In this document: piece after piece, positions 1 to 64,000 of the stretch | Layout of the letters: every line of letters starts with the position of its first letter | Numbering within the stretch: position 1 is the stretch's first letter | NCBI GenBank assembly: GCA_023248155.1 | Contig: JAHFFE010000004.1 | Location: 68,248 to 132,247 of the forward strand | Length of the DNA stretch: 64,000 nucleotides | Source of the DNA: Candidatus Omnitrophota bacterium | GTDB lineage: Bacteria; Omnitrophota; Gorgyraeia; 1-14-0-20-64-10 | Direction of reading: 5' to 3' | Made by a program: the position numbers and the translations under genes | The notes under the pieces: model-generated | What the model was told of the DNA's origin: nothing | Database searches by the model: none | Seen by the model: the letters and a program-made list of their open reading frames with translations, nothing else

Positions 1-1
1 C

Positions 2-3000
2 GACTTTGACTTAATCGCCGACGGGAACGCCCATGAATACATTCTGTCCATGAATGACAGCGAACTGTGGAATGGCACCATTACCGGCCTCAAGATCGTA
101 CCCTCGGATGAACCCTCGCACTATGAAATCCTCGGTGCGGCGTCGCGCCAGTCGGTCGATCTTCCGGCCGGGTCCGAATGGGGTCTTTACGGGCCGAAAG
201 AAACCAGCAAGTTCCGCTATGCGGTCGTGGTTGATGGTGTTCAGAGGGGGACGTTCGATGTGCCCTGGAATAAGACGCAGGAGAAAGAAGGCTATGCGGA
301 AATCCAGCTCAACGCTGGTGCTCATCACATTGATATCGTTGAGATGAATTTTTACGACTATCCCTACGCTTCGATGGCGGCATTTAAATCCTATGTGTCC
401 AAGACTCTTGTACGCCGGATTATGCCGGCGGCGGATCTCAACGCGGATAATTATGTGAATGAGGCGGATGCGCGGATTCTGGATACGCTGCGCTCGCGTT
501 TCGAAGCGCCGAACGTTATCGGCCTGCAGGAAGAATTCTTCTCGATTTTGGATAACGGCGACCTGACGCACCGCTTTGTGTCGCGCACGGCGCAGGGCCG
601 CAGTTTTACAAGCGACCCGGCCACGGGGCAGGTCACCATTAATGGCGTCAAACTGCAACTCGGCTATGATGAAGAGCGCGAGCTCTGGCAGGCGTCGCTC
701 TTTGGCCGTGGCAGTGTCAACGTTTATGATCAGGTTCTGCAAATCGGCACTGAGAAAATAGGCGTTACGCGCCGCAAAGACGGCAGTCTTCTTTTCACGG
801 CCTTTGAGCGCACGGAGCCGGTGACTTTTGAATCCGATCCTGCGGCTGAACAAGTCACGATCGGCACGCAGACTTACCGTATTGAACGGGATCCGGAGAC
901 CCTGCAGGTGCGTTTGTTTGAAAGCGCAGAAACAGCGGGGCCCAGCGGCTGGCAGTCAGCCGTGGCCGGCGGCGTTGCCGTGTGGGTGCGGCGCGAAGCG
1001 AGCGGGCTTGTTTTCCGCACCGGCGGCGAAGACCTGGAATTTAACCCGGAAACACGCCGGCTTTCGATCCACGAGAAAAACTACACGCTTTTTGAAAACC
1101 GTCTGGGTCAGCTGACGCTGGTGGAAGTGGATCCGGCTGATCTGGACGGCGACGGCCTTGTGACTTTTGCCGATCAGGCCTTGATGAAAGCCTCGCTGGG
1201 CCGGCAGGCCGCATGGACGCTGGAAGCGATTCAGGCGCGCAATGTCGAAGGCTTTATCCGCGGCCAGCGCAGTGATCAACTGTTTGCGGTCTACGGCAGT
1301 TCGGAAAATTACCGCATGGATTTTGATCTTTTTGCCGACAGCGCCCAGCCGGCGGGGCTTGCTTATTACAACATTATGCTGCGCGCGCAAAGCTATGACC
1401 AAAAAGCCCTGCCCGCCGATTATGAATGGCAGCTTGCCGTCGCTGTTGACGGCGATGACCGCGGCATTGTGATCATTCCCGCGACGGCAGGAAGCGTCTC
1501 CGAGGAAAGCTTGCGCACGCTCATGGCCAACGGTGCGCATACGATCAGCCTGCGCTGGCTGAATCCGCGGCCGGGAACCAGCCTGGCCATCGACCGGTTG
1601 AGGGTCGCCGAAGAAGGCGTTGATCCGGAAGCCAACCTCGTGGTGCGTTCCGGAATTCCGGAGCAGGCGATTGGCGTGCAGACCGAACATTCGGGAGCCG
1701 GCGGACAACTCATCTTACGGACAGCGGCGGGGGAAACAGTTATAACAATTCCGGCGCAGATGCCCTGGCCCGGCCCGGATGATTTTTATTGGGCGGAAGT
1801 GGATGAAAATACGGGCGCCATTCTGCGCCAGGGTTCGCTGCGTTCCGAAGATGCAGACGAAACCGCGCAATTCCTGCTGGATGTGGAAACCCTGCCGGAA
1901 GGCCGCATCCTGGCCGCGGCTTCCTGGGACGGTTTGACGGTGACGCCGTCTTTAGCGCGCGCGCTGGAACGGCTGGGTTCAAAACTGATTCGCAGCATGG
2001 ATGGCGCGCATGAATGGGCTTTTGCCGGCGTCAAAGGACTCCCTCCAGGCAGTGCTTCGGAACAGATTCAGGCGTTAACTACGGGTGACAGCCGTTTGGA
2101 TTTTGATCTGGCCATAACCGGCGGCAGCCTTGAAGACCGCCTGCGGATCAACGCGGCGGACTATGCCGTCTTCCGCCAAGGCATGAGCGACACGGCTGAG
2201 ACTCAGGTCTTTACGCTGCAGGGCAAGGATTATTATGTCAGCGAAACTTCACCGGGAACTTTTGAAGTTTTTGACGGAATTTTGACGAGCGTGCAAAAAA
2301 TCGTGGACGGCCGTCCGGCGCTGGATCTGGGCAGCCGGAGTTTCTTTGTGGAGCGCGGCGTGAACGGCGCTATCCGCCTTGAGGGCATTCTTACCGGCGA
2401 TGTTTTTAGCGACGGTCAACTCGACGGCGCAGATCAGGACTTGCTTGCGGCCAGCCGCGGCCGGTTCAGTTTGGACCGCCGTGACGGCACCGTGATTTTC
2501 AACGAAAGCCAGCCGCTGGTTTATGCCGTCGAAGTGCCGGAAGACGGCCTGTATTCCGTGGGCCTGGCGGCGCGCAATTTCTTCAAGGCAGGCCTGGATT
2601 GGCAGATCGAAGTGGACGTCTATGTGGATGATGAGATTTATCCGCGGACTTCATTTGACGTGCCTGCCGGCCTCAAAGACACGGCAAATTATGTCAATGA
2701 CCTCGATTTGACGGCCGGAGCGCATACGATCCATTTTTACGTGCGCGACCTATACGGCGAGGGCGACCACATCACGCAGAATCCGCATCCTGATCTTGCG
2801 GACCAGCCGGCCGGAGTGGGTTCCGCGCTTCTAGCCGAAAATTTTATTTTCCGGGCGCAGGGTTACCGCAGTGACATGGATCTTAACCACAATCAAAGCA
2901 TTGACACAGGCGATGAAACGATTCTAGCGGGCTTGATTCTGGCCGGGCCGGTCAGCGTGCAGACGCTCGAGCCCCTGCCCGTGAAAGTCCTGCGTCTGGC

Positions 3001-6000
3001 CGGCAAGTTTTACCGGGTCGAAATTTCCGGCACTGCCGTGACGCTGGTCTCCGGCAGTGAAAGCATCACTACGGCCGTGGATGAAGTGATTGAGAAGAAC
3101 GGCGTGTATTACCGCCTGCTGCAAGATGCCGCCGGCGAACTGGCCTTGGCGCGGGAACCGTCCGTCTACGCGTTCCGCGATCCTGCGTTTGAATTCGGCG
3201 CGAGCCGGGCGCTAGACCGTCCTGTTGTTTACGTGCGCGGCCGTTATCTGGAAATCGATCGGGCACCGGACGGCCGCTGGCGCTTTAGCGATGCGGTTGG
3301 CGAATTCCTGTCCAATAGCGAAAAAACCGAAGTTCTGATCATCGACAAGCTTTTCAAAATCCAGGGCGCTCAGGCCGGCGAATTGTCCCTTGAAGAAGTC
3401 CACGCCGAAAGCCTGAAAACGGTGGATTTGGTGATCAATCTAACGGGGGAAGACTACAAGGTCCAGCGTGAAGGCAGCCAGTGGCGTTTTATCCTCGCGA
3501 CGAATGCGGCCGTGAGTTATCTCTCCGTCGACGGTGTGGTCACGATTCAAGACAGACCCTACGCCTTGCGCTGGGATGATCAGCTTCAAGAGTTAGTTGC
3601 GGGCAATCACCCTGTTATTTCCAGTGATCTGGCCGGCCAGTCGGTGGTGCTCGACGGAGTGCTCTATACGATTCGCATGGATACGGCCGATTCGATCAGC
3701 CTGCTGGGTGAAGGTCCGGATGCGCTCGCGGGCGGGACTGTCCCCGGAAACCTTACGCTGGCAGGGGCGGTTTATGCGGTCGAAAAACTCATCGACGGCC
3801 GTTATGTTTTCTCCGGTCAGGTGCAGAGCCGGCCGGCGGAAGAACCCATCCGGTTGTTTGACGGCAAGTTTTACAGCGTGGCGCATGACGGCGAGTATTT
3901 TACGCTCAGCCAAGGCGGAAAGAATTATTCCAATCGTCCGCGTTTAGCGAATTTGCCGGAAGTCGCATCGACCGGTGATTTAACCGCGTTTGAATACTTG
4001 AAAGACGGTACGGTGCGGCCGGAGATCAGCGATGTCTATGACTCTCAATCCGGCACGCTGACGTCCGGCGTTTTTACGGTTCCGGGGGATCAAAACTATA
4101 CGTGGACCTGGGAAATGGCCGCGGGCGGCGAGAGCGGTACCCTGAAAATTCTCAATGCATCCGGAACCGCTGCCCTGCAAGAAACCATCAGTGAATCCAT
4201 GATGTCGATGCCGGGCGGCTGGACTTTAAATTTTCTCAACCCGTTTATTTCGGGCAAGCATGCCGGCTATAAAGTCAGCTACAACACCGGAACGAATACG
4301 CTTACTCTCACGCCCGCCGGCATCACCGGCAATTTTACCGCGCCGGATGGAACGGCTTATCTTTGGGGCCTGACGCGGCATGAGCGCAAAGACTCCGGAG
4401 GGCAGCCGGATACGCTCAATGACGGTTATGTTTTCCGCCTGAGTCAAGCCGGCGGGACGGGCCTTTATGAAAAAACCGGTATCGTTGCGAAGTCTCAAGA
4501 ACTGAATGCGGATTTCACGGGTCTTGTTCAAATGGCCGGCTCGGGCTGGATGGTGCATCTGGATGAAAACAGCGGCAAACTGCGTTTTGATCCCAAGCAT
4601 TCGAGCGGGAGTTTCATTTCGGCTGTGGACGATGAGCGCTACATCTGGTCGATCGATTGGACCCAGACCGGAGAATTTATGAAGGGGTGGACCTTTACGC
4701 TGGAGGATGAGGCCGGCGTCAATACGTTTACGCGTTCCGGTACGCTGAACAGTGATCCGACTTTGGCGATGCCTGAGACGTTTCCACAGCCGTTTGAGGG
4801 TGTTTACGCGCTCGCGAATGCCGTGGAATATCAAATCAGCTTTGATCCGCAGACGAACCGTATGACCCTGGCGCCGCAGCGCGTGCTGGTGGAAGAAAGT
4901 TCTGACCGGATTTTGATTGACGGGCGCTGGTTTGCGATCAGCGGGACGGATACCGGCAGTCTTGTGCTGACGAATGAAATTTTGGAAGAGGCCGGTCAAT
5001 ACCGTTTAGCCGGCGAGCGTTATGCCCAGCAGGTTGAAACGAGCATGAACGAGATGGGTTTCCCCGGGCCGCAGGTGCTGGTGCTGACGGATGAAAACGG
5101 CCGGCGCTTTGAAAGCGTTTTGAATACCACATCCGCCGCGACCGGCCAATACGGGTATAACGCCTATGGTTACTGGGGGCCGATGTATCAATACACCCAT
5201 ACGTACACGGTCACGATCAAAAACATGACGTTTGAAGTGCGCCTGCCGCCCTATGATCCCTACGACTCCAATCCGCCGCCGCTTGAAAATTATACGCTCG
5301 TGCCGTATCAGGCCGCGGCCGTAACGGCGGTTGTGCCGGCGGGGACGCTGGTGAAAATCGGCGGCGCAATTTATGCGATTACCCCCAAGCCGGGCGTTGA
5401 AAATGTCTACCTGATTAGCGACGGCCAAACGCTGACGGAAGCTGGGCTTGGCGAGCCGGTGCGTTTGAATGGCATCGAATACGTCATCCGCCGCGCGCCT
5501 TCCGGAGCGCTCAGTATGATCCAGCAGGTGCAAACGCTGTCCGGGCACCAGGTGATTTTGGAAGGTGTCCGGTATTCGGTCGAAGAGCAGACGGGCCGGG
5601 TCATTCTCTCCGATGGTGTTCAGTCGTTTGAGTCCGATGACGCCAAAGCGAAGATTACGGTCAAAGACCGCCTTTATGATCTTGTGCGCACGGAAGCCGG
5701 CGCCCTGGTGCTGGTCGAATCCGGCGTGGTCCGCTCGTACCAAACCCTGGTTTTCCAAAATAAAACCTACGATGTCCTGCGCAATAGCGACGGTTCGATT
5801 TCGCTGCTCTATCACAAGGCAACGCATGGCACGTTGGCGCCAAAAGAATCCGTCCAGATGCCTGCGCAATTGCGCTATAAAGGCGGAAATTACACCGTGA
5901 GCACGCTGGAAGACGGCCGGCTTCAGATCGAAGGTCCCGAAGGTGTTTCCACCAGCGCGGCGGAAACGGGCCTGATTGATTTTGACGGGAAACTCTGGCA

Positions 6001-9000
6001 GGCCGTGCGGCTTGCGGACGGCCGCTGGACGATTGAGGGAACATTCGAAAGCGCTCCGGCCTCCGGCCAACCGCTGTTTTTTGACGGAAAGATTTACACG
6101 CTTGCCATGCAAGCCAATCAATTCGTGCTTTCCGACGGACGCGCTCACTATACGGCGGATGTCTCGGGTTTTGTGAATTTGAACGGCCGCACGTTCTTCT
6201 GGAGCGGGACCGGGCTGGAGGATTTCCAGATGTTCAACCGGCCGTATCTTGGCAGAACCGATACGGAAATCCAGCTTGAAGGTTTGAACCTGGCCTATCA
6301 GATTGAATATTCCATGATGACGGGCCCGGTCCTTAAAATCACGGATTCTGAACGCAATGCGGTTTATACCAGCTTTACGGATCAAACCAGGGCCTTCATG
6401 GATATCCGGGGCGTTCGCTACGAGATTACGGGCAGCTTGTATGACAGCTTCGGCGAGGGGTTTGGCCTGCGGCCGGCCGCCGGAAACGTGCCGGCTTCTG
6501 CGCCCGCCGAGGAAGGAACCCGGCTTGTGGTGGAAAACCGCATTCTCAGCGTAAGCCTCAAAGCGGGCACCGGCGATATCTATCTGGCGTCCGACGGTAC
6601 GGAGACGCTGGAAGTCCGGCTCGGTGAGACGCTCAACGTCAACGGCCTTCCTTATATGCTTAGTCTGCCAGCCTCCGGCGAACTCAAATTCAGCCTGAGC
6701 AGCCGCCAGATCAGTCTGGCGCAGTTGGGGCTGGATTCGACGTCCTATCTGGCTTTTGAAACCGCGGCCGGCGAATGGGCCTTCCAGGGAACTTACGATC
6801 CCACGGGTGAATTGAGCACAAGCACGGGCGGCGGCACGCTGGTCCAAATCGGCGATCTGAAATATCACATCGAACGCCTCCCTGACGGCGGCCTCAAACT
6901 GACCGAAACCGAAGACAGCGCGCCGGTGGTTTATGAAGATCAACTCTTCCGCAGCGACTTGCAGGCCCGCACGATCCGCATTTCCGGCAAGATCTACCGG
7001 CTCGCACTTGCGGCGGACGGGGACTGGGTCTTGAGTGAAGATTACGAAACTTCGCAGGCCCTGCAGCCGGCGGTGGAAATCGGCGGCCGCAAACTGCAGT
7101 ACCGTTTAGAAGACGCGCAGGTGATCTTGACGGACGGGAAAAACAGCTTCCGCAGCAGCCGCGACGGCTCAAACGTGACGATCGACCATCGCCGCTATGC
7201 GATCCAGCGCAGCGGCAGCGCGATTACGCTTTCCGAGCCGTCTCTGCCGTACAGCCAGACGATCGATGCGCTTGGCGCAATTTGGCTGATCCGCCGCGAC
7301 GCGTCCGGAAAAATCATGGCCGACAATCCCGAAACCCAGGAAACGTTTGCCGGCGATACGGCTGGTCTCGTGATTACGATTCGCGGCGTGCAGTTTGATA
7401 TCACGGGCGAGGAAGGCCGGCGGATTTTCACGCCGCGTATTTCAGCCGAACCCACCCTAGCCGACGGCGCTTTCTTGCTGGCCGGCCGGATGTTCTTTTA
7501 CAAGACCGAAGACGGGCAATTGACCGTGACGTATGCGGACAGCGGGGCCGCGGCCGGCGCAGCGGACGAAAATGCCGGACTGATCGAAATCGCCGGTACC
7601 GTTTATCAAGTGCAGCGCACGAGCGGCCGGCTTGAATTCCATAAGCAAGCCTTTGAAGAAGCTCAGGAAATTTCAGGAGCGGTGTTTTACATCAACGGAA
7701 CGATTTATGAGGTTCAGTATGATGAGACTGCCGGGTCTTTCGAAGTACGCAGCGGCCAGAAAACTTACACCAGCGATCCGGCCACGGGGCATATTTTGAT
7801 CGGCGAAATTGCGGCTGAAATCCGCCGCGATACCGCGAGCGGCGAAATTACGATCACGGTGCCCACAGCAGCCAGCGTCAAGCGCGCCGACCAGGCGGTT
7901 GAACTCAAGGGCCAGATTTATTGGCTGACGCGCCTGGAAGCCGGCCGGTACGAAGTTTATGATCCGGCTGCGAAAACGCCGCATGCGTCCCGCCTTGAAC
8001 AAATTGACGGCGTCTGGCTACCGGTGGTGGATCTGGCCGGCAGTGTTTACCGCGTGGTCGAAGACCGCGGTGAACGCATGCGTCTGGAAGAGGTGACAGA
8101 GGAATTTATTTCCGACGACCGCTTCAAGGTGCTGGCCGGCGGTAAGGAATACACGATCGGCCAGGATTCCGTGGATCAACGTTTCTATCTCGATGACGGC
8201 ACGCACCGTTTCTATGAAACCGGGGTGGATGGCATTATCAAGATCGGCGCTGATTCCTTTAGCGTGCGTGAACTGGCCGGCCGGCGCTTGTTTAATCCGG
8301 AGGTGGTCAAGCGCGCCGATCTGGATCAAAACGGCGAATTCAACGCCGAGGATGCGCGCATCTTGACGCGCCTGGCCAGCCACTACAAAGACATCAACGG
8401 CGACGGTCTGGTCGATCAGCAGGATATTGACGCGTTAAATAAAATTATTGATCTCACGCCTGAGATCCGTGATGCGGTGCCGGATGGTCAGATTACATCC
8501 GATGATTTTACTTCGCTTGACGTCAACCATGACCGCAAGATTGATTACCGCGATGCCAACGCGCTCAACCAGGTGGTGCAGAACCGCTTTGACATCAACC
8601 GCGACGGCCTCACCTCGAGCGGCTCCGGCGTTCCGGCGACGGATGACCTGGCATTTTTCAACGCCCTGTTTAGCCAGATCCGCCAGCTGCAGGCTCAGGG
8701 CATTGTGGTCGAGCCGGCCAAACTAAAAGCGCTGGATGTCAACAATGACGGGCTGGTGACGCATGAGGACGTGACGGCGCTTGGAAAAGTGATCGGCAAG
8801 AATTTCGATATCAATGGCGACGGCAAACTCGATGACCTGGCCAATCGCAAGGATGAAAAACGGCTCGACGATGTGATCAGCGCGCTCGCTTTGAAGATCA
8901 AACAGAACGAATTGACGCTGGCCGATGTGAACCGCAACGGCAAGGTCGATGACAAGGACCGCTCCGACCTTTCGGAATCGATCCGCAAGTATACCCAGCT

Positions 9001-12000
9001 CGCGGTTGCCGCGGATTATGACGCCAGCGGCCTTTTTGATTACGGCGACCTCGTAGCCCTGCAGCGGGATGTCGGCGAAATCCGCCGCGGCAGCCTGCTC
9101 AGCCCGCAGCTGCTCTCGCGCGCGGACATCAATAATGACGGGCGCGTGGATGACCGTGACTGGAGAACGCTGGAGCAGGGCCTGGCTTCGCACCGGGATG
9201 TCAATGAAGACGGCCGCATCGACAGCAAAGACAGCGAGGTGCTGGAACGCTATCTGAATTTCACAGCCGGCGAAATTATTCCGGCCCGCGAAATCCGGCT
9301 CGAGACGCCGGAGGGGCTCGAGAGCCAAATTACGGGCAGTCAGTCCATTGTGCTGGATGACGAGCGCTATGTTGTCTCAAAGAACACCGAAGGCGCTTAT
9401 GTGTTGACGTCCCGCGACGAGACGTTTAACGCCTATGGCGGAATCAATATCGTGGAAATCGGTGAGCACATTTACGACATCTACGAAGATCCGGACGGCA
9501 AGATCCGTCTGGTGGATCAGGAAGCGCGCACGCATCAGAGCATGCACCGGGCGGATTTCGTCATCCGGCTGGGTGAGCGGGAATATGACGCTTATTTCAA
9601 AGATTACGGCCGTTTTGAATTTAAATCCGCCGAGTGCTTTGACGGAACCGAAAACTGCGAAACGGCGCTGAGCGGTTTTGACGACAAAGTAACACTGCAA
9701 AATCAGGTGTTTATCGTTGAAACCGACTCGCTGACGCGTCAGGCCGCGCTCAAAGCGGCCTCGATGCGCAGCCTGAAACGCGCGGACCAGGTCATTGAAC
9801 TGGAAGGCAAACGCTACGAAGTGGTCAATCATTTTGACGGCAGCTATACGTTCAAAACGGATGAGTTTGAACAGCGCTCCGACCGCGATCAGAAACGCGT
9901 CAAACTGGACGGAATTTATTATGACATCCACGAAGATCCGCTGACGGGCCATGTGCAGCTGGCTGAACAGCATGCGATCAGCCGGGTGCTGGCTGACCAG
10001 GTCATCCGCATTCAGCGCAAAGATTCGCTTTCCTTGTCCGAAATTTATGCCGGGGCGGATACGCGGGCGCTTTTCCTGGCCAGCCAGGGCGGACAGAAAA
10101 TCGGCAGTCCGGTCGTTTATGACGATTCTTACCTAGTAAATTTCAACCTTGACGGCACGACGACCTTTACGCATGAGAAGACCGGCACGAAATACACAAG
10201 CGGCCGCTCCCAGGAAGACGGCACTTCCGTTGTGACGATTGACCGGATGGCTTTCCGTATTTTCTCCGATTACGAAAACGGCGGGATCTATATCGAGCAG
10301 GATCATGAAAAACTGGGCTCCGATGCGGGCGCCGGTGCGGGCCGCGGCCAAGTCACGTTCTTGAAAGCCGGCGAGCCGGTGACTTACGAATGGATTTATG
10401 ATGATGCGACCGGCAAGCTCAAGATCAACGGTGAATGGGTCAACCCCGAAACCAATACAGCCTTGCTCGACGGCCAGCAATTCCTGATTAATTTTGATCC
10501 GGAAAAAGGCCGCCTGGCCATGGAACAGGCCTACCTGCGCTCAAGCCGCGTGGCCGATCAGCGTTTGATTCTGGAAGACACGTTGTTTAATGTTTCGCAC
10601 AACAAGGACGGCTCTTTCTCGCTCTTTGACGGCGAGACCAGCTTCCGCACCAACCCGGTGTCCCGCAAGGTGACGATCCGCGGCCGGGTTTACGATGTGA
10701 TTGAAAACAGCTACAGCGGATCGATCACGCTGGCCGAAGAGTACAGCCGTGAAAGCAAGCCGGTCTATGATCAGGTCATTGAACTCAACGGCAAAAATTA
10801 TTTTGTGCGTGAAAATACGCAGGATGGCATCACGGAGTTCATCCACGCTGACGAGACGATCCGCTCCACGGCCAGCCGGACCTGGCAGGACGCATCCATT
10901 GATTTTACCAAGGATAAGATGCCGCAGGGCTGGGCGCCGGAGACGGGCAGCTGGCGCATCATGGCCGGCCGCGCCGAATCGCTGGTGCAAGGCCAGCAGG
11001 CCTCGTTTGCCCGCACCGGGCTTGTGACCGAAACTGATTTTACATTGTCGGTCGATCTCTCCTTTGAAATCCTCAGCGATGAACCCGCCGCGCCTGCCGG
11101 CACAGCCGATGAGCGTCTCTGGGAAGGCTCAGTCCTCTTTAATGTGATGGATCGCGATAACGCTTACGCGGCCCGCCTGTTTGAGCGGGGCGGCAGCCGG
11201 TTTGTGGGGTTATACAAGCTGGTTCACGGGATTGAGTATCCGCTGGCCTTGGAGCGCGAACTGCCGTTTGAGTTCAGCACGGAGACGGATTACCGCATGC
11301 AGATCCGTGTGGAGTCCGGCAAAATCACGCTGGCCATGAATGATCAGCCTCTGCTGGAGGCCCAGGACCATTATTTCACCGGCGGCGCCGTGGCGCTCGC
11401 TGGCAAGGGCCGCGATGTTCAGTTTGACAACATCGTTCTGCATCACGCGCACGAACTGGATCAGCCGCGGCAAGTCACGATAGATGACCATCTTTACACG
11501 ATTTCACGGCGTGATTTTACCGAGACGTATGATCTGGATATCAACCGGGACGAGGCGTTCAGTCAAGGCGACAGCGGCGCCCTGCTGGAAGCTTTGCTCA
11601 GTAACGGGCTTGTCAGCGAAGAAGACTTGGCTCGTTACCGCGCGCAGGGCGGAACCGCGGGATTGGGCGCTAGCGGCGGCGAGGGCGAGGGATCGTTTGC
11701 GGGCGGAGAGAGTGCCGGAGGGGGCGCAGGCATGCCGGCCGGCGGGGAAACTGGCGCAGGTTCAGGCACGTCCTATCAGGTTTCGGAAGACGAAGGCGTG
11801 GATTTGAGCGGCCTGCATGTCAGCATTCCGGGCCGCCTGCCGCGTTCGACCGTGGACATTACCGGCGACGGCCGCGGTGATATTGCGGACATCAAACGTA
11901 TCCAAGAAATTCTGTTTGCCGTGCGCCGCGGTGAAATTGTCCAGCCGCGTGATTACGAGAAGGCGGATGTTACCGGGGATGGAAAAGTTACGGATGCCGA

Positions 12001-15000
12001 CTGGAAAGCGATTGAAACCGCGCGGCTCAAAGCGGCGCGCAGTGACGTGACCCAAGATGGCGTTACGGATTACCGCGATGTTGAAGCGATCCGCCACATT
12101 GACCGCGAAGAAGTCATCCGGGCCACGGCGTCTGAAATCGCGAAAGCGGACCTGAACCACAACGGCGCGCTGGACGCTGCGGATGTGGCGCAGCTTGAGC
12201 AGACCATGAAGCATATGCATGAGCTGGATCTTGATTTCGACGGCAAGATTGTTTTGGCGGACGAACTGGCGGCTTTTGACAAAGCCAAAGAATTTTACGA
12301 TCTGGGCTTGAGCCTGAGCGCCGAACAGTTTGCGCGGGCGGATATCGATCAGGACGGTTTGATCACGCCGGCGGATCTGCGCATTTATGAAAAACTGACC
12401 CAGCAGTGGGATGCTGCCGGCACGCCGCGCAATGTTTTTGATCTGACCAACGACGGCGTGGTGGATGGCAGCGATGAGCAGCGCATGGTTGATCTTTTGA
12501 TGGCCGAGGGCCTCAAAATCACTGAAGAAGAAAAAGTCCTCGGCGATATCAACCGCGACGGCATAACGGACAGCCGTGATTTGGATCTCTATACGCTGAT
12601 TTATCAAAATGAAAACCGGCTGAATATTGATGGGGTGGCGGGCATCAATGCGCAGGATGTTAATAAAGCCGCCTCGATCCGCAGCTGGCTGGCCGCGCGT
12701 AATGCGCCGGTGCGCGGGCTGACTCGGTTGAAAGATCTTCAAGATGCGGGCGTGGACACCGCCAATCCGGATGCGGTTGCCGCGCATCTCAACCAGCTGA
12801 TTTCAACCACGCAGGCCAAGATTGCCGACGTCAACGGCGATGGTCTGATCGATGAAAAAGATTTGGCCCGCGCCCGCGAAGTCGAGGAAATCGTCAGTTA
12901 CGGTATGGACCGCGGCTTTGCGCTGGACATGCGTTTCGATCTTAACCAGGACGGCAAAGTCGATGACAGTGATCTGGCGGCGCTGATGACCGCCATTTCC
13001 AACCAGATTGTGCATGATGTGAATGCGGACGGCGCGGTCAACCAGACGGATGTGGATCTTTTTGACCGCATGATCCGCTATCAACGCACGGGCTATACGG
13101 TGATGCCGGATGATCTGGAGAATGCCGACATTGACCATAGCGGCGCTTTTGATGCGGGCGATGTGACGAATTTCACAAACGCGCTGCCATTCTACCGCGA
13201 TGTGACCGGCGATAAACGCCTGGATAGTGCGGATCTGCTCGCGGTCCGTAAAGCCAAGGCCTTGCAGGAAGCCGGTTACACGGACCGCTCCTCCGGCGAG
13301 CCGGTTTACCGGCCGCTGACGCTGGATCTGCTGCGCCGTGCGGATCTGACCCGCGATAACGTGATCGACAGCGCGGATAGCGCTTTTCTGGCGCAGGCCA
13401 TTCAAGGCAATCTGGATCTGACCGGTGATTTTGCCGTGACGATCGAGGACCAGCTGCGGCTCGGCCAGTATTCGCCGTGGGGGCTGGGCGTGAAGCAAGT
13501 CGAACGTGCAGACATTGATCAGGACAATCTTATCGGCGCGCGTGATTATGCCGGCCTGCTGGCGGCGCTCGGCGGCATTGACCGCGCGGATGTCACCGGT
13601 GACGGCAAGGTCGATGCCAATGATCTCAAAGATTTACGCCGGCTGGTCGAAGCGGCCAAGCTGAAAGTGACCGGCCGCGATGTGGTGCTGGCGGATGTGA
13701 CCCGGGACCGCAAGGTCGATGTGGCGGACGTGACGAAAGTCATTGAAAGCGTACGGGCTTTGCAGGCCTTTGACATCACCGGCGACCGCATGGTCAATGC
13801 GCTGGATGAACAGGCGCTTTTCTTCCTGTGGGGCGTCGAGCCGCTGGATCTGTTAAACCAAAGCGAAGCCGCTTTGGCTGAGCTGGAAGCGCGTGCGGCC
13901 GCTGCGGTCGACGCCGGGGAAGCCCGCGCCATCGAACGCGCGGCCCAAGGTATTTTTAATCAGGCCCTGACCATGGAAGAAACCGGCAAAGCGATTGCGC
14001 GCATGCTGCTCAGCCCCAGCGAATCGCAACAGATGCTGCAGGAAATTGCGCAGATCATGGCGCGTCTTTCCGGACACCGCAGCGCCATCCAAGCCGTGCT
14101 CGCTGCGCTCACCGGACAAGCAGCGCTGGCCCCCAGCCTCGCAAGCCAGCTGGAAGATGCCCTCAAAGTCCTCAAAGAAACTTTGGTTGAAGCGCGCGCG
14201 GCTGAAAGTTCGGATGCGGTGGATTCATTGGTGCTTTCGGTCGAGCCCGTGATTCAAAATATGCGTACACTGGCCGGGACGCAGGGACAGGTCCAGCCAG
14301 GAACTCAGCCGGACCTGTCCCTGGCTGCCTATCTGGATCAGGGCGAGGCTGTTTTTGCTGAACTCTCCGCGTTGGCGCAGTCCGTGCGGCAGGCGGAAGA
14401 GACGATGGCAGGCCTTGCCGAACAAACCCGCAATGCGCTGGCGCTGGCGGATTGGATGAGCCGGCAGTTTGAAGCCGGGGCAGATACCAGCCCTGCTTTT
14501 GTGTCGCTGCTGGCTTTTGGCCGGAATGCCCTTGCCGAGTCGCAGCGTGCGGCCCAGGCTGCGCGCGCCCGGGCGTCGGGTCTTCTGGCACAGATGCCGG
14601 CGAATACCGCGGCCCTGCAGGCCCAGGAAACTTTGCGGGGCGCCCAGAGCCGTTTGGATCAAGCGCTGGAAACCCTCACGCAAAGTTTGCATGAGGCCCA
14701 GGCTGCCGAGAACGGTGCCATGCCTCTGGTGAAGGAAGCTCAGAGCAAACTCGACCACATGCGGATTTTGGCGGCGCAGTCCGTGACCACGGCCCTCGCA
14801 GGCACGGCCGCAGCGCTCGTGACCCAGCTGGCCCGGTCCAATCTCGGCCGCGAACCGACACCGGATGAAATCAGAGCCGCCGTGGCGGGCCTCGCGGCAG
14901 GAGAAACACTGGAACAGACGGCGGGCCGCTTGCTGGCAATTTCCGATGCGGCCCTGATCAAAGCCGCGCTGGATCCGCTGCGGGATAAAACCTCCCTGGA

Positions 15001-18000
15001 TGAAAGTGCTCTGGGCGCGCGCTACCAGGCCATGACCGCAGGCCTCTGGCCATTGGAAAGTGCGACTCAGTCCGTGATGAATTATTTTGGACCGGCCATG
15101 GATTGGCCGGCCGAATTGGCACGCTTGCAGCGGGGGGCCGACGAAATTCTCGCAGATTTAGAGGCGGCTCTCGCTGAAATGGACCGCTTGCTTTATTTGA
15201 ATCCCGGCCATGCGGAACTGAACGCCAATGCTCTGCTCATGACCGATGTTCTGAATCAGGCGGCCGGCCTGGCTGAAGACCTGCGGGAATTCCCGCAGGT
15301 GCTGACGCCGGAAATCGAAAATTTCAACCTTGCCAAAGCCACGGCCGAAGCCAGCCTCGCGTCTGACGAAAATCTGCAGGTCCATCTGGCCGCTGCCGAG
15401 CTTTTGACCGGACGCATCGACGCCATGACTGAAACTGCGGATAGGGCGCAAGCGCTCCGCTGGCTGGAAACTTTTGAAACCACGGCCGCCGGTCCTGTGC
15501 CTCAGCAGATCAACGCACTTGTGGCGGCCGCCAGAACCAAAGTGGAGAGCGCGCAGCAGGTGGAGGCCGGCATCCGTCTGCTTGAAGCTGCGGCCGAACA
15601 AACAGACGCAACCGCCGAATTTATCCGCGCGCAAGCCGGCACGATGAACCGTGAAATGCTGATCGGCGTCGTGGATCAGCTTCTGGGGCAGTTGGAGGCG
15701 GCCGCGGCACAGGCTTCAGGCGTGATCAGTCAGTATCCGGACACGGCGGCGTTCAGCCGTTTGAGCGGCCGTCCGGAAGCGCTGATGGCCCAGATTAAAG
15801 CCGCTCACGAAGCCATGCTGGCTGAATTATTCCATGAGCGGGTGGTCACAAATCGCGGGGCCGATTCCGTTGAAACCGCCGCGCTTTTGGCCGGTGCTGT
15901 GAACCGGTTGGGCGCAATCGCTGCGGACAATGGAGTGGCAATTCATGAATTGCCACTACGGATGCTTTATACGCTGATAAATAACACACGATCCAAAGTC
16001 GCTGTGCTGGAAAGTGAACTGGCTACGGCCGTCAATGCCGGCGTGGATGCCGGGGCTAATTTGGCCTCAATTCGCGACTACCTGGCCCGTATTGACCAAA
16101 CTGCGGCGGCCTTGAACGCCCGCGCTGCGGCTTTGGGCGCGGATGTGAATGCGCCGCTGACGGCGGCTGACAAGAATACCGCTTTAATTTCGATTCTCAG
16201 CGGACTTGAAACGCAATCCCAGGCTGCGAATGCGACGGCCTTGACCCTCAAACAAATCCAGCAGGCTGTGCGCGAGATCCAGGGACAAGTCCAGTTAGCC
16301 GCTCAAGTGCCGGGGACTCAGGGAGAGGTCCAGTTAGCGGCTCAGATGGACCTGTCCCTGCTCACGGTTAAAAATGCACTGCTGCGTGCCACCGGCGGCG
16401 CGTCTCTGGTGGAAGAAACGGTTTATCTGGCCGCGGCCGGGCGCTTGTCGCTGGTGCTTGCCAACAACACGAATGATTTGACCTTATTGAACCGGCTCGA
16501 AGTCTTTGCCGGTGATTTTGCGGTTCAAGCCGCCGCGGCCCGCGCAAAATTGGCTCAGCTTGCTGCCGCAGACAGCACGGGCGTCTATGGCTTCAGCGCC
16601 AATCTGCCTTCACTCGCCGCGCTCGAAGCCGATACCGGCAAAACCAAGGCGCTTGTGACCGAAAGACTGGCGCATTTGGCCGGACAGCCGCAGGCTTGGT
16701 CCACGGATCCGCTGGTGCGCGCGCTGCATGAAGCCGAAGCCCTGCAAAAAGCCATCATGGTCCAACAGGGACAGGTCCAAACAACTCAACAGGACCTGTC
16801 CCTTAAGACTTCGCTCGCGATCCTGGAAGCGATTGGGGAGGCCGTGACCAGCACGATCGCGGCTTTGACGGAATCCGCCCGTCAGGATGCGGCCGCTTTT
16901 GAAGACCGCCAGCGGCTGCTTGAGAATTACCGCGGTCGTTTTGATTTCTCCGAACAAGCCGCTCTGCTTCAAAGTGAAGAAACCATAGCGGCGGCGGAGC
17001 AGGCGCGTGCAGCCGAGCAAGCCGCATTCGAGCGTCACCTCGCCCTGCTGCAGGACCTTGAAACCCAGGATGAAACCCTGGCCCGGGCTTTGGCGGATAT
17101 GGCGATTGACGATGCTCAAGAATTGCGCGATTTGGGCGCTGAGCCGGATCTTGCGATCGTGGAACGCCTGGAAATGCAGGCTGAATCCGCGGAAGCGCGG
17201 CAGGATTCCGGAGCGCAGATTGAAGAACTGGCCGAGGGCCTCGCCGCCTGGATCGAACGGCTGGAGACCATGACGGCCGGTCTGAATACCAACGAGGAGT
17301 TGGCGGTGCGTGAAGGCTTGCTTGATCTGGCGGATGCCGTTACGGCGCATTGGCAGGAACTGCTGACCGAGCCGTCTGCGGCCGAGGTGCGCCAAAAAGT
17401 CGATGCGCTGCGCAGCGTTGTGACGCAAGACCTGCAGGCGCTTGAGACCACAAAAGGGGCTGCGGATGCGGCCGCCGATTGGCTGAAAGAAAACGGCGCG
17501 CATCTGACCGAACTGGACCGTCTGATTGGCGAGGCCATGGCCGCATTTGAGACTGCTGCGAAGACCACCGGTGTAGGGGCGGGTTCTAAAACCGCCCAGG
17601 ATGCCGCTGCTTCCGCGCGCCGGCTCTATGAAGAACTCGAAACGCTTCAGGATGAATTTATCGCGCTTACAGCCGAAGTCGAAAATGCCTCAGCCTATGA
17701 AGACGACATCAAGGCCATGATGACCGCGCGTGAGGAGTTCCGCGCGGAACTGGACGGCCTGGCGGAAACACAAATCCTGACGCAGATCCAAACCTCGCAG
17801 GGCGCGGATGTCACCCAACTCCTGAATACGATTGAAGCGCAGATGACGGCCAATCTCAATGCCCTGCGCAATCTGGACCCCGAAGAATTCAAAAAATCCA
17901 CGGCCGAACTTTTGGCGGGTCATCCGGAATTGGGCGGCCTCAAACTCGAACTGCCGGATGCCGGAGCCCTGGATGAAAACTCTCAGCCCGACCTCTTGCG

Positions 18001-21000
18001 GGCCTTGCTTGAGGGCGCCCGGACGCCGGCGGCCGGCGGCACGCCGCTGCGCGGTTATTATCTGGGTTATCCGGCCACAGCGACGCTGATGAACCTTGAA
18101 AATCTGATCAGCGTTCTCGCGGCCCAGCAAGGCTCCGGAACCATTTTCGCGGAAACTTGGCTGACGAGCATGCGTGAGCGCATGAACGCCTGGTTCAACC
18201 GCATGTTCGGGATGGAGGCTGAACTTGAACAGTACCGCGTCCGCATGATCGTTGACAATTCCGCTGCGGGCATCGAATGGTCACGCGTACTCGATGGAAA
18301 TATTAGCGCGGTCAATCAGCTGATCAGCGAAGCGTCAGGCGCTGCCTCAGGCGCGGATGCGGTCAATAAACTCCGCCAGGCGGAGCGTATGATCGCGCTG
18401 GTCGATGCCCAGCAGCGAGCCGTGCAGGCGCTCTGGGACGATGTGCGCGCGCGCGGTGAGATGAACAGCATCTGGTATAAGACGCGTACGATTTGGCAAA
18501 GCCTGCCGCCGCTGGATGTTTACGGGAAGTATCTGGACCAAATGGAAATCCTAAACGAGGGCGGTGAAATTTTACCGGGTGAAATCGTCGCCTATGGAAA
18601 ACATGTGAGTGATTTTGCCGCGGAACTGGCGAAAAAAGTCAAAGACCTGAATCTGGCCGCCGACTCGGCGCGCCAGGCCGCGGCCGGCAAACTGATAGGC
18701 TCGCTCAAATCGAGCCTGCAGGCGGACCAGCGCGTGATGGATAGTCTGTTGACGGAGATTCGCGGAACCTCTGATGCCTGGGTGCGCGAGGCGGCCCGGC
18801 GCGAGATCCACACCCTGCTGGAAAAGGCCGGCCAGCGCCTGGCGGATGCCAGCGTGCAGGCCGACGAGTGGCTGGATGCCACGACCTTTACAGTGTGGAC
18901 CCGGTCCATTCTGCGGGAAAACGGCATCGACCCCGATCTGCCCGAAAATCAGAAGATCTTTGAAGAGAAGAGGGCGAATGTGCGCCGGAACGAAAAACTG
19001 AAACTGGATGGCGAGCGCCGCGCGGCGGCTGCCATGTTGAACGGCTTGCGCGTGCTGGCGGAACAAGCCGGGGCCGCAGTCATGGACAGCCTGATTTTTG
19101 AAGGCGGCAGCAAACTGCTGACCGCTGAATTGAGTGAAATCAGAACACTGCTCGGCGTCTTTGCCGCGCGCAGCGAATCTGAGCGCGATGCCGTCAAGAC
19201 CGAGGCCTATCTTGAAACTGCACGCATTCTGCGTGATAAAGCGCTGGTTTTGATGAATAAGGTGCGTGAGCAAGCGGCGGCCGAGGACGCCACGCTGGAA
19301 GACCGCAATGAAGTCGCCAAAGCGGAGGCCCAATGGGATCTGATCAACACTGCCGCCGGCTATCTGGAAAATAACCGTTCAGTTCAAACAACTCAGGCGA
19401 CCGGCGGTGATTCCCTGACGAACGAGGCGCAGCGATTCTTTGAGGCCGGCAATGCTCTTTATGGGGTGCTTGATGATATGCTGGCTCGCCGGCAAGTGCA
19501 GCTGGCGGGGCCCTATGACGATCTCAGTAACGATTCCGCGTTTACCATTTTACTCGCATACGGGGATCAAATCACAGCCGACCTGACGGCCCTGCGGGAT
19601 CGTATTCAGGCCACGAGCGGTATTCTCTCAAACGCGTTTGTGAATACAAACATCTGGCTGCAGCACCTCAGCGGCATCATGGAAAATGCGCGGACCCGCG
19701 CCGCAGCGTTTTTCACCATCGGCGACCCTTCCTCGATCCGGCCCCTGGACGCCATGCGGACACTCAACAGACTGTCCGGCAGTATGACAGCGGTCATCAA
19801 GGAAAGCTTAGAATCGCACGAATTCGCTGCGTACCGGGCGGAGAACTATCGCGCGTTTGAAAGTCTGGCTCAGGGACTGCGCCGGACGCTGGATCAAAAA
19901 TACCAGCAGCTGGATACGATCTACCGGGCGGATCGCACGGCGGCAGCCCTGGCCGAACTGAAAGACGCCGCGCTGGAAGTCTTCAAACCCGCGGCCCGCT
20001 TAAATGAACTGCGCATGGCTTTCGGTGAAATGGCCGAGGTGGCGCTGGCGGATTTAACCCAGGCTAGCGTCGTCGAATTTTTACGGACAGAGATCGAACG
20101 CTCCCTGTCTGCGAATGAAGCGGCCCTTATCACGCGCGCGGCCGAAGAAGTCCAGCAAGGGTTGATCCGCGCCGCGTCCGTCTCGGCCGTGGGCATCGCG
20201 CGAAACCATACGAAGTACGAAGTGGTCTTTAATAATACGACACAGCGGCGCGAACGGACGGTGATCGATTATGCGCTCAGTGCCGGCGGTACAGCTGCCT
20301 TCCGCCAGACGCTGGCGCAGGCCTCAGATTTGCAAAAGCCACTTTCTGAAATGAACGAGCTTGCCATTCTCGAAAAAATCCGCGAAACCAACGGCGTTTT
20401 TGCCACGGACTATGTCAAACGGCAGGCGCAAATGTTTGAACGCTGGCGCCTCAAATTTATTCCGCAGGACAATGCCTTGAGCGTCACGTGGAGTATGCTG
20501 ATTTCGCGTGAACTCGAGGAAGAGTTTAACCGCTATACGAATATTCGCGATACGCTGGGCACTTCGGCCCTGGACGGCTATGCCGATGAGTTCTCTTATC
20601 ATCTCAGCATGCTCAACTGGGCGGGGAGCGTGATTGCACGGGAAGGCACGAATACGTTCAGGAACAAGAGCGTTGAAATCGACGGCACAAACTGGGCGGT
20701 GCGGGTGGATGCAGTCGATGTTCTCGCCAAAGCAGTGGATAAGGAAACTTCGCCGGAAAAACTTGAAATGCTGGTGCCGATGCTCAAGGAACAGCTGGAC
20801 GCGTTGGAAATTTTAAATGGCTCGGGGATGTCTCTTGGGAAAGACAATTACCACATCGGCGAAGCGGCGTATTTTGCCGTGCAATCCTTCAGCTCTGAAG
20901 TTAAGACCCGGGCCTATGACATTTATCTGGAGGCGCTCAAGCGCCTGGAGTTTTTCCGCATGCTGGAATTGGGCGGGGAGCAGTCCGTGGCCGATATCCG

Positions 21001-24000
21001 CGCTCAGGTCTATACCGCCGTCGAGATGCGCCGCAAGGCTCAGGCGTCCAATGATCTGGAACTGCTGATGACGCTTGCCGAGGATGCCCGCAACCGGCGC
21101 AAACAGGCGCAGAAAATTTATAAGTCTATGCTCACGCTGCTTGCAAAAGCCCTGACCGGCGACTTCAAAAATCTCGACAAGGTGCTGCCGGCGTTCAAAA
21201 AACGCGTGACGGCGGCTAAAGAGCTTTTAAACCGGCTGGCCGATGAATGGGCGCTGATTGACGCGGCGCGCATGGAATTGGCGGCCAAGGCGGACCGGGG
21301 CGCGCTCCTCGCCGGAGAAATCACCTCCCTGGCGAGTCAGGCGGCAAAATTGCGCGCTGAAATTCTGGGCCGCGAAGAGGCGGCCGGCGAACCTTCGGGC
21401 GCGGCGGCTTTAAAAGATATTCCGCTTGAGAAAATGGCCAAACTGCTCGGAATCACGGAGGAGGAAGCGGAAAAGGTCGTGGATGTGCTTTCGAATAAAA
21501 CGCTCACGCACCAGAATTCAGCCGCCGTCCTGCAGTCCATGGAGGCAGTGCGCAAAATGTTCGACAGCGGCAAACTACGCCTCGAACGTTTGACGGCGCT
21601 GATTGAAGTGCCCTATGCCGACATTGCCGGCGGAGTCCAGAAGACGGCCGCGGCGATTAACGCCATCATCGACAAGCCGGCCGCAGCCCAGGCAGCGGCG
21701 GATATTTTAGCGCAATTCGGCACGGGCATTTCCGCGGTTCCGGGAAGCGATGCGGCTATTTTAGCAGCCCTGGTGCTGGGCCTGTTGGCCGCCAGCGTGG
21801 AAGAGCCCGCAGCTTCCGCAGCTCTGAAAGCCATAATCCGCGAAGCGGCGGCCAAGGCGGCAGCGGAAGCGGAAATGCTCGGAGGCACCAGCGTCAGTCT
21901 GTCCGCGGCGGCCGCATCCGCCCAGGGTTCAGCGGCGATGGCCACGCGCATTGTGAACCAAATTCAAACCGAAAGCGGTACGGCGAGCGGCAGCGTGACA
22001 ACCGCGGCCGCGTTAGCGGTGCTGGCTGCGGCATATTCCGCTCACACGGCACAGCCGGCGTATTCCGAAACCACGGCGTCTGTGCTAGCCTCGAATATCA
22101 ATGCGTTTACGGCTTACCGGGCATACCTTGAACCGCTGCCTCTCGTGTCGCGGGCCGATGCGGCGGCGACAACAGCGCTCATTGCCGACGGACTCGCGGC
22201 CGGAAGCGACGTCAGCGCGGAGGCCGTCCGCGCGGCGGAAAAAGCTTCGGGCCTGGCGCTCATGCTGACGTCGCTGATGTCGCAGGATCGCGGTATTCCG
22301 GGTTATGCGCCTCAGGCGGCTGCGTCGTCTGCGGCCCTGTCGCTGGCGGCACTGTCCCATGCGATTGTAACATCGGGAGTCACCGGTGCGATTCGCAGTG
22401 CTGCGCTTAATGCAGCGGCCAGCGCCCGGGATTTGGCCGCGCAGGTTGCGGGAATTTCATCGCCGGCTCAGGGTGCCCAGGCGGCACGTGATGCTCAGGC
22501 CATTTCCGCAAATCTTGTCCAGATGTTTGCGGAAAATGAGTTAGCTATGCCGGCGGCCATGCAGAACTTTGTGACGGCAATTGCCGTTGCGGCAGAACTG
22601 GCCGGCGGAGCGGCCGCCGGAACGTTGAATCTGCCGGAGGCCGTCTCTATGGCCTCGGGCCTTGCGGTGACCTTTCTCCGCAATAGTCAAAGCTACCTGC
22701 TTACTGCAAGAACGCGCGAGCAGACGGCGGCGCTGACGGCTCAACTTTCAACCGCTTCATCCTGGAGCTCATCCGCACCGCAGGAAGTCGCCGGCTCGAT
22801 CCATGGATTAGGCGTATCACTTACAGCCGGACAGGCTGCTTCCGATGCGCAGGTCATGGATGCGGTGGTAGCTGCGACGGCTGCTTTTAATCTTTTTGCG
22901 AATGCGATTACGACCGATTTTAACATTCCAGAGGAGATTCGAACTGCGGCGCGGCAGAAAGCTCAGAACCTCGTTTTTTACGCGCAGCACCTGGCGCCGG
23001 CCACGACCGTGGATTGGGCGGTGGCTGAGGCGCTCACCCTGATGCAGAATGATCTTTCGGATCTGCAGGGAATGTTCCTTGCGGCTGGAATTGGGATGCC
23101 TCCGCGGGTATCGGCAGCTATGAATGCGGCGGCCGCGGCGCGGATGCTCAGCAGTTCGCTGGTTCAATCTACGCCGGTATCGATTTCGACACAGGCGTTG
23201 ACGCAGAGTTTGACGACGGCGCTGCTGATACTTCCAAGCACGGCTGCGCCCCAGCCCTTGGAGCAAGGCGCAGCTTCTCAGGGCGCGCTGGCGCTCCAAG
23301 CAGCGAGCCGTCTTGCCGTAAGTCTGACGGCCGAGGCGGATATTACCCGGCTGGGCGATACCAGCGCCTTGAATTCCTCAGCTCTTGCCGCAGGCCTTGC
23401 CGCCGCGGCGTCCGCCGGATCCGCCATGCCGCAAGGCTTGACGTCTCAGGCGGCGCAAATGGCGGCGACCGCCTTGTCCATGATTGCGGCCGCGGCCATG
23501 ATTCCGCAGTCAACGGACGATTTGAAGCAGCAGGCCGCTCTCGCCGCCGCCCAGGCCCAGACGCTCGTCGAAAGATCGGGATCCTCGGAGGCGGTCAGTG
23601 CCGCAGAAATCAAGGAAGTTTCGCTTGCGGCGGCGCAGTTAGCCGATACCGTGAAAGCCTTCATGACTTCGCTCAATCTGACGGTACCGGCCAAAATTGA
23701 CCAGATGACGAATGCGGCTCAGCAAGCGGCCGCACTGGCGGGTGCGATTGAAAAGGGCCGTTCGGGCGCTTCGATCGTCCAGGCTTTTGGAGTCAGCGGC
23801 GCGGGCGTGATTCAATATGCGCTCCACAGCCCCGAAGGCAAGGCTGTTTATGAAGCTTATCGCGATGTGCTAGGCCGTGATCCCAAGGGCGAAGAACTGG
23901 CCGTGGATTTGGCCGACGTGCTGGCCGGCAAACTGACGACCGCCGATTTGAAAGTGCGCCTGCTCGGTTCTGAAGAGTACCGCCAGACCCGTGCCTTGAT

Positions 24001-27000
24001 GGAACGCGTCATTCTGTCGGTGGGTGCGGTGCTTGAAAATTATACGGGCTTAAAACGCAGCGAACAGATCATATTCGCTGCCGGCTTTGGTATTCCCGCT
24101 TCCATGGCGGCCTCACTGAATAAAGATTCTGCCACAGCTATTCTTAAATACCTGTCGGAACAAAGCCTGCACTTCGGCATCAGCGCCTTCACGGCTCTCA
24201 GCTTCATGCTCTCTCAAGACTCACGACTCAAGACTCTCGACTACGAAGAACTCGCGCGCCAGACGATTCTCTCCGACATTCTCTCCGGCGTGCTGCGTGC
24301 CGATACGCGCGGCGAACTGGTCCTCTCGGCTTTTGCGCTTCAAAATACGGCGGCGCACGCGGGGCTCGAACTTTACGGCCGGCGCATGACGGCCGAGGAA
24401 TTGCCGGCGCTTAAATTGCCGGCCATTATTCACCTGGACGGCGATCATTTTGCCGTGCTTGAAAAGGCCGACGCTGAAAACGTGACCGTGCGTGAATATA
24501 CGGGCGATTCTTTTGCGCTGAGCGTGGCGGAATTTGTGAAACATTGGGACGGCTTCGTGATGAGCGCCGATCAACCGGACCGCCGCACGCTTGACAGCGC
24601 GAGCCTGCAGCTCATCCGCGGTTCGGATGCGGCGCTGGGATCAAGCCCTGCCGATATTGCGGCATTGTCCGTCCAGCTTGGCAATTTGTTTGCCGCCATG
24701 GCTTCCGGTTCCGTGGATGCGACGCTGGCTCAGGCCGCCTTGGCCGCGGCAGGGGATTTGGTTTCCGTGCTGGCCATTTTTGAAGAATTAAGCGCCAAGG
24801 GCGCTTATCTCAAGAGTGCCGAAAATCTGGAAGAGCGCCTGCGCCAGCAGTCGCTGGCCTTCTTTGAGGAAATCGACCGGCTGGACCTGACCGTGCGCCG
24901 CGCTTCGCGTGTGTCGCAAGGCAAAGCTTTTATGGATCAGATCACCGCGCGCAACAAGGACATCCAGAATTTGCTCATTATTGCCCAGTCTACGGCTATG
25001 CAGTATCCTTCGAACTCGGCGATTGCCGCGGATCTTGCCGAAGTACAGACCATCGCGGCCCAGGCGGCGAACAAAGCCGCGCAGACCGCGATTTATCTGA
25101 ATGAATTGACGGCCGCCGAAGCCAATGCGGCCTCGCTGGCGTCCGCCATGCGCCAGGATCTTGCGCTCATGCAATCCCTGAACCTGCGCGCGCTGGCCAG
25201 CCGCAGCAGCGCGGAAGTGGCGTCGATTTTCTCGCAGGCGGATGAGATGGAAGACCAGATGCGCTTGCTGCGTGAAGACATCAACGACGTCTACGATGCC
25301 TTTCTCAGCAGTCAAGCCATTCTGGACCGTGCCACGGAAGCCAACGAACTGCTGCTGGAAGCGGCGCGCATCCTGGCCGAGTTGACCGTGCGCGCGCGTG
25401 CCGTGGCCCGTTATAACCAGATGAGCCCGCTGCTGTTGGACCGCGCGGATGTCAACCGCGACGGCAGCGTGACTGCCGCTGACGTGACAGCGCTCAATCT
25501 GGCCATGGCCACGGTGGATGACATCAATCTCGACGGCGTGGTCGACCTGCTCGATAAGGCCATCTGGCAGCAGCTCCTGCCGCTGATTCCGACGCTGGAT
25601 TTCCTGAATGGAACCTTAGCCGGGCTGGGCGATGTGGATGCGGACAGCCAGCTTGACAGCGACGACGTCTCCTTGTTCCGTTCGTACTTGTCGGCTTACG
25701 TCAACGTGGATCAAGACCCAGCCGGGCTGGTGGATTCGAGCGATGTCCTGGCCGTGAGCAATTATGTGAATTCAGGCTACACCTTCAAATACGGCACGCC
25801 GGACACCGTGACGCTGTACCGCTACTTCGGTGAAACCCAGCCCAAAGTCGTGCACGTGGCCGATCCGAACCAGACCATCTATGTCAATTCGATCTTTGAT
25901 GTACTCGATTCCACGAGCAATGAGACATTGGATGCCCTGACGGATGTGGAGTTTCCTGAGAATCAGGGCTTTTATGCCGGCCAGATGCAGGGAATTGAGC
26001 GCTCAGCACTGGCTTCCGATGATGAAAGCGCCGTGGCGCTCTTGGCCAGCCGCGCCCGCGACTTACTGGATCAGGCGCTCTTGGGCCGCGATCTTTTGAC
26101 CCTCATCAATACGCCCGCCAGCCGTCAAGTGGCACAGACTGCGGATGGAACGCTTGAAACTTTGGCTGATCTTTACACGGCCCTGCAGGATTGGACCAAG
26201 TTTGCCGCTCAAAAAGAAGACGTCGTGCGTTTGGATCGCGAAGCGCTCGTCAGTGCGGAAGCGGCGTTGGCCCAAGCGCGTGCCGCATTGGCCGGGCTTG
26301 TCGCTCAAGTCAATGCCGGCACGCTTTCATCGGCGGATCCTGCCTTCGCCGCGGCGCTGGCCAATGTCAGTGCCAGGGAAAGCGCATACACAGCGGCAAA
26401 AAACACCTTGAGCGCATCGGCGCAGGACTCCGGCCGCGTGCGGCGCGAGAAAATCCTGCTGGACTATCTCTACAAGTCGGCCAAGAACGATTTGGAATCC
26501 CTGCGGCGCTCGTACGAAAAAATTCGCGCTCAAGCCGAGGCGTTGCGTTACAAGAGTTACGCGGCCGTTACAAGTTCGTTTGTCCGCTATCTTGGAGATG
26601 CCGCCTATGCCGCGGGGCAAAAACTTGACCCCAATAAACCGGAGGACAAACCGCTGATCCGCGCGCTTCAGGAAGTCCAGGCCTTCCAGTACCGTCTGGC
26701 GGAAACAACCGGCAATGATTTGATGGACTTGTATAACGGCCTTAGCTTTGCGCGTGACAATGGGTGGGAAACCGGTCTTCAGCCGCCGGCGGACCCGATG
26801 CCTTTGACGATGGGCGCCTGGAATGATGATACCAACCCGCTGCAATTGATTGACTTTGATCATTCCAGCGCCCGGGAATTCCGCGCGAACGTCGACCGGC
26901 TCAAAATTATTTTCGAGCATTGGGGCGAACCGCTGCCTGGAACCGGCACGGGTGGTCTTGACCTAATGCTTGATGCCAGCCAGGTTACGTTCATCGAGCA

Positions 27001-30000
27001 GTTACGGGCCAAGATGGATACCATGACGCGTCTGATGCATCAAAACTATCCGTATTGGCAGCTGAAGCTGGGCGACGTGCTCTCAGGCGTGCCGCATTTC
27101 TTTACCGAGGCGCGCATGCTGATCGAAGGCGCTAAAGTGTATTACCAGGAACTCAAGATCCGGGCCGCGCTTGTGCGAAGCGCGCATCAGGCCTATGCCT
27201 CCCGTCAAACCGAATTTAATGCGGCCGCTGCTCGCGCTCTCGGTGTGGACCTGAAGGACCTGGATACGGATGGCGATGTGGATTATGACGATTTGAATGT
27301 TCTTAAAACCCGTGTGGATACGGAAGAGCAGGAGTATACCGGCACGCTGGGCTTAATGAGTGAACTGACCGCGCCCGATGTCGGCCTCGAAGCCGTGTTG
27401 AATAAACTCGAAGGCTTCTACGGCAATATGAAACCCGTGGACCGGCTTGAAAATCTGCGCCGTGAATTCTCGGCTTTTGAAGAACGCGTGCGCATGGCCC
27501 CAACGGCTGAAGCGGCGGCGGCTGAATACGAAGCGGCTGCGCTGGTGCTGCGTGACATCACCATGCCCAATGAAGAACACTCCGTGCGTATTTCCGGTGA
27601 GCTTGACCGCGCCGCCGCGCCGGGGACTTATAATCAGGTGGCCGTGTCTTTTGCCGCACCCATGCCTGAATTCAGAGTCGGGACAACAACCTTCAAATTT
27701 CCATTCCATCTGCGTATTGGCAATGAAATCTTTGGCATGCGTGCCGGCGACCACACCGTGACGCCCGAAATCATGAACCAGGCGTTTACGTTCTATAAAC
27801 TTTATGACGTGGTCGATGTGACTCTGCCGGATGGGTCGATCATCGGTTACAACCAGCCGGTCACCACGCTGGCCGCCATGAATCCCTTTGTTTCGTATTA
27901 CGATATTCCGACGGGAGAACACCGGGTCAACGTGGGACCGATCACTTACCGGCTGGATGAAGGTTTGACCGGTCTTTGGCTGCGGCTTGAAACCGAAAAA
28001 GATCAATATGTGGAAATCGCCGAAGAACAATACAGCCTCTTCATGAGCGGCAATCCCGTTTATATGGCCGTGCGCCGTGCCTATGAAGATGCGGCGGCCG
28101 CCTACGAAAGTGCCGCCAACGCCGTCACCGCCGAAGAGGAACGTGTGGCGGATGAGGAAGAGGATCGCGCGGCAGCTATCCGCCGGAGCGTTGACGCACT
28201 GATGCAAAATCAAATCACACCGCTTGGGCTGGGGATTTTCGGCACATCCGGCAGCGTTCTTTTAGATGCGGCCGAGATCGAGCGCCGTTTGGATGAGTTC
28301 GCGAATTATGAAGCCGAGTTTGATCAATTGCAGAATGAAATCGTCCGCCTGCAAGCCATGGCTTTGGCGCCGGCCCTGACCGAGGTCAATGCCAAGGCCG
28401 CACTGGTTGCCGCCCAAGCGGCGCCGCGTAATGCTGTCAAGGCTGATCTTGAGACAGCCCACGCCCAGGCGCAATTTGCCGCGGAATTGGCCGCGGCCTT
28501 TAACGCCGCGCGCGCGGCGTTGGGAAGGGGCCAGCTTTCGTCATCCGGACTTGCTGGGCTAAGCGAGAGTGTGTTGAATGCGCGCTACAGCGGACTTTTG
28601 GCCGAGAGACTTGCTTCTGAACTGGCGCTGGCGCGCTACATGCAAATCTATGAGCGCATGAATGGTGCGGCGCGCGCGCGTCTGGATTCCATCTACGACC
28701 GCACGGCTTTGGCCGCGGATTGGCAAGCCGCATTCAGCAATTTGAACACGGCGCTGCAAACTGCGGAAGCGGCGCGGATCGCGGATGAGATTACGGCCGG
28801 AACAACGAATTTATCCGCGATTGCTGGCAATCTCAATAGCACGATTACCGCAGCGGATACGAATTTTGACAACCGTAAACTGGTGCTTGATACCGCGGCC
28901 GGAGCGGCCACGGATAACGCCACGCTCAAACCGCTGGTCGAAGGCGCGGACGGCTATATCGAAATGCGCAACAAAATCCAAGGCATGAAAGATCTTTTGG
29001 AACGCGCCCTGAATTGGTCGACGGACGCTTCTTTCGTGGCCTCCGTCACCGCCATGCTGTCGACGATCAATGCGGATGCGGGCGCCTACGACACTGCGAT
29101 CGCGATGCAAAATGTCCGCTTGGCGCATTTTGCCCTGCGTGACGGTCCGGTCACGGGCCAGCGCAACCGGGTCGTGACGCTCAAGAACCAGGCGCAGACG
29201 ATTGACACCGGCCTGCCGCCCAATCCCACGATCCAGGATGCGCGCGCGATCAATGCCGTGCTGGCACGGGTTGCGGCCGCTGCCGGACAAATCGAAAAAA
29301 TGCGCGATGAAGCGCGCGAACTTTTCCGCCGCACGGATGCGTATTATGCGGCGGTCGCGGCTTCGGGGCAGATCATTTTGGCGCCCTTGCGCGCGGATGA
29401 AATCAATGCGCTGAACGACATGAACAACCTCCTTCTCAATTTGAACACACGGCTTGCCGCGCTTGAAAATGACGCCTATCTGGTCGAACGCGACCGGTTG
29501 AACGGGATTAAGGCCGATCGCTTGACGGACAAAAACAACCGTTGGACGGACCTGACGGCAGCCGGCGGCCTGACGCCGATGAGCGGCAGCTATGAGAATT
29601 ACTACGCCAACCATGATCTGGTGCGCGCCCTGCGTGAGGAGACCGACGCAGAAGCCGTGGCCGGTGAGAAAGTTAAGGAACAACGCGACATCGTGACAGT
29701 TCAGCTTGTTGCTCGCGCCGACGCTCTGCGCGCTTCGATGCAGGCTGTTATTCAAAGCCAGCTTGAGCCGCTGCTTGCGGGCCTTCTCGATGTCAACGGC
29801 GTGCCCGTGCTTTCCGAAGCGGAGTTGACTCTGCGCATGGGGCAAGCTCGCACCAAACGCGCTGACTTTGAGGCCCTGCGCGATGAGTTGAACCGGATTA
29901 AAACCTATCTGCCTGACGATGCCCGGGAAGATTTTCAGGTTTATCTGAATGCCGCTTCGACTTTTGGCCTGCGGGTCGATGAGATTTTGACTCAGCTGGC

Positions 30001-33000
30001 GGATGCGCTCAACTATGAAGTGCATGCGGATGGTGCGCGCGCAGCGATGAGCGCCGCTGCGGCCGCTGCGGCCAGCGCTTCAGTGCGGATCGGCGGCCTG
30101 AATTTGACTGCGCTTTCGGATGCGGCTTTGGGCAATCTGCGCTCGGGGCTTTTGAGCGACCGCGCCAATCTTGAAGCCGCCCTGCTCAACTATGAGCGCC
30201 TATTCGCCACAGCCACGGGCGCCAGCCAGAACCGTCTGGCCAGCATCTATAACACCGCGTCCCTGCGGGCGGCCTTTAACAGCATGTTTAATGCACTTGA
30301 TGCCGAACTGGCACGCCGCGAACAGATTTTGATTCAAGCGGCGCTGACAAGTATGCCGCCTGCGCTCACGGCAGCCACATTGGCTGCCAATACGGCCGCC
30401 ACGATTGCCAATTGGAAAGCTGATTTTACAACTCGCCTAGGCCTGTTGGAAAGCGCCTTCCAGACGGCCTCTACGGGTGCGGCCATGAATCTAGTCATTC
30501 TGAATGCGGCGGCAGATGATTTGACGGACCTTCTGCTGGATGCCGAAGAAGCGCGCCGCGCCGTCACGCGCATGCCAGCCTGGGTGGCCGAAAGACCGCT
30601 GACGGAAACAGCGGCATTCCGCAATGAAGTCACAGCCGGTGCAGAAGAGATCGGCTTCCTGCTTCAGCGCATCACGGCCAAAATGCTGGGCATGAACAAA
30701 ATTGCCGGTTATCAGACCATGAAGGAAGGCGAACTCAGCGCGAATCTTACGGTCGTTCAGGCCGCTAAAGCCGAGGTTGATGCGCTTGAGGCGGCCTTGT
30801 TAGCAGTGCCTGCTGCGGATGCGCCCGTCACGGACCTGGATCGCGCGCGCGTGGAAGGGGAGATTGCCTTGAAGGCCATGCATCTGCAATGGTCACTGGC
30901 CGAAGAGCGCCTGCGCGCCTCGCGCGAATTGCAGCTTGGCGCCGGCGCCGCCGCCGCGGGCTATACGGCCCCGTCGGTTTCTGACCAGGATACGGCCTTG
31001 CTTGGCATCATGCAGGCTGCCGGCCGCCTGTCCACGCGCCTGGCCGACCTAGATAAACGCCGCGAACTCAAAGCGCTGGAAGAAGCCCGGCGCAAACAGT
31101 ATGAGGCTGCGCTCAAAGTCCAGGAAGCCAAAGACCGGGTCAATGGCGACTCGGTACTCTACTGGTTCCAGACGGTCCATGACATGGCCTATCAATCCCT
31201 GCAGGAAACCCGCGATCTCAAGCGTGCCTTTGAAAATGCCTTTGCCGCCATGCGCGTCTCGTTTGAAAACATGCGCGCCAAAGTGCAGGCTGAAAACGAA
31301 ATTCAGAAAAAAGCCAAAGATCTGTCCGAGGAACTCAAGGCGCATGCACAAATTGTCAACCAACTTGTCTTTGACTTGTCACTCTTGGAAAATTTCGGTG
31401 AGATCGTGACCGATCCCGACAACGCCAACTTCTCCCATGTGGATTTGGCGGATAACGCCCAAATCCTGCTGCGTCAGATCAACGAATATACGGGCGGGCT
31501 GGGCGACGGCAAGAAGGGCCTGATCGATGACTATCAAGACATCAAGGCCATGGCCGAGTCTCAGCCGGAAAATATCGAATTGCAGCGAATTTTGAAAGAC
31601 GTGGAACCGACCGCGCTTGACGCCATGGCCATTCAGCGCGTACTCAGCGACCTCTTTGGCGTGATGAGCGCCTACAGCCGTTCGGTCCAGCATCAGGAAC
31701 TAGCGCGCGCAGCCATCGAAGCCGAGAAACAGTTGATGGCGCTTTTTGAAAATGAAACCGACGACGGCGCCAAGGCGGCTTACTTTGACCTCTTCCAGCA
31801 GGCGGAAGGCAAACGCCAGGAAGCGATGAATCTGTCCATGTCAGAAGCGCGCGGCATTCTGGGGAACCTGGACCAATTGCGCGAGTACGTCGATAACTCC
31901 GACCCGTTCCTGAAAGAAAACTATCCGTCGCTTCTGACGGCCGACAAGCTGCGCATCGTCAGCCTGCTTGAAAAAATCATCGGCAGTGCAAACCTGTTGT
32001 CTCTCTCCAACGGCACGGGCGTTGAGACACCATTGGGCTCAGTCGTCGATGTGGAACACCGTCTTGATCTGGTGACGCGCCTGCGCAATAACCGGGGTTT
32101 GAGCAACGCGCCGCAGACGGAATCCGGCAGCGCGATGACGAATGTTGAAAATTTTAAATTTAATTTTAAAAATGACGTCATTCCAGCCGGATTCCCGATT
32201 CAGAACAATACTGTCTATGAATGGTTCCCGGCACCCGCAACGCCGCCGGCCGTCACGCCCAAGTGGTACGACCTTCAAGCCGGTTCAATTAATTTCTCGG
32301 CTCCGGCTTCAAATTTTGTACCTGGCCAGGCGTATGTGATTATGCGCTATGTCAAGCATCCGACCCGCTATAGACCGTGGAACGGTGTGGGTCCGGAACC
32401 GATTCATGAAGACGAGGAATTCCTCTACCGTGTCGTCACATTCTTGCGTGAGCCGTCGGACGACAAACCGGGTGAGATGGTGACGATTCTGCAGCAGCCT
32501 GAGAGAAAGCTGATTCCCGATCCCTCTAACCCAGCGGAAAAAATTGTCGGCACGAAGTGGGGGACGGTCGGTACGCCGCGCACTGACGCTATCAACAAAT
32601 ATGTGCCGGGTGTGATTCTTGAGGGTTCATCCACGACCACGCCGCCGGTCGCAGAGCCGCAATGGACCGGTAAGTCAGCGGATGTGGCCAAGGATGAAAA
32701 TAATCAATTTGTCGTGGTCGTTGACGGCAAGATTTATCGTCAATCGGCCGCTCAGGTGACGTTGATCAGCGACAACCGCTATACACCCGGCGGAGATGGC
32801 AAACTGACGCTTCAAATTTTAGTGACCGAGGGCACGGCCATTTCCTGGAAACAGCTTGTGATTATGCCCGAGGCTTTCCGTGGTGAATTTAAAGGCGACA
32901 TCAAAACCATTTTAGGAGCCAAGGACGCGCATGACCGTCTGCTCAAGGCCATGTTCGGCGCCACGGGTACGGCGGCCAATCCGGCCACGCCCGACGGCAT

Positions 33001-36000
33001 CGGCGGACTACGCGGGGATGCTTTCCGGCGCACGGGCGGCGTCGAGTTTTTTGAGACACAAAAATTTATCCTGGATACGCCGCGTGAGATTTTCAAAAAT
33101 ACAAAGCTTATTGAGAATCCGCCTAACACTACGCCCAATCTGGTCACAAGCCTGCAGCTTGCGTCCGTACCGGTGACAATCAACGGGATTAATTCAATGG
33201 TTATCCAGCCCGCGCTTACGAGCGCTCTGCATCAATTTTTCCCGGTTCCCACCGGCTATGCGGTGCGCGAAGATTTGGATATCAGTTTGTTGGACAACGG
33301 CAATTTTAAAACGACCGCGTTGTTTGACCCTGACCTCAACGATTTAGAGGTTACGGTGGAGCGTGATCCGCTCACATTAGACCCGCGGCGCGTCTCTGTT
33401 CCAGGGCTGGGAACTTTCGACGTCAAAGTGGTGCCAGGTTATGCGAATACGAACGAAATCGACAATAGCAATTTCCACCAGTTCCAGGCGATCTACGATG
33501 TCGGTACCTTGAGCGCACCCGGCGGCAGCGGCAAACTCTATCTCTACCTGCCGGTTCATGTGGGCGAAATCTTCGCCGATGTCAATGGCGACGGCTATCT
33601 GGGGCTCGAGACCGATCCGGAACTGATGGTCTGGCAGGACGGCCAGCTTGTGGACATCAAGGCCAGAGACACGGCGTCGACAACCGCCACGCCTCCCGGC
33701 TTGGGGACACCGATTTCGCAGTACAAATTTGGGATTGGGGTTGCTCCGGATAAAGTAACGCTTAGTTCTTACCTGCCGTGGATGAATGTGGCGGCGACGA
33801 CCCTAAGGTCGGTTCAGCCGGGAACTTCAGCGATGGTGACGAACTTGGTGGAAATTCAGGGGCGCTTGTTTAGCTTCTCCGACGGGACGTTGCGGAGTGA
33901 AGTGGCGCTTAACAGCACGGATACGCAGTATGTTCTGCTTATGCCAACACTTGCGGATCCCCAGCATACAGAAACGGTGGTGATTCAGCATAACGCGGTC
34001 AATACCGCAGCGGTTAATTTTGCAGCCGCGGTAACGCGCGATGGCACCGGCATTGAAGACTTTACGTACAAGGGCGTGCAGGATGCCTGGGATCCAACAT
34101 TCCTGCATCGCAAAGTGACGTCTGCCATGGCCGCGGATTATCGGTTGGCGGTGCCAGGAACGGTCACGTTTGAAGGCGACACGGTCAATTATAACGTTCT
34201 CAAGCACGTTGAAGTGACATATGAACTGGAAAATGGCGAAACATTCACGAGCCGGGGAGAAACTACCGGGTTTGTGAGTGATGCGAGCAGCAACATCCTC
34301 GTGGGAACGGCCGCGAATCCCGTGACCTATACGGCACTTTCAACCACCCAAGTCCAGCTTTGCCAGGGACCGACCGTTCCGCCGGTTTGCCAGACGTTCA
34401 ATGCGCGGGTTTTAAATCGCACCTACTTCGTCGAAAGCCAGTCCGGCCACAAGGCCGGTATGATGACGTTCGGTGCCGTGACCTTGAAAAATTTGAATAG
34501 CGATGCAGCGGTGGTTATGGGCGGCATCCTGGCCAACATGGCTAATTCCGGCGGCAATGAAATGGATCGCGAGACCGATATTGCCGAATTGATTGCGAAT
34601 TCCCAGCATGTCAGTTCCTTGCGTGCATCCATGACCCAGGCTGAAACAGAGTACCAACAGGCGGCGGACCGCTACGAAGCAGCCTTTAAAATGTGGAAAG
34701 AGTATGAACGGCAAACAGGTTTGCCCGCAGCTTGGGGCGGAATTCAACAAACCGAAGAACAGGCCCTTCTGATCGACCCTGTAACCGGGCTGCCGACGAC
34801 AGGGCTTATCCGTTTTGGCACGTACGAATATCTGCAGCAGACCAAGCGCGATTATCTGCTGGCCAAACAAGAAAAAGAATTGCTCGAGCAGGAGCAAGCT
34901 TCGCTCTTGCGCCTAATCAAGACCAAAATAGATGAGTTCAAACGCGCAGACGAGCGTTATCAAGCCATGCAAAACCTGCTCAATGAAGCCAAGGCCGTGG
35001 AACAGCTTTTGCGCTACTACATCGGCAATGACGATATGCAGTCGTCGACGTATGACCCCAATTACCTGGTGCCACCTCTGGGACCGGCCCTGCTGCCGAC
35101 ACAGGACTATGTTTCAACGGATGTGGAGTTTCAGTCTTTCATCGACGCGCGCAATTTGAATACGTTGACGGGCACGAACACGGGTCAGGAGTTTCAGGGC
35201 TGGATTGCCCAGGAAACCATCCGCGCGGCCATGAAGATCTGGCCCAAGAGCACCTGGGACACATCGGTGTTTACTCCCAATCCATTTCCCGGGGGCGGCT
35301 TAGAGGCGTATCTCATCCCGCAAATGATTCCGGATTCGCAGCAGCGTTATATGTACGGCAATTACACAACGGCTGACGATGCTGCCCATGATTTTAACAA
35401 CGCGGGCTTCTTTGCGCGCACGGGCGTCAATACGATTGATTACCACTATAGACCGGGGCTGGTGGATCTGTTGGATGAAGTGGTGGGTATGGGGCCGCTC
35501 AATCCAGTGGCTGGCACGGCCTTGCCGCCCAGCGTATCCGATGTCAATCTTAAAAAATTGGATCTTAATTTGATTCCTTATGGAGAGTTAGACATGCTCA
35601 TGTTTGACGAAAGTGTGCGCGAGCAAGTCCGGCTTGAGGGCGGCATTACCCAAAACGGAACGCGTTCCAACAATAGCTTAATCGAGGGGGTGGATGTCAC
35701 GGCGAATAGGGGCACGCAAGCGGTGCTGGAACGCGTGGTCTACGGAGGGATTGCTGATTTGAGAAGCATCTACAAAGAATACCTGGATCTGCTCGTGGCC
35801 GGCAGCCTGCGTCTGGCTTCCGATGGGCGCCAAGACAAAACCGGCCACGGCGCCAGCGCGCTGGCGCTTTTGGAAAATATGTTCCGGGTCTTTAATAACC
35901 GGACCAGTCTCGGTCAATTTCCCTCCAGCATGGCGCCGTTGGCGGTTTATCAGAACCCGCCGGCAAATTCGGAATTTTTGACAGGCGATCCCTCGGATGG

Positions 36001-39000
36001 TCCGGAAAAGGGCGGCAAAATGATCATCAGCCTGCCTAAGGAATTTACGGGCGATTTCAACAACTCCGCGGACAAAACGCATAACGGCACCTTAGACAGC
36101 AACGAATACATAAATTTGCCCGGAGAAATAACGGATAGGGACAAAGTCGTCATTGATTTGGAATGGACGGGCTATCGCACAGAAACCATGGCGGGTACCA
36201 GCGCCGATGAAGCCGCTACGGGGCAAAATAAAGTGGATTTGGTTGATCGATTTTTTATCAAGCATATCAGCTGGCATTCGGCGGACAATAAGCTATACGA
36301 TTATTACTTTCTTCCGAAAGACGATCCGTTCCGCGGTACCGACCTCCCGGATGGTACGCTTCGCTTTTTTGACCCGCTCGGCGTCGAGCCCGGCAAGCCG
36401 GTCACGTTTAACATTTACATCCCCGATCCCTCTGCTGTGGCCGGTGCGGATAGGGCCAAAGACATCAAGCGTGCGTATTCGGTCTATGTGGACATCAAAA
36501 AAATGGATACGCATCCGGTCACGAGCCAACCCTTGCCTTCGGCTACAAAATTTTACGATGTCCAATTCCGCCACGCTGACGGGCTGGTCCAGCAGATTCA
36601 GAACCTTATCGACAATCCCACGGCTCCCTCGGTGATCGAAAAAGACCGGGTCATGATCTTTGACGAAAATGATCCGACGATCTACCGGCTGGATGAAAAC
36701 AATCCCGCGCATAGCCCGGTGAAAATGGAATTGGCCGAGCGCCGCACCCAGCTTGCGGACGAGATCAGCGGGCTTCTTGAAAAATACCGCGGTCTCTACG
36801 GCGGCAGCGACCTAAACGCCGAGGATACGGCTTTTAGCGACCAGGAAAATGCTGCTTTGGTAGCGATCATCGGAAGCTTGGATTTGACGGCCCCGGTAGT
36901 CGGCGGCAATACGGTGCCCTCACGATTGATGGACGCGCAGACTAGCTATGCTGCCAAGCAGGATGAGTTTCTAAAAGCTGTTGCGATTGAATCTAAAACC
37001 CGTGTCCAGCTTGAAGATCAAGATGCCAAGTTCAAAGCCGCCAAAGATAAATACGAGGACATGCTCAAGCAATACCGTGCCGCGCAGGAAGATGCAGCCA
37101 TGATTGCGGCCCGTCAGTTCGCAGATCCGGTCAAAGAAGCCCTGCGCGCGGATTGGAAGAGCAAAGAAACGACGGCGCTGGATCTGGAAAGGCAGTTACG
37201 CCTGGCTCAATCGAATCCCGATGTGCAGTCCGAGGACGTGCAGGCACTGGAGCAGCAGGCCATTACGGCGCGTACGTCTGCGGATACGGCTCATAGCGCT
37301 TTTAATGACTACGTCAATGTTTACCTGGCCAAGGCCGAAGAGTTTAATAAGCGCGTGACTCTGCGCGCGCAGGAAGATATGGAGACCGCGCGCGATGCCT
37401 ACCGTGACCTGGAAGAGGAATTTTTGAAAGGCCGCCAGGCGCTTGAGACGATGCGAGTCAGCCAATACAGCAATGAAGCCCTGCAAGACAAATACCGCAA
37501 TGGCTTTGAACAGGCCCAGTACATGATTTCCAATCGCGATGAAGAACAGTTTACGCTGAAGTACGGGGCGCGTCAGGCGGAGAGCGCGGCATCTTTCGGC
37601 CGCAATCAAATTGAAACCGCGATTCAGGGCGCTGTCGATCAGATCGACCGCGTGCGCGATGCCGTGCAGGGCATCACCGCTGATTTTGAAAAATTGGCCG
37701 ATGCTTCCGAAAAACAAACCTTGATGCAAACCCGGCTGCAGCCTGCGCTGGATAAGGCTGAACAGACGGCTGACATTTATGAAGCCGCCGCGCAAGTGGA
37801 GTATGACGAGGCGCTCTACTGGATGGGCGCCAATAACAGTTTGCGATCCATTCTGGCGTATTCGGAAACAACGGTTTTTCCGCCTACGGGGGTGGGGACG
37901 GTCATCCGCATTCCAGGCTCCAATCCGCCGGTGAATGTAGCAGTCCGGTACGATGAACAGCTCAAGGTTTTCTGTTTTGAAAATCTTTGCAATGCCGGCG
38001 GCCAGCTCATGCTGGATGGCGGTAGTGTGCAATACGGCGGCAAGTCTTACAAAGTCAATTTGAACGGCAGTAAAGCTAAAGGCGGTTATATTGAACTGAC
38101 CGCGCCTGATCCGGACATGATCCGCGGCGTTTTTGATATCGGCGACAGCAAACGCCAGGATTATTTCAGCCTCCAGAACCGGGAGATTGCATTGACCCGT
38201 GAAAAGATGATGCTCGAGGAAGAGGCCGCCATCCGCGATGCGGAAATCGCCGGGAATCTTGCCAAAGTGCAGGCACTGCTTGCGGCTTATAACACGGCCA
38301 ATGCCAATAGTGATCTCTCGCAGGCCGACAAAGACCGGGCCTATCAGCTCTGGAAATCAGCCCGGGAGCAGCTCAATGAACTCTACATCCAGCGCTTCGG
38401 CGTCTTTGATCAGTCGCCTGCGCCGCCAACGGCAGCCTATCAAGATCCTCGAACATTAACAGCCGTTCTGTGCTCTGACGCCGAGTGGATTGGCCGCTGC
38501 AACAGTCTTGCGCAGAGTATTTACCGCCGTTTGGACGACGTCACCACGCAGCTTACAAGCGTCGCAACCCTCAAGACCCAGGCGACGAACAATTACAATA
38601 CGGCGCTGACCCAATTGGGCGGGTTGAGCGATGCTCCGACAGTGCTCAGTACGCGCGATCAACTATTCGATGTTTTGGTTAATCTTCCGGATAGTCTCGC
38701 GCGGCGGCAAGCTGAGTCCATGGCCGCGAGTTTTGCCTATGGCATGGACAGTGCCGGTTGGGACGATAGCATTGTCGCGCTATGTCCGGCGGGCTCTACG
38801 GATGATGAAATTGACATCGATTGCGTGCGCCGGGATTCCAAAGGCAAGATTATGACGGATATCCATGGAAATGTGATGTACATTCCGTTTGAAAAGAATG
38901 CTGTCGGGTATGTGGAGGGTGCCCGCAAAACTGCCTGGTACAATTTTTACAAAGAAGAAGCGGCCATGCGCGATTTTGAACTGCGCAAGTCGTTTGTCGA

Positions 39001-42000
39001 AGAAGCCCTGAAAGGCGTCAATGCGCAGCTTGAAGAAATCATCAAAGCCAAGTTGACGGTGGAACAGGAGATTCAGGATGTTCTGAAGGGTTCGAATCAA
39101 AAGACTTCGACCACTCCGGCCCAGGCGATTAATTTCTATTTTAATCCAGCAGATCCGCTTGCCTTTGTGGGCCCGGTGCAGCCTTGGGAAGTGGTCTCGC
39201 CCTATTTCTATGAGAGTGCCAATGCCAAGACGTACTATGAAGCCGAACTTGATCCGCGGGTCCAAAAATTAATGCGGTTGATCAAACCGGACACCGGAGT
39301 GGCGCTGGGAACTCCATCGCTTGACGCCGCAGGCGTTATTTTTCAAGCGCTTACGGATTTGCGTCAAAGACAGCAAAATTTACAGAACGAACTTAAAACA
39401 CTTTATAACGGCTGGAATTATCAGGTGCCGGTTTTGGCCAACCGGGACCCCGGCGCGTCGACCGGAGTTGAACTTTACCGGGAATGGAATATGGCCGCGC
39501 CGAATGGCTCTGCCGGATGGTCCACGGCCTGGGATGCGGCGGCGACCTGGACGGAGTGGGAGCACCGCAATCAGGCTGAAGACACGGCGCGCATTGCAGC
39601 GTTAGAGTCGCAATATGTGGGGAGTCATCCGGATGTGATAGCGGCCCGAAACAGCGCCGGTGGGACTGAAGGTTTTGCCGCCATTGCTAAACAAAACGAA
39701 CGCAAATCCATGGTCCGATCCGAAATCGAAGAGACCCTCTTGGCCGGCGTTGAGACCGACCAGCGGCGTCTGGAAGCCGCGCTGGATAAACTTACGGTGG
39801 TGCGCGACACCATGACCGACGAAATGAAAGTGCTGAACCTTGAATTGATTCAGCAGAGAGAAAAACTCAAAGAGAAAACTAATCTGTATAACCCGGCCTA
39901 TGGGGTCGGAACGGCACCGGCCGGCGTTCTGCAAAACAACTGGGAAACCACGGCTAAGAATCTTGGGTTTGATTTTGAAAAAGATCAAAGCGATTACGTG
40001 GCGGCGCGGCTGGCGCTGATGACGGCGTTCTGCGGCGGGGTGAACTGTCCGGATACGCTCAGCGCGTTTACGGGCGCCCCTAAACTTTCGGTTCTTAAAA
40101 GTGTTTTGGACGGCTTGGCCTCGACAAACCGGCCGCTCTGGAACCAGCTCAAGGGTAATTTTGAAGCGTTGAAAAACTATTTTATGAGCGTGATTATGAT
40201 TACGTCGCCGGCTGTCAGCGCAACGGTCAGCAGCGCCGACCTGGCTCTGAATGGGCTCACTTACGATTGGACGGCGATCCTGCCGGCGCGCGGCAAACTG
40301 GAACTTGCCAATTTTGCCGTGCTCTATCTGCGCAGCTATCTGGATACGGCTCCCGACCGTACCACGAATGAATATGCCCAAGCGCAGCTTGAAATCACCA
40401 GCTTGCTTTCCGCGCGCGCTGCCGCTGCAGCAGAAGTGGACCGGCTAACGGATGATTTGGCGGCTTTGCGCTCTCAGATGTCAGAAACGGACTCTCAGAT
40501 TTCGGGAATCAATCTCAAAATCAGCGAATTGGAAGAAACCTACAAACGCATCGGCGGTAAGCCGTCGCCGGTGGGCGGTGTCATACCGGCCGCCGACATG
40601 CATTTCTATAAACGAGCCTTTGTGGAAGCCTTGATCAAGGAAAACAGAGTCCGTATCGACGCAGTCAAGACGGCCTATGTCATGCCCCAGCAGGCGGCTT
40701 TGACTGCGGCCCAGACCGCGCATGCCGCGGATCAGGATACGCGCGATGAGTGGGTTGCTGAATCGGATGTTTTATCCGCCTTCCTGATAGCGGACAGCGA
40801 CAAACAGAAATTACTGCTGGATGCAGGCCAAATGCGCAAATTCAATACGCGCCTGGGACGTGATGCGGCTAAAGGCGAGAGCCATTTAATTAAAACCGAA
40901 CAAGAAGTCCAGAAGCTGATCAGCCAGGCCGGCCTGGCCCGCAACCTTTATGCGGCTGCAGGCGAGGGCCTGCAGCAGGCATTCGCGTTCCGCAATATCG
41001 GCGGCATCAATCCCGAAGCTTTGCGCAAATTCTTCAACCGCTTGTCGACGCCGCAGATGAACATCGAATACTTGTTTGACCGTTCCAAAGCCATGGCCGC
41101 GGCCGCCAATAAACTACTCGAACTTGCGCTCAACAAGCAGGTGGTCAAAGATTCATTGGCGATGCGCATGTTCGCAGATTTGATCCGTTATGCTGCGCGC
41201 GAAACCGCCGGTGCTGGCATTTTCCTCGATCAGATGATCGCTTCCGAAGGCTCGATTAGTCTGTCTTTTGCCTTGCTGGATGCGATTGCCCAGCGCTTTG
41301 ATCCTAATTTTCTGCACATCCTTGATATTCAAGAAAAATATTTCCAGGCCTTGGAAGAAGAAAAACAGCGCCGGCGCCTTGAAAAAGAAGCTGAGGTGCG
41401 TTTGCGCAATCAGCTTAAAGACCTGGCTAAAAAACCGGCCGAAATTAAATTCCAAATGGAAAAATTCGGCCTGCAGTACGACCGCGCCGAAATTAAAGTC
41501 AATGAATATACCGCCCTGCTGACCGCCATTGCGGCTAAACGCGGCCAGCTTGAGACCGATCTGACGGCGGCGCTGGCGCTGGAAGTCACGACGCGTGCGA
41601 TTTTGCAAACGGCTAGCATCGATTACGATACGGCTCTGGGCGACTATCAGACCGCCCGGGCGGTTTACGAAACCACGGCCAATGACATCAACCGCAATGC
41701 CCTGCAGGCCAAGTGGATCAATCTGGTGTCCAAAGGCTCTGCGCTTGAAAATATCCGGCTGACCATGAGCGATTTACAGGCCAAAATTCAGCGTTTGCGG
41801 GATGAACTTTTTATCTATATCCGCGACAGCGGTGAATCTGAATTGCAAGCGAAGCTGACGCAGGCGCTCGATGAAAAGAACCGCGCGCAGGAGCTCTACG
41901 ACAAGTCACTGATCGATTGGACGGCTGCGGATGAGCAGGCGGCGGTTTATGATACGTTCGCAAACCGCGTCTCAGCCGCCGCAGCCGGCGTGGATGACCT

Positions 42001-45000
42001 TCTGCGCGCCAATCCTAAAGCTGAATTGGAGCAGGTGGGCGTGACGCCTGAGACCATCACGGTGGGCGGCGTAACGCAGATTATTTACAAGCCTGTCTAT
42101 GCCAAAACACGGCGTGCTGTTCTGCGCGACGAGCTTTTACAAGCGCAAAAAGAAACGCTGGCGGCAACGCAGGAGCGTACCGGTCTTGAAAAACGCTATA
42201 ACGCCTTGCAGCAAAGTTTCAATGTTGTTGTCCAGCCCATGGGTGCCGTCGCGCATGTCCAGGATTTGGCCCAAAGCTATGTCAATTACACCGAAGGGTT
42301 GGAAGCGCTCAGCCGGCTCAAACAGGAGTCTGAACGGACTATGGCTCTTTCAAAGAGCCTGGCGTCTCTGTCCCAGAGCGCCTCGCCGGCCATCAAGAAT
42401 GAAATGGATAAAATCCAGACCGGTTTCAAAACGCGGCTTGAGGCGATTTCCGGGGAAATAAAGGTTTACTTGAATCCTTACACCAGTGCGTGCACGAGCC
42501 CAAATAACTGCGAACCCGGTCTGCTTCAGGTCGTTCTGGCGCGCATCCTCCGCACCGTGGAAGGAGAGCCCGTACACAGCGCTGCGACTCCCTATGACTT
42601 CACCAGTGTGACCACAGCGGGAGTCATTACGCCCATGATGCAGATTAAAACTGCCAATGAGAACGCCATCAGCCGGGTCAAACTCTCGACACAGTACGAC
42701 CGTTTGGCCAAGGAACCGCTTGAAGATAACAAGAAGATTATTGGAGATTCCACGAAGGTGCTGCAAGCCCTGGCCAAACGGGCGCGTGAGGAATTCCACT
42801 ATGCGGCGACGCAAACCCTGGTGACCAAGACTGAAAATGCGGCTGCCGCGATCACGCTCTACAACATTTCACCAGCCCAGCTTGAGACGGGTTTTGACGT
42901 GCGCCTCGATGCGGAAGCGCTGACCGAAGGCGATTTTGAAAATATGCAGGCCCAGCTTGCCCTGCTTAAATCCGATACGCCGTTTATGCAGGTGACGGCG
43001 ATTCTTGCGGACATCCAGCATATTTTGCCGGCCGCGGTGCGCATGGCCTCTTTGGCGCGCGACCGCCGTGCGGCGGAACTTGATCAATTGACCAATACGG
43101 CGATTCCGGGTGCCGCTGATGAACGCGTCAAGGAATTGCTGCGTGTCAAAGCCAAGTTTGTGACTGAGCGCCTGACCCGCCTGAATGACCTGGTGGATTT
43201 TTACCGCGGCTTTAACTCTCTAAGCCAAACGCTCTATAACGCTTACAACGAAATGGATAAATTGCGGAAACTAACCGGAGCGATTAACGAACTGCGCAAT
43301 CAGTTGACTTCAGCCTCGCTGGCCAATGATGCGGATCTGGCCTTGGCGTCGCGGGTCAGCCAGATGCAGACGGCGGCTCAAACGCCATTCCAGAATTTGA
43401 GCCGTGTTTTGGCGAATTATCAAGGCTGGTTGACAGGTGATATCCAGTTTGATGCGTCTCTTTTCGCCAGCCTGCGTCTTTCCGCCAATGCATTGATGTC
43501 GCGCATGATCGACAATATGAATTTTTCCAACTACCTGCTGCAGCAAACCACGCAGTTCGGCGCACGGCAATTCGGCAGTCTTTCGATGACGGAAACTTAT
43601 CAATTGACCGGCACGCGCGAAACCGGCTGGGCCAATGAACTTTTGAGCCAGACCGGATTTTTTAATACAACCTCCGGCCCGCAGATTTCCAGAATCGTAC
43701 GCTATCACGACGGCAAGGCCCAAGACGCTTCGTTCTATTGGTATCATCCCGAAGCCAAGACCCAGCACCATGTGGATTCTCTGGATGGCACCAGCCTCAA
43801 TATCACTGGCCGCATTTACTATCAAGACCCGGCCGTGCCGCCTGATCCGCGCAAGCCGATTGGTCAAGACGTGCGCATTGACCGCTATCTCAATCCGGTG
43901 ACGCCCGCGCCGTACAATTGGTCTGGAGTGACGCCGGCGGATGCGCGCAATTTCGCGCAGCTGCAATACTCATATTACGACAAAGACCGCCAGGCGCGCA
44001 CACAAGGCCAATCGCTGACCTATGAAGAAGTCAGCACACCTACAGGGATTACGGGGTTGACGCGCCTGACCGATACGCGTTATTCAGGCCAGCAAAATTT
44101 TGAGCGCGTGCAGATGAACCGCCGCTACCGCCTGCTGGATGCTACGCTTGATCTTTCGGCCTCGACGCCCATCGGCATTCCGGGTCTGGATTCGGCCCCG
44201 GCCGCAGCCATGGAAAATGCATTTCTGGAGATTGAACAACGCTATTACTATCAAGCCTTGGCATCGGACAATGATCTGCAGGTGAGCGGCCGCAAAGACC
44301 CGTTTGCCGCATTCCTGAATCCGGCCAATGCCGGCGCGCTCTATCCAGATTATGACGCGGATGAACTGGGCGGGGATTCGCGCGATCTGGACGTTTTGGG
44401 CGAAGTCCAATATTTTGAAGATGGGACCGTACAGAAGTCAATTACCCTTCAGCGCGGCCAAGACCAGATCGAAACGCCCTTTGCGCGTGTCACGCTGCGG
44501 CGCCATAATCCAGCCTGCGGCCTGGCGACGTGCCCTGAAGAAATGCGCGTTGATTCCGTCACGCTCTTTGCCACGGATGAAACCGGGGCCGTACGCGAGC
44601 AGGTGCTGATCCGGCCGCTCGATCCATCGGCTCTGCCGCTTTACGATTCTGTCGTCAATCTCATCACGACTGAAAAAGGCGATTTGAGCGGCATTCTTAC
44701 CAATGGTGCTTTTACATTGGCATCGCGGACCCTGTTTGACGGAGCGCGCCAATCCGAGCGTGTGACGCAGGTCTGGCAGTTTGAGCCGCGCGAGACCCAA
44801 CAGATCCAGAACCTGGCCGATCTGGTTCAAGCCGGCACAAGTCCGTTTAATTCATCGCTGGTCGGGCTGGATATTCTGCGGAATTTCTCTCTGGCCTCGC
44901 TGACCAGCTATTTTTATCACCCGGATAACAGCCTGGATTACACGGTGGGTACGCGTTTTCTGCGTCAGAACACCGGACCGGCTGAGACGATACGCACCGA

Positions 45001-48000
45001 ATATGCCAAGGTCCGCGGCCAGAGCAAGATCGCCCGGACGATTGAAAATGATGGTGTTGAACACCGCTTTACCGAAGCCCTGTATTCCGAAACCGCCAAT
45101 TTCACCTGGGGCCAGGATTTCGTTTTCACGGTGCGCGGTAAAAACAATAAAGATACCGCCTTTAAATGCCATATCAATGCCGCTGGCGGCTGTGACGTTT
45201 CCGATCCTGTGACGGGCGCCATGATCGGCGTGATCAGTGACGGAGGCTTCTTTATCGCCTATACCGAAGACCGGGACGGCGACGGCCTGCTGGATGGCAG
45301 CGAAGATGCCAACGGCAACAACGTGCTGGATCCCGGCGAAGATACGCTGCCGTTCAACGGCGTCCTTGATCCGTCGGAAGATACCAACGGCAATGCGGCC
45401 CTCGATCAAAAGCGCTATCGCGTGCGCATCATTCATAACGGCAATCACGGAACACTGGTGCTGGAGGGGGATGAGGTCATCTCCGTGGCCCAGGCCGGCA
45501 GCCGCCTTGAAAGCCTGCAGGAAGAGCAGAGTTTCTACTTCACCTGGGGCCAGGACTTCGAGTTCAGTTATCTGTGGGAAAACGGAGTGCAGTCGCGTTT
45601 TAAATGCCATATCAACGTGGCCGGCGGCTGCGATGTGACCGATTTGCGCACCGGCGAATTCATGGGTAGTGTTGTCAATCTCGGCACTTTTACCTACGAC
45701 GAAGACCGGCCGGCGCTTTTATTCCCGAACGGTAACGACCTGCTCGACCCAAGTGAAGATATCAACAACAACGGCATCCTGGATCTTGGAGAAGACATCT
45801 TCGCGCCCATTGGCGTGCTGAACCTGGCGGAAGATATCAACCAAAACGGCCGCATCGATGTGCGCAACTATACGCTCGATTTGCGCCAAGACGGCACGCG
45901 TGGCACGCTGATTTTACGCCGCAATGAAATCGTGCCGCGCATTTTTGAATCGGAGAACGTGACCAATCAACTTCTACGCACGCGCAATAATACCAATTTC
46001 ACGGCCACTTCCGAAGGCACGACCAGCTATACCGACTCTGAAGGCCGGCGTCTCAAGGCCGTCGATGCTTTTGGCAATGTAACGCGTTACTTCTACCGCC
46101 GCGACCCGCTCAGCGGTGCGGTCTTGACCGACGTGCGCACGGGCCAGCCGCTCGAAACCTATGTCCTGGACGCCAATAACAATATTACTATTTTAGGTGC
46201 GGAAGGGGAGCGTCTGGCCTTCATCGATTTCTCGGCCCACATGGAAAAAGGCAGCCCGGTGCTCAAGACCGGCATTTACCAGGACATCCGGGTTTGGAAC
46301 GAAACGACCATGACGCTGGATGTGGTCACGATCGATCAGAACATGCAGGGCCGGACCGATCTGCGTTATCTGGCGCGGCCCGATATTCTGACGAACCCAG
46401 CACTATGGTGGTTTAGTGATCCCGACCTGGACAGCACACTCCTCACTGCCGCGGAGCGGGCCGAAACCATCAGCCCAGCCATACACTGGTTCGATTATGA
46501 CCGCGATCCGGCCACGGGCCGCATCCGGCGCGGGGTGAACGGCGAACCCATGAAGATGATCGAACTTTTCTCCGAACGCCAAATGCCGCAGTACAAGACC
46601 GAGTACGGAGCCACGCATCGCGATGTGACTCAGCGTATGTACTATGAAGATGGCCGGTTAGTAGGCAACGACACCAAGATCCGTGACCCACAGGCGGAAT
46701 TGGATACCACTCTGCAGAACACCTATCAAAAATACACGCATGTGCGGATGCGTATTGACGGCGTCTTTGAAATCGTGCGCAACAGCGAGCAGCAGGAGCA
46801 GGAGGACATGCTGGCCTGCGCGTCGTCACCGGCAGGGCCGTGTGATGTCACGTTCCGGCGCAATCATGCAATCCGGCTGGCTTTTGACTCAGACACGGGT
46901 GCCTTATCTGGCCAGGGACTCAACAACAAGGCCAACCAGCAGTCGCTGGATCTAGGCAGTTTTGATTTTGAATCTACGTATCTCGATCCGGACACACTCT
47001 ATGTGAAACGCATGCGCCGCAGTAACATGGCCGCAAGCTTCCAGCCCGAAGTTTCCATGCTCTATAAACGCAATTGGCACGATGATGCGAACCATAATGG
47101 CCGGCAGGATCCCGGCGAAGGCGGCTCTTCAGGCTGGCGCGGGGCCGTTTGGGAACTCAAACAAATTATCAATCCAAAAACGGGACCGGTTATGGTGAAC
47201 ATGCCTAACTCTGCTTATTCGTCCGGCGGCCAGGCGTATAACCGGCTTGTCCAACAAGGACCCACGGCATACAACCTCATAGGGGCTGCGCCGATAACTC
47301 TTGCTCCTCTTGCGGATGGTACGCCGGTTTATGCCCCGCCGACAGGGTGGGATATTGCCCCGTGGGGAGTGAACGCCTTAGAAGCAAACCGCACACTTCC
47401 GTTCTATCAGTATGTGCGAGCGCCGGTTTCTCTCTATGAAAAATACTACACTGAACAGACCAGCCGCATTTCCAGCATGCTGGCAGGAGGCTCCAACCTG
47501 CAAATGCTTTATCGCGGCAGCCTCGATTTGTATGCGGGGCTTGGTGCGGCCGGCGAAGATCAGCCCAATACGAATGCGGCCATCGCTGCTGGGAAGTTCC
47601 AATCTGGATTCGATTGGGACACGACCGGTTCCAATAGGCACGCGGGAACGGAGCGTAACCGCCTGACCGGTGAAATCTTCCAGCGCCTGATCGGCGTCAA
47701 TCCGGCGGCAAAAGACTATCAGCCGACTCTAAACCTGTACTTTACGGGTGAACAGACTATCGGCGCGCTCAATTTTGACATACCGTCTTACGAATATATC
47801 TGGAACCCGGTGACACTGCAGGTGGACCGCCTGCCACTCTCAATCAACGCCAATCTGAAAGTGATCGAAAAAGCCGACGTGGCTAGAGTCGACGGCGGTT
47901 TGTCCGACCGCGCTTTTGATACGCTCGACCAAAAAGACAATGCGCCGCCGCTGGAAGTCACCACCGAAATTATTAACCGCGAAGTCAACCTTCTGACCGA

Positions 48001-51000
48001 AACGCTCACCCGGTCGCTGGATGCAAAAAACCAAGCGATACGTTTTGCCGTCAACGCCCTGCTGAAAGGCGCGGATGGCTTAGGGACAACCACCGGCTTG
48101 CAGTTTTATGAAAACATGGAAGACCGCGGCGGCTACTATCAGGTTTACGAATTTCTCTTCACCGACCAAATGCCGCCGGCCGCGGCTATCGACGAAGTCG
48201 CAGCGGCCTATAAAAAACTGGCATTGTCCAAAGGATTGTCGTCCGCCGGTCTGGCTGGTTTCCTGAAAAACCTTACGAATGCGGGCAGTGTGCGGACGGA
48301 TAATCTGTCCGGCGGCGCGCAAAATGCGCGTCAGCAGGGCTATTCCAAGAGTTTGGCTGACAATATCGTGAACACGATTGTGTATTCAGCGGCTGTCATG
48401 GCGACCAATATTTGGGGTGGTGGGGGCCTGGGCGCCGCTTCGATGGATGGCGCGCTGATCGCGCCGGAGGGCGATCTCATCACGCCGCGTTTCGACTCCT
48501 CTGACCAGACCAACCGGGGCATCGTCAACCCAATGATCGAAGACGGTGAACACCGCTACACGCTGAAACTTCTGAAGGCCTATTCCACCAGCTTGACGGA
48601 ATTCGCCACGCAGTTTGATCCGCCGGTGGAAGCCGACGATTACCGCGCCAATCAGGAAGCCAAAGAAACGGGCCAGACCCCGGATCAGACGATTGACGAA
48701 CTCATCCGCAACGACGTCGGGCTGACGCATACGATTGAGAATTACGTAGCAACCCGCATCCAGTCCGGACAAATTGCTGCCGTCAGTGCGCGCGACTTCC
48801 TTGAAGAGTATCTTTGGGAACTTGCTCCGACGACCGGGACGCAGCCCAAGAATCTGCACGTTGGCCGCGAAAAAGCGCGCGAGATGTTCTTTGAATTGCC
48901 TGAGCTCCTGCGGAAGTTCTACAGCGAGTCGCACGGGGCCAAGGCCGACAGCGAAGCGCTCGGATATCTTGAAAGCCTGGTCAATTACCTTGTGCTGCAA
49001 AACGGAAATCCCGTGGGCAGTGACTTTAGCGGCTTGGAAATGAAAGACAAAATCAAGAAACTGGCCGAAGACCCCACGTACAGCATTGATTACGTTTACG
49101 ATTCCTGGCTCTTTAAGGCGGTTGAGAAAATCATTGCGGCGACGCTGAATTACCAAAACGAGAAACAGGAAGCCTTTAAGGATTTTTATAAGGAAGTGCT
49201 TTATACCAATCAATCGACGACCAGCCTTGGCGATGTCATGGGGCTTCTGACGCACAACATCGTCACGACCGCCGCGATTGGCGGCACGGATACCCGCGTC
49301 GATGTACGGCCGCTTTTGGATGAAGTTAAAATGGAATACCGTGCTTTTATCACGGAGCGCCAGGAAGAAGCGAAGCGCACGGCCACCGAACTTTCGCTGC
49401 AGAGCCAGCAGCGGCATGTCTCGCTGGCCGGCGGCGACCGCGGCGCGCTTGAGGGTGATCTGGATGTCCTGGCTTATGATAAACGCGAAAAAGAACTGAA
49501 AGACTTGCGCGAATTTTTGGGTTGGAAGCCGGTGGCTAGCGGCGGTTACGAATTGCCGCTTCCCACGGCCACGGCACCGGCTGACGACTGGGAAGATTAC
49601 TGGGACCGTAAAAAGTTCACGGAAGGCTGGACCGAAGCTCCCAGCGCATTTCAAGAAGCCGCTCCGGCTGGCGAACTTTACATCCTTCCCACCAAAGCCG
49701 ACAAGGCCCTGCCTGCGAGCCAATATGCCGCAGGCACGCTGGATAACTATGACTTCGGCCTTGAAAAACTTTTCCACAATACGCTTGATTCGATCCAGCT
49801 CTTGTCGGAACAGACCGTAGCCGGCCTCGAGCAGCTCAGCGCCGCCGAACCGCCCATTCCGATGAAGGACCTTGTGGGGATTGAGCCTGGCGCCGAAACG
49901 CCGCTCAATCAGCTTTTCGCCAAATACTTTACACCGGTTTGGGATAAGGGGCGTTTGGAATATAGCGGCAATATGACAGGCGATATGACGATCCGGCTTT
50001 CCAACATGGACAGCCTGACTAAAGACGTCCTGGCCTACGCCGAAAAAATCCTTAAAGACCCGAAGTCGGCGATTAACGATCTCGATTCTGGCCTGCTGGA
50101 TTTTGAAGACATCTTTTCAAAATTGCGCGAGTTGGATAACTCCCTGGCCCTTTTCCACGAAACCGAGTTCAAACGTGTCTATGACAATAGCGTGCTGGTC
50201 TCAAGCGCCAACCCATTCGATCCGGCAGGCCTTGGCGATATCTATGATTTTGCCCATGCGCGCACCGTGCCCGTGGCGCAGGTCGATCATATGCTTGATT
50301 TTGTCAGTCAGCAGATGAACCGCTATTTGGATGTGACGCGCGTCTTTTTGGCCGGTTATAACCAGCTGCGTCAGTCATTTGGCCTGAACCAGGCTGCGGA
50401 AGAGCTGCGCTTTGATCTTGAGACCATGGATCTTGACAAAGGTTTGGACGAAATCCGCAAAGTGGATCCGGGCCGCGCACGCGCGATTGAACAGTTGCGC
50501 AAAACGGCGGTGGAAATGCTCAGTTCCAATCAAGTTGTGTCCAAAGCCATGGCTTACGCCTCCGCCGCGCGGCATGTGATGCTGTCGGCGATGGCGCGCA
50601 ATGATTTTTACAAACTGGCAAAAGAAAAAGACCAGAAGCTCTCCGACCTGGACCCGGCCAGCTATATTACGCGCGATGCCCAGGGAAATCCGGTGTTAGG
50701 GACGCCGCCTTCAGGGCCTGTCTTTCTGCGGCCGGAGTTGAAATTCGATGAAGACGGCGAATACATCCGCGATTTCAAGGAATTTATCCGCACGGAAGTG
50801 GCGCCGCTTGAGGCGGTGGTCAAACAGCATGTCGTGGAAGAAGCCGCGGCAGGCACGCCCACAAATAACGCGGCGGCAGATACCCGGCTTGGTGATGTTA
50901 CCAGCGACTATGCGCAAAAGGCCATTCTGACGAATGTGACTGAATCCAAAAACGTTTTCGAGGAATACGAACACAAGATTTATCTCGAGACCTATGCCAC

Positions 51001-54000
51001 CAAGATCGGCACCGGCGGCATGCTGCTGGCGGATAAATTCACTGAATTGGAGCAAAAAGCCGCGGAATGGCTGAATGCGGCGGCCATGTTGCGCGCCGAG
51101 GAAGGCGCGGCCGGCGAAGAGCGATTCCAACAGGCCGTACGTGCCATTCATGATTACAAGAATGCTTACCGCGATTATCTGGTGCGTTTCCTGCGCGGCG
51201 ATACGTCAGAAATCTGGGGCAGTCCGTTTGCTCTGCCCTCGGGCGAGCCGGTCGAGATCCTTCAGCAAGGCAATTTCGGCATCCTGCACAATTTGAGCAT
51301 GTACTTATCGAAGGACAAGATCTATCAAATTGCCGTCAGCCCGGCTAAAAAGGATGCGAATGGCTATTTGTATTATCTCAAAAAAGATCCCATCACCGGA
51401 TTGGATTTACCCGATGTGATGACCACAACGACGAACAACCGTCAATACGTCCTTGATACAACCGTGCTGGCGTTAACGGATGATCCGGCGACGCTGGGGT
51501 GGGATGAGACGCGCGGCTTTGGCGTCAAGGATGATAAGTTCTTGCCCTTTACCAAAGAACAAATACTCAAGGGCGATGAGTCCGAGATGGTGATCGGCGA
51601 AGAAATGCGCCGCATGATGCAGGAGTATGACAAATGGTTTGACGAGGCCGTCGACGCCTACCGCGGCAGCATGTCGTATTACGAACTTAGTGTGGCGGAT
51701 TTATCCGGCACTGTCACGGCGACGCCGGGTCTTGATCCTTCGGTCATTGCCATGCAAAACACGTTTAGCGATATCCTCAAAATGCATCTTGGAACGAACC
51801 CGCCGACGGCGACATTTGCAGGTATCACGTCGATCAAAAAGGAGTTTAACGACATCCATGATGAAGCGTGGGGTGTTTACGAGCAATTCCTTTTCGGCAG
51901 CGCGGCTGAAACCGACGGAGACGGCGCTCTGGAAAAATACAGAACTGAAGTGCAGGACGTGTATGAGGCCGTCAAGGGGCTGGATAAGAAAATTTCAAGT
52001 ATCCGCCAGCTTGCCAAGGCTGAACCGGTGGCGCGCGAACTGGGCCGCAATATTTTTGAAACAGCCTTCAGTGTGATTCAGGATTTGGCTTCTGAAATGC
52101 AGCGTGAGATTTATAACTACAACCGTTCGGCGATTCTCAAGATTGGCGCGCAAGATAGCTTGAATGAGTTTTACGTTAAAAAAGTTCGCGCCATGACCGG
52201 CATGCTCAACCAACTCACTAATAATCAGTTTTCAAAATACTTTGGCCTGCCCCGGGATTGGAATAAGGCCATTTATGGCGGCTATTTTGGCCACGACTTT
52301 TTAGGGGCCCGGGATAACTGGCTGCGGGATGTGTTTGCCGTGCCGCTAGGGATTACGTACACAGGCACCCAGGCCGATCAGGACGAAATTTTTACCGAAA
52401 TCGGCATGCTTGTGCTTGATTCGCTGACCAATCATGTCTTTGAGCAGGGGACGACCGAGCAGGAAATGACGCTCTTTGCCATGATGTCGTCGGTTTTTGG
52501 CGAAAGCATGGGGCCGATCAAATATTTTGATACGGAACTCGAGTTTGACAAGAAGATGAATTATCTGCGCCAGGGCGGCGACCCGGCGTCCGGTAAGCGC
52601 CTGACACCGCTGGAAGTTTTAAGTGAATGGTTTGAAGAAGGCTTCCTGACCGACTCTGAGTTTCTGCAGTTTACGGATGCGAAGTCAGCTTCCAAGACCC
52701 AGCCCCTGGAAAAAATCATCGCCACGCTCAAAAGCCAGACCGTTTTCGGTGAACCGCGTTTCAATCATGTGATTGCGCCCAACGGTGCTGTGACGCCTGT
52801 CAATGGAACCTATGCGAAAAAGATGGAAGAAATCCGGCGCAAATATATTCTCGCCGGAAAAGTCCCGGCTAATGCGTGGCGTAACGCCGTGATGGGCGAT
52901 CTGCATTATGCGCTCGGGACGCCTTCGGCGCCGGCGCCCACGGAAATCCGCAAAGACGGTACGCTGATCAATAAATACCATTACACGGGTTTTAGCAGCG
53001 GAGAATATGGTTTGCTGGCCCTGGGCAGCCAGCTTTGTGAAGACGCTGTGAATCTGGCTTGCAACGATTCAGCTCCGATTACCGGAGATTTAAACAATAT
53101 ATTCCAGGGGTTGGGACTTATTTTTAGCACGTTTGATGAGGCGTCGGGAAAATGGAATGCGCCCGCTTTCTTTGCGATGAATGCGAATACCGATTTTCTA
53201 GACTTAGTCGGGGGTTCAACGGGACTCTCGAATGGGGTCAAACATGGTTTGTTCGATATTAACCATGCTCTTATGGATGGCGATTATCAATATTCTGCGA
53301 CCGCCGATGTATCGGACAATAAAGTTCTCTCAAAGTTCCTCTATGGCGGTGGCGGCGGAGGCCTTGCAAAAACCAATAACGCGAAAGAAGACGCCCTGGC
53401 ACAATTAATCACGAAAGCCCGCGCCAACATTCTGACGGATTACACGGCCGGCGGCGGCAATGTCGATCTTTTGCGCGAAGACGCGACGCACATTTCCAAC
53501 ACGATCCACGATCTCTATGAAAAAACGCTCAACCGCATTCAAGACTTCTACGACTATGGCCCTACACCGGGCCAGCCGGGTGCCGGCAAACTGCTCGACG
53601 AGTTCTACCTGAGCGGCCGCCAGAACTTCGCCGACTTCTCTTACAACATGATTCTGCACTTCAGCGATTTTGATCCGGCCAAATTCACGACCTCGAATTA
53701 CGACTACCTGGCCGTGGAAGCTGACCATGCCCTGGCGGAAACCGGCCTGCTCTCCAAAAACAAAGACGGCGGCGCGGCCTCCAACGCCCTCGCCTATGCC
53801 AGCCGCGCGCATTTTGAAGAAACCCTGCTTTCCGAGATTAACGCGCTCGATGAGCGGATCAGGGAATTCCTGGTCATTGGCCAGGATAGTTCGATTATCA
53901 AGGGTGGCCTGCACTCCTTTGAAGTCGCGGCCGGCATCAACGAAGCGCGCAAAGCCCGCCTGCGCGAACTCGAACGCCAAGGCATTATCAACCGCGGCGA

Positions 54001-57000
54001 AATTGCAACGGTCCAGGGTCTTACGGCTCTCACCGATCAGGAAGCCGAATTGCGCAGTTTGCTCTACAACGCGCATGTGGCCATTGAAGTCACCGATGCC
54101 AGCGGCAAATTGCATTACAAAGAATATGACAACGGGCTGAATACGCTGGAGCAGATTTATACGGATAACGACAAGAAAAAACTTGAGAAAGAAACGATTC
54201 GTACTTTGCGGGAAAACGGTATGGTTGCTGAGGCCACTCGCAACTTTATCCGCGAAAAACAGCGCAATCTCAAAGGTGAATACGTGGATACCGAAACCAT
54301 CGAAACCACGCTCACCGACATCAACACGATCGGCGAGGCCGTCAACGTTGAGCGTATCGTGACTGTGATTAAAGACGTGGGCGGGAGTCTCTTGGCCCGG
54401 ACCAATGAAGCCGTTTTGGTCAAAATGAAGGCTCGGGGCGCCGTCAAGACGGTGTCCAAGACCGGCAGTAAAATCAAAACAACGCTCAAAATTGATGGTG
54501 TCAAAACGACACTAGGATTCATCTATGATGAAGTCACGGAGACATACACGGATCTGGAGGGTAAGCCGCTCACCGGCAAGGGCCTCGGTGACAAATGGTT
54601 AATTGATGGGCTCCTGGACGGCACCCTCAGCATAACCATCCTCGACGAGGCGGATGGTTTGGAAGGTGAAATTTCCGGTCCCTTGACAAAATCGGTGCTT
54701 GTGGCGGCTAGAGACCAGGGCCTCGAAATCAGCCGGGACATCATTGAGCCGACGCTGTATGACCGCCTCCAGCATCCCGGCATGTCCGATCGAGACCTCA
54801 TAGCCATCCTGAACCCGATACCCGAGAATTTAGAGGTGGTCATGCAGAATGGCCATGTTGTCGACGCGAGTTATGACACCACCGTAGACAAATATGGCTG
54901 GAACCTCGGCAGTATTTTCCGGGGTGTCGTTGACTTTATTGTGGACAACCACGGAACCCGGACGGAGAAGTTAAAAGTTCACTTGGATTTTGCCGCGTTG
55001 GATAAGGCCCAATACGAAAAGAGAGAGCCCAGCATGATTCGCGACCTGCTCGGCGACGATCTCGGCACTGTCCTCTGGAATTCCATCGGCGGCCGGCAGT
55101 TTGTCGCGGCGTTCAGCGATATCAAGACGGCTTTGGTCAATATGGCCACCTCCATTGTCTACGAAACAAGTCAAGTCGGCCAGTGGTTCAGCAGTACGAT
55201 GGGAACGGCGGGCACGATCCTGGCCTGGACGCTTGGACTTGGGCTTCTTGCGCTGGCGGCTTTTTTCCTTGTGCCTCTAGCCGGAGCCTTTATCGCAGCC
55301 GGCGGCATTCTCTGGGGTATTTTCGCGGCGGGTGCAGTGCTCTTTGCCGGAACGGCGTTCGTTGCCGCCGTGGCGGGTTTATGGATGGGCGCCAGTCTAG
55401 GCGAAAGCAATTGGCGCAGCGTCGAAGAATACCGCAGTCACCTGCGCCAGAATGAAAAGAGTCAGTACCTCATCAATTTCGCCATGACGCTGATGCTCTC
55501 AGCAGGTATCGGCAGCAGTTCCTTTGCTGTTGATTTGTGGACAGGCGCGAAATTCTGGGCTCTTTCAGAATTTGGCAAAGCGTTTCTCATTGAGGCGGCC
55601 ATATCCGTGTTTGCCGGAGCAGCCGCGCAGCTCTTTTTCTTCATGTGGAATACGCCGGCCGCTCAGCGAACTTTGGGTGATCTGTTGTGGGAAGCGGCCA
55701 AGGGCGGCATGAATGGCTTCCTTTTCTTCATTGTGATGAGTGCCCTCTTTGGCCCCACCGCCATAACGCCCTGGCAAAACCTTCAGCAAATGGGTGAGCG
55801 TGTGACCTGGACGATTGTGAAGGCTGCCTGGAGTAAGGCGGAAGGTAATCTATTTGCCAGAACACTCGATTTCCTCATTATCCAGGGGGGTGCCGGACTG
55901 CTTATCCGTTTTGCCGCGCAATGGATTCCTTCTGCTCTTGGTGGCTGGGCATTTCGCGGGGTATTCAAAGTGGCCCAGTCGCAACTGTCGCGGGCGGCTG
56001 GAGCTTTTATTCTAAAGGCAGCTTCCATTGCCTTCATACGCTTGCCCACGATCCTGGTCAATTATCTGATTTCAGCGGTTGGTCAAGGCATCGGTTGGGC
56101 TGCGTTTGGCGTGGTTTTGACGGCGATCGGAGACGCCTGGAAAGCTGGCAGTGTCTGGACATTTTTTACATCACTCGGATCGGGTTTTCTCGCCGTCGGA
56201 TCGGCGCTTTATCAATTCCTGGGGACGCTGTTGTGGTCTCCGTTCGCATTATTTGAGGGCGGCTTCAGTGGCTTGGGAGCTCTCTTTCAGGGTTTCGTGG
56301 ATGCGCATGGCGCTATTGGGCAATCCATGCTGAATGGCTTTCTAATCGGCAATTTGTTCACTATTTTTGGGCCGTCGGTGACCGGCGGATTCGGTCGGTT
56401 TCTGGCGGGTCTGCATAACCCGTTCCAGGGCCTTGCGCGTTTAGGCGGCCAGCGCGTGGAAGCCTGGTTCATGGCGCTTATCTCAAAGATCGGACTGGGC
56501 GGATTGATGCGGCTTGGAACCGCCTTTGGGAAGTCTGCGGTCGGGAAATTGCTGTCGAACGCGGTTAGTAAAACGATTGGGAAAATTATTCCTGATGCTG
56601 TGAAGTCGGCAGCCAAACGGGTTGGTGAAATTTTAGGCAAACTGTTCTCAACTCAGGGTGTTTTCGGGCTCCTTCAACTCCCGTTCATTTCGCACTTCAG
56701 CGGGCTTTTGCTGAATCCGATCACCTTTTTGGGCAGTGCATTTTTTGTCGAGCATATTGTACCGTTTCTCGGCCAAACCATTGGGGAGCCGCTTGTACTG
56801 CAAGTGGCTTTACTTTTTGGTGTAACGGGCCTGCTGCAACGAGACGCGAAGGGCAATATTCTTCCGCAACTGAATGCCTTTGCCAAAGAACACGTGACGC
56901 AAAATCTATTCTTCTTCCTCCTGCCGCGCGATGTGCATGGCCGCGAAGCTTTCCAGAAACGCGCCCGTCTGGACTACCTGCATCAGCATGGCTCCTTGCC

Positions 57001-60000
57001 CAAGGGCAAGATCACTCAGAATAGGGCAATCGGACTAGCGCTGCGCGAGGGTAAAAACCCCGCTGAGTACTGGGCTGAAGTCAAGGGCCGCAATGCCGCC
57101 GAAGTGCTCATCGAAAGTTTCGTCCAAACGCAGATCTCCAGCGGCAACTACAATAAGTTCGAAGCGTTGACGTCGATAGCCGATCCCGGGACCTCCGAGT
57201 GGGATGTACTCATGGCCCTGGAGAAATTTAGCTTTTCGGATAATTTAGACTTTTATACTAAAAGTGAAGGCGCCGTCACTGTCGATGCTCGCACGGCCGC
57301 CCGCATTCATCTTGCAGCGAAGGTTGGAGGAAACTCTGAAAAATTTGCCGCTGCCATGACGGAGAGAATTCAAGCCGAAAATGAAGCTAAGAATCTTTAC
57401 GCGAGTGGCCGCCTGCCCGTATTGAGAGAAAAAGTAGCGGATAGGGACAGAACGATGAGTGTCAAATCCGCTGATCTTGTGGCGCGTGATTTTGGCGCGG
57501 ATTTTTTTGCGGTGGAACGGACCGACACTCTCAAATCCGGCTGGGTTTCTGGGCTCAAACCTGAAGCCATCAAAGAAGGGGCGAAATTTGAGGACATCTT
57601 CCAGGAGGGAGTAAGAGGCACAGCGCTTGAAGGCTCTAGGGTCAGAGTTTCCGATTGGAAAACGATTTCAGAGACAAAAGCGACCGATGCGATGGCCGCG
57701 GTCAACAAAGCTCTGGACGGTAAGTTTGAGGCTGAAGCGACTGAGTTTATTTTGGCGGTGTTCCAGAGTCATCTTAATTCGTCGATGGCGGCCGGGTTTA
57801 AGGCGGAACTTGCGAAGTATGGCGATAACGATGCTGCCCATGATGCAGTCTATAAACAGCTGGATGCTGATTTTGCCAAAAATAAAGCCAATGTCCGGGC
57901 GCGAGAAATGGTACTTCATGCTGAAAATGTTGCGGCAGAGCGCTACCAAAAATATCTGGATACGCTCGATTCCGCTGCCCGCAAAGCCGAATTGATAAAA
58001 ATCCCCGAGGAAGTCGATGCGGCAGGCGACACACCGGCCGGGATCGCCCAGCGGGCCCGCTGGCTTGTGGGAAGCCGCGAGCTCACCAAAATAAGTGCGC
58101 ATGAAGCCGCGGAGGCCGTAAAAGCCGCCTATGAAAAGGCCACTCCCTTCGAGACGATTGTGGGCGATAAGTTTGAAAATACTCGCGAGGTGTCACATCA
58201 GACCGAGAGTACGCTCAAAGTCAAAACGCTGCCCAAAGAACTGACGGAAAACTCAGCGGGTCACATCGCGGATGCTTTCAAGAATAATCCAGGGGTGCGC
58301 GAAGTAATCCTTGTAACCTTCAGCGAAACCAAACCCAGCAAAATGCTGCCTAAAAATGCTACCGCCGTTCAACATACCCAGCATGCAAAATATGTTGAGA
58401 AAATTGCGATTGTTGCGCTCAAGGATTCCATGCGCCCGGGTGGCACCAAATTCTCCAAAACGGAAGCTCTGGCACTTGAGAAGTTATTGAACTCAGGCTG
58501 CGGAAGCAGCTGTGCTCAAAGGGGTGCGTTCGGCAAAGATCTAAAGAAAGCTTTAACCGAAGCCGGTTTTATTCTGGGTAAGGCCTTGGCTGCGGACAAT
58601 CATAACCTGCTTAGGATCGGCGGCATGGTCGTTCTGCCGGATGACTTGAACGACCTGGATGCGCTTTCAGGCCGGCTGATCGCCGAGGCGCGGAATGACT
58701 TTTCCACGTTCGGAACCGGTGTTCGCGGTATGGAAACCCTGCGCACGGCGGTCAGAGTCTACGACTCGCTTGCGCCGACGGGCCAAAGTAACAGGGCAAA
58801 AGTTTTCTCATTTGCGCAAGCCTACTACCGCGCGGGCGCTCTCTCGGCCGGCACTGAGCAAAATAAACAGCGGCGAACGGCCCTAGACGCTCTGACAAAG
58901 CTTCTGGTGAATGTCCAGGAAAGCAAAGGCAGGACGGTCTCGGCGGCTGAGGCTAGGTCACTGCGTGTCGATGCCTTGGTGATCTTAAGAGCATTTTCCG
59001 GCGAGACGCGTGCGGCGCAGCGCTTAGCGCTTCAAGAGATCGGTGCCTTGGGCAAGGACGGTCTGGTCAAGGGCGGTAATATTTTTAATTGGGCGGAGAG
59101 TAAGATTTCTGAAGCGGATTTTAATAAATTGAGTACAGGTGCAAAAGCGAAGGCGATCGCGGACGGCAAAGTACAGCTCCAGAAAAAAACGGGAATCCAA
59201 TTTGAAAGCTTGACCAGTCTGATCAAAAGCGAATCCGGGGTCCTTCAGCTCGGAACTGCCGGCGGTAAAACCAGCGTGCTGACACCCGGTCTTACCAAGA
59301 TTATGAATCGCCTTGGCGTGCACACCGTCCAGTTTTTCCCCTCCGAGTTCCTTAAGCAGGCCGGTTTTGCGGCTGCCAGCTCGCAAGCGAGCAATACGAA
59401 AAAAATTGATCTGTTGGAGGGCGACATTTCACGATTAAACGGGCGGCTTACTAAAACAGAAGGGGCCGCGCGTCTCAAGCTCCAGGGGGAAATCGAAAAT
59501 CTGGAAGGTCTCAAGTCACTGCTGGAAGCAGGGATGAGTATTGTGGTTTTTGACTCGAAGAAATTTTATAAAGCGGGCGAAACGGCCTATCGGGAGCAAG
59601 TGCTCAAAGCGGATGTTTTGGTCGCTGATTTCAATGATACGAAAAGCGGTCTGTTGGAAGTCCGGTCGACCCGCGATTCGGCGCGCATGAACAACGTCGA
59701 AGCCGTCGGCCGTTATGATGCCGGCTTGCGGCTGCAAGATCGCATTGCGCGTTCGCAGCTTTTAATCGACGAAGTTGACCAATTGGTGGACGTTCCCTCA
59801 ACAACAACGGCGGCCTTTGGCGTTGAAGGCGGCGTGACCAAACGGGCGATTGACGTCGACAAAACCAGCGTGCGTGACGTAGACACGGTCGTCAAGGTCT
59901 TGGTCGACAAAGGCTATGCCAAATTTGAAAATAATAAACTCAAACTGACTAAGACGGGTGAGAGTAGTATTTTTGGAGCAGACGGCCGGGATATTAACGG

Positions 60001-63000
60001 CATTAATTTCAAAACGACCGCTGTGGATGATGTTTTGGGAACACTGGGCTTTGAGAGAAGTTCGAATCGCGGCCAGCAGTTTGCGAAAACGCTGGAAGGC
60101 GTTGCGCAAGGTTTGAAATTTAGCGCGCGTCAGGTGGCCTTCGGTCAAAAAGGTACAAATAAGTTTCATCCGGTCGCTGAAAACGGTGAAACCTCGGTCG
60201 ATCAGGTTTTTGCGGGCGCGCGCCGCGCTGCGGCTTACGATATCGTGGGCCGTTTGCGTGAGGGCATCAGCCATGACGGCATAGGCTCAGCCGTCTACCG
60301 CAATGTCGGCGATGTCGCGAAACTGGTGAATCTGCGCGAGAGTAAAGTTGAAGTCCAGGAAAGCGCGGTCACCGTCAGTGTGGCGGATGCTTTCCGCGAA
60401 CTGCGCAAGCTTGCCGGCGGCAATCTGATGATCCGCGGCTTTTCGGGCAATGCCACGGTGGCGCGCGAGCGTTTGGCACTGAATCTTGGGGTTGATTTTA
60501 TCGGCAAATTCGATGGGATTGAGAATGGCCGGTTCTATACGCTCAAGCAAACGCCGGGTCAAACCGGCTTCCGGCTGCGCAGCAACGCGTTAAACCATAA
60601 TTTCCATGGGACGATTGATGGCGCGCTGAACCGGATTACAGCGACCACCATCAGCCGGAATAAAAATATTTTGATTCAGGATATCACCGGCGAGGGCTAT
60701 AACGCGGTTTGGGATGCAACCGCCCGCAGATTGAGTGATCTGGGCCGCACGGCGACCGATAAAACGCTGTTTGTCGTCATGCTGCCGGAAAAAGGAAGCG
60801 TGGCCGTATTTACCGACTTTGCTGCGTTTAAAGCCAAGGATTTCAGCAAGTCCACGGAAGTGAAGTCAGTCAAGAATAAAATAACCGGCGAGCTTGATCT
60901 TGTAGTGGACATTAAGGGCCAGGAAATACAGTTCAATCGATTGCTGGGCGGCTATGAGGCCGGCAAAGGCCCTTTAGAAGCGCTAGGCTTTGACCGTGTG
61001 GTTGAGATTCAGAGCATGCCCGCGACGCGCGGTACCGACCAGCGCTTTGACGTGCAGAATTCAGCCGGCAAGTGGCAAGCCAATGTCCACCGCATCTTAC
61101 TGGTGGATCGCAATACGACTTTTGACTCGCTTGAGCAGGCCTTGGGCCGTGACCGCGGGTTAGGCAATTTGACGCTCGACCGCGCGACGCTCTCAGACAC
61201 GATTTCCGTGATTGATGCCAACCCCAATGCGCTGCGGGCCGAGTTCAGCAAACTGGGCGGGGGCGACAACGTCATCGGCTTGGTACGGTTCACCCATGAA
61301 ACGCTGCGCGCAAATATCCGCGAAGGCATTCTTAGCGATGGCTTGACCGCCTTGCGCGATGCACCCGGCCGTTTGTTGGGTGAAATTGAGACGGCGTTGA
61401 ATCAAACCTCCCAGGGCGGCGGCTTGGGCGGTGTAAAGGGCGCGGCGAAGGGCGATGTGACGGCGGCTCTGGCCTCTTTTGCGGCTTTGCGGAAGCAGGT
61501 GGAGGCAAAAGGCGATGACCTTACGACAGCCTTCAAGGGGACAGTCAAATCGGACCTAAAGTTCAACGACACCGCCAAGCAGTTTCACCAGTTGACGGTG
61601 GATCTGCTGCGTGGGACGGGAGATTTTAAGGGCACGGGGGTCGACTTGATCAAGGCCCTGGAAAATGCGGGCGCTAAAGAGCTGGCCGGCCGGTTGACGC
61701 GCGATGTTTTGAATGTGGACGCTAAATCGCTTGAGCTTAAGTTTGACGAGGTGACGGGCGCGGTCGAAGGGGCCGGACGCGGCGCCCGTTTCCTGGCCGA
61801 TGCCGATGTGTTTACGGTACGCGATACGGTTCAGGCCTTCCGTAATTCTCTGCATGATCTTTCCACGCGTCAAATTGAAGTCGGCGATAACGTTAAAGGC
61901 CGCACGACGGCTGAAACTTCGGGATTTAAAAGCGCGCGCGATCTTTTGCCGGATTTCACTTCGGCCAATCGCGCGGTGACTGCGGCGGTGCGTGTCGAAG
62001 TGAAGGCAACCGAAGGGTTGGCCCGCACCGAGGTAGGCAAAAAGTTGATTGATGCCTCCAGCGCCAAATATAGCGAGGCTTACCAAAAGACCATTGTAAC
62101 GGAGGTCACGGCAGCCCAAAAAGCGCCGGGCGCTACCGCCGCCACGATTGCTGCAGCCCGTCAAGCGGCCGAGACCAAAGCGGATGAGGCGGGGCGCGCC
62201 GCGTCAGCCACGCGGTTTTATGTGCCGAATGCCCATGAAATTCATGTGGAGGTGGGCGGCCAGGTGCTCGTGTTTAATGTGGCTGATCCTGGTGCCGTTG
62301 CCGCTGCCAATCAACTCGATTATGAAACCGCCGCCATGATTCGCAATGCCGTGCCGGCGGGTTCGGTGAATGGATTTGTAAGCGCGCAGTTTGATGTGGC
62401 GGCTAACCAGTTTGTCTTTTCGGCGGATATTTTGACGGATTTTCAATTTCAGCGTTCCGGCACAAAACTGCCGGCGGCAGATTTCTTCCGCCAGATCGTG
62501 ACCCCGCAGACCCAGCCGGGGACCAGCGGCTTCGCGAACTTTAATCGCGTTGATTTTGGCGCGACTGCGGATACTCGCAGGACCAGCCTGGAGAAGCATT
62601 TGGCGGCTCTAGCGGCTGGGAAAATCCCGTCGGCTCCCGGCATCGATGGGACAACTTTGCCTCACCAAACGCTGGTCTTGCCCGATACGGACACCGTGAT
62701 TGACGTGCCGAATGTGGGCGCTATTGCGATTAAGGGCGGGACTAAGATTTTTGTTCATGCGGATGGCACGGTGAGCATTCCGGCCGGCGCATTTGCCGAC
62801 GATGATTTTAGAATCCCGGGATTCAAGTTAATTCCGACGGCGGATGCGGCGATTGTGGTGCGCGCAACCGGGGCAACGGTTCTACGGTTAGGGCCTGGAA
62901 CGCAGTCGTCTTTTGATTTTGGCGGGGTTGCCATTCCGAATCTGCCGGAGGGGACTGAAATTGAATTTATTAAAAATACCGTGAGTGCCATTAATTTACC

Positions 63001-64000
63001 CGCGGAATCTTCTGTCTCGATCACAGTGGCGGGTACAAGATTCACATTGCCTCCCAATACCCGGATTATCCCAAGCGACATTCCACAACAAACCCAGTTT
63101 GAGCTTCCGGACGGCCGGGTTATGGTGGTTAAAATTGATGCGGTGACTAAAAAACCCGTGCCCGTATTGGCCAGCGTCAATCTGCCGGACTTTGCAACCG
63201 TCGATACGGTCTGGGTGACGGATGCCGGCGCCATTAAAACATTCCGCAAAGTGGAAACGCCCGTCAATATTGACATTGGAACCCGCAAAGTGATTCTGCC
63301 GGCGGGCGTTTTTGTAGAAACCGATCTCGCCGGAAAAATTCTCCGGATCGCGATACCTGAAAATGTAACTTTAACTACTGCCCAGCTGCCGGCCCTGACC
63401 ATTCTTCAGAAGCAAGGCGTGAAGGTTGTTTCTGTCCACGGCGTCGATGACAAAATAGGAACTGTGACTGCGATTCGAGTGAACGCCTCAAGCTTGGACC
63501 TGGATGATTTGAATGTCATCCAAAGCCTGCAAGCCACAGGAGTGAACGTGTCTTTAGTCCGTCTGCCCGCAGACACGCGTCTGGATATTAACATTCCGCC
63601 AAGCCTGGCGGGTCTCAACGACGCGCATCTGGCTGCGCTGGAAACGCTTCAGGGGCTTGGAGTGCCATATCAACTCAGCGGTGCTTCGGGCAGTGTGCAT
63701 TTGACGCTGACGACTATTCCACCCGGGTTAAACCTTGTCGAACTGTCTGAGGCCGGCTTGGATGTCCGCGTCAACCTGACAAAAATTCCTGACAAAAGCC
63801 AATGGAGTGATCAGACAGCGAAGGCGTTTAAAGCGGCCGGTGGAAAACTGATTGTGAATCTCGGCTCTTTGAATGGTGTGTCGCTTGCTGATTTGCGTGA
63901 CTTTGCCGCTCGTGATGCCGGAACAATCAATTTGAATCTGATTCAGATTGACGCAAGCTCTTTTGTTGCGCTGGCAGATCTTTCGGGAACAAAAAATATT
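2..64000 (+). CDS. Internal fragment of a single giant ORF (21,333 in-window codons; 5' and 3' ends outside window) encoding a multidomain, probably cell-surface/membrane-associated giant protein
   Basis: I translated frame +2 across the whole window (2-10,150; 10,150-35,700; 35,700-48,000; 48,000-64,000) and met no stop codon. No + ORF in the supplied track has start mod 3 = 2, so frame 2 has no stop; otherwise an ATG(50)-to-stop ORF would be listed. Coding-like codon usage with GC-rich third positions (ctg, gcc, ggc, ccg) throughout. Recognisable protein motifs run collinearly along the frame. First in-frame Met is at nt 50, but there is no upstream stop, so it is not a start. Confidence 0.9.
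212..2760 (+). repeat. Three tandem ~400-aa globular modules sharing a conserved core [YW]-x-[LV]-x-V-x-VDG...(V/I)P...AGAHTI-x-[LF]
   Basis: FRYAVVVDGVQRG...LNAGAHHIDIVEMNFYDY at about nt 212-360. YEWQLAVAVDGDDRG...MANGAHTISLRWLNPRPG at about nt 1418-1580. DWQIEVDVYVDDEIY...LTAGAHTIHFYVRDLYG at about nt 2596-2760. Spacing is about 1,200 nt (400 aa). Beta-rich composition, possibly carbohydrate-binding-like. Confidence 0.5.
2950..8290 (+). repeat. Array of about 35 degenerate ~30-36-aa beta-hairpin modules with consensus [VIL]-x-[VIL]-x-G-x-x-[YF]-x-[VIL]-x(4-6)-G-x-[VIL]-x-[VIL]; predicted beta-solenoid or beaded beta-sandwich stalk
   Basis: Examples read in frame: LRLAGKFYRVEISGTAVTLV; VVLDGVLYTIRMDTADSISLL; ITVKDRLYDLVRTEAGALVLV; LFFDGKIYTLAMQANQFVLSDG; IRISGKIYRLALAADGDWVLS; IEIAGTVYQVQRTSGRLEF; FYINGTIYEVQYDETAGSFEV; VELKGQIYWLTRLEAGRYEV; VLAGGKEYTIGQDSVDQRFYL. 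Confidence 0.6.
8310..9265 (+). repeat. Dockerin type-I-like / EF-hand-like Ca-binding repeat array 1 (about 9 copies of D-[VIL]-[ND]-x-[DN]-G-x-[VI]-[DN]-x-x-D with following helix)
   Basis: ADLDQNGEFNAEDARIL; DINGDGLVDQQDIDALNKII; LDVNHDRKIDYRDANAL; FDINRDGLTSS; LDVNNDGLVTHEDVTALGKVI; FDINGDGKLDDLANRKD; ADVNRNGKVDDKDRSDLSESI; ADINNDGRVDDRDWRTLEQGL; DVNEDGRIDSKDSEVLERYL. Confidence 0.7.
9300..10860 (+). repeat. Second block of the G-x-x-Y beta-hairpin modules (about 13 copies)
   Basis: IVEIGEHIYDIYEDPDGKIRLV; VIRLGEREYDAYFKDYGRFEF; VIELEGKRYEVVNHFDGSYTF; VKLDGIYYDIHEDPLTGHVQL; VTIRGRVYDVIENSYSGSITL; VIELNGKNYFVRENTQDGITEF. Confidence 0.55.
10880..11450 (+). other. Concanavalin-A-like / LamG jelly-roll domain (DUF1080-like, 3-keto-disaccharide-hydrolase-type lectin fold)
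   Basis: WQDASIDFTKDKMPQGWAPETGSWRIMAGRAESLVQ...TDFTLSVDLSFEI...WEGSVLFNV...YAARLFERGG...YRMQIRVESGKITLAMNDQPLLEAQDHYFTGGAVALAGKGRDVQFDNIVLH. The start (W..G.W....G.L), middle and C-terminal GG-x-[IV]-[AG]-L...-x-V-x-F-[RD]-N-I motif are laid out as in DUF1080/LamG domains. Confidence 0.5.
11641..11780 (+). other. Gly-rich flexible acidic linker
   Basis: AQGGTAGLGASGGEGEGSFAGGESAGGGAGMPAGGETGAGSGTSYQVSEDEG. Confidence 0.7.
11850..13830 (+). repeat. Dockerin/EF-hand-like Ca-binding repeat array 2 (about 18 copies, ~22-37 aa period)
   Basis: VDITGDGRGDIADIKRIQ; ADVTGDGKVTDADWKAIE; SDVTQDGVTDYRDVEAI; ADLNHNGALDAADVAQL; LDLDFDGKIVLADELAAF; ADIDQDGLITPADLRIYEKL; FDLTNDGVVDGSDEQRMVDLL; GDINRDGITDSRDLDLYTLI; ADVNGDGLIDEKDLARAREV; FDLNQDGKVDDSDLAALMTAI; HDVNADGAVNQTDVDLFDRMI; ADIDHSGAFDAGDVTNF; RDVTGDKRLDSADLLAV; ADLTRDNVIDSADSAFLAQAI; ADIDQDNLIGARDYAGLL; ADVTGDGKVDANDLKDLRRLV; ADVTRDRKVDVADVTKVIESV; FDITGDRMVNALDEQALFF. 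Confidence 0.7.
14282..14323 (+). repeat. In-frame palindromic element copy 1: CAGGGACAGGTCC-16 nt-GGACCTGTCCCTG (perfect 13-bp inverted repeat), encoding QGQVQPGTQPDLSL
   Basis: Read directly from nt 14282-14294 and 14311-14323; the arms are exact reverse complements. Total length 42 nt, a multiple of 3, starting on a codon boundary. Confidence 0.8.
16280..16360 (+). repeat. In-frame palindromic element copy 2: CAGGGACAAGTCC-55 nt loop-GGACCTGTCCCTG (12/13 complementary); loop contains a 21-nt imperfect direct repeat GGTCCAGTTAGC[CG]GCTCA
   Basis: nt 16280-16292 and 16348-16360, encoding QGQVQLAAQVPGTQGEVQLAAQMDLSL. 81 nt, a multiple of 3, on a codon boundary. Confidence 0.75.
16766..16803 (+). 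repeat. In-frame palindromic element copy 3: CAGGGACAGGTCC-13 nt-GGACCTGTCCCT (12-13 bp stem)
   Basis: nt 16766-16778 and 16792-16803, encoding QGQVQTTQQDLSL. 39 nt, a multiple of 3, on a codon boundary. Confidence 0.75.
24146..24580 (+). other. C39-like (bacteriocin-processing peptidase / papain-fold) domain, probably a non-catalytic 'C39-like domain' variant
   Basis: About 145 aa: KYLSEQSLHFGISAFTALSFML...(about 70 aa)...LPAIIHLDGDHFAVLEKADAENVTVREYTGDSFALSVAEFVKHWDGFVMS. The C-terminal block matches the C39 signature G-x-HF(V/A)VL...DP/E...(F/L)...W-x-G-x-(V/L). The N-terminal Q-x(5)-[DC]G motif is present, but the position of the catalytic Cys (DCGxAAL) is occupied by HFGISAF, so there is no Cys. 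Confidence 0.5.
25444..25770 (+). repeat. Dockerin/EF-hand-like Ca-binding repeat cluster 3 (4 copies) plus an isolated copy at about 27,250-27,300 (LDTDGDVDYDDLNVLKT)
   Basis: ADVNRDGSVTAADVTALNLAM; DDINLDGVVDLLDKAIWQQLL; GDVDADSQLDSDDVSLFRSYL; VNVDQDPAGLVDSSDVLAVSNYV. Confidence 0.6.
27560..28050 (+). other. Small beta-rich globular domain inserted in the helical region
   Basis: RISGELDRAAAPGTYNQVAVSFAAPMPEFRVGTTTFKFPFHLRIGNEIFGMRAGDHTVTPEIMNQAFTFYKLYDVVDVTLPDGSIIGYNQPVTTLAAMNPFVSYYDIPTGEHRVNVGPITYRLDEGLTGLWLRLE. The composition changes abruptly to aromatic- and Pro/Gly-containing beta-type sequence. Confidence 0.4.
32100..35700 (+). other. About 1,200-aa Pro/Thr/Asn/Gly-rich beta-type globular region (several domains), with a Cys-bracketed loop (LCQGPTVPPVCQ, nt 34351-34395)
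   Basis: VIPAGFPIQNNTVYEWFPAPATPPAVTPKWYDLQAGSINFSAPASNFVPGQAYVIMRYVKHP; KLYLYLPVHVGEIFADVNGDGYLGLETDPELMVWQDGQLVDIKARD; TFEGDTVNYNVLKHVEVTYELENGETFTSRGETTGFVSD. Confidence 0.4.
35700..43550 (+). other. Mixed region: predominantly charged alpha-helical/coiled-coil segments with small interspersed globular inserts. Includes an E/R/K-rich single-alpha-helix-like stretch at nt 41341-41470
   Basis: For example LEEEAAIRDAEIAGNLAKVQALLAAYNTANANSDLSQADKDRAYQLWKSAREQLNELYIQRFG; FQALEEEKQRRRLEKEAEVRLRNQLKDLAKKPAEIKFQMEKF; DLAALRSQMSETDSQISGINLKISELEETYKRIGG. Small beta/Cys-containing insert at 38,700-38,930 (LCPAGSTDDEIDIDCVRRDSKGKIMTDIHGNVMYIPFEKNAVGYVEG). Confidence 0.4.
45098..45960 (+). repeat. 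Tandem duplication of a ~145-aa module: FTWGQDF-x-F...FKCHIN-x-AGGCDV-[ST]-D followed by thrombospondin-type-3-like acidic Ca-binding loops (D/N-x-D/N-G-N-x-x-LD-P-x-ED)
   Basis: Copy 1, nt about 45098-45530: NFTWGQDFVFTVRG...FKCHINAAGGCDVSDP...TEDRDGDGLLDGSEDANGNNVLDPGEDTLPFNGVLDPSEDTNGNAALDQ...HGTLVLEGDEV. Copy 2, nt about 45533-45960: FYFTWGQDFEFSYLW...FKCHINVAGGCDVTDL...DEDRPALLFPNGNDLLDPSEDINNNGILDLGEDIFAPIGVLNLAEDINQNGRIDV...RGTLILRRNEIV. Period 436 nt. Nucleotide identity is visibly partial, e.g. tttaaatgccatatcaa[tc]g[ct]ggc[tc]ggcggctg[tc]ga[ct]gt. Confidence 0.7.
46019..46232 (+). repeat. YD/RHS-like repeats (2-3 copies)
   Basis: TSYTDSEGRRLKAVDAFGNVTRYFYRRDPLSGAVLTDVRTGQPLETYVLDANNNITILGAEGERLAFIDF. 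This follows the YD-repeat pattern G-x-x-[TS]-x-Y-x-[YT]-D-x-x-G-R-L-x-x-V-x-D-x-x-G-N-x-T-x-Y-x-Y. Confidence 0.45.
48000..55190 (+). other. About 2,400-aa mixed alpha/beta globular region of unknown function (several domains). Includes a hydrophobic/Gly stretch (nt 48361-48466) and a Gly6 hinge (nt 53344-53364)
   Basis: For example NIVNTIVYSAAVMATNIWGGGGLGAASMDGALIAP; KFLYGGGGGGLAKTNN; HALMDGDYQYSATADVSDNKVLS; KIKTTLKIDGVKTTLGFIYDEVTETYTDLEGKPLTGKGLGDKWLIDGLLDGTLSITILDEADGLEGEISGPL. Confidence 0.3.
55195..56930 (+). other. Polytopic membrane segment: about 10-14 predicted transmembrane helices, Gly/Ala/Phe/Leu-rich with many small-xxx-small motifs
   Basis: Hydrophobic runs of 18-25 aa separated by short polar loops: TAGTILAWTLGLGLLALAAFFLVPLAGAFIAAGGILWGIFAAGAVLFAGTAFVAAVAGLWMGASLG; YLINFAMTLMLSAGIGSSSFAV; AFLIEAAISVFAGAAAQLFFFMW; GMNGFLFFIVMSALFGPTAI; LDFLIIQGGAGLLIRFAAQWIP; AGAFILKAASIAFIRLPTILVNYLISAVGQGIGWAAFGVVLTAIG; VWTFFTSLGSGFLAVGSALYQFLGTLLWSPFALF; LNGFLIGNLFTIFGPSVTGGFGRFLAGL; VEAWFMALISKIGLGGLMRLG; GVFGLLQLPFISHFSGLLLNPITFLGSAFFVEHIVPFLG; LVLQVALLFGVTGLL; NLFFFLLP. 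Confidence 0.65.
59200..61200 (+). other. SecA-like / SF2 DEAD-type ATPase motor domain (two RecA-like lobes) embedded in the giant protein
   Basis: Collinear motifs in frame 2. Motif I (Walker A) LQLGTAGGKTSVLT at nt 59252-59275 (SecA: EMKTGEGKTLVAT), followed by GVHTV (SecA: GVHVV). Motif II LLIDEVDQLVD, with DEVD at nt 59768-59779 (SecA: VDEVDSILIDEA). Motif III IRGFSGNATVARE at nt 60437-60457 (SecA: LAGMTGTADTE). Motif V QSMPATRGTDQ at nt 61016-61042 (SecA: TNMAGRGTDI). Motif VI SLEQALGRDRGLGN at nt 61130-61168 (SecA: NQLRGRSGRQG). The DEVD and RGTD variants are characteristic of SecA rather than generic DEAD-box helicases. Confidence 0.6.
62700..64000 (+). other. Beta-type tandem modules followed by a Leu-rich-repeat-like segment; continues beyond window
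   Basis: IKGGTKIFVHADGTVSIPAGAFADDDFRIPGFKLIPTADAAIVVRATGATVLRLGPGTQSSFDFGGVAIPNLPEGTEIEFI... then LDLDDLNVIQSLQATGVNVSLVRLPADTRLDINIPPSLAGLNDAHLAALETLQGLGV...LNLVELSEAGLDVRVNLTKIP...LIVNLGSLNGVSLADLRDFAARDAGTINLNLIQIDASSFVALADLSG, which has LxxLxLxxN periodicity. Confidence 0.35.

What the first reader, a model, noticed from the sequence alone, without database searches (positions are those of the whole stretch)
24146..24580. C39-like papain-fold domain lacking the canonical catalytic Cys, embedded in the helical spacer
The C-terminal half (AIIHLDGDHFAVLEKAD...FALSVAEFVKHWDGFVMS) matches the H-F-V-V-L...W-x-G signature of bacteriocin-processing C39 peptidases and has the right length. The N-terminal Q-x(5)-DCG-x-A-x-L nucleophile motif is replaced by QSLHFGISAF. 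This pattern is typical of non-catalytic 'C39-like domains' (as in HlyB) that bind rather than cleave substrates. It could be a docking site for a double-glycine-type or other leader peptide, or a degenerate autoprocessing site.
Basis: partly seen in the sequence, partly recalled or inferred. Interest (0 to 1): 0.55.

Follow-up and report, generated by a model that had tools for sequence, protein, structure and literature searches.

The report
Serine-type C39 self-cleavage module
Inside a giant bacterial gene (one open frame across all 64 kb) sits a bacteriocin-processing-type (C39) protease domain whose catalytic cysteine is replaced by a conserved serine and which is followed by its own double-glycine-type cleavage motif, so it most likely cuts the giant protein at one predictable site rather than being a dead binding domain.

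Summary
There is no Cys.

The "HlyB-like non-catalytic domain" reading is not supported. Profile-profile alignment puts Ser8061 (nt 24182-24184) on the catalytic Cys, His8149 on the His and Glu8165 on the Asp. In 163 homologous domain copies that column holds only S (119), C (43) or T (1). His is kept in 154 and Asp/Glu in 150.

About 25 residues after the domain, 84% of copies carry a double-glycine-leader-like motif (L-12, E/Q-8, I/V-4, R/K-3, G-2, A/S/G-1). Here it is LDSASLQLIRGS|D (aa 8197-8208). AlphaFold docks this tail with pLDDT ~94 up to P1, then confidence collapses.

Best reading (~0.5): a Ser-His-Glu variant of C39 that cleaves in cis, splitting an Omnitrophota "dockerin-type" giant protein.

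C39 domains in such proteins are published. I found no report of the serine clade or the built-in site in the searches I ran. I rate it a new variant of a known kind. All evidence is computational.

The parts
2..64000 (+). Host gene. A single open reading frame spans the whole window and is open at both ends: a fragment (>=21,333 aa) of a giant, Cys-poor protein of the Omnitrophota 'dockerin-type' kind.
   Evidence: The frame-2 scan shows no stop codon, and only 26 of 21,333 residues are Cys. Pfam finds Dockerin_1, EF-hand and ILEI. The closest homolog, P0001, is from a Candidatus Omnitrophica MAG.
23783..24052 (+). Conserved upstream element of about 90 aa containing 'YEAYRDVLGRDPKGEEL'. It travels with the domain in relatives.
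   Evidence: phmmer of the upstream region hits the same family members directly before their C39-like domains. The consensus of 12 long relatives shows YYRxVLGRDP upstream. Pfam finds no family here.
24056..24580 (+). C39-fold peptidase domain (aa 8019-8193), including a family-specific N-terminal helical extension (aa 8019-8059).
   Evidence: Pfam PF03412 E=1.3e-11. Family homology covers residues 2-176 of the query. AlphaFold pLDDT 95. Foldseek top hits are PCAT1, HlyB CLD, LahT150 and ComA. hhalign against canonical C39 gives Prob 98.1, E=6.6e-14.
24182..24184 (+). Ser8061 (codon AGC), the predicted nucleophile, within the motif H-F-G-I-S-A-F.
   Evidence: It aligns to the catalytic Cys of PCAT1, LahT150 and ComA. 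It lies at the N-terminus of helix 42-53 of the model. The column is S 119 / C 43 / T 1.
24446..24448 (+). His8149, the predicted general base ('GDHFAVL').
   Evidence: It aligns to the catalytic His in hmmsearch and hhalign. It is the first residue of strand 131-138. The column is H in 154 of 163.
24494..24496 (+). Glu8165, the predicted third triad residue ('VREY').
   Evidence: It aligns to the catalytic Asp of PCAT1 and LahT150. The column is D 85 / E 65 of 163.
24590..24625 (+). Double-glycine-leader-like motif L-D-S-A-S-L-Q-L-I-R-G-S (aa 8197-8208, positions -12 to -1). The predicted scissile bond is Ser8208|Asp8209, between nt 24625 and 24626.
   Evidence: It is the top PSSM hit in the whole 21,333-aa frame and lies at the family-typical offset. 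The motif is present in 132 of 157 family copies against 10% of background windows. AlphaFold pLDDT is ~94 through residue 190 (P1) and ~50 afterwards. The model shows a helix at -10..-5 and a beta bridge at -3/-2.

Best explanation
The region is a self-processing module of a giant secreted or surface protein.

A C39-family papain-fold peptidase domain (aa 8019-8193) has exchanged its nucleophilic Cys for Ser, giving a predicted triad Ser8061-His8149-Glu8165.

Its own polypeptide continues into a double-glycine-leader-like segment (L8197...I8205-R-G8207-S8208). This segment folds back as a short helix into the leader-binding groove and presents the G-S|D bond to the active site.

Cleavage in cis would cut the giant protein once, after Ser8208. 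The N-terminal part (>=8,208 aa, ending with the peptidase) would be separated from the C-terminal part (>=13,125 aa, starting DAALGSS...).

Shown computationally:
- the fold;
- the residue equivalences;
- conservation of Ser/Cys, His and Asp/Glu;
- conservation and position of the motif;
- confident docking of the tail.

Inferred:
- that the serine is catalytically competent;
- that cleavage happens at all;
- that it happens in cis;
- that a Ser nucleophile suits an oxidising extracellular location.
For: (1) Fold. Pfam C39 E=1.3e-11. Profile against PDB finds PCAT1 at E=4e-9. AlphaFold pLDDT 95. The Foldseek top 25 are all C39, CLD or a related papain-like toxin.

(2) Register.
- hhalign of the family profile against PCAT1, LahT150, ComA and CvaB gives Prob 98.1, aligning 'ISAF' with 'DCGA'.
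- A Ser-only profile gives the same register.
- Ser43 is at a helix N-terminus, His131 at a strand start, and Glu147 just after the next strand. LahT150 has Cys27 on helix alpha1 and His101 and Asp117 on strands beta4 and beta5 (PMC6363468).

(3) Conservation.
- The nucleophile column is S 119 / C 43 / T 1 and nothing else. His is kept in 154 of 163 copies and Asp/Glu in 150 of 163.
- The Ser-type motif H-F-G-x-S-A-F is near-invariant: 118, 117 and 115 of 119 for H, F and G.
- There are at least 5 S/C/T switches on a tree built without these columns. They include Cys and Thr inside the Ser clade and Ser in a Cys-type context.

(4) Built-in substrate.
- 132 of 157 copies have [LIVM]x7[LIVMFT]xG[GAS] 25-31 aa after the W-x-G end of the domain, against 10% of background windows.
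- The preferences are L-12, S/T/N-11, E/Q-8, I/V-4 and G-2 with A/S/G-1. These fit the published leader consensus Leu(-12)-X3-Glu(-8)-Leu(-7) ending in GG, GA or GS, and the groove contacts at -4, -7 and -12.
- In this window the motif is the best PSSM hit of the whole frame, at the expected offset.

(5) Docking. With the tail included, AlphaFold keeps pLDDT ~94 to exactly P1 (residue 190), then drops to ~50. The tail is helical at -10..-5 and extended at -3/-2, pairing with the invariant Ser91 strand. This is the same geometry as the LahT150-leader complex.

(6) Co-occurrence. An intact triad and the motif occur together in 136 of 148 copies, against 4 of 12 when the triad is broken.

(7) Precedent. 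A C39 domain in the large secreted protein StbD auto-processes in cis at a GG in its adjacent linker (bioRxiv 10.64898/2026.05.07.723447).
Against: - There is no experimental evidence for any member.
- Engineered Cys-to-Ser changes in papain-like enzymes usually reduce activity strongly. Only 'non-negligible' activity is reported for two enzymes (PMC10318531).
- Activity of the natural Ser-bearing papain-like families listed in that review is unproven.
- The window's motif is a weak version. Its PSSM score is 13.1, against a family median of 26.7, and it has Ser rather than Glu/Gln at -8. The score alone is within reach of shuffled sequence, where the null maximum reaches 14.2.
- The canonical oxyanion-hole Gln at -6 is not conserved. 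The family has Q/R at -7 and an invariant His at -4 of unknown role.
- I could not read model coordinates, so the distance between Ser8061 and the scissile bond is unknown.
- The triad/motif correlation is inflated by truncated domain copies.
- A docked tail fits a non-cleaving latch equally well.
Confidence: 0.5

Rival explanations
1. Non-catalytic latch or chaperone domain. The fold and the leader-binding groove are kept, and the domain clamps its own GG-like tail (or a partner's) without hydrolysis. This would be a structural joint or folding aid in the giant protein, functionally like the HlyB CLD.
For: The canonical Cys is absent and Pfam does not match the N-terminal third. The HlyB CLD and 3b79 are among the best structural matches. 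Ser is a poor substitute for Cys in papain-like enzymes. Tail docking does not by itself imply cleavage.
Against: Known CLDs have Tyr, Leu or Asn at this position and their substrates lack GG motifs. Here only nucleophilic residues (S, C, T) ever occur. They interchange at least 5 times, and His and Asp/Glu are retained in about 92-94% of copies. Small P1/P2 residues (G-2 in every matched copy, A/S/G at -1) are what a narrow protease subsite demands, not what a clamp needs.
Confidence: 0.25
2. Trans-acting processing peptidase. The domain cleaves other GG-motif proteins (other giant or large surface proteins, or small leader-bearing peptides). The adjacent motif is an autoinhibitory pseudo-substrate or is incidental.
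For: West-Roberts et al. proposed that C39 domains may cut giant proteins into pieces or cleave other substrates. Several relatives carry extra Cys-type copies that lack any downstream motif and are followed by Pro-rich linkers, which suggests some copies act in trans.
Against: No other strong motif match exists in 21,333 aa of this protein. The next best scores, 8.3 and 7.4, are within the null. The motif's fixed offset from the domain in 84% of copies points to an intramolecular relationship. The StbD precedent was shown to be cis.
Confidence: 0.15
3. Decayed relic. This copy is an inactive remnant of a Cys-type domain drifting inside a very long, weakly constrained protein.
For: This copy has the weakest-scoring motif class. 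Its two closest relatives have G-T and L-G-A variants that fail the strict pattern.
Against: All family-invariant residues are intact in this copy (D74, G78, S91, H131, G166, plus the HFGxSAF motif). It shares 45-47% identity with P0001 and P0002 across the domain. AlphaFold folds it at pLDDT 95.
Confidence: 0.07

Closest known systems
C39 peptidase domains of PCAT/AMS ABC transporters (ComA, LahT, PCAT1, CvaB; Pfam PF03412, MEROPS C39)
   Same: The fold is the same (Foldseek target-normalised TM 0.67-0.75). His and the acidic residue are in equivalent positions. The predicted substrate has the same architecture: an amphipathic helix with hydrophobic -12, -7 and -4 residues and G-[GAS] at -2/-1.
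   Different: The nucleophile is Ser, not Cys, and the third residue is Glu here. The oxyanion Gln at -6 is not conserved. There is an extra N-terminal helical extension of about 40 aa and a 12-aa insertion. The domain is not fused to an ABC transporter but sits internally in a giant protein. The substrate motif lies C-terminal to the peptidase on the same chain rather than at the N-terminus of a separate peptide.
C39-like domains (CLD) of RTX exporters (HlyB, PDB 3ZUA; 3B79)
   Same: C39 fold without the catalytic Cys, and among the best structural matches.
   Different: CLDs have Tyr, Leu or Asn at the Cys position. They are fused to T1SS ABC transporters and bind substrates that have no GG motif. 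Here the position is restricted to Ser, Cys or Thr and a GG-type motif is attached.
StbD-CT C39 toxin of Citrobacter rodentium (cis auto-processing; bioRxiv 10.64898/2026.05.07.723447)
   Same: A C39 domain inside a very large secreted protein cleaves its own chain in cis at a di-glycine in an adjacent linker.
   Different: StbD uses Cys183 and is redox-gated. Its GG lies N-terminal to the domain. It is a C-terminal toxin with an immunity protein and has cellular targets (GyrB, ParE).
C39 domains reported in Omnitrophota giant proteins (West-Roberts et al. 2023, bioRxiv 10.1101/2023.11.21.568195; 2026 preprint 10.64898/2026.06.07.730766)
   Same: Same lineage and protein class. The dockerin-type giants have dockerin, EF-hand and ILEI domains and, in one case, C39-like domains, which were proposed to cleave the giant protein. 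The named relatives found here are from Candidatus Omnitrophota or a PVC-group bacterium.
   Different: The 2023 preprint does not examine catalytic residues: the words 'catalytic' and 'cysteine' occur 0 times in it. It also states that cleavage points are unknown. For the 2026 preprint I only searched for C39, peptidase, dockerin and protease, and saw no mention of these points. The Ser clade, its motif and the built-in cleavage site are additions.
Papain-fold families with Ser in place of Cys (menin, DUF2145, DUF2272, DUF3750, APC5867; PMC10318531)
   Same: A natural, conserved Cys-to-Ser replacement next to the retained His and acid.
   Different: These are different families. None is listed within C39, and none has an attached candidate substrate that makes activity directly testable.

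Membership tests
Peptidase C39 (Pfam PF03412 / MEROPS C39) | Sequence match to the family profile above the curated threshold | tested here: met
   44.9 bits against a cut-off of 22, E=1.3e-11. Only profile positions 45-129 are matched.
Peptidase C39 (Pfam PF03412 / MEROPS C39) | C39 papain-like fold | tested here: met
   AlphaFold pLDDT 95. The Foldseek top 25 are all C39, CLD or a related papain-like toxin, each with probability 1.00.
Peptidase C39 (Pfam PF03412 / MEROPS C39) | Catalytic Cys nucleophile at the N-terminus of helix alpha1 | tested here: not met
   Ser8061 occupies the position. 119 of 163 relatives also have Ser.
Peptidase C39 (Pfam PF03412 / MEROPS C39) | Catalytic His and Asp on adjacent strands | tested here: met
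   His8149 aligns with the His. Glu8165 aligns with the Asp, a conservative change, and the column is D 85 / E 65.
Peptidase C39 (Pfam PF03412 / MEROPS C39) | Oxyanion-hole Gln six residues before the nucleophile | tested here: inconclusive
   Gln8054 is at -7, and that column is Q 60 / R 43 in Ser-type copies. An invariant His sits at -4. No coordinates were available.
Peptidase C39 (Pfam PF03412 / MEROPS C39) | Cleaves after a double-glycine-type motif (GG, GA or GS with L-12, E-8, L-7 and a hydrophobic -4) | not testable with these tools
   A matching motif is attached and is predicted to dock. Cleavage itself needs an experiment.
Peptidase C39 (Pfam PF03412 / MEROPS C39) | N-terminal fusion to an ABC exporter (typical, not universal) | tested here: not met
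   Pfam finds no ABC transporter domain anywhere in the 21,333-aa frame.
HlyB-type C39-like domain (CLD) | Non-nucleophilic residue at the Cys position, active site degenerate | tested here: not met
   The column holds only S, C or T across 163 copies and the triad partners are conserved. CLDs have Y, L or N.
HlyB-type C39-like domain (CLD) | Part of a T1SS ABC transporter that binds an RTX substrate lacking a GG motif | tested here: not met
   There is no ABC domain, and a GG-type motif is present on the same chain.
Tox-PL-C39 / StbD-type C-terminal peptidase toxin | C-terminal toxin position with a C-H-D triad and a cognate immunity gene | tested here: not met
   The domain is internal, with more than 13,000 aa following it in the same frame. 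The nucleophile is Ser. No downstream gene exists within the window.
Omnitrophota dockerin-type giant protein (West-Roberts et al. 2023) | Giant ORF with dockerin and EF-hand repeats, ILEI and C39-like domains; Omnitrophota origin | tested here: met
   Pfam finds Dockerin_1 (several copies), EF-hand, ILEI and C39. The nearest homolog is an Omnitrophica MAG protein with the same C39 and dockerin order. TSP3 repeats were not detected. The taxonomy of the window itself is inferred, because the source contig was not found.

The most novel reading that the evidence does not exclude
This family is a naturally serine-based clade of the clan CA C39 peptidases. It would be a working Ser-His-Glu/Asp triad on a papain fold, marked by H-F-G-x-S-A-F, that carries its own double-glycine substrate. 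It would act as the maturation or shedding switch of Omnitrophota giant and large RHS/LamG surface proteins. That would give the first residue-exact predicted cleavage site in a giant bacterial protein (Ser8208|Asp8209 here).
Probability: 0.45. Interest if true: 0.72.

Novelty: new variant of a known kind. Interest (0 to 1): 0.6.

Why it matters
Whether bacterial giant proteins of tens of thousands of residues work as one chain or are cut into pieces is an explicitly open question. [quoted passage not shown]

This module supplies a concrete, testable prediction: one peptidase, one triad and one scissile bond. The motif recurs in most relatives, so the same experiment can be repeated on smaller, more tractable proteins of 2,000-5,000 aa.

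It would also be a clean natural case of Cys/Ser nucleophile exchange on the papain fold, with both states and intermediates in one family. That bears on how catalytic nucleophiles switch during evolution, and on whether extracellular, Cys-poor proteins favour serine.

A small, self-contained, sequence-specific self-cleaving tag that does not depend on a redox-sensitive thiol could also be useful as a tool.

Tried and rejected
- The word-indexed protein search found nothing with the single sequence and only 3 short hits with the family profile. The exhaustive profile-free search was needed.
- The single-protein scans did not find the source contig. Genome contigs gave only an unrelated Aestuariivita C39 locus at 27% identity. 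Metagenome contigs gave one 34%-identical relative, L002, which shows the same HFGESAF motif and a following QKIRGA|FF site.
- I searched for further copies of the domain in the window and found none.
- I searched for further cleavage-type motifs in the giant protein and found none above the null. I therefore dropped the idea that this domain chops this stretch into many pieces.
- I considered the conserved G12 in the N-terminal extension (L-G-L/I) as a second, upstream site. I rejected it because it lacks the GG-type pattern and is part of the confidently folded domain.
- I tested whether the upstream YRDVLGRDP element is Pfam DUF4214, a resemblance from memory. Pfam does not detect it.
- NCBIfam has no dedicated model, only weak hits to C39-bearing transporters and FapD.
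- The antisense ORF at 24221-24574 is disregarded, because the sense frame is open for 64 kb.
- I could not obtain model coordinates, so I have no active-site distances, electrostatics or superposition on 6MPZ.
Full report
**1. What is in the sequence**

The 64,000-base window is a single open reading frame on the + strand (frame 2, nt 2-64000; 21,333 codons, no stop, open at both ends). All ORFs listed on other frames are short. The translated product has 56% G+C coding DNA and is rich in Ala and Leu. It contains only 26 Cys.

Pfam recognises very little in it:
- several Dockerin_1 modules and EF-hands;
- one ILEI domain;
- one Peptidase_C39 match, which is the finding.

The finding corresponds to aa 8049-8193 of this frame.

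**2.

- PF03412 matches at E=1.3e-11 (44.9 bits, curated cut-off 22), but only over profile positions 45-129 of 133. The His/Asp half is recognised and the Cys-bearing N-terminal part is not.
- An exhaustive phmmer search of 1.84 billion cluster representatives with aa 8019-8203 gave 342 proteins at E<=1e-3 and 99 at E<=1e-10.
- Nearly all of the 150 listed hits carry the domain internally in very long proteins (up to 7,815 aa). Homology covers residues 2-176 of the query.
Part of the supposed spacer is a conserved N-terminal extension of the domain.
- AlphaFold2 with a 30-sequence family alignment gives pLDDT 95 and pTM 0.88.
- All 25 Foldseek PDB matches with E<=1e-3 are C39 peptidase domains (PCAT1, LahT150, ComA), C39-like domains (HlyB, 3B79) or a related papain-like toxin.
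- The domain occurs once in the window.

**3. The catalytic position is Ser, not 'missing'**

I aligned 163 domain copies from the 150 best proteins.
- The column of Ser8061 (H-F-G-I-S-A-F) contains Ser 119, Cys 43 and Thr 1, and nothing else.
- The His8149 column is His in 154 of 163 copies.
- The Glu8165 column is Asp 85 / Glu 65.

The equivalence of this column with the C39 nucleophile rests on three results.
- I took C39 domain sequences of PCAT1, LahT150 and ComA from the PDB alignments printed. I added CvaB from memory; it matched LahT150 at E=8e-22, and its Cys32 and His105 agree with PMC3335142.
- hhalign of the family profile against these gave Prob 98.1%, E=6.6e-14. It aligned 'ISAF' with 'DCGA' (Ser8061 with the Cys), His8149 with the His and Glu8165 with the Asp.
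- A profile made only of Ser-type sequences gives the same register.

The model agrees. Ser is at the N-terminus of helix 42-53, His is the first residue of strand 131-138, and Glu follows strand 142-146. LahT150 has the same layout, with Cys27 on helix alpha1 and His101 and Asp117 on strands beta4 and beta5 (PMC6363468).

Ser-type copies share a near-invariant H(-4)-F(-3)-G(-2)-x-S-A-F motif (118, 117 and 115 of 119). Cys-type copies share x-V-I-N-C-A, with Asn at -1 in 40 of 43.

On a neighbour-joining tree built without these motif columns, 118 Ser copies form one clade of 121. That clade also contains two Cys copies (one reads HFGECA) and the single Thr copy. One Ser copy sits in a Cys-type context next to a near-identical Cys copy in the same protein (P0017). 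There are at least five state changes, always among nucleophilic residues. The Ser codon here is AGC, one transversion from TGC.

**4. Why the HlyB-type reading fails**

Documented CLDs have Tyr (HlyB, PaxB), Leu (LktB) or Asn (RtxB) at the Cys position. [quoted passage not shown] The present family shows the opposite pattern: a restricted nucleophile set, retained triad partners, and a GG-type motif (next section).

**5. A built-in double-glycine-type motif**

I printed the 55 residues after the W-x-G end of every copy. They show a recurrent L-[STN]-x-x-[EQ]-[AM]-[QK]-x-[IV]-[RK]-G-[AGS] segment in both Cys- and Ser-type copies.

Quantified:
- 132 of 157 copies match [LIVM]x7[LIVMFT]xG[GAS] within 60 aa, against 10% of equally long windows elsewhere in the same proteins.
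- The G-[AGS] lies 25-31 residues after the W-x-G glycine in most copies.
- The position preferences are L-12 in 96 of 132, E/Q-8 in 98, I/V-4 in 121 and R/K-3 in 112. At -1 the counts are A 82, S 42 and G 8.

This fits what the LahT150 paper reports for C39 substrates. Leaders end in Gly-Gly, Gly-Ala or Gly-Ser. The recognition sequence is Leu(-12)-X3-Glu(-8)-Leu(-7). [quoted passage not shown]

A PSSM trained without the query and scanned over all 21,333 residues puts its best hit at aa 8194-8208, RRTLDSASLQLIRGS|DAALG. That is 24 residues after Gly8184, the family-typical offset.
- The score (13.1) is low for the family (median 26.7) and not significant on its own, since shuffles reach 14.2.
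- The chance that the top hit falls in the expected 13-residue window is about 6e-4.
- No other site in the window stands out.

I folded the domain plus tail with a 26-sequence alignment (A5). The result:
- pLDDT is ~94 in the blocks 171-180 and 181-190, and ~50 from residue 191 on. Confidence ends exactly at the predicted P1.
- The tail forms a helix at positions -10 to -5 and a beta bridge at -3/-2, pairing with residues 90-91. Residue 91 is a family-invariant Ser that aligns with the conserved Asn/Thr of canonical C39 domains.
- LahT150 binds its leader the same way, with P1-P3 linear and -4 to -11 helical.

An intact triad and the motif co-occur in 136 of 148 copies, against 4 of 12 with a broken triad (Fisher P=5e-6). 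This is partly confounded by truncated domains.

**6. Mechanism proposed**

A Ser8061-His8149-Glu8165 peptidase on the C39 fold binds its own downstream leader-like helix and cleaves in cis after Gly8207-Ser8208. This splits the giant polypeptide once.

The fold, the residue equivalences, the conservation, the motif and the docking are shown computationally. Catalytic competence of the serine, actual cleavage and its cis nature are inferred.

A direct precedent for cis auto-processing by a C39 domain at an adjacent di-glycine in a very large secreted protein exists. StbD-CT is cleaved after Gly157-Gly158. Cleavage is abolished by C183A or by mutating the glycines, and it was shown to be cis.

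Natural Ser-for-Cys replacement in papain-fold families is described as rare, with activity unproven (PMC10318531). In that paper I saw no Ser-type family listed within C39. My literature searches found no report of a Ser-type C39.

**7. Context and lineage**

- The closest relative (P0001, 48% identity) is a partial protein of a Candidatus Omnitrophica MAG. It has the same order: upstream element, C39-like domain, then a dockerin about 400 aa downstream.
- The other named relatives are from Candidatus Omnitrophota or Gorgyraea, or from a PVC-group bacterium.
- Twelve long Ser-type relatives (2,800-4,900 aa) contain RHS repeats (7 of 12), LamG/ConA-like, ILEI and Ig-like domains. The C39-like region is their most conserved part.
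- In these relatives the residues after G-[AGS] are strongly hydrophobic and Gly-rich (FFPLIF..., GWWxxFWKGIV...). That suggests a membrane anchor or a membrane-active tail. Cleavage there would mean shedding or activation.
- In the present protein, and in P0001 and P0002, the following sequence is soluble-looking and begins with Asp.
- West-Roberts et al. already reported C39 domains in Omnitrophota giant proteins. This includes a 'dockerin-type' class with dockerin, EF-hand and ILEI domains. They proposed proteolytic processing.
- They did not examine catalytic residues and state that cleavage points are unknown. A 2026 preprint lists a 24-protein PF03412 architecture cluster.
- The presence of a C39 domain here is therefore known biology. 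The serine clade and the attached site are, as far as my searches show, new.

**8. Rivals**

- A non-cleaving latch (CLD-like function) is the main alternative (0.25). It explains the docking but not the S/C/T restriction, the retained His and acid, or the small P1/P2 residues.
- A trans-acting peptidase (0.15) fits the extra motif-less Cys-type copies in some relatives. It is not supported in this window.
- A decayed relic (0.07) is contradicted by the intact invariant residues.

**9. Limits**

- Everything is computational.
- I could not access model coordinates.
- Only the top 150 of at least 342 homologs were inspected.
- The source contig was not found, so the taxonomy is by nearest relatives.
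- The 'helical spacer' claim was not tested.

**10. Verdict**

I rate it a new variant of a known kind, with interest 0.6, because it turns the open question of giant-protein processing into a single, cheap mutagenesis experiment.

Noticed in passing
window 2-64000 (+): The entire 64-kb window is one uninterrupted reading frame (21,333 codons), open at both ends. BLAST self-comparison finds no internal sequence repeats, and only 26 residues are Cys.
   Followed up: partly
window 55205-56836 (aa 18402-18945): There is a cluster of strongly hydrophobic segments (Kyte-Doolittle 19-residue means up to 2.46; at least five segments). It looks like a multi-pass membrane region inside the giant protein. 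Pfam finds nothing there.
   Followed up: no
window 8384-8572, 12821-13183, 25421-25495: Dockerin type I modules with EF-hand calcium-binding loops. The strongest set is at aa 4274-4394, and a weak one lies about 265 aa after the predicted cleavage site.
   Followed up: no
window 1799-2038 (aa 600-679): An ILEI domain (PF15711, E=1.3e-7). The same domain occurs in 2 of 12 long RHS/LamG relatives that carry the Ser-type C39 module.
   Followed up: no
window 23783-24052 (aa 7928-8017): A conserved upstream element with Y-R-x-V-L-G-R-D-P precedes the C39-like domain in this protein and in distant relatives. It resembles DUF4214 from memory, but Pfam does not detect it. Its role is unknown.
   Followed up: partly
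window 24170-24172 (His8057, position -4 from Ser8061): A His four residues before the nucleophile is invariant in Ser-type copies (118 of 119) and is mostly Asn or Tyr in Cys-type copies. The canonical oxyanion Gln is not conserved. This may be a compensating active-site change. It remains unexplained.
   Followed up: partly
relatives P0003-P0007, P0010, P0025 (second and third domain copies): Gorgyraea-type proteins carry two or three Cys-type copies. The first copy is followed by the GG-type motif. The later ones end in R-x-P-P and Pro-rich linkers without any motif, so they may act in trans or have another role.
   Followed up: no
relatives P0008-P0060, and L002 1180-1380: In RHS/LamG relatives of 2,000-5,000 aa, the residues directly after the predicted G-[AGS] cut are very hydrophobic and Gly-rich (FFxLIF..., GWWxxFWKGIV...). 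They resemble a membrane anchor or a bacteriocin-like membrane-active peptide.
   Followed up: partly
window 24221-24574 (-): A 117-aa antisense ORF lies under the domain. It is one of many short ORFs on other frames and is most likely a by-product of G+C-rich coding sequence.
   Followed up: no

Follow-up and report, generated by a model that had tools for sequence, protein, structure and literature searches.

A single reading frame and its upstream modules

The window (the whole stretch of DNA analysed here, 64,000 nucleotides) is filled by a single open reading frame. Frame 2 of the forward strand runs from position 2 to position 64,000 with no stop in 21,333 codons and is open at both window ends. 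Each of the other five frames contains 263–1,141 stops, confirming the first-pass annotation of the region as coding. Since the giant-protein frame overruns both ends, its N-terminus lies outside the window and the distance from the hydrophobic cluster described below to the C-terminus is not readable here. All features discussed are on the forward strand.

Several Pfam domains were detected in the first part of the protein. These include an ILEI domain (positions 1,799–2,038, aa 600–679; PF15711, E 2.2e-07, scoring above the gathering threshold), several Dockerin type I repeats, the best of which lies at 8,384–8,572 (aa 2,795–2,857; PF00404, E 2e-53, 178.8 bits), and an EF-hand pair at 12,821–12,994 (EF-hand_7, aa 4,274–4,331; PF13499, E 2.7e-09). 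Modules of the dockerin, EF-hand and ILEI kinds usually lie outside the cytoplasm, and judged by these matches the upstream Dockerin_1, EF-hand and ILEI domains are of extracellular type. A C39-like domain is found at 24,323–24,571 (aa 8,108–8,190; PF03412, E 9.3e-10, profile positions 45–129 of 133). It has no cysteine available to it, as there is none from aa 3,220 to aa 11,453. The C39-like domains of HlyB-type exporters are cytoplasmic. No TSP3, F5_F8_type_C (discoidin), DUF1080 or GNAT domain was found at E ≤ 1e-3 in the window, which holds part of the reading frame.

A hydrophobic cluster late in the protein

About 18,400 residues into the part of the protein seen in the window, a distance that the first-pass annotation had given correctly, lies the only strongly hydrophobic cluster in the window. 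It spans positions 55,184–56,836 (aa 18,395–18,945), nearly identical to the hydrophobic stretch first placed at 55,195–56,930, and on the basis of its hydropathy and helix calls is a putative polytopic membrane domain. Its GRAVY is +0.78, compared to −0.23 for the whole protein; aspartate and glutamate together make up 3.9% of it, compared to 13.5% overall. Charged residues fall to a share of about 7–10% within the cluster, where G, A, L, F and W are over-represented. At its start is a charge-free run of 79 residues, longer than any other in the protein (positions 55,166–55,402, aa 18,389–18,467), which can be read as two unambiguous transmembrane (TM) helices or as three shorter ones and has a Hessa dG of −2.7 and a mean Kyte-Doolittle hydropathy of 1.5–2.0 across its predicted helices. 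The protein has 17 charge-free runs that reach 25 residues or more, six of them in the cluster. The cluster also holds all 19-mers with a Hessa dG ≤ 2 and seven of the ten with dG ≤ 4. Furthermore, six cluster segments score as more hydrophobic than any segment among the 20,800 residues outside it. Many of the segments that follow the first hairpin are marginal and rich in glycine, with some amphipathic character (muH up to 0.99).

Helices were counted with in-house re-implementations (a Viterbi model, a Hessa dG scan and a TopPred-like GES scan) rather than with TMHMM or DeepTMHMM. The Viterbi model was calibrated on a set of 18 E. coli proteins whose topology is known and made the fewest errors at a penalty of −4 (summed error 6), where it recovered 10 of 10 helices in SecY, 12 of 12 in LacY and 16 of 16 in NuoL. 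The soluble E. coli controls LacZ, NuoG, NuoCD and SecA gave 0–2 calls each at this setting. In the giant protein, the same setting predicted 15 helices in the cluster, compared to 9 weak ones over the 20,800 residues outside it (0.43 per 1,000 aa). The 15 helices lie at aa 18,395–18,424, 18,426–18,449, 18,451–18,467, 18,490–18,510, 18,527–18,549, 18,572–18,588, 18,624–18,651, 18,665–18,686, 18,689–18,710, 18,715–18,736, 18,739–18,766, 18,779–18,804, 18,821–18,843, 18,887–18,916 and 18,919–18,945.

The number of predicted helices depends on the penalty. It falls from 15 at −4 to 10 at −5, 8 at −6 and −7, and 2 at −8 and −9; the count for the SecY control stays at 10 down to −7. Two helices, at aa 18,406–18,434 and 18,436–18,464, form the only unambiguous pair and are kept at every penalty tested. 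The other cluster helices are marginal (Hessa dG +3 to +6) and are lost sooner than those of the control membrane proteins. The GES scan returned 40 "certain" segments protein-wide and was used in relative terms only because it over-calls soluble stretches rich in Ala, Ser and Thr. Thus, the earlier estimate of ten or more helices agrees with the calibrated setting and is eroded at tighter ones. With these in-house predictors, a count below three, which would speak against a membrane domain, appears only at −8 and −9, while penalties of −4 to −7 give between 15 and 8.

The same numbers bear on whether the cluster is embedded in a membrane at all, since its segments could instead be helices buried in the core of a soluble, hydrophobic helical domain rich in glycine, or else sequence of low complexity. 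Most segments do have a positive Hessa dG, the count drops to two at strict penalty, and in other parts of this protein the GES-based scan calls too many segments in soluble regions rich in Ala and Ser. However, the 79-residue charge-free run and a GRAVY of +0.78 sustained over 550 residues are far outside the behaviour of soluble proteins; moreover, the soluble controls gave almost no calls, and the six strongest segments have no equal in the rest of the chain. We therefore consider a soluble domain highly improbable. The cluster is very probably a real polytopic membrane domain inside the giant protein, and in all likelihood its roughly 8 to 15 alpha-helices span the membrane as a bundle.

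The cluster had also been described as rich in small-xxx-small packing motifs. Their number equals what composition alone predicts: [GAS]xxx[GAS] occurs 61 times, compared to 62.5 ± 5.2 in shuffled sequences, and GxxxG occurs 10 times, compared to 10.2. A direct internal repeat is possible on weak signals from self-alignment. Residues 18,569–18,685 and 18,776–18,878 (positions 55,706–56,635, DNA repeat D1) share the pattern NGFL..FGP[ST]..P[WF]Q.L..G.RV..AW, and their alignment, with segments picked post hoc, scores 52 (z 3.2; reached by 0 of 300 shuffles). Among 210 pairs of cluster segments, the best recur at offsets of 180–210 residues, with a maximum z of 4.2.

By sequence comparison, no homolog of the cluster was detected, and none of the known families matches it. 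Word-indexed searches of 5.8 billion proteins at E ≤ 10 with the TM region, the putative motor described below, or both combined returned no match, nor did an exhaustive phmmer search of 1.84 billion representative proteins with 800 residues. Scans of GTDB genomes, for which the motor and the C39 region served as queries, and of JGI metagenomes, queried by the TM region and by linker plus motor, were empty, as were a search of IMG/VR and tblastn searches of plasmids and phages. Pfam gave zero families at E ≤ 10 for aa 18,380–18,990; NCBIfam gave a single sub-threshold match for the TM region (E 0.26, scoring 10 bits where the cut-off is 828), and PHROGs, PADLOC and PDB sequence searches with it gave none. 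AlphaFold2, run without an alignment, rendered the TM region nearly all helical at low confidence, and the model (pLDDT 44, pTM 0.22) yields no usable fold. The suggestion that the cluster resembles a transport unit or a SecY-like fold thus drew nothing from either the family searches or the structure prediction.

The P-loop-type region and the sidedness of the cluster

The cluster is joined to what follows by a basic, helical, Ala/Glu/Lys-rich linker (positions 56,837–59,206, aa 18,946–19,735). In the block aa 19,001–20,000, lysine and arginine account for 14.1% of residues and the net charge is +9. The linker contains one CxxxC pair (aa 19,500/19,504), and a family search with it gave just a sub-threshold helical-repeat match. 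Next comes a putative P-loop motor, named for its motif resemblance (positions 59,207–61,201, aa 19,736–20,400). It carries a Walker-A-like LGTAGGKTS (59,249–59,275; LGTAGGKT at aa 19,751), a Walker-B-like QLLIDEVD (59,756–59,779; LLIDEVD at aa 19,922), an ATRGTDQ motif (61,019–61,042; RGTD at aa 20,343) and an LEQALGRDRG motif (within 61,094–61,165; GRDRG at aa 20,381). LGTAGGKT, LLIDEVD, RGTD and GRDRG follow the order found in SecA, with motif definitions that are post hoc and strict patterns that fail. The Walker-A/B-like motifs lie 805 residues from the last predicted helix. The first-pass annotation had placed a motor within about 770 residues of the cluster; measured from the end it gave, the Walker-A-like motif is 774 residues away, in good agreement.

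That annotation had also called the motor SecA-like. The motifs do resemble those of SecA, and short BLASTP HSPs to E. coli SecA are ordered like motifs I, II and V, each at E ≥ 0.25. Beyond the motifs the label found no backing: Smith-Waterman alignment to E. coli SecA was non-significant against shuffles (z 1.4), phmmer --max with E. coli SecA did not single out the motor region, and the motor had no SecA match in Pfam or NCBIfam (SecA_DEAD PF07517, SecA_PP_bind PF01043) even at E ≤ 10. Across Pfam, NCBIfam, PHROGs and PADLOC, the motor drew nothing but one weak winged-helix match. A PDB sequence search with the motor gave no match, and searches with short motif-bearing pieces gave no SecA. 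The AlphaFold2 model made without an alignment has a pLDDT of 35, and a Foldseek search of PDB with it gave no match at E ≤ 0.001 (the best E, 0.15, is noise). Judged by its motifs, this P-loop-type region may be an ATPase.

Just past the Walker-B-like motif lies a winged-helix-like insert (positions 59,870–59,971, aa 19,957–19,990; ...VLVDKGYAKFENNKLKLTKTGE...), with two independent matches, both weak, to PADLOC WH_III-A (E 0.045) and to the N-terminal domain of PDB 5xnc (E 0.075). Given these matches, the residues RDVDTVVK... were read as part of this insert, and their reading as a SecA preprotein-binding-domain (PPXD) motif was dropped. Repeats that look beta-rich or leucine-rich-repeat-like in the translation occupy positions 62,699–64,000 (aa 20,900–21,333) and run off the window end; no family match was found for them. 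Scans for signals of separate expression of the TM region and motor gave 7 promoters (5.1 in shuffles) and 17 terminators (10.4 ± 3.1 in shuffles), not clearly above expectation, and no paralog was found within the window.

The cluster separates two parts of the protein that differ in charge. All 18 upstream blocks of 1,000 residues have a net charge between −15 and −77, and the three downstream blocks have net charges of +9, 0 and −4. This sharp switch suggests that the two parts reside in different compartments. The first-pass annotation had proposed the order outside modules, TM bundle, ATPase. That order is consistent with the domains found, with the charge switch and with the 11-segment TopPred-like model, in which 7 lysines and arginines lie on the N-terminal side and 28 on the opposite side. 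The positive-inside counts shift with the number of segments: they are 17 and 12 with 15 segments, and 10 and 12 with 8. The best parse at most settings is also N-out/C-in, ahead by only 0.4–1.8 nats. N-out/C-in is thus favoured only narrowly.

The stronger statement, that the arrangement fixes the topology, did not hold. The spread between the four orientation classes is 0.4–5 nats, and parity or orientation is decided by about 1 nat or less. Models with 15 or 11 helices are odd; models with 10, 8 or 6 are even and place both flanks on the same side of the membrane. Since the count drops at stricter settings, the number of spans may be odd or even, and more spans may exist downstream because the reading frame continues beyond the window.

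An even number of spans would make the cluster a membrane tether, with the C-terminal motor and the very long N-terminal part both in the cytoplasm. The even models and the small spread between orientation classes would allow this, and the upstream C39-like domain belongs to a type that is cytoplasmic in HlyB-type proteins. Among long Omnitrophota proteins, 46% were classed as TM-only by DeepTMHMM and predicted to be mostly cytoplasmic (2026 preprint). Against a cytoplasmic bulk, the net charge switches sharply at the cluster, and the calibrated parse has an odd number of helices and favours N-out/C-in. Dockerin, EF-hand and ILEI modules would also be out of place there. The twelve close cysteine pairs found upstream are compatible with disulfide loops, in a number that length predicts. 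We regard the even-span tether as unlikely. It should also be noted that the 12 upstream and one downstream cysteine pairs were considered as a marker of sidedness and set aside, as this is the ratio that the lengths of the two parts alone predict.

Possible roles of the cluster and comparison with known systems

We lean towards the reading that the cluster anchors a mostly extracellular giant adhesin-type protein, bearing dockerin, EF-hand and ILEI modules, in the cytoplasmic membrane of the cell that makes it. In this arrangement, the cluster would be a polytopic alpha-helical domain with most likely 11–15 spans, at least 2, and presumably an odd number. The long acidic N-terminal part would be exported during translation until the first, very hydrophobic hairpin of 65–80 residues halts transfer, and the weaker helices would then pack around that hairpin. 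The basic linker and P-loop region would remain cytoplasmic, tethered to the membrane by the bundle. Such tethering may replace the scaffold and wing domains missing from SecA-like modules, as proposed by West-Roberts et al. The same layout, together with the idea of anchoring, has been published for Dockerin-type and Archaeovorin-type giants and speaks for the anchor reading, as does the near-universal presence of TM helices in long Omnitrophota proteins. The cluster would most likely serve as an anchor and stop-transfer module. As a polytopic domain inside the giant protein, with a P-loop-type region after it, it is indeed not a simple N-terminal anchor, as the first-pass annotation had argued. 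One observation counts against the cytoplasmic C-terminal part of the anchor model: at least 2,388 residues follow the cluster, beta-rich repeats included, which is large for a cytoplasmic tail.

The size of the bundle (up to 15 helices, 550 residues) is far more than an anchor needs, and P-loop motifs of SecA-like spelling follow it. Both facts would fit a self-contained export unit, in which the bundle is a protein-conducting channel or insertase that works with the cis SecA-like motor, independently of SecYEG, on segments of giant protein, its own or from other copies. SecA-like domains have been suggested to help export their own giant protein (West-Roberts et al. 2023, bioRxiv 10.1101/2023.11.21.568195). 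However, the bundle shows no similarity to SecY, YidC, ABC, MFS or other Pfam/NCBIfam membrane families, no fold was obtained for it, its direct self-comparisons are weak and the identity of the motor as SecA is unproven. Export in cis must also be post-translational, because the motor is translated after its 18,400-residue cargo. We consider an export unit rather unlikely. A fused, self-encoded translocon and motor of a new family, threading or anchoring tens of thousands of residues without SecYEG, is quite unlikely.

A different role would fit the lifestyle proposed for such bacteria. Omnitrophota with giant proteins are believed to live as predators or parasites, and their giant reading frames have been proposed to form pores in the host envelope. 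A released or surface-held protein could insert the cluster into a prey or host membrane and deliver its C-terminal part, much as large clostridial or MARTX toxins do with their translocation regions. The marginal, glycine-rich and amphipathic segments past the first hairpin are of a kind that would suit this. On the other hand, a 79-residue uncharged stretch of such hydropathy would be hard to keep soluble, and no similarity to any toxin translocation family was found. We consider insertion into a target membrane distinctly improbable.

How bacterial proteins of 20,000–150,000 residues are made, exported and anchored is an open question, and the TM cluster and adjoining SecA-like region are the only parts of such giants that hint at an answer. 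The window offers a clean case, in which all credible helices sit in one block that is preceded by modules of extracellular type and followed by a basic P-loop region. Confinement to one block makes a construct covering aa 18,300–19,100 (700–1,000 residues) practical for topology and structure work. A role beyond anchoring would make the block the founding member of a new family of membrane proteins.

Known systems can be compared at several levels. Like the HlyB-type ABC exporters of type I secretion, the protein has a C39-like domain without the catalytic cysteine, an analogy to the inactive C39 of HlyB that has been noted for giant proteins (West-Roberts et al. 2023). Unlike in these exporters, the domain lies about 10,000 residues before the TM cluster, and no ABC membrane or ATPase domain was detected. 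With SecA-SecYEG it shares the combination of a membrane helix bundle and a P-loop region with SecA-resembling motifs (LGTAGGKT, LIDEVDQLV and ATRGTDQ here; MRTGEGKT, LVDEVDSIL and AGRGTDI in SecA), as well as an insertion directly after motif II, where SecA has its preprotein-binding domain. It differs in that bundle and motor are in one chain, 805 residues apart, the insert is winged-helix-like and similarity to SecA or SecY is without statistical support.

Other likenesses are found among giant proteins. Archaeovorin-type giants, such as the 39,678-residue protein of Velamenicoccus archaeovorus with 42 predicted TM helices, also combine many TM helices with a SecA-like module lacking scaffold and wing domains. 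Their TM helices are scattered and accompanied by many enzyme domains, whereas here there is one 550-residue block with adhesion and calcium-binding domains upstream. In the Dockerin-type giants of Omnitrophota, transmembrane anchors are followed by SecA-related domains, and the TM regions adjoining the SecA-like domain have been proposed to anchor it (West-Roberts et al. 2023). Our protein differs from them in that Pfam SecA_DEAD and SecA_PP_bind were not detected, so that its relation to SecA consists of motifs, and in that no TSP3 or discoidin repeat was detected at E ≤ 1e-3; both types have been reported for the class, as have DUF1080 and GNAT domains. Like them, it is encoded by a reading frame of more than 20,000 residues with Dockerin_1, EF-hand, ILEI and C39-like domains, and has a long N-terminal part without robust TM helices, a late TM cluster and then a putative DEAD/SecA-type P-loop region. 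This layout is already published for Omnitrophota giants, and the window confirms that known architecture rather than revealing a new one.

Hydrophobic cluster in the giant reading frame

The + strand frame from nt 2 contains 21,333 codons and 0 stops, and each of the other five frames carries 263-1,141 stops (six-frame stop count, whole 64-kb window). Since this giant ORF is open at both window ends, its true length and termini lie outside the window; residues are numbered as aa = (nt-2)/3+1. The longest antisense open stretch within the window, 699 stop-free codons on the minus strand (window 56896-58992), lies opposite an Ala/Glu/Lys-rich linker and probably reflects codon bias in the sense frame rather than a gene.

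The first-pass annotation had flagged aa 18,398-18,977 as a polytopic membrane domain, and hydropathy and charge statistics bear out a hydrophobic cluster at aa 18,395-18,945 (nt 55,184-56,836, + strand). GRAVY is +0.78 in the cluster compared to -0.23 for the whole protein, D+E content is 3.9% versus 13.5%, and Gly (13.7%), Phe (9.7%) and Trp (3.3%) feature in its composition. The cluster opens with the protein's longest charge-free run (79 residues, 18,389-18,467, made up of G/A/L/F/I/V/W); of the 17 such runs of 25 residues or longer in the whole protein, 6 fall within it. When the whole protein was scanned with the Hessa biological scale, all 19-mers with dG <= 2 fell inside the cluster, as did 7 of the 10 with dG <= 4. 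In a TopPred-like scan, six cluster segments outscored the best segment elsewhere in 20,800 residues. Taken together, these charge, hydropathy, Hessa and TopPred-like results indicate that the cluster is real and the only one in the window. AlphaFold without an alignment rendered it nearly all helical in an unusable model (pLDDT 44, pTM 0.22), and a soluble hydrophobic domain is a very improbable reading.

The reported richness in small-xxx-small motifs reflects composition alone (61 observed versus 62.5 +/- 5.2 in shuffles). Within the cluster, aa 18,569-18,685 weakly resemble aa 18,776-18,878 (z 3.2 for segments picked post hoc), which points tentatively to a repeat unit some 200 residues long and to possible growth of the bundle by duplication. 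The pair, first noticed as a DNA repeat (window 55706-56056 and 56327-56635; MNGFLFFIVMSALFGPT... and LNGFLIGNLFTIFGPS...), is separated by about 207 residues. Cluster homologs numbered zero among 1.84 billion representative proteins at E <= 0.001, and a word-indexed set of 5.8 billion proteins gave no match even at E <= 10. No relatives were found in GTDB, JGI, IMG/VR, or the plasmid and phage collections, nor was there a paralog within the window.

Helix number and membrane orientation

We called TM helices with a purpose-written Viterbi model of three states (inside loop, outside loop, and a helix 17-30 residues long), its helix penalty calibrated on 18 E. coli proteins: SecY, LacY, seven membrane and six soluble Nuo subunits, LacZ, LacA and SecA. 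Reference helix counts for the 18 were taken from their solved structures. A penalty of -4 gave the smallest summed error (6 over the 18 proteins), recovering 10 helices for SecY, 12 for LacY, 16 for NuoL, 14 each for NuoM and NuoN, and 8 for NuoH. At this setting the cluster has 15 helices, compared to 9 calls in the remaining 20,800 residues, one of which is the Walker-A strand; this background (0.43 calls per 1,000 aa) is not above the rate in soluble controls. Across penalties of -4 to -8 the cluster count was 15, 10, 8, 8 and 2, less stable than in the controls (SecY keeps 10 helices down to -7). The proposed "10 or more" helices thus agrees with the calibrated setting but is not secure. 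Helices 18,406-18,434 and 18,436-18,464 are certain, and a total of 8-15 is plausible.

Of the nine weak calls outside the cluster, none robust, eight (aa 6,951-8,260) lie in or beside an Ala/Ser-rich region near a C39-like domain; the best of them, AAILAALVLGLLAA, spans about aa 7,251-7,264. Directly upstream of that domain, window 21680-23551 (aa ~7,227-7,850) is Ala/Ser/Thr/Gln-rich and low in charge; in 200-aa stretches its charged fraction falls to 0.075 and its GRAVY rises to 0.64.

The claim that the arrangement fixes the topology fails, because helix parity depends on threshold (15 or 11, odd; 10, 8 or 6, even) and the four orientation classes, compared by Viterbi with forced start and end states, differ by only 0.4-5 nats. 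The same forced-state model orients LacY and SecY correctly, and for the cluster N-out/C-in is usually the best parse (margin 0.4-1.8 nats). N-outside/C-inside is favored by K+R asymmetry (7 versus 28 on the two sides of an 11-segment model), by net charge per 1,000-residue block (all 18 upstream blocks acidic, -15 to -77; three downstream +9, 0 and -4), and by the Pfam domains found upstream (Dockerin_1, EF-hand, ILEI), which are of extracellular type. The flanks of the cluster therefore probably lie on opposite sides of the membrane, short of this being established. A tether with an even span number and both flanks on the same side is an unlikely reading, and further spans may lie beyond the window end. 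It should also be noted that the net-charge switch is sharp at the cluster (boundary near nt 55,200) and that K+R reaches 14.1% in the linker block.

Our best explanation, which we rate slightly better than even, is that the cluster would act as an anchor and stop-transfer module: it would keep an exported ectodomain of adhesin type in the membrane of the producer and also tether a cytoplasmic P-loop region. Insertion of the cluster into a prey membrane is improbable.

The putative motor

Four motifs lie about 805 residues past the last helix: LGTAGGKT (aa 19,751), LLIDEVD (19,922), ATRGTDQ (20,342) and LGRDRG (20,381). BLASTP against E. coli SecA gave short alignments in the order of SecA motifs I, II and V, each with E >= 0.25. 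The region matched nothing in Pfam or NCBIfam, even at E <= 10, and no SecA among PDB sequences; Smith-Waterman alignment to E. coli SecA reached z 1.4 against shuffles, phmmer --max with SecA over the giant protein did not single the region out, and strict motif patterns did not match. Its AlphaFold model had pLDDT 35, and Foldseek matches were noise. By its motifs, this appears to be a P-loop region with DEAD/SecA-style motifs; these searches lend no support to the "SecA-like motor" of the first-pass annotation, whose plausibility comes chiefly from analogy with published systems. No membrane-transport family matched the cluster, and a channel fused to the motor is a little less likely still than the same-side tether. 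"Membrane anchoring unit" is a reasonable description, while "transport unit" is unproven; the original observation is real and in part overstated.

Directly after the Walker-B-like motif, a winged-helix-like segment (window 59870-59971, + strand, aa 19,957-19,990) has two independent weak matches (PADLOC WH_III-A, E 0.045; N-terminal domain of PDB 5xnc, E 0.075). It looks unlike a preprotein-binding domain, the candidate considered for this position, and is unexpected inside a SecA-type motor. After the putative motor, beta-rich and leucine-rich-repeat-like repeats (window 62699-64000, aa 20,900-21,333) run past the window end, so the protein goes on long after the TM-plus-motor unit, and the cluster perhaps does not sit close to the C-terminus.

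Cysteines and likeness to known systems

The 26 cysteines in 21,333 residues (0.1%) form 13 close pairs with spacings of 4-13 residues (window 9635-58513, aa 3,212-19,504), for example 3212/3219, 12658/12663, 17679/17687 and 19500/19504, and cysteine is absent elsewhere. Twelve pairs are upstream of the cluster and one (CxxxC) is in the linker. Chance pairing is very unlikely, so the pairs possibly form short disulfide loops or metal sites. A Peptidase_C39 match (window 24323-24571, aa 8,108-8,190) is confined to positions 45-129 of the 133-position profile, and aa 3,220 to 11,453 contain no cysteine at all; the domain therefore cannot be an active cysteine peptidase, and it resembles inactive C39-like domains such as HlyB-type exporters carry.

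Compared by domains and layout alone, the protein resembles the Dockerin-type giant proteins of Omnitrophota, with its numerous dockerins, its EF-hands, ILEI and C39-like domains, and its order of a TM-free N-terminal part, a late TM cluster and then a region that is DEAD/SecA-type by its motifs. In those proteins, secA-related domains come after TM anchor domains (West-Roberts et al. 2023, bioRxiv 10.1101/2023.11.21.568195). A 2026 preprint reports TM helices in 98.6% of the Omnitrophota proteins that reach 30,000 aa or more. Given these descriptions, the architecture has already been published.

Follow-up and report, generated by a model that had tools for sequence, protein, structure and literature searches.

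A giant reading frame from Candidatus Omnitrophota raises the question of whether a protein exceeding 21,000 residues in length can carry a SecA-type motor ATPase within its own chain and, if so, what such a motor would act upon. The window, i.e., the whole 64,000-nucleotide stretch of contig JAHFFE010000004.1 analyzed here, is read through by a single frame; the other five frames contain 263-1141 stops each.

A candidate motor in a giant reading frame

Three features define the setting of the putative motor:

2..64000, + strand: uninterrupted giant-protein ORF of 21,333 codons (frame 2 without a stop, open at both window ends)
55244..56836, + strand: about five transmembrane-like hydrophobic segments, a putative membrane anchor (aa 18415-18945; Kyte-Doolittle 19-aa window peaks of 1.65-2.46, from hydropathy alone)
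59240..61170, + strand: SecA-like SF2 ATPase module spanning motifs I-VI (aa ~19747-20390; best ordered SecA-block chain in the ORF)

Dockerin, EF-hand, ILEI and Peptidase_C39 domains lie upstream of the hydrophobic cluster, and the order of domains along the ORF (dockerin, ILEI, EF-hand, C39 peptidase, C-terminal membrane anchor and then the SecA-related domain) matches the Dockerin type of Omnitrophota giant proteins. A sequence-only reading had placed the motor about 19,700 residues into the protein. Motif I does begin at aa 19751 of the frame, but the true depth is at least this great, as the N-terminus falls beyond the window. The same reading described a polytopic membrane domain just upstream; about five hydropathy peaks are found on that side, but they lie 800-1,330 aa from the ATPase and come from simple hydropathy only.

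All the motifs originally quoted (I, GVHTV, II, III, V and VI) were recovered in order, in one frame, at the positions first reported. Together with the segments between and behind them they are as follows:

59252..59275, + strand: motif I/Walker A GTAGGKTS, aa 19751-19758 (Lys 19756, Thr 19757); SecA PSSM rank 1-2 of 21,323 positions
59315..59329, + strand: motif Ia-like GVHTV (GVHVV in SecA), aa 19772-19776; regex expectation 0.055 per protein
59759..59791, + strand: motif II/Walker B LLIDEVDQLVD with a SecA-type DEVD, aa 19920-19930 (Asp 19923, Glu 19924); SecA PSSM rank 1 of 21,316
59792..60205, + strand: insertion of ~140 aa separating motif II from the return segment, where SecA carries its PPXD (preprotein-binding domain), from the II-to-III spacing
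60215..60268, + strand: GARRAAAYDIVGRLREGI, possible counterpart of SecA GRRWSDGLHQAVEAKEGV (PPXD return stem); fourth-highest conservation peak (0.73) against homolog P0001
60341..60418, + strand: pre-III block SKVEVQESAVTVSVADAFRELRKLAG, counterpart of the SecA-specific ..ITFQNYFRLYEKLAG before motif III; SecA PSSM rank 1 of 21,318
60437..60457, + strand: motif III GFSGNAT (GMTGTA in SecA), aa 20146-20152; SecA PSSM rank 11-13, DEAD-box PSSM rank 934
61016..61042, + strand: motif V MPATRGTDQ (MAGRGTDI in SecA), aa 20339-20347 (Arg 20343); SecA PSSM rank 2 of 21,320
61136..61165, + strand: motif VI QALGRDRGLG (QLRGRSGRQG in SecA), aa 20379-20388 (Arg 20383, 20385); SecA PSSM rank 3 as a 25-aa block and 34 as a 15-aa block, DEAD-box PSSM rank 702
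61166..62461, + strand: C-terminal extension shared with P0001 (to aa ~20820; the BLASTP alignment continues through it), in which neither a SecA scaffold nor a wing could be detected

Two of these segments match the SecA PSSMs weakly: GVHTV as a 14-aa block (rank 350, z 2.3) and GARRAAAYDIVGRLREGI (rank 409, z 2.2). Two motifs depart from consensus. Motif I reads TAGGKT where SecA and SF2 proteins have TGxGKT (Gly to Ala), failing the pattern G.GKT with Lys and Thr retained, and motif VI reads GRDRG against GRxGR, i.e., R-x-R in place of R-x-x-R.

Measured spacings were 169 aa (I to II), 223 aa (II to III), 196 aa (III to V) and 37 aa (V to VI), bearing out the first estimates of about 168, 223 and 193 aa. 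The II-to-III distance compares with 160-278 aa in the SecA type (n = 15 sequences) and 31-33 aa in DEAD-box helicases and, at the level of sequence, appears to match the position of the inserted domain of SecA. Room for an inserted subdomain had been suggested: a large insertion is indeed present at the PPXD position, but Pfam searches gave no match to PF01043. The V-to-VI spacing falls within the SecA range of 33-90 aa, and relative to SecA there are ~65 extra aa between motifs I and II and ~75 between III and V.

SecA kinship or a generic helicase core

Standard searches did not place the module in a known family. The Pfam check proposed at the outset (SecA_DEAD, SecA_PP_bind, Helicase_C and DEAD) returned zero matches, even at E ≤ 10 on sub-pieces of the module; NCBIfam and PHROGs gave none, and PDB sequence and profile searches gave nothing relevant. 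BLASTP against E. coli SecA was not significant, hmmsearch --max with a 17-sequence SecA model scored the module at -1.7 bits, and hhalign against SecA was not significant (E = 0.13-0.17). Two AlphaFold2 runs reached pLDDT values of 34.8 and 37.9, and Foldseek on one of these low-confidence models returned noise. The claim of an embedded SecA-like motor stayed below significance in the standard profile tests but drew support from SecA block matrices, conservation and the II-to-III insertion.

Block PSSMs were built exclusively from 17 bona fide SecA, SecA2 and SecA-like sequences and scanned over all 21,333 aa. At the expected sites, the ranks among ~21,300 positions were 2 for motif I, 1 for II, 1 for pre-III, 11 for III, 2 for V and 3 for VI. 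Scored as an ordered chain, the module reached -77, whereas other windows of the protein averaged -167 (sd 12, maximum -132), making it the best 750-aa window of the whole (z about 7; 6.4 versus shuffles). These curated blocks were chosen with the motifs already known; with automatically chosen blocks the module was again the top window, with a weaker z of 4.4.

Could chance alone have brought these motifs together in an extremely long, Ala/Gly-rich protein that has no ATPase domain? A length of at least 21,333 aa does yield isolated look-alikes, LEADTGKTKAL (aa 5541) and VTGAVEGAGRGARF (aa 20584) being the top PSSM matches for blocks I and V, and the HMM searches had no significant match. However, five of six strict SecA-derived patterns turn up, once apiece or, for DE[VA]D, twice, in the 21,333 aa, where 0.02-0.09 are expected per shuffled protein; the full ordered chain has an analytic expectation of ~1e-18; and two independent block designs converge on a single best window. 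Among 2000 shuffled proteins, none had even the I-II-V sub-chain, but the real sequence does not satisfy this strict sub-chain either, motif I missing G.GKT. Conservation maxima in the independent homolog P0001 fall on the same blocks (see below). Chance co-occurrence is effectively refuted by the shuffles, the chain scans with curated and automatic blocks and the P0001 conservation, and we give it almost no credence.

A more substantial competitor is a generic SF2 helicase or translocase NTPase with no specific SecA kinship, serving a nucleic-acid role or as a switch, in which case the SecA look would reflect convergence or over-reading. Control PSSMs from the DEAD-box RNA helicases of E. coli (RhlE, DeaD, RhlB, SrmB and DbpA) also give good, if moderate, scores to motifs I, II and V (ranks 11, 3 and 20), and when SecA PSSMs are likewise limited to 5 sequences, the six-block chain z falls to 2.9, near the DEAD-box value of 2.5. 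The SecA HMMs match at no threshold, and scaffold and wing went undetected. Against this, the module was not the best window in the DEAD-box scan, motif Ia was weak there (rank 559), and motifs III and VI, which fit SecA at ranks 11-34, did not fit DEAD-box proteins (934 and 702). The top-ranked pre-III block is SecA specific, the II-to-III spacing is SecA typical, and Pfam helicase families (PF00270/PF00271) give no match either. The membrane-anchored setting also fits published SecA-related domains of the same protein class (10.1101/2023.11.21.568195). What favors SecA over a generic SF2 protein is chiefly the pre-III block, motifs III and VI, and the II-to-III spacing; we regard the generic reading as unlikely, and aa ~19,650-20,450 as probably a genuine, highly divergent SecA-type SF2 ATPase module.

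Like canonical SecA (E. coli b0098, 901 aa), the module has motifs I, Ia, II, pre-III, III, V and VI in the same order and flavor (GxGKT-like, GVHxV, DEVD, FRxxxKLAG, GxxGxA, RGTD and QxxGRxxG), the big II-III insertion at the PPXD position and a V-to-VI spacing in the SecA range. It differs in having no significant full-length similarity, in the altered P-loop (Gly to Ala) and motif VI (R-x-R), in the ~65 and ~75 additional aa, and in the absence of a helical scaffold, two-helix finger, wing and C-terminal zinc tail. Block PSSMs detected no scaffold, wing or two-helix finger downstream of motif VI, SecA linker and scaffold blocks ranking only 18-233 in the C-terminal extension. Whereas E. coli SecA is a soluble peripheral subunit, the module is covalently inside a protein of >21,000 aa, behind that protein's own transmembrane segments.

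Conservation and possible catalytic competence

One homolog, P0001, was found among 1.84 billion representatives: a soil metagenome fragment with ~30% identity (E 2.5e-33). P0001 begins after motif I, and the conservation comparison covers the module downstream of Walker A. Against a background of 25%, its highest peaks are the pre-III block (0.87), motif V (0.80), motif VI (0.73), GARRA (0.73) and motif II (0.67). DEVDQL (II), TRGTDQR (V) and QALGRDRGL (VI) are identical, as are 5 of 6 residues of motif III; in this one homolog the identical stretches include the DEVD Asp/Glu and the motif VI Arg residues.

This pattern bears on whether the module is a degenerate, catalytically dead SecA-like relic kept as a structural or binding module with no ATP turnover. 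Its divergence is extreme, with nothing found by HMMER; the P-loop Gly is replaced by Ala, motif VI is rearranged to GRDRG, the I-to-II and III-to-V insertions separate it from SecA, and the scaffold domain is lost. Nevertheless, the catalytic positions are preserved: Lys and Thr in Walker A, the Asp-Glu pair in Walker B, the Arg of motif V and one Arg of motif VI. The motif blocks are also the best-conserved parts relative to a ~30%-identity homolog, as expected under selection for catalysis. We consider a dead relic improbable and favor an active SecA-type ATPase.

Known giant proteins and a possible role in export

The sequence-only reading knew of no described giant adhesin with such a feature; the same arrangement was in fact reported by West-Roberts et al. 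2023 (bioRxiv 10.1101/2023.11.21.568195) in giant Omnitrophota proteins from predatory bacteria, where divergent SecA DEAD and preprotein-binding domains follow C-terminal transmembrane anchors and lack scaffold and wing, in the Archaeovorin and Dockerin types. A PF07517 group is also given in a 2026 preprint (10.64898/2026.06.07.730766). The module would be a very divergent SecA ATPase core within an arrangement already described since 2023. It shares with those proteins a giant membrane-anchored ORF with dockerin, EF-hand, ILEI and C39 peptidase domains and no scaffold or wing. The published domains give Pfam-type matches, whereas this one lies below SecA_DEAD and SecA_PP_bind detection, even at E ≤ 10, and has only one homolog in the protein collections searched. 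Three Dockerin-type proteins have been published, and the protein in the window could be one of them.

In the proposed mechanism, a first nucleotide-binding domain would carry Walker A (K19756, T19757) and the DEVD Walker B (D19923, E19924), interrupted by the ~140-aa insertion at the PPXD position, and would be followed by a second RecA-like domain, predicted from motif V (R20343) and motif VI (R20383, R20385). Because it is C-terminal to the ~5 hydrophobic helices, the module is placed on the cytoplasmic side, presumably tethered through the protein's own anchor rather than a SecA scaffold/wing. ATP would be bound and hydrolyzed where the two domains meet, and the resulting motion may let the module grip or shift polypeptide at the membrane. 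Candidate cargoes for export or insertion, through SecYEG or the protein's own transmembrane bundle, are the enormous dockerin-carrying N-terminal part, further copies of the same protein, and partner proteins. Self-export was already put forward by West-Roberts et al. 2023 (10.1101/2023.11.21.568195). The motor is translated last and therefore could not export its own N-terminus cotranslationally; in cis it could assist only after translation, and otherwise it would act in trans. For this reason, the proposal that it threads the N-terminal region of its own chain is awkward. With no scaffold or two-helix finger found, the canonical SecA push mechanism is unsupported. Overall, we hold a role of the module in export only tentatively.

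SecA2/accessory SecA and orphan plasmid SecA-like proteins offer a parallel, as SecA-type motors recruited to dedicated substrates. A tblastn search with E. coli SecA still picks up their domains, at E 8e-28 or better, but not the module, and no direct resemblance of these proteins to the module was detected, including with the SecA model containing L064. In the 2,947-aa Legionella geestiana protein WP_135842960.1, too, a divergent SecA-like core sharing 25% identity with E. coli SecA is built into a large polypeptide, beside hydrophobic segments.

Architecture of the giant open reading frame

Frame 2 of the plus strand comprises 21,333 codons without a stop and runs past both ends of the window; in the same six-frame count, each of the remaining five frames carries 263 to 1141 stops across the window. 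Because frame 2 is uninterrupted, the SecA-like motifs sit within the giant gene, and amino acid positions given here are codons of this frame. Many antisense ORFs occur on the minus strand (up to 645 aa among those listed, with one minus frame open for 699 codons), and these are most likely shadow ORFs of a giant gene with 56% GC rather than genes. Cumulative GC skew climbs near-monotonically over the entire gene, from 0.07 to 1.37 (window 1-64000), and GC content, ~0.58-0.62 over the first 30 kb, drops to ~0.52-0.56 in the window's second half.

Domains and segments on the giant reading frame (plus strand)
nt 1799-2038: ILEI, N-terminal third (Pfam E 2e-7)
nt 8384-8572: best of five Dockerin_1 stretches, N-terminal third (Pfam E 2e-53)
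nt 12821-12988: EF-hand pair (EF-hand_7, Pfam), N-terminal third
aa 7248-7266 (nt 21743): isolated hydrophobic segment
nt 24323-24571 (aa about 8108-8190): Peptidase_C39, mid-ORF (Pfam E 9e-10)
aa 8242-8260 (nt 24725): isolated hydrophobic segment
aa 18415-18945: hydrophobic cluster
aa 19747-20390: SecA-like module, C-terminal to the hydrophobic cluster

Domains of the C39 type normally belong to ABC exporters, where they cut double-glycine leaders on the cytoplasmic side, and the giant protein may therefore be processed into pieces by its mid-ORF Peptidase_C39, which has one of the isolated hydrophobic segments on either side. By hydropathy, the hydrophobic cluster contains about five transmembrane (TM)-like peaks, 800-1,330 aa N-terminal to motif I of the module. 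The long stretch before the module is nearly featureless to domain searches: nt 29996-58000 (~9,300 consecutive aa) returned no Pfam match at E ≤ 0.01, and nt 50000-58000 returned none at E ≤ 1 except a weak Vps54_N (E 0.19).

This architecture has a published counterpart. Among giant Omnitrophota proteins, West-Roberts et al. 2023 (bioRxiv 10.1101/2023.11.21.568195) described a Dockerin-type class with dockerin, EF-hand, ILEI and C39 domains and with C-terminal-proximal TM anchors followed by SecA-related domains, with possible roles in the export of accessory proteins or of the giant protein itself. Three Dockerin-type proteins were published; members of the class are encoded in Omnitrophota genomes and are 30,000 aa or longer. 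Here, dockerin and EF-hand repeats, ILEI and C39 likewise lie on an ORF of more than 21,333 codons, with the hydrophobic cluster and then the SecA-like module in the same order. As far as sequence can tell, the window matches the Dockerin-type description feature by feature, and it may itself be among the three published proteins. The sequence-only reading had known of no described giant adhesin with such a motor; given the fit to the published class, that statement was wrong. A PF07517 architecture cluster of 20 proteins has also been reported among long Omnitrophota proteins (2026 preprint 10.64898/2026.06.07.730766). What is particular to the present case is the degree of divergence, with a module below Pfam detection and one homolog in the collections searched.

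Motif order and conservation in the embedded putative ATPase module

All six motifs claimed by the sequence-only reading were located, each at the place it had quoted and in the order it had given, with inter-motif spacings I to II, II to III, III to V and V to VI of 169, 223, 196 and 37 aa, respectively.

Motifs of the SecA-like module (plus strand, frame 2)
aa 19751: motif I (Walker A), GTAGGKTS
aa 19772: motif Ia, GVHTV
aa 19920: motif II (Walker B), LLIDEVDQLVD
aa 20146: motif III, GFSGNAT
aa 20339: motif V, MPATRGTDQ
aa 20379: motif VI, QALGRDRGLG

The set predicted to bind and hydrolyze ATP is complete: Walker A Lys/Thr, Walker B Asp-Glu, motif III, motif V Arg and motif VI Arg. Two motifs depart from consensus, with motif I reading TAGGKT compared to TGxGKT and motif VI reading GRDRG compared to GRxGR. 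Five of six strict E. coli SecA patterns were found once each (the Walker B pattern twice) in the 21,333 aa, where 0.02-0.09 occurrences would be expected in a shuffled protein; for the complete chain of motifs in order, the analytic expectation is ~1e-18.

To score the module against SecA-family sequences only, eight conserved SecA blocks were converted to position-specific matrices (PSSMs) and scanned over all 21,333 aa. The matrices were built from 17 diverse SecA, SecA2 and SecA-like sequences, taken from a plasmid collection together with E. coli SecA; a homolog search with E. coli SecA had recovered only SecAs at least 90% identical to it, of no use for a profile. Among ~21,300 positions, the blocks ranked, in order, #2 (motif I), #1 (II), #1 (pre-III, a SecA-specific block modeled on ITFQNYFRxYxKLAG), #11 (III), #2 (V) and #3 (VI), and matches were weak for motif Ia (rank 350) and for the "stem," a GARRA segment that is the possible counterpart of the return from the preprotein-binding domain (PPXD; rank 409). 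As an ordered chain, the blocks scored -77 in the 750-aa window at the module, compared to a mean of -167 (standard deviation 12, maximum -132) for other 750-aa windows, and gave a z of 6.4 against shuffles of the region. These blocks had been selected with the motifs already known, and the test was therefore rerun on an automatic choice of blocks, the ten ungapped 12-mers of highest conservation. The 750-aa window at the module once more came out best in the protein (-106.5, and at most -118.7 elsewhere; z 4.4), with motifs I and V at rank #1 and motif II at #3. SecA-only PSSMs thus recover the SF2 motifs colinearly and in SecA form (GxGKT, GVHxV, DEVD, GMTGTA, GRGTD, QLRGRxGRQG). Two single-block look-alikes top their respective scans without accompanying motifs, namely VTGAVEGAGRGARF for motif V (aa 20584-20597, ~nt 61751-61792), only ~200 aa past motif VI, and LEADTGKTKAL for motif I (aa 5541-5551, ~nt 16622-16654). 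Both are probably chance matches.

HMMER, run in full against 1.84 billion representatives, returned exactly one relative, P0001 (E 2.5e-33), a singleton 1,039-aa protein-level assembly fragment from a soil metagenome (run SRR3989338) that begins after motif I. A protein homolog search with the region itself found none, a search starting from P0001 recovered P0001 alone, and no contig encoding P0001 was found. At ~30% overall identity to the window, P0001 keeps DEVDQL, GFSGxA, TRGTDQR and QALGRDRGL identical, and these coincide with the conservation maxima. The five top 15-aa conservation peaks fall at pre-III (0.87), motif V (0.80), motif VI (0.73), the GARRAxAY stem (0.73) and motif II (0.67), over a background of 25%. 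The expectation that motif residues would be conserved among homologs was thus borne out for motifs II, III, V and VI in this one homolog, and the alignment shows these four motifs to be under apparent purifying selection. A further ~430 aa past motif VI are also kept in P0001.

Relationship to SecA and DEAD-box helicases

An alternative SF2 assignment is to the DEAD-box helicases, and control matrices from five E. coli DEAD-box helicases fitted the module more poorly than did those of SecA. The chain z was 2.5 and the module window was not the best in the protein, with ranks at the module of 559 (motif Ia), 934 (III) and 702 (VI). Pfam returned no match to DEAD-box PF00270 or PF00271, and the module does not fit the family motifs of the DEAD-box helicases (PTRELA, DEAD, SAT, HRIGRTGR, with ~30 aa separating II and III). 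The distance from motif II to III separates the two families further: it is 223 aa in the module, compared to 160-278 aa in 15 SecA sequences and 31-33 aa in DEAD-box proteins. This insertion lies at the site where SecA carries its preprotein-binding domain, and the return segment (..ITFQNYFR.Y.KLAG) ranks #1, although the inserted sequence has no PF01043 match. When SecA matrices were likewise limited to five sequences, the z of the six-block chain fell to 2.9; it is thus chiefly pre-III, III, VI and the II-to-III spacing that favor SecA specifically.

The module also differs from SecA. It carries extra insertions of ~65 aa between motifs I and II and ~75 aa between III and V, and the helical scaffold, with its two-helix finger, and the helical wing that follow NBD2 in SecA gave no PF07516 match. 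A stretch after motif VI had by eye resembled the start of the SecA linker and scaffold; over the 200 aa that follow motif VI, the corresponding blocks ranked no better than 18-233 by PSSM, and the likeness was rejected. A candidate PPXD match, RDVDTVVK (RDVDYIVK in SecA), was likewise dropped, since P0001 does not conserve it and its distance from the return segment is ~100 aa too great.

Profile searches, which the sequence-only reading had named as the check on its SecA assignment, went against it, with no significant match to any curated SecA or SF2 family. SecA_DEAD (PF07517), SecA_PP_bind (PF01043) and SecA_SW (PF07516) gave no Pfam match at E ≤ 1 on 1,500 aa; three sub-pieces of 267-334 aa, and P0001, gave no SecA, DEAD or helicase Pfam match at E ≤ 10; and NCBIfam and PHROGs scans of the region gave no SecA, DEAD or helicase match. 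A custom 17-sequence SecA HMM scored the region at -1.7 bits (hmmsearch --max, filters off), and BLASTP of the region against E. coli SecA was nonsignificant, yielding only colinear fragments below significance. Profile-profile alignment of the two-sequence profile (hhalign) gave E values of 0.17 against E. coli SecA and 0.13 against the 17-sequence SecA alignment, and the path ran through motifs II, III and V despite these values. Searches of PDB sequences with the single sequence and the two-sequence profile returned chance matches only. No plasmid match was found by tblastn of the region, none of 194 candidate stretches in a related-loci scan of genomes was confirmed, and a degenerate DNA pattern for P[AT]TRGTDQR matched 44 genome and 3 metagenome sites, all of them chance by tblastn. 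Two AlphaFold2 models from the two-sequence alignment, one of 884 aa (pLDDT 34.8) and one of 371 aa (pLDDT 37.9), were unusable, and Foldseek with the latter yielded noise (best E 0.28). On its motifs, the region is still read as a probable SecA-flavored SF2 ATPase with a predicted fold and activity, and the interpretation given by the sequence-only reading is partly supported.

Putative role at the membrane and other embedded motors

We propose that the module would adopt a two-domain SF2 fold on the cytoplasmic side, behind the TM cluster, and could use ATP to grip or move polypeptide at the membrane. It might act in cis once translation is complete, act in trans on partner proteins or further copies of the protein, or serve as a regulator tethered to the membrane. 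Translation reaches the module only after more than 19,700 codons, so it could not power export of its own N terminus cotranslationally. As the scaffold and two-helix finger were not found, the canonical SecA-SecY push mechanism is not assumed. The earlier suggestion of self-export is retained here as a possible role, but it is not new (West-Roberts et al. 2023). A bolder and, in our judgment, improbable reading is that the module and P0001 form a separate, ultradivergent SecA-like lineage, unseen by Pfam and HMMER, that has lost both scaffold and two-helix finger and follows, in one polypeptide, a TM bundle of its own. Motor and bundle together would then make up a self-contained "auto-translocon," independent of SecYEG, for the export or anchoring of a passenger longer than 18,000 aa, and the conserved ~430-aa extension past motif VI would stand in for the scaffold.

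The main published clue to the way in which bacteria export and anchor proteins tens of thousands of residues long is a SecA-type motor built in behind a membrane anchor (West-Roberts et al. 2023), and the present case adds no new principle to the published work. Since such motors can diverge past every standard domain search, giant proteins probably carry them more often than current estimates suggest. The fixed residues of the module (Walker B DEVD, pre-III, III, V and VI) offer concrete targets for mutagenesis.

Another large protein with an embedded SecA-like motor is encoded on a Legionella geestiana plasmid (NZ_CP041715.1, record 453-9296). The 2,947-aa hypothetical protein WP_135842960.1 contains an internal divergent SecA-like core (AEVKTGEGKT, FFDEVDSL, GLTGTL, ARGID, QIFGRTARKG) that is 25% identical to E. 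coli SecA and is followed by hydrophobic segments. Stand-alone SecA-like genes in unusual neighborhoods occur on plasmids of Pontibrevibacter (NZ_CP049813.1) and Ca. Chlorohelix (NZ_CP128402.1). One of the two, annotated as a "DEAD/DEAH box helicase," has a PqqD-family peptide chaperone on one side and an RND adaptor on the opposite side; its counterpart adjoins an A24 prepilin peptidase. These neighborhoods suggest dedicated SecA paralogs for special substrates.
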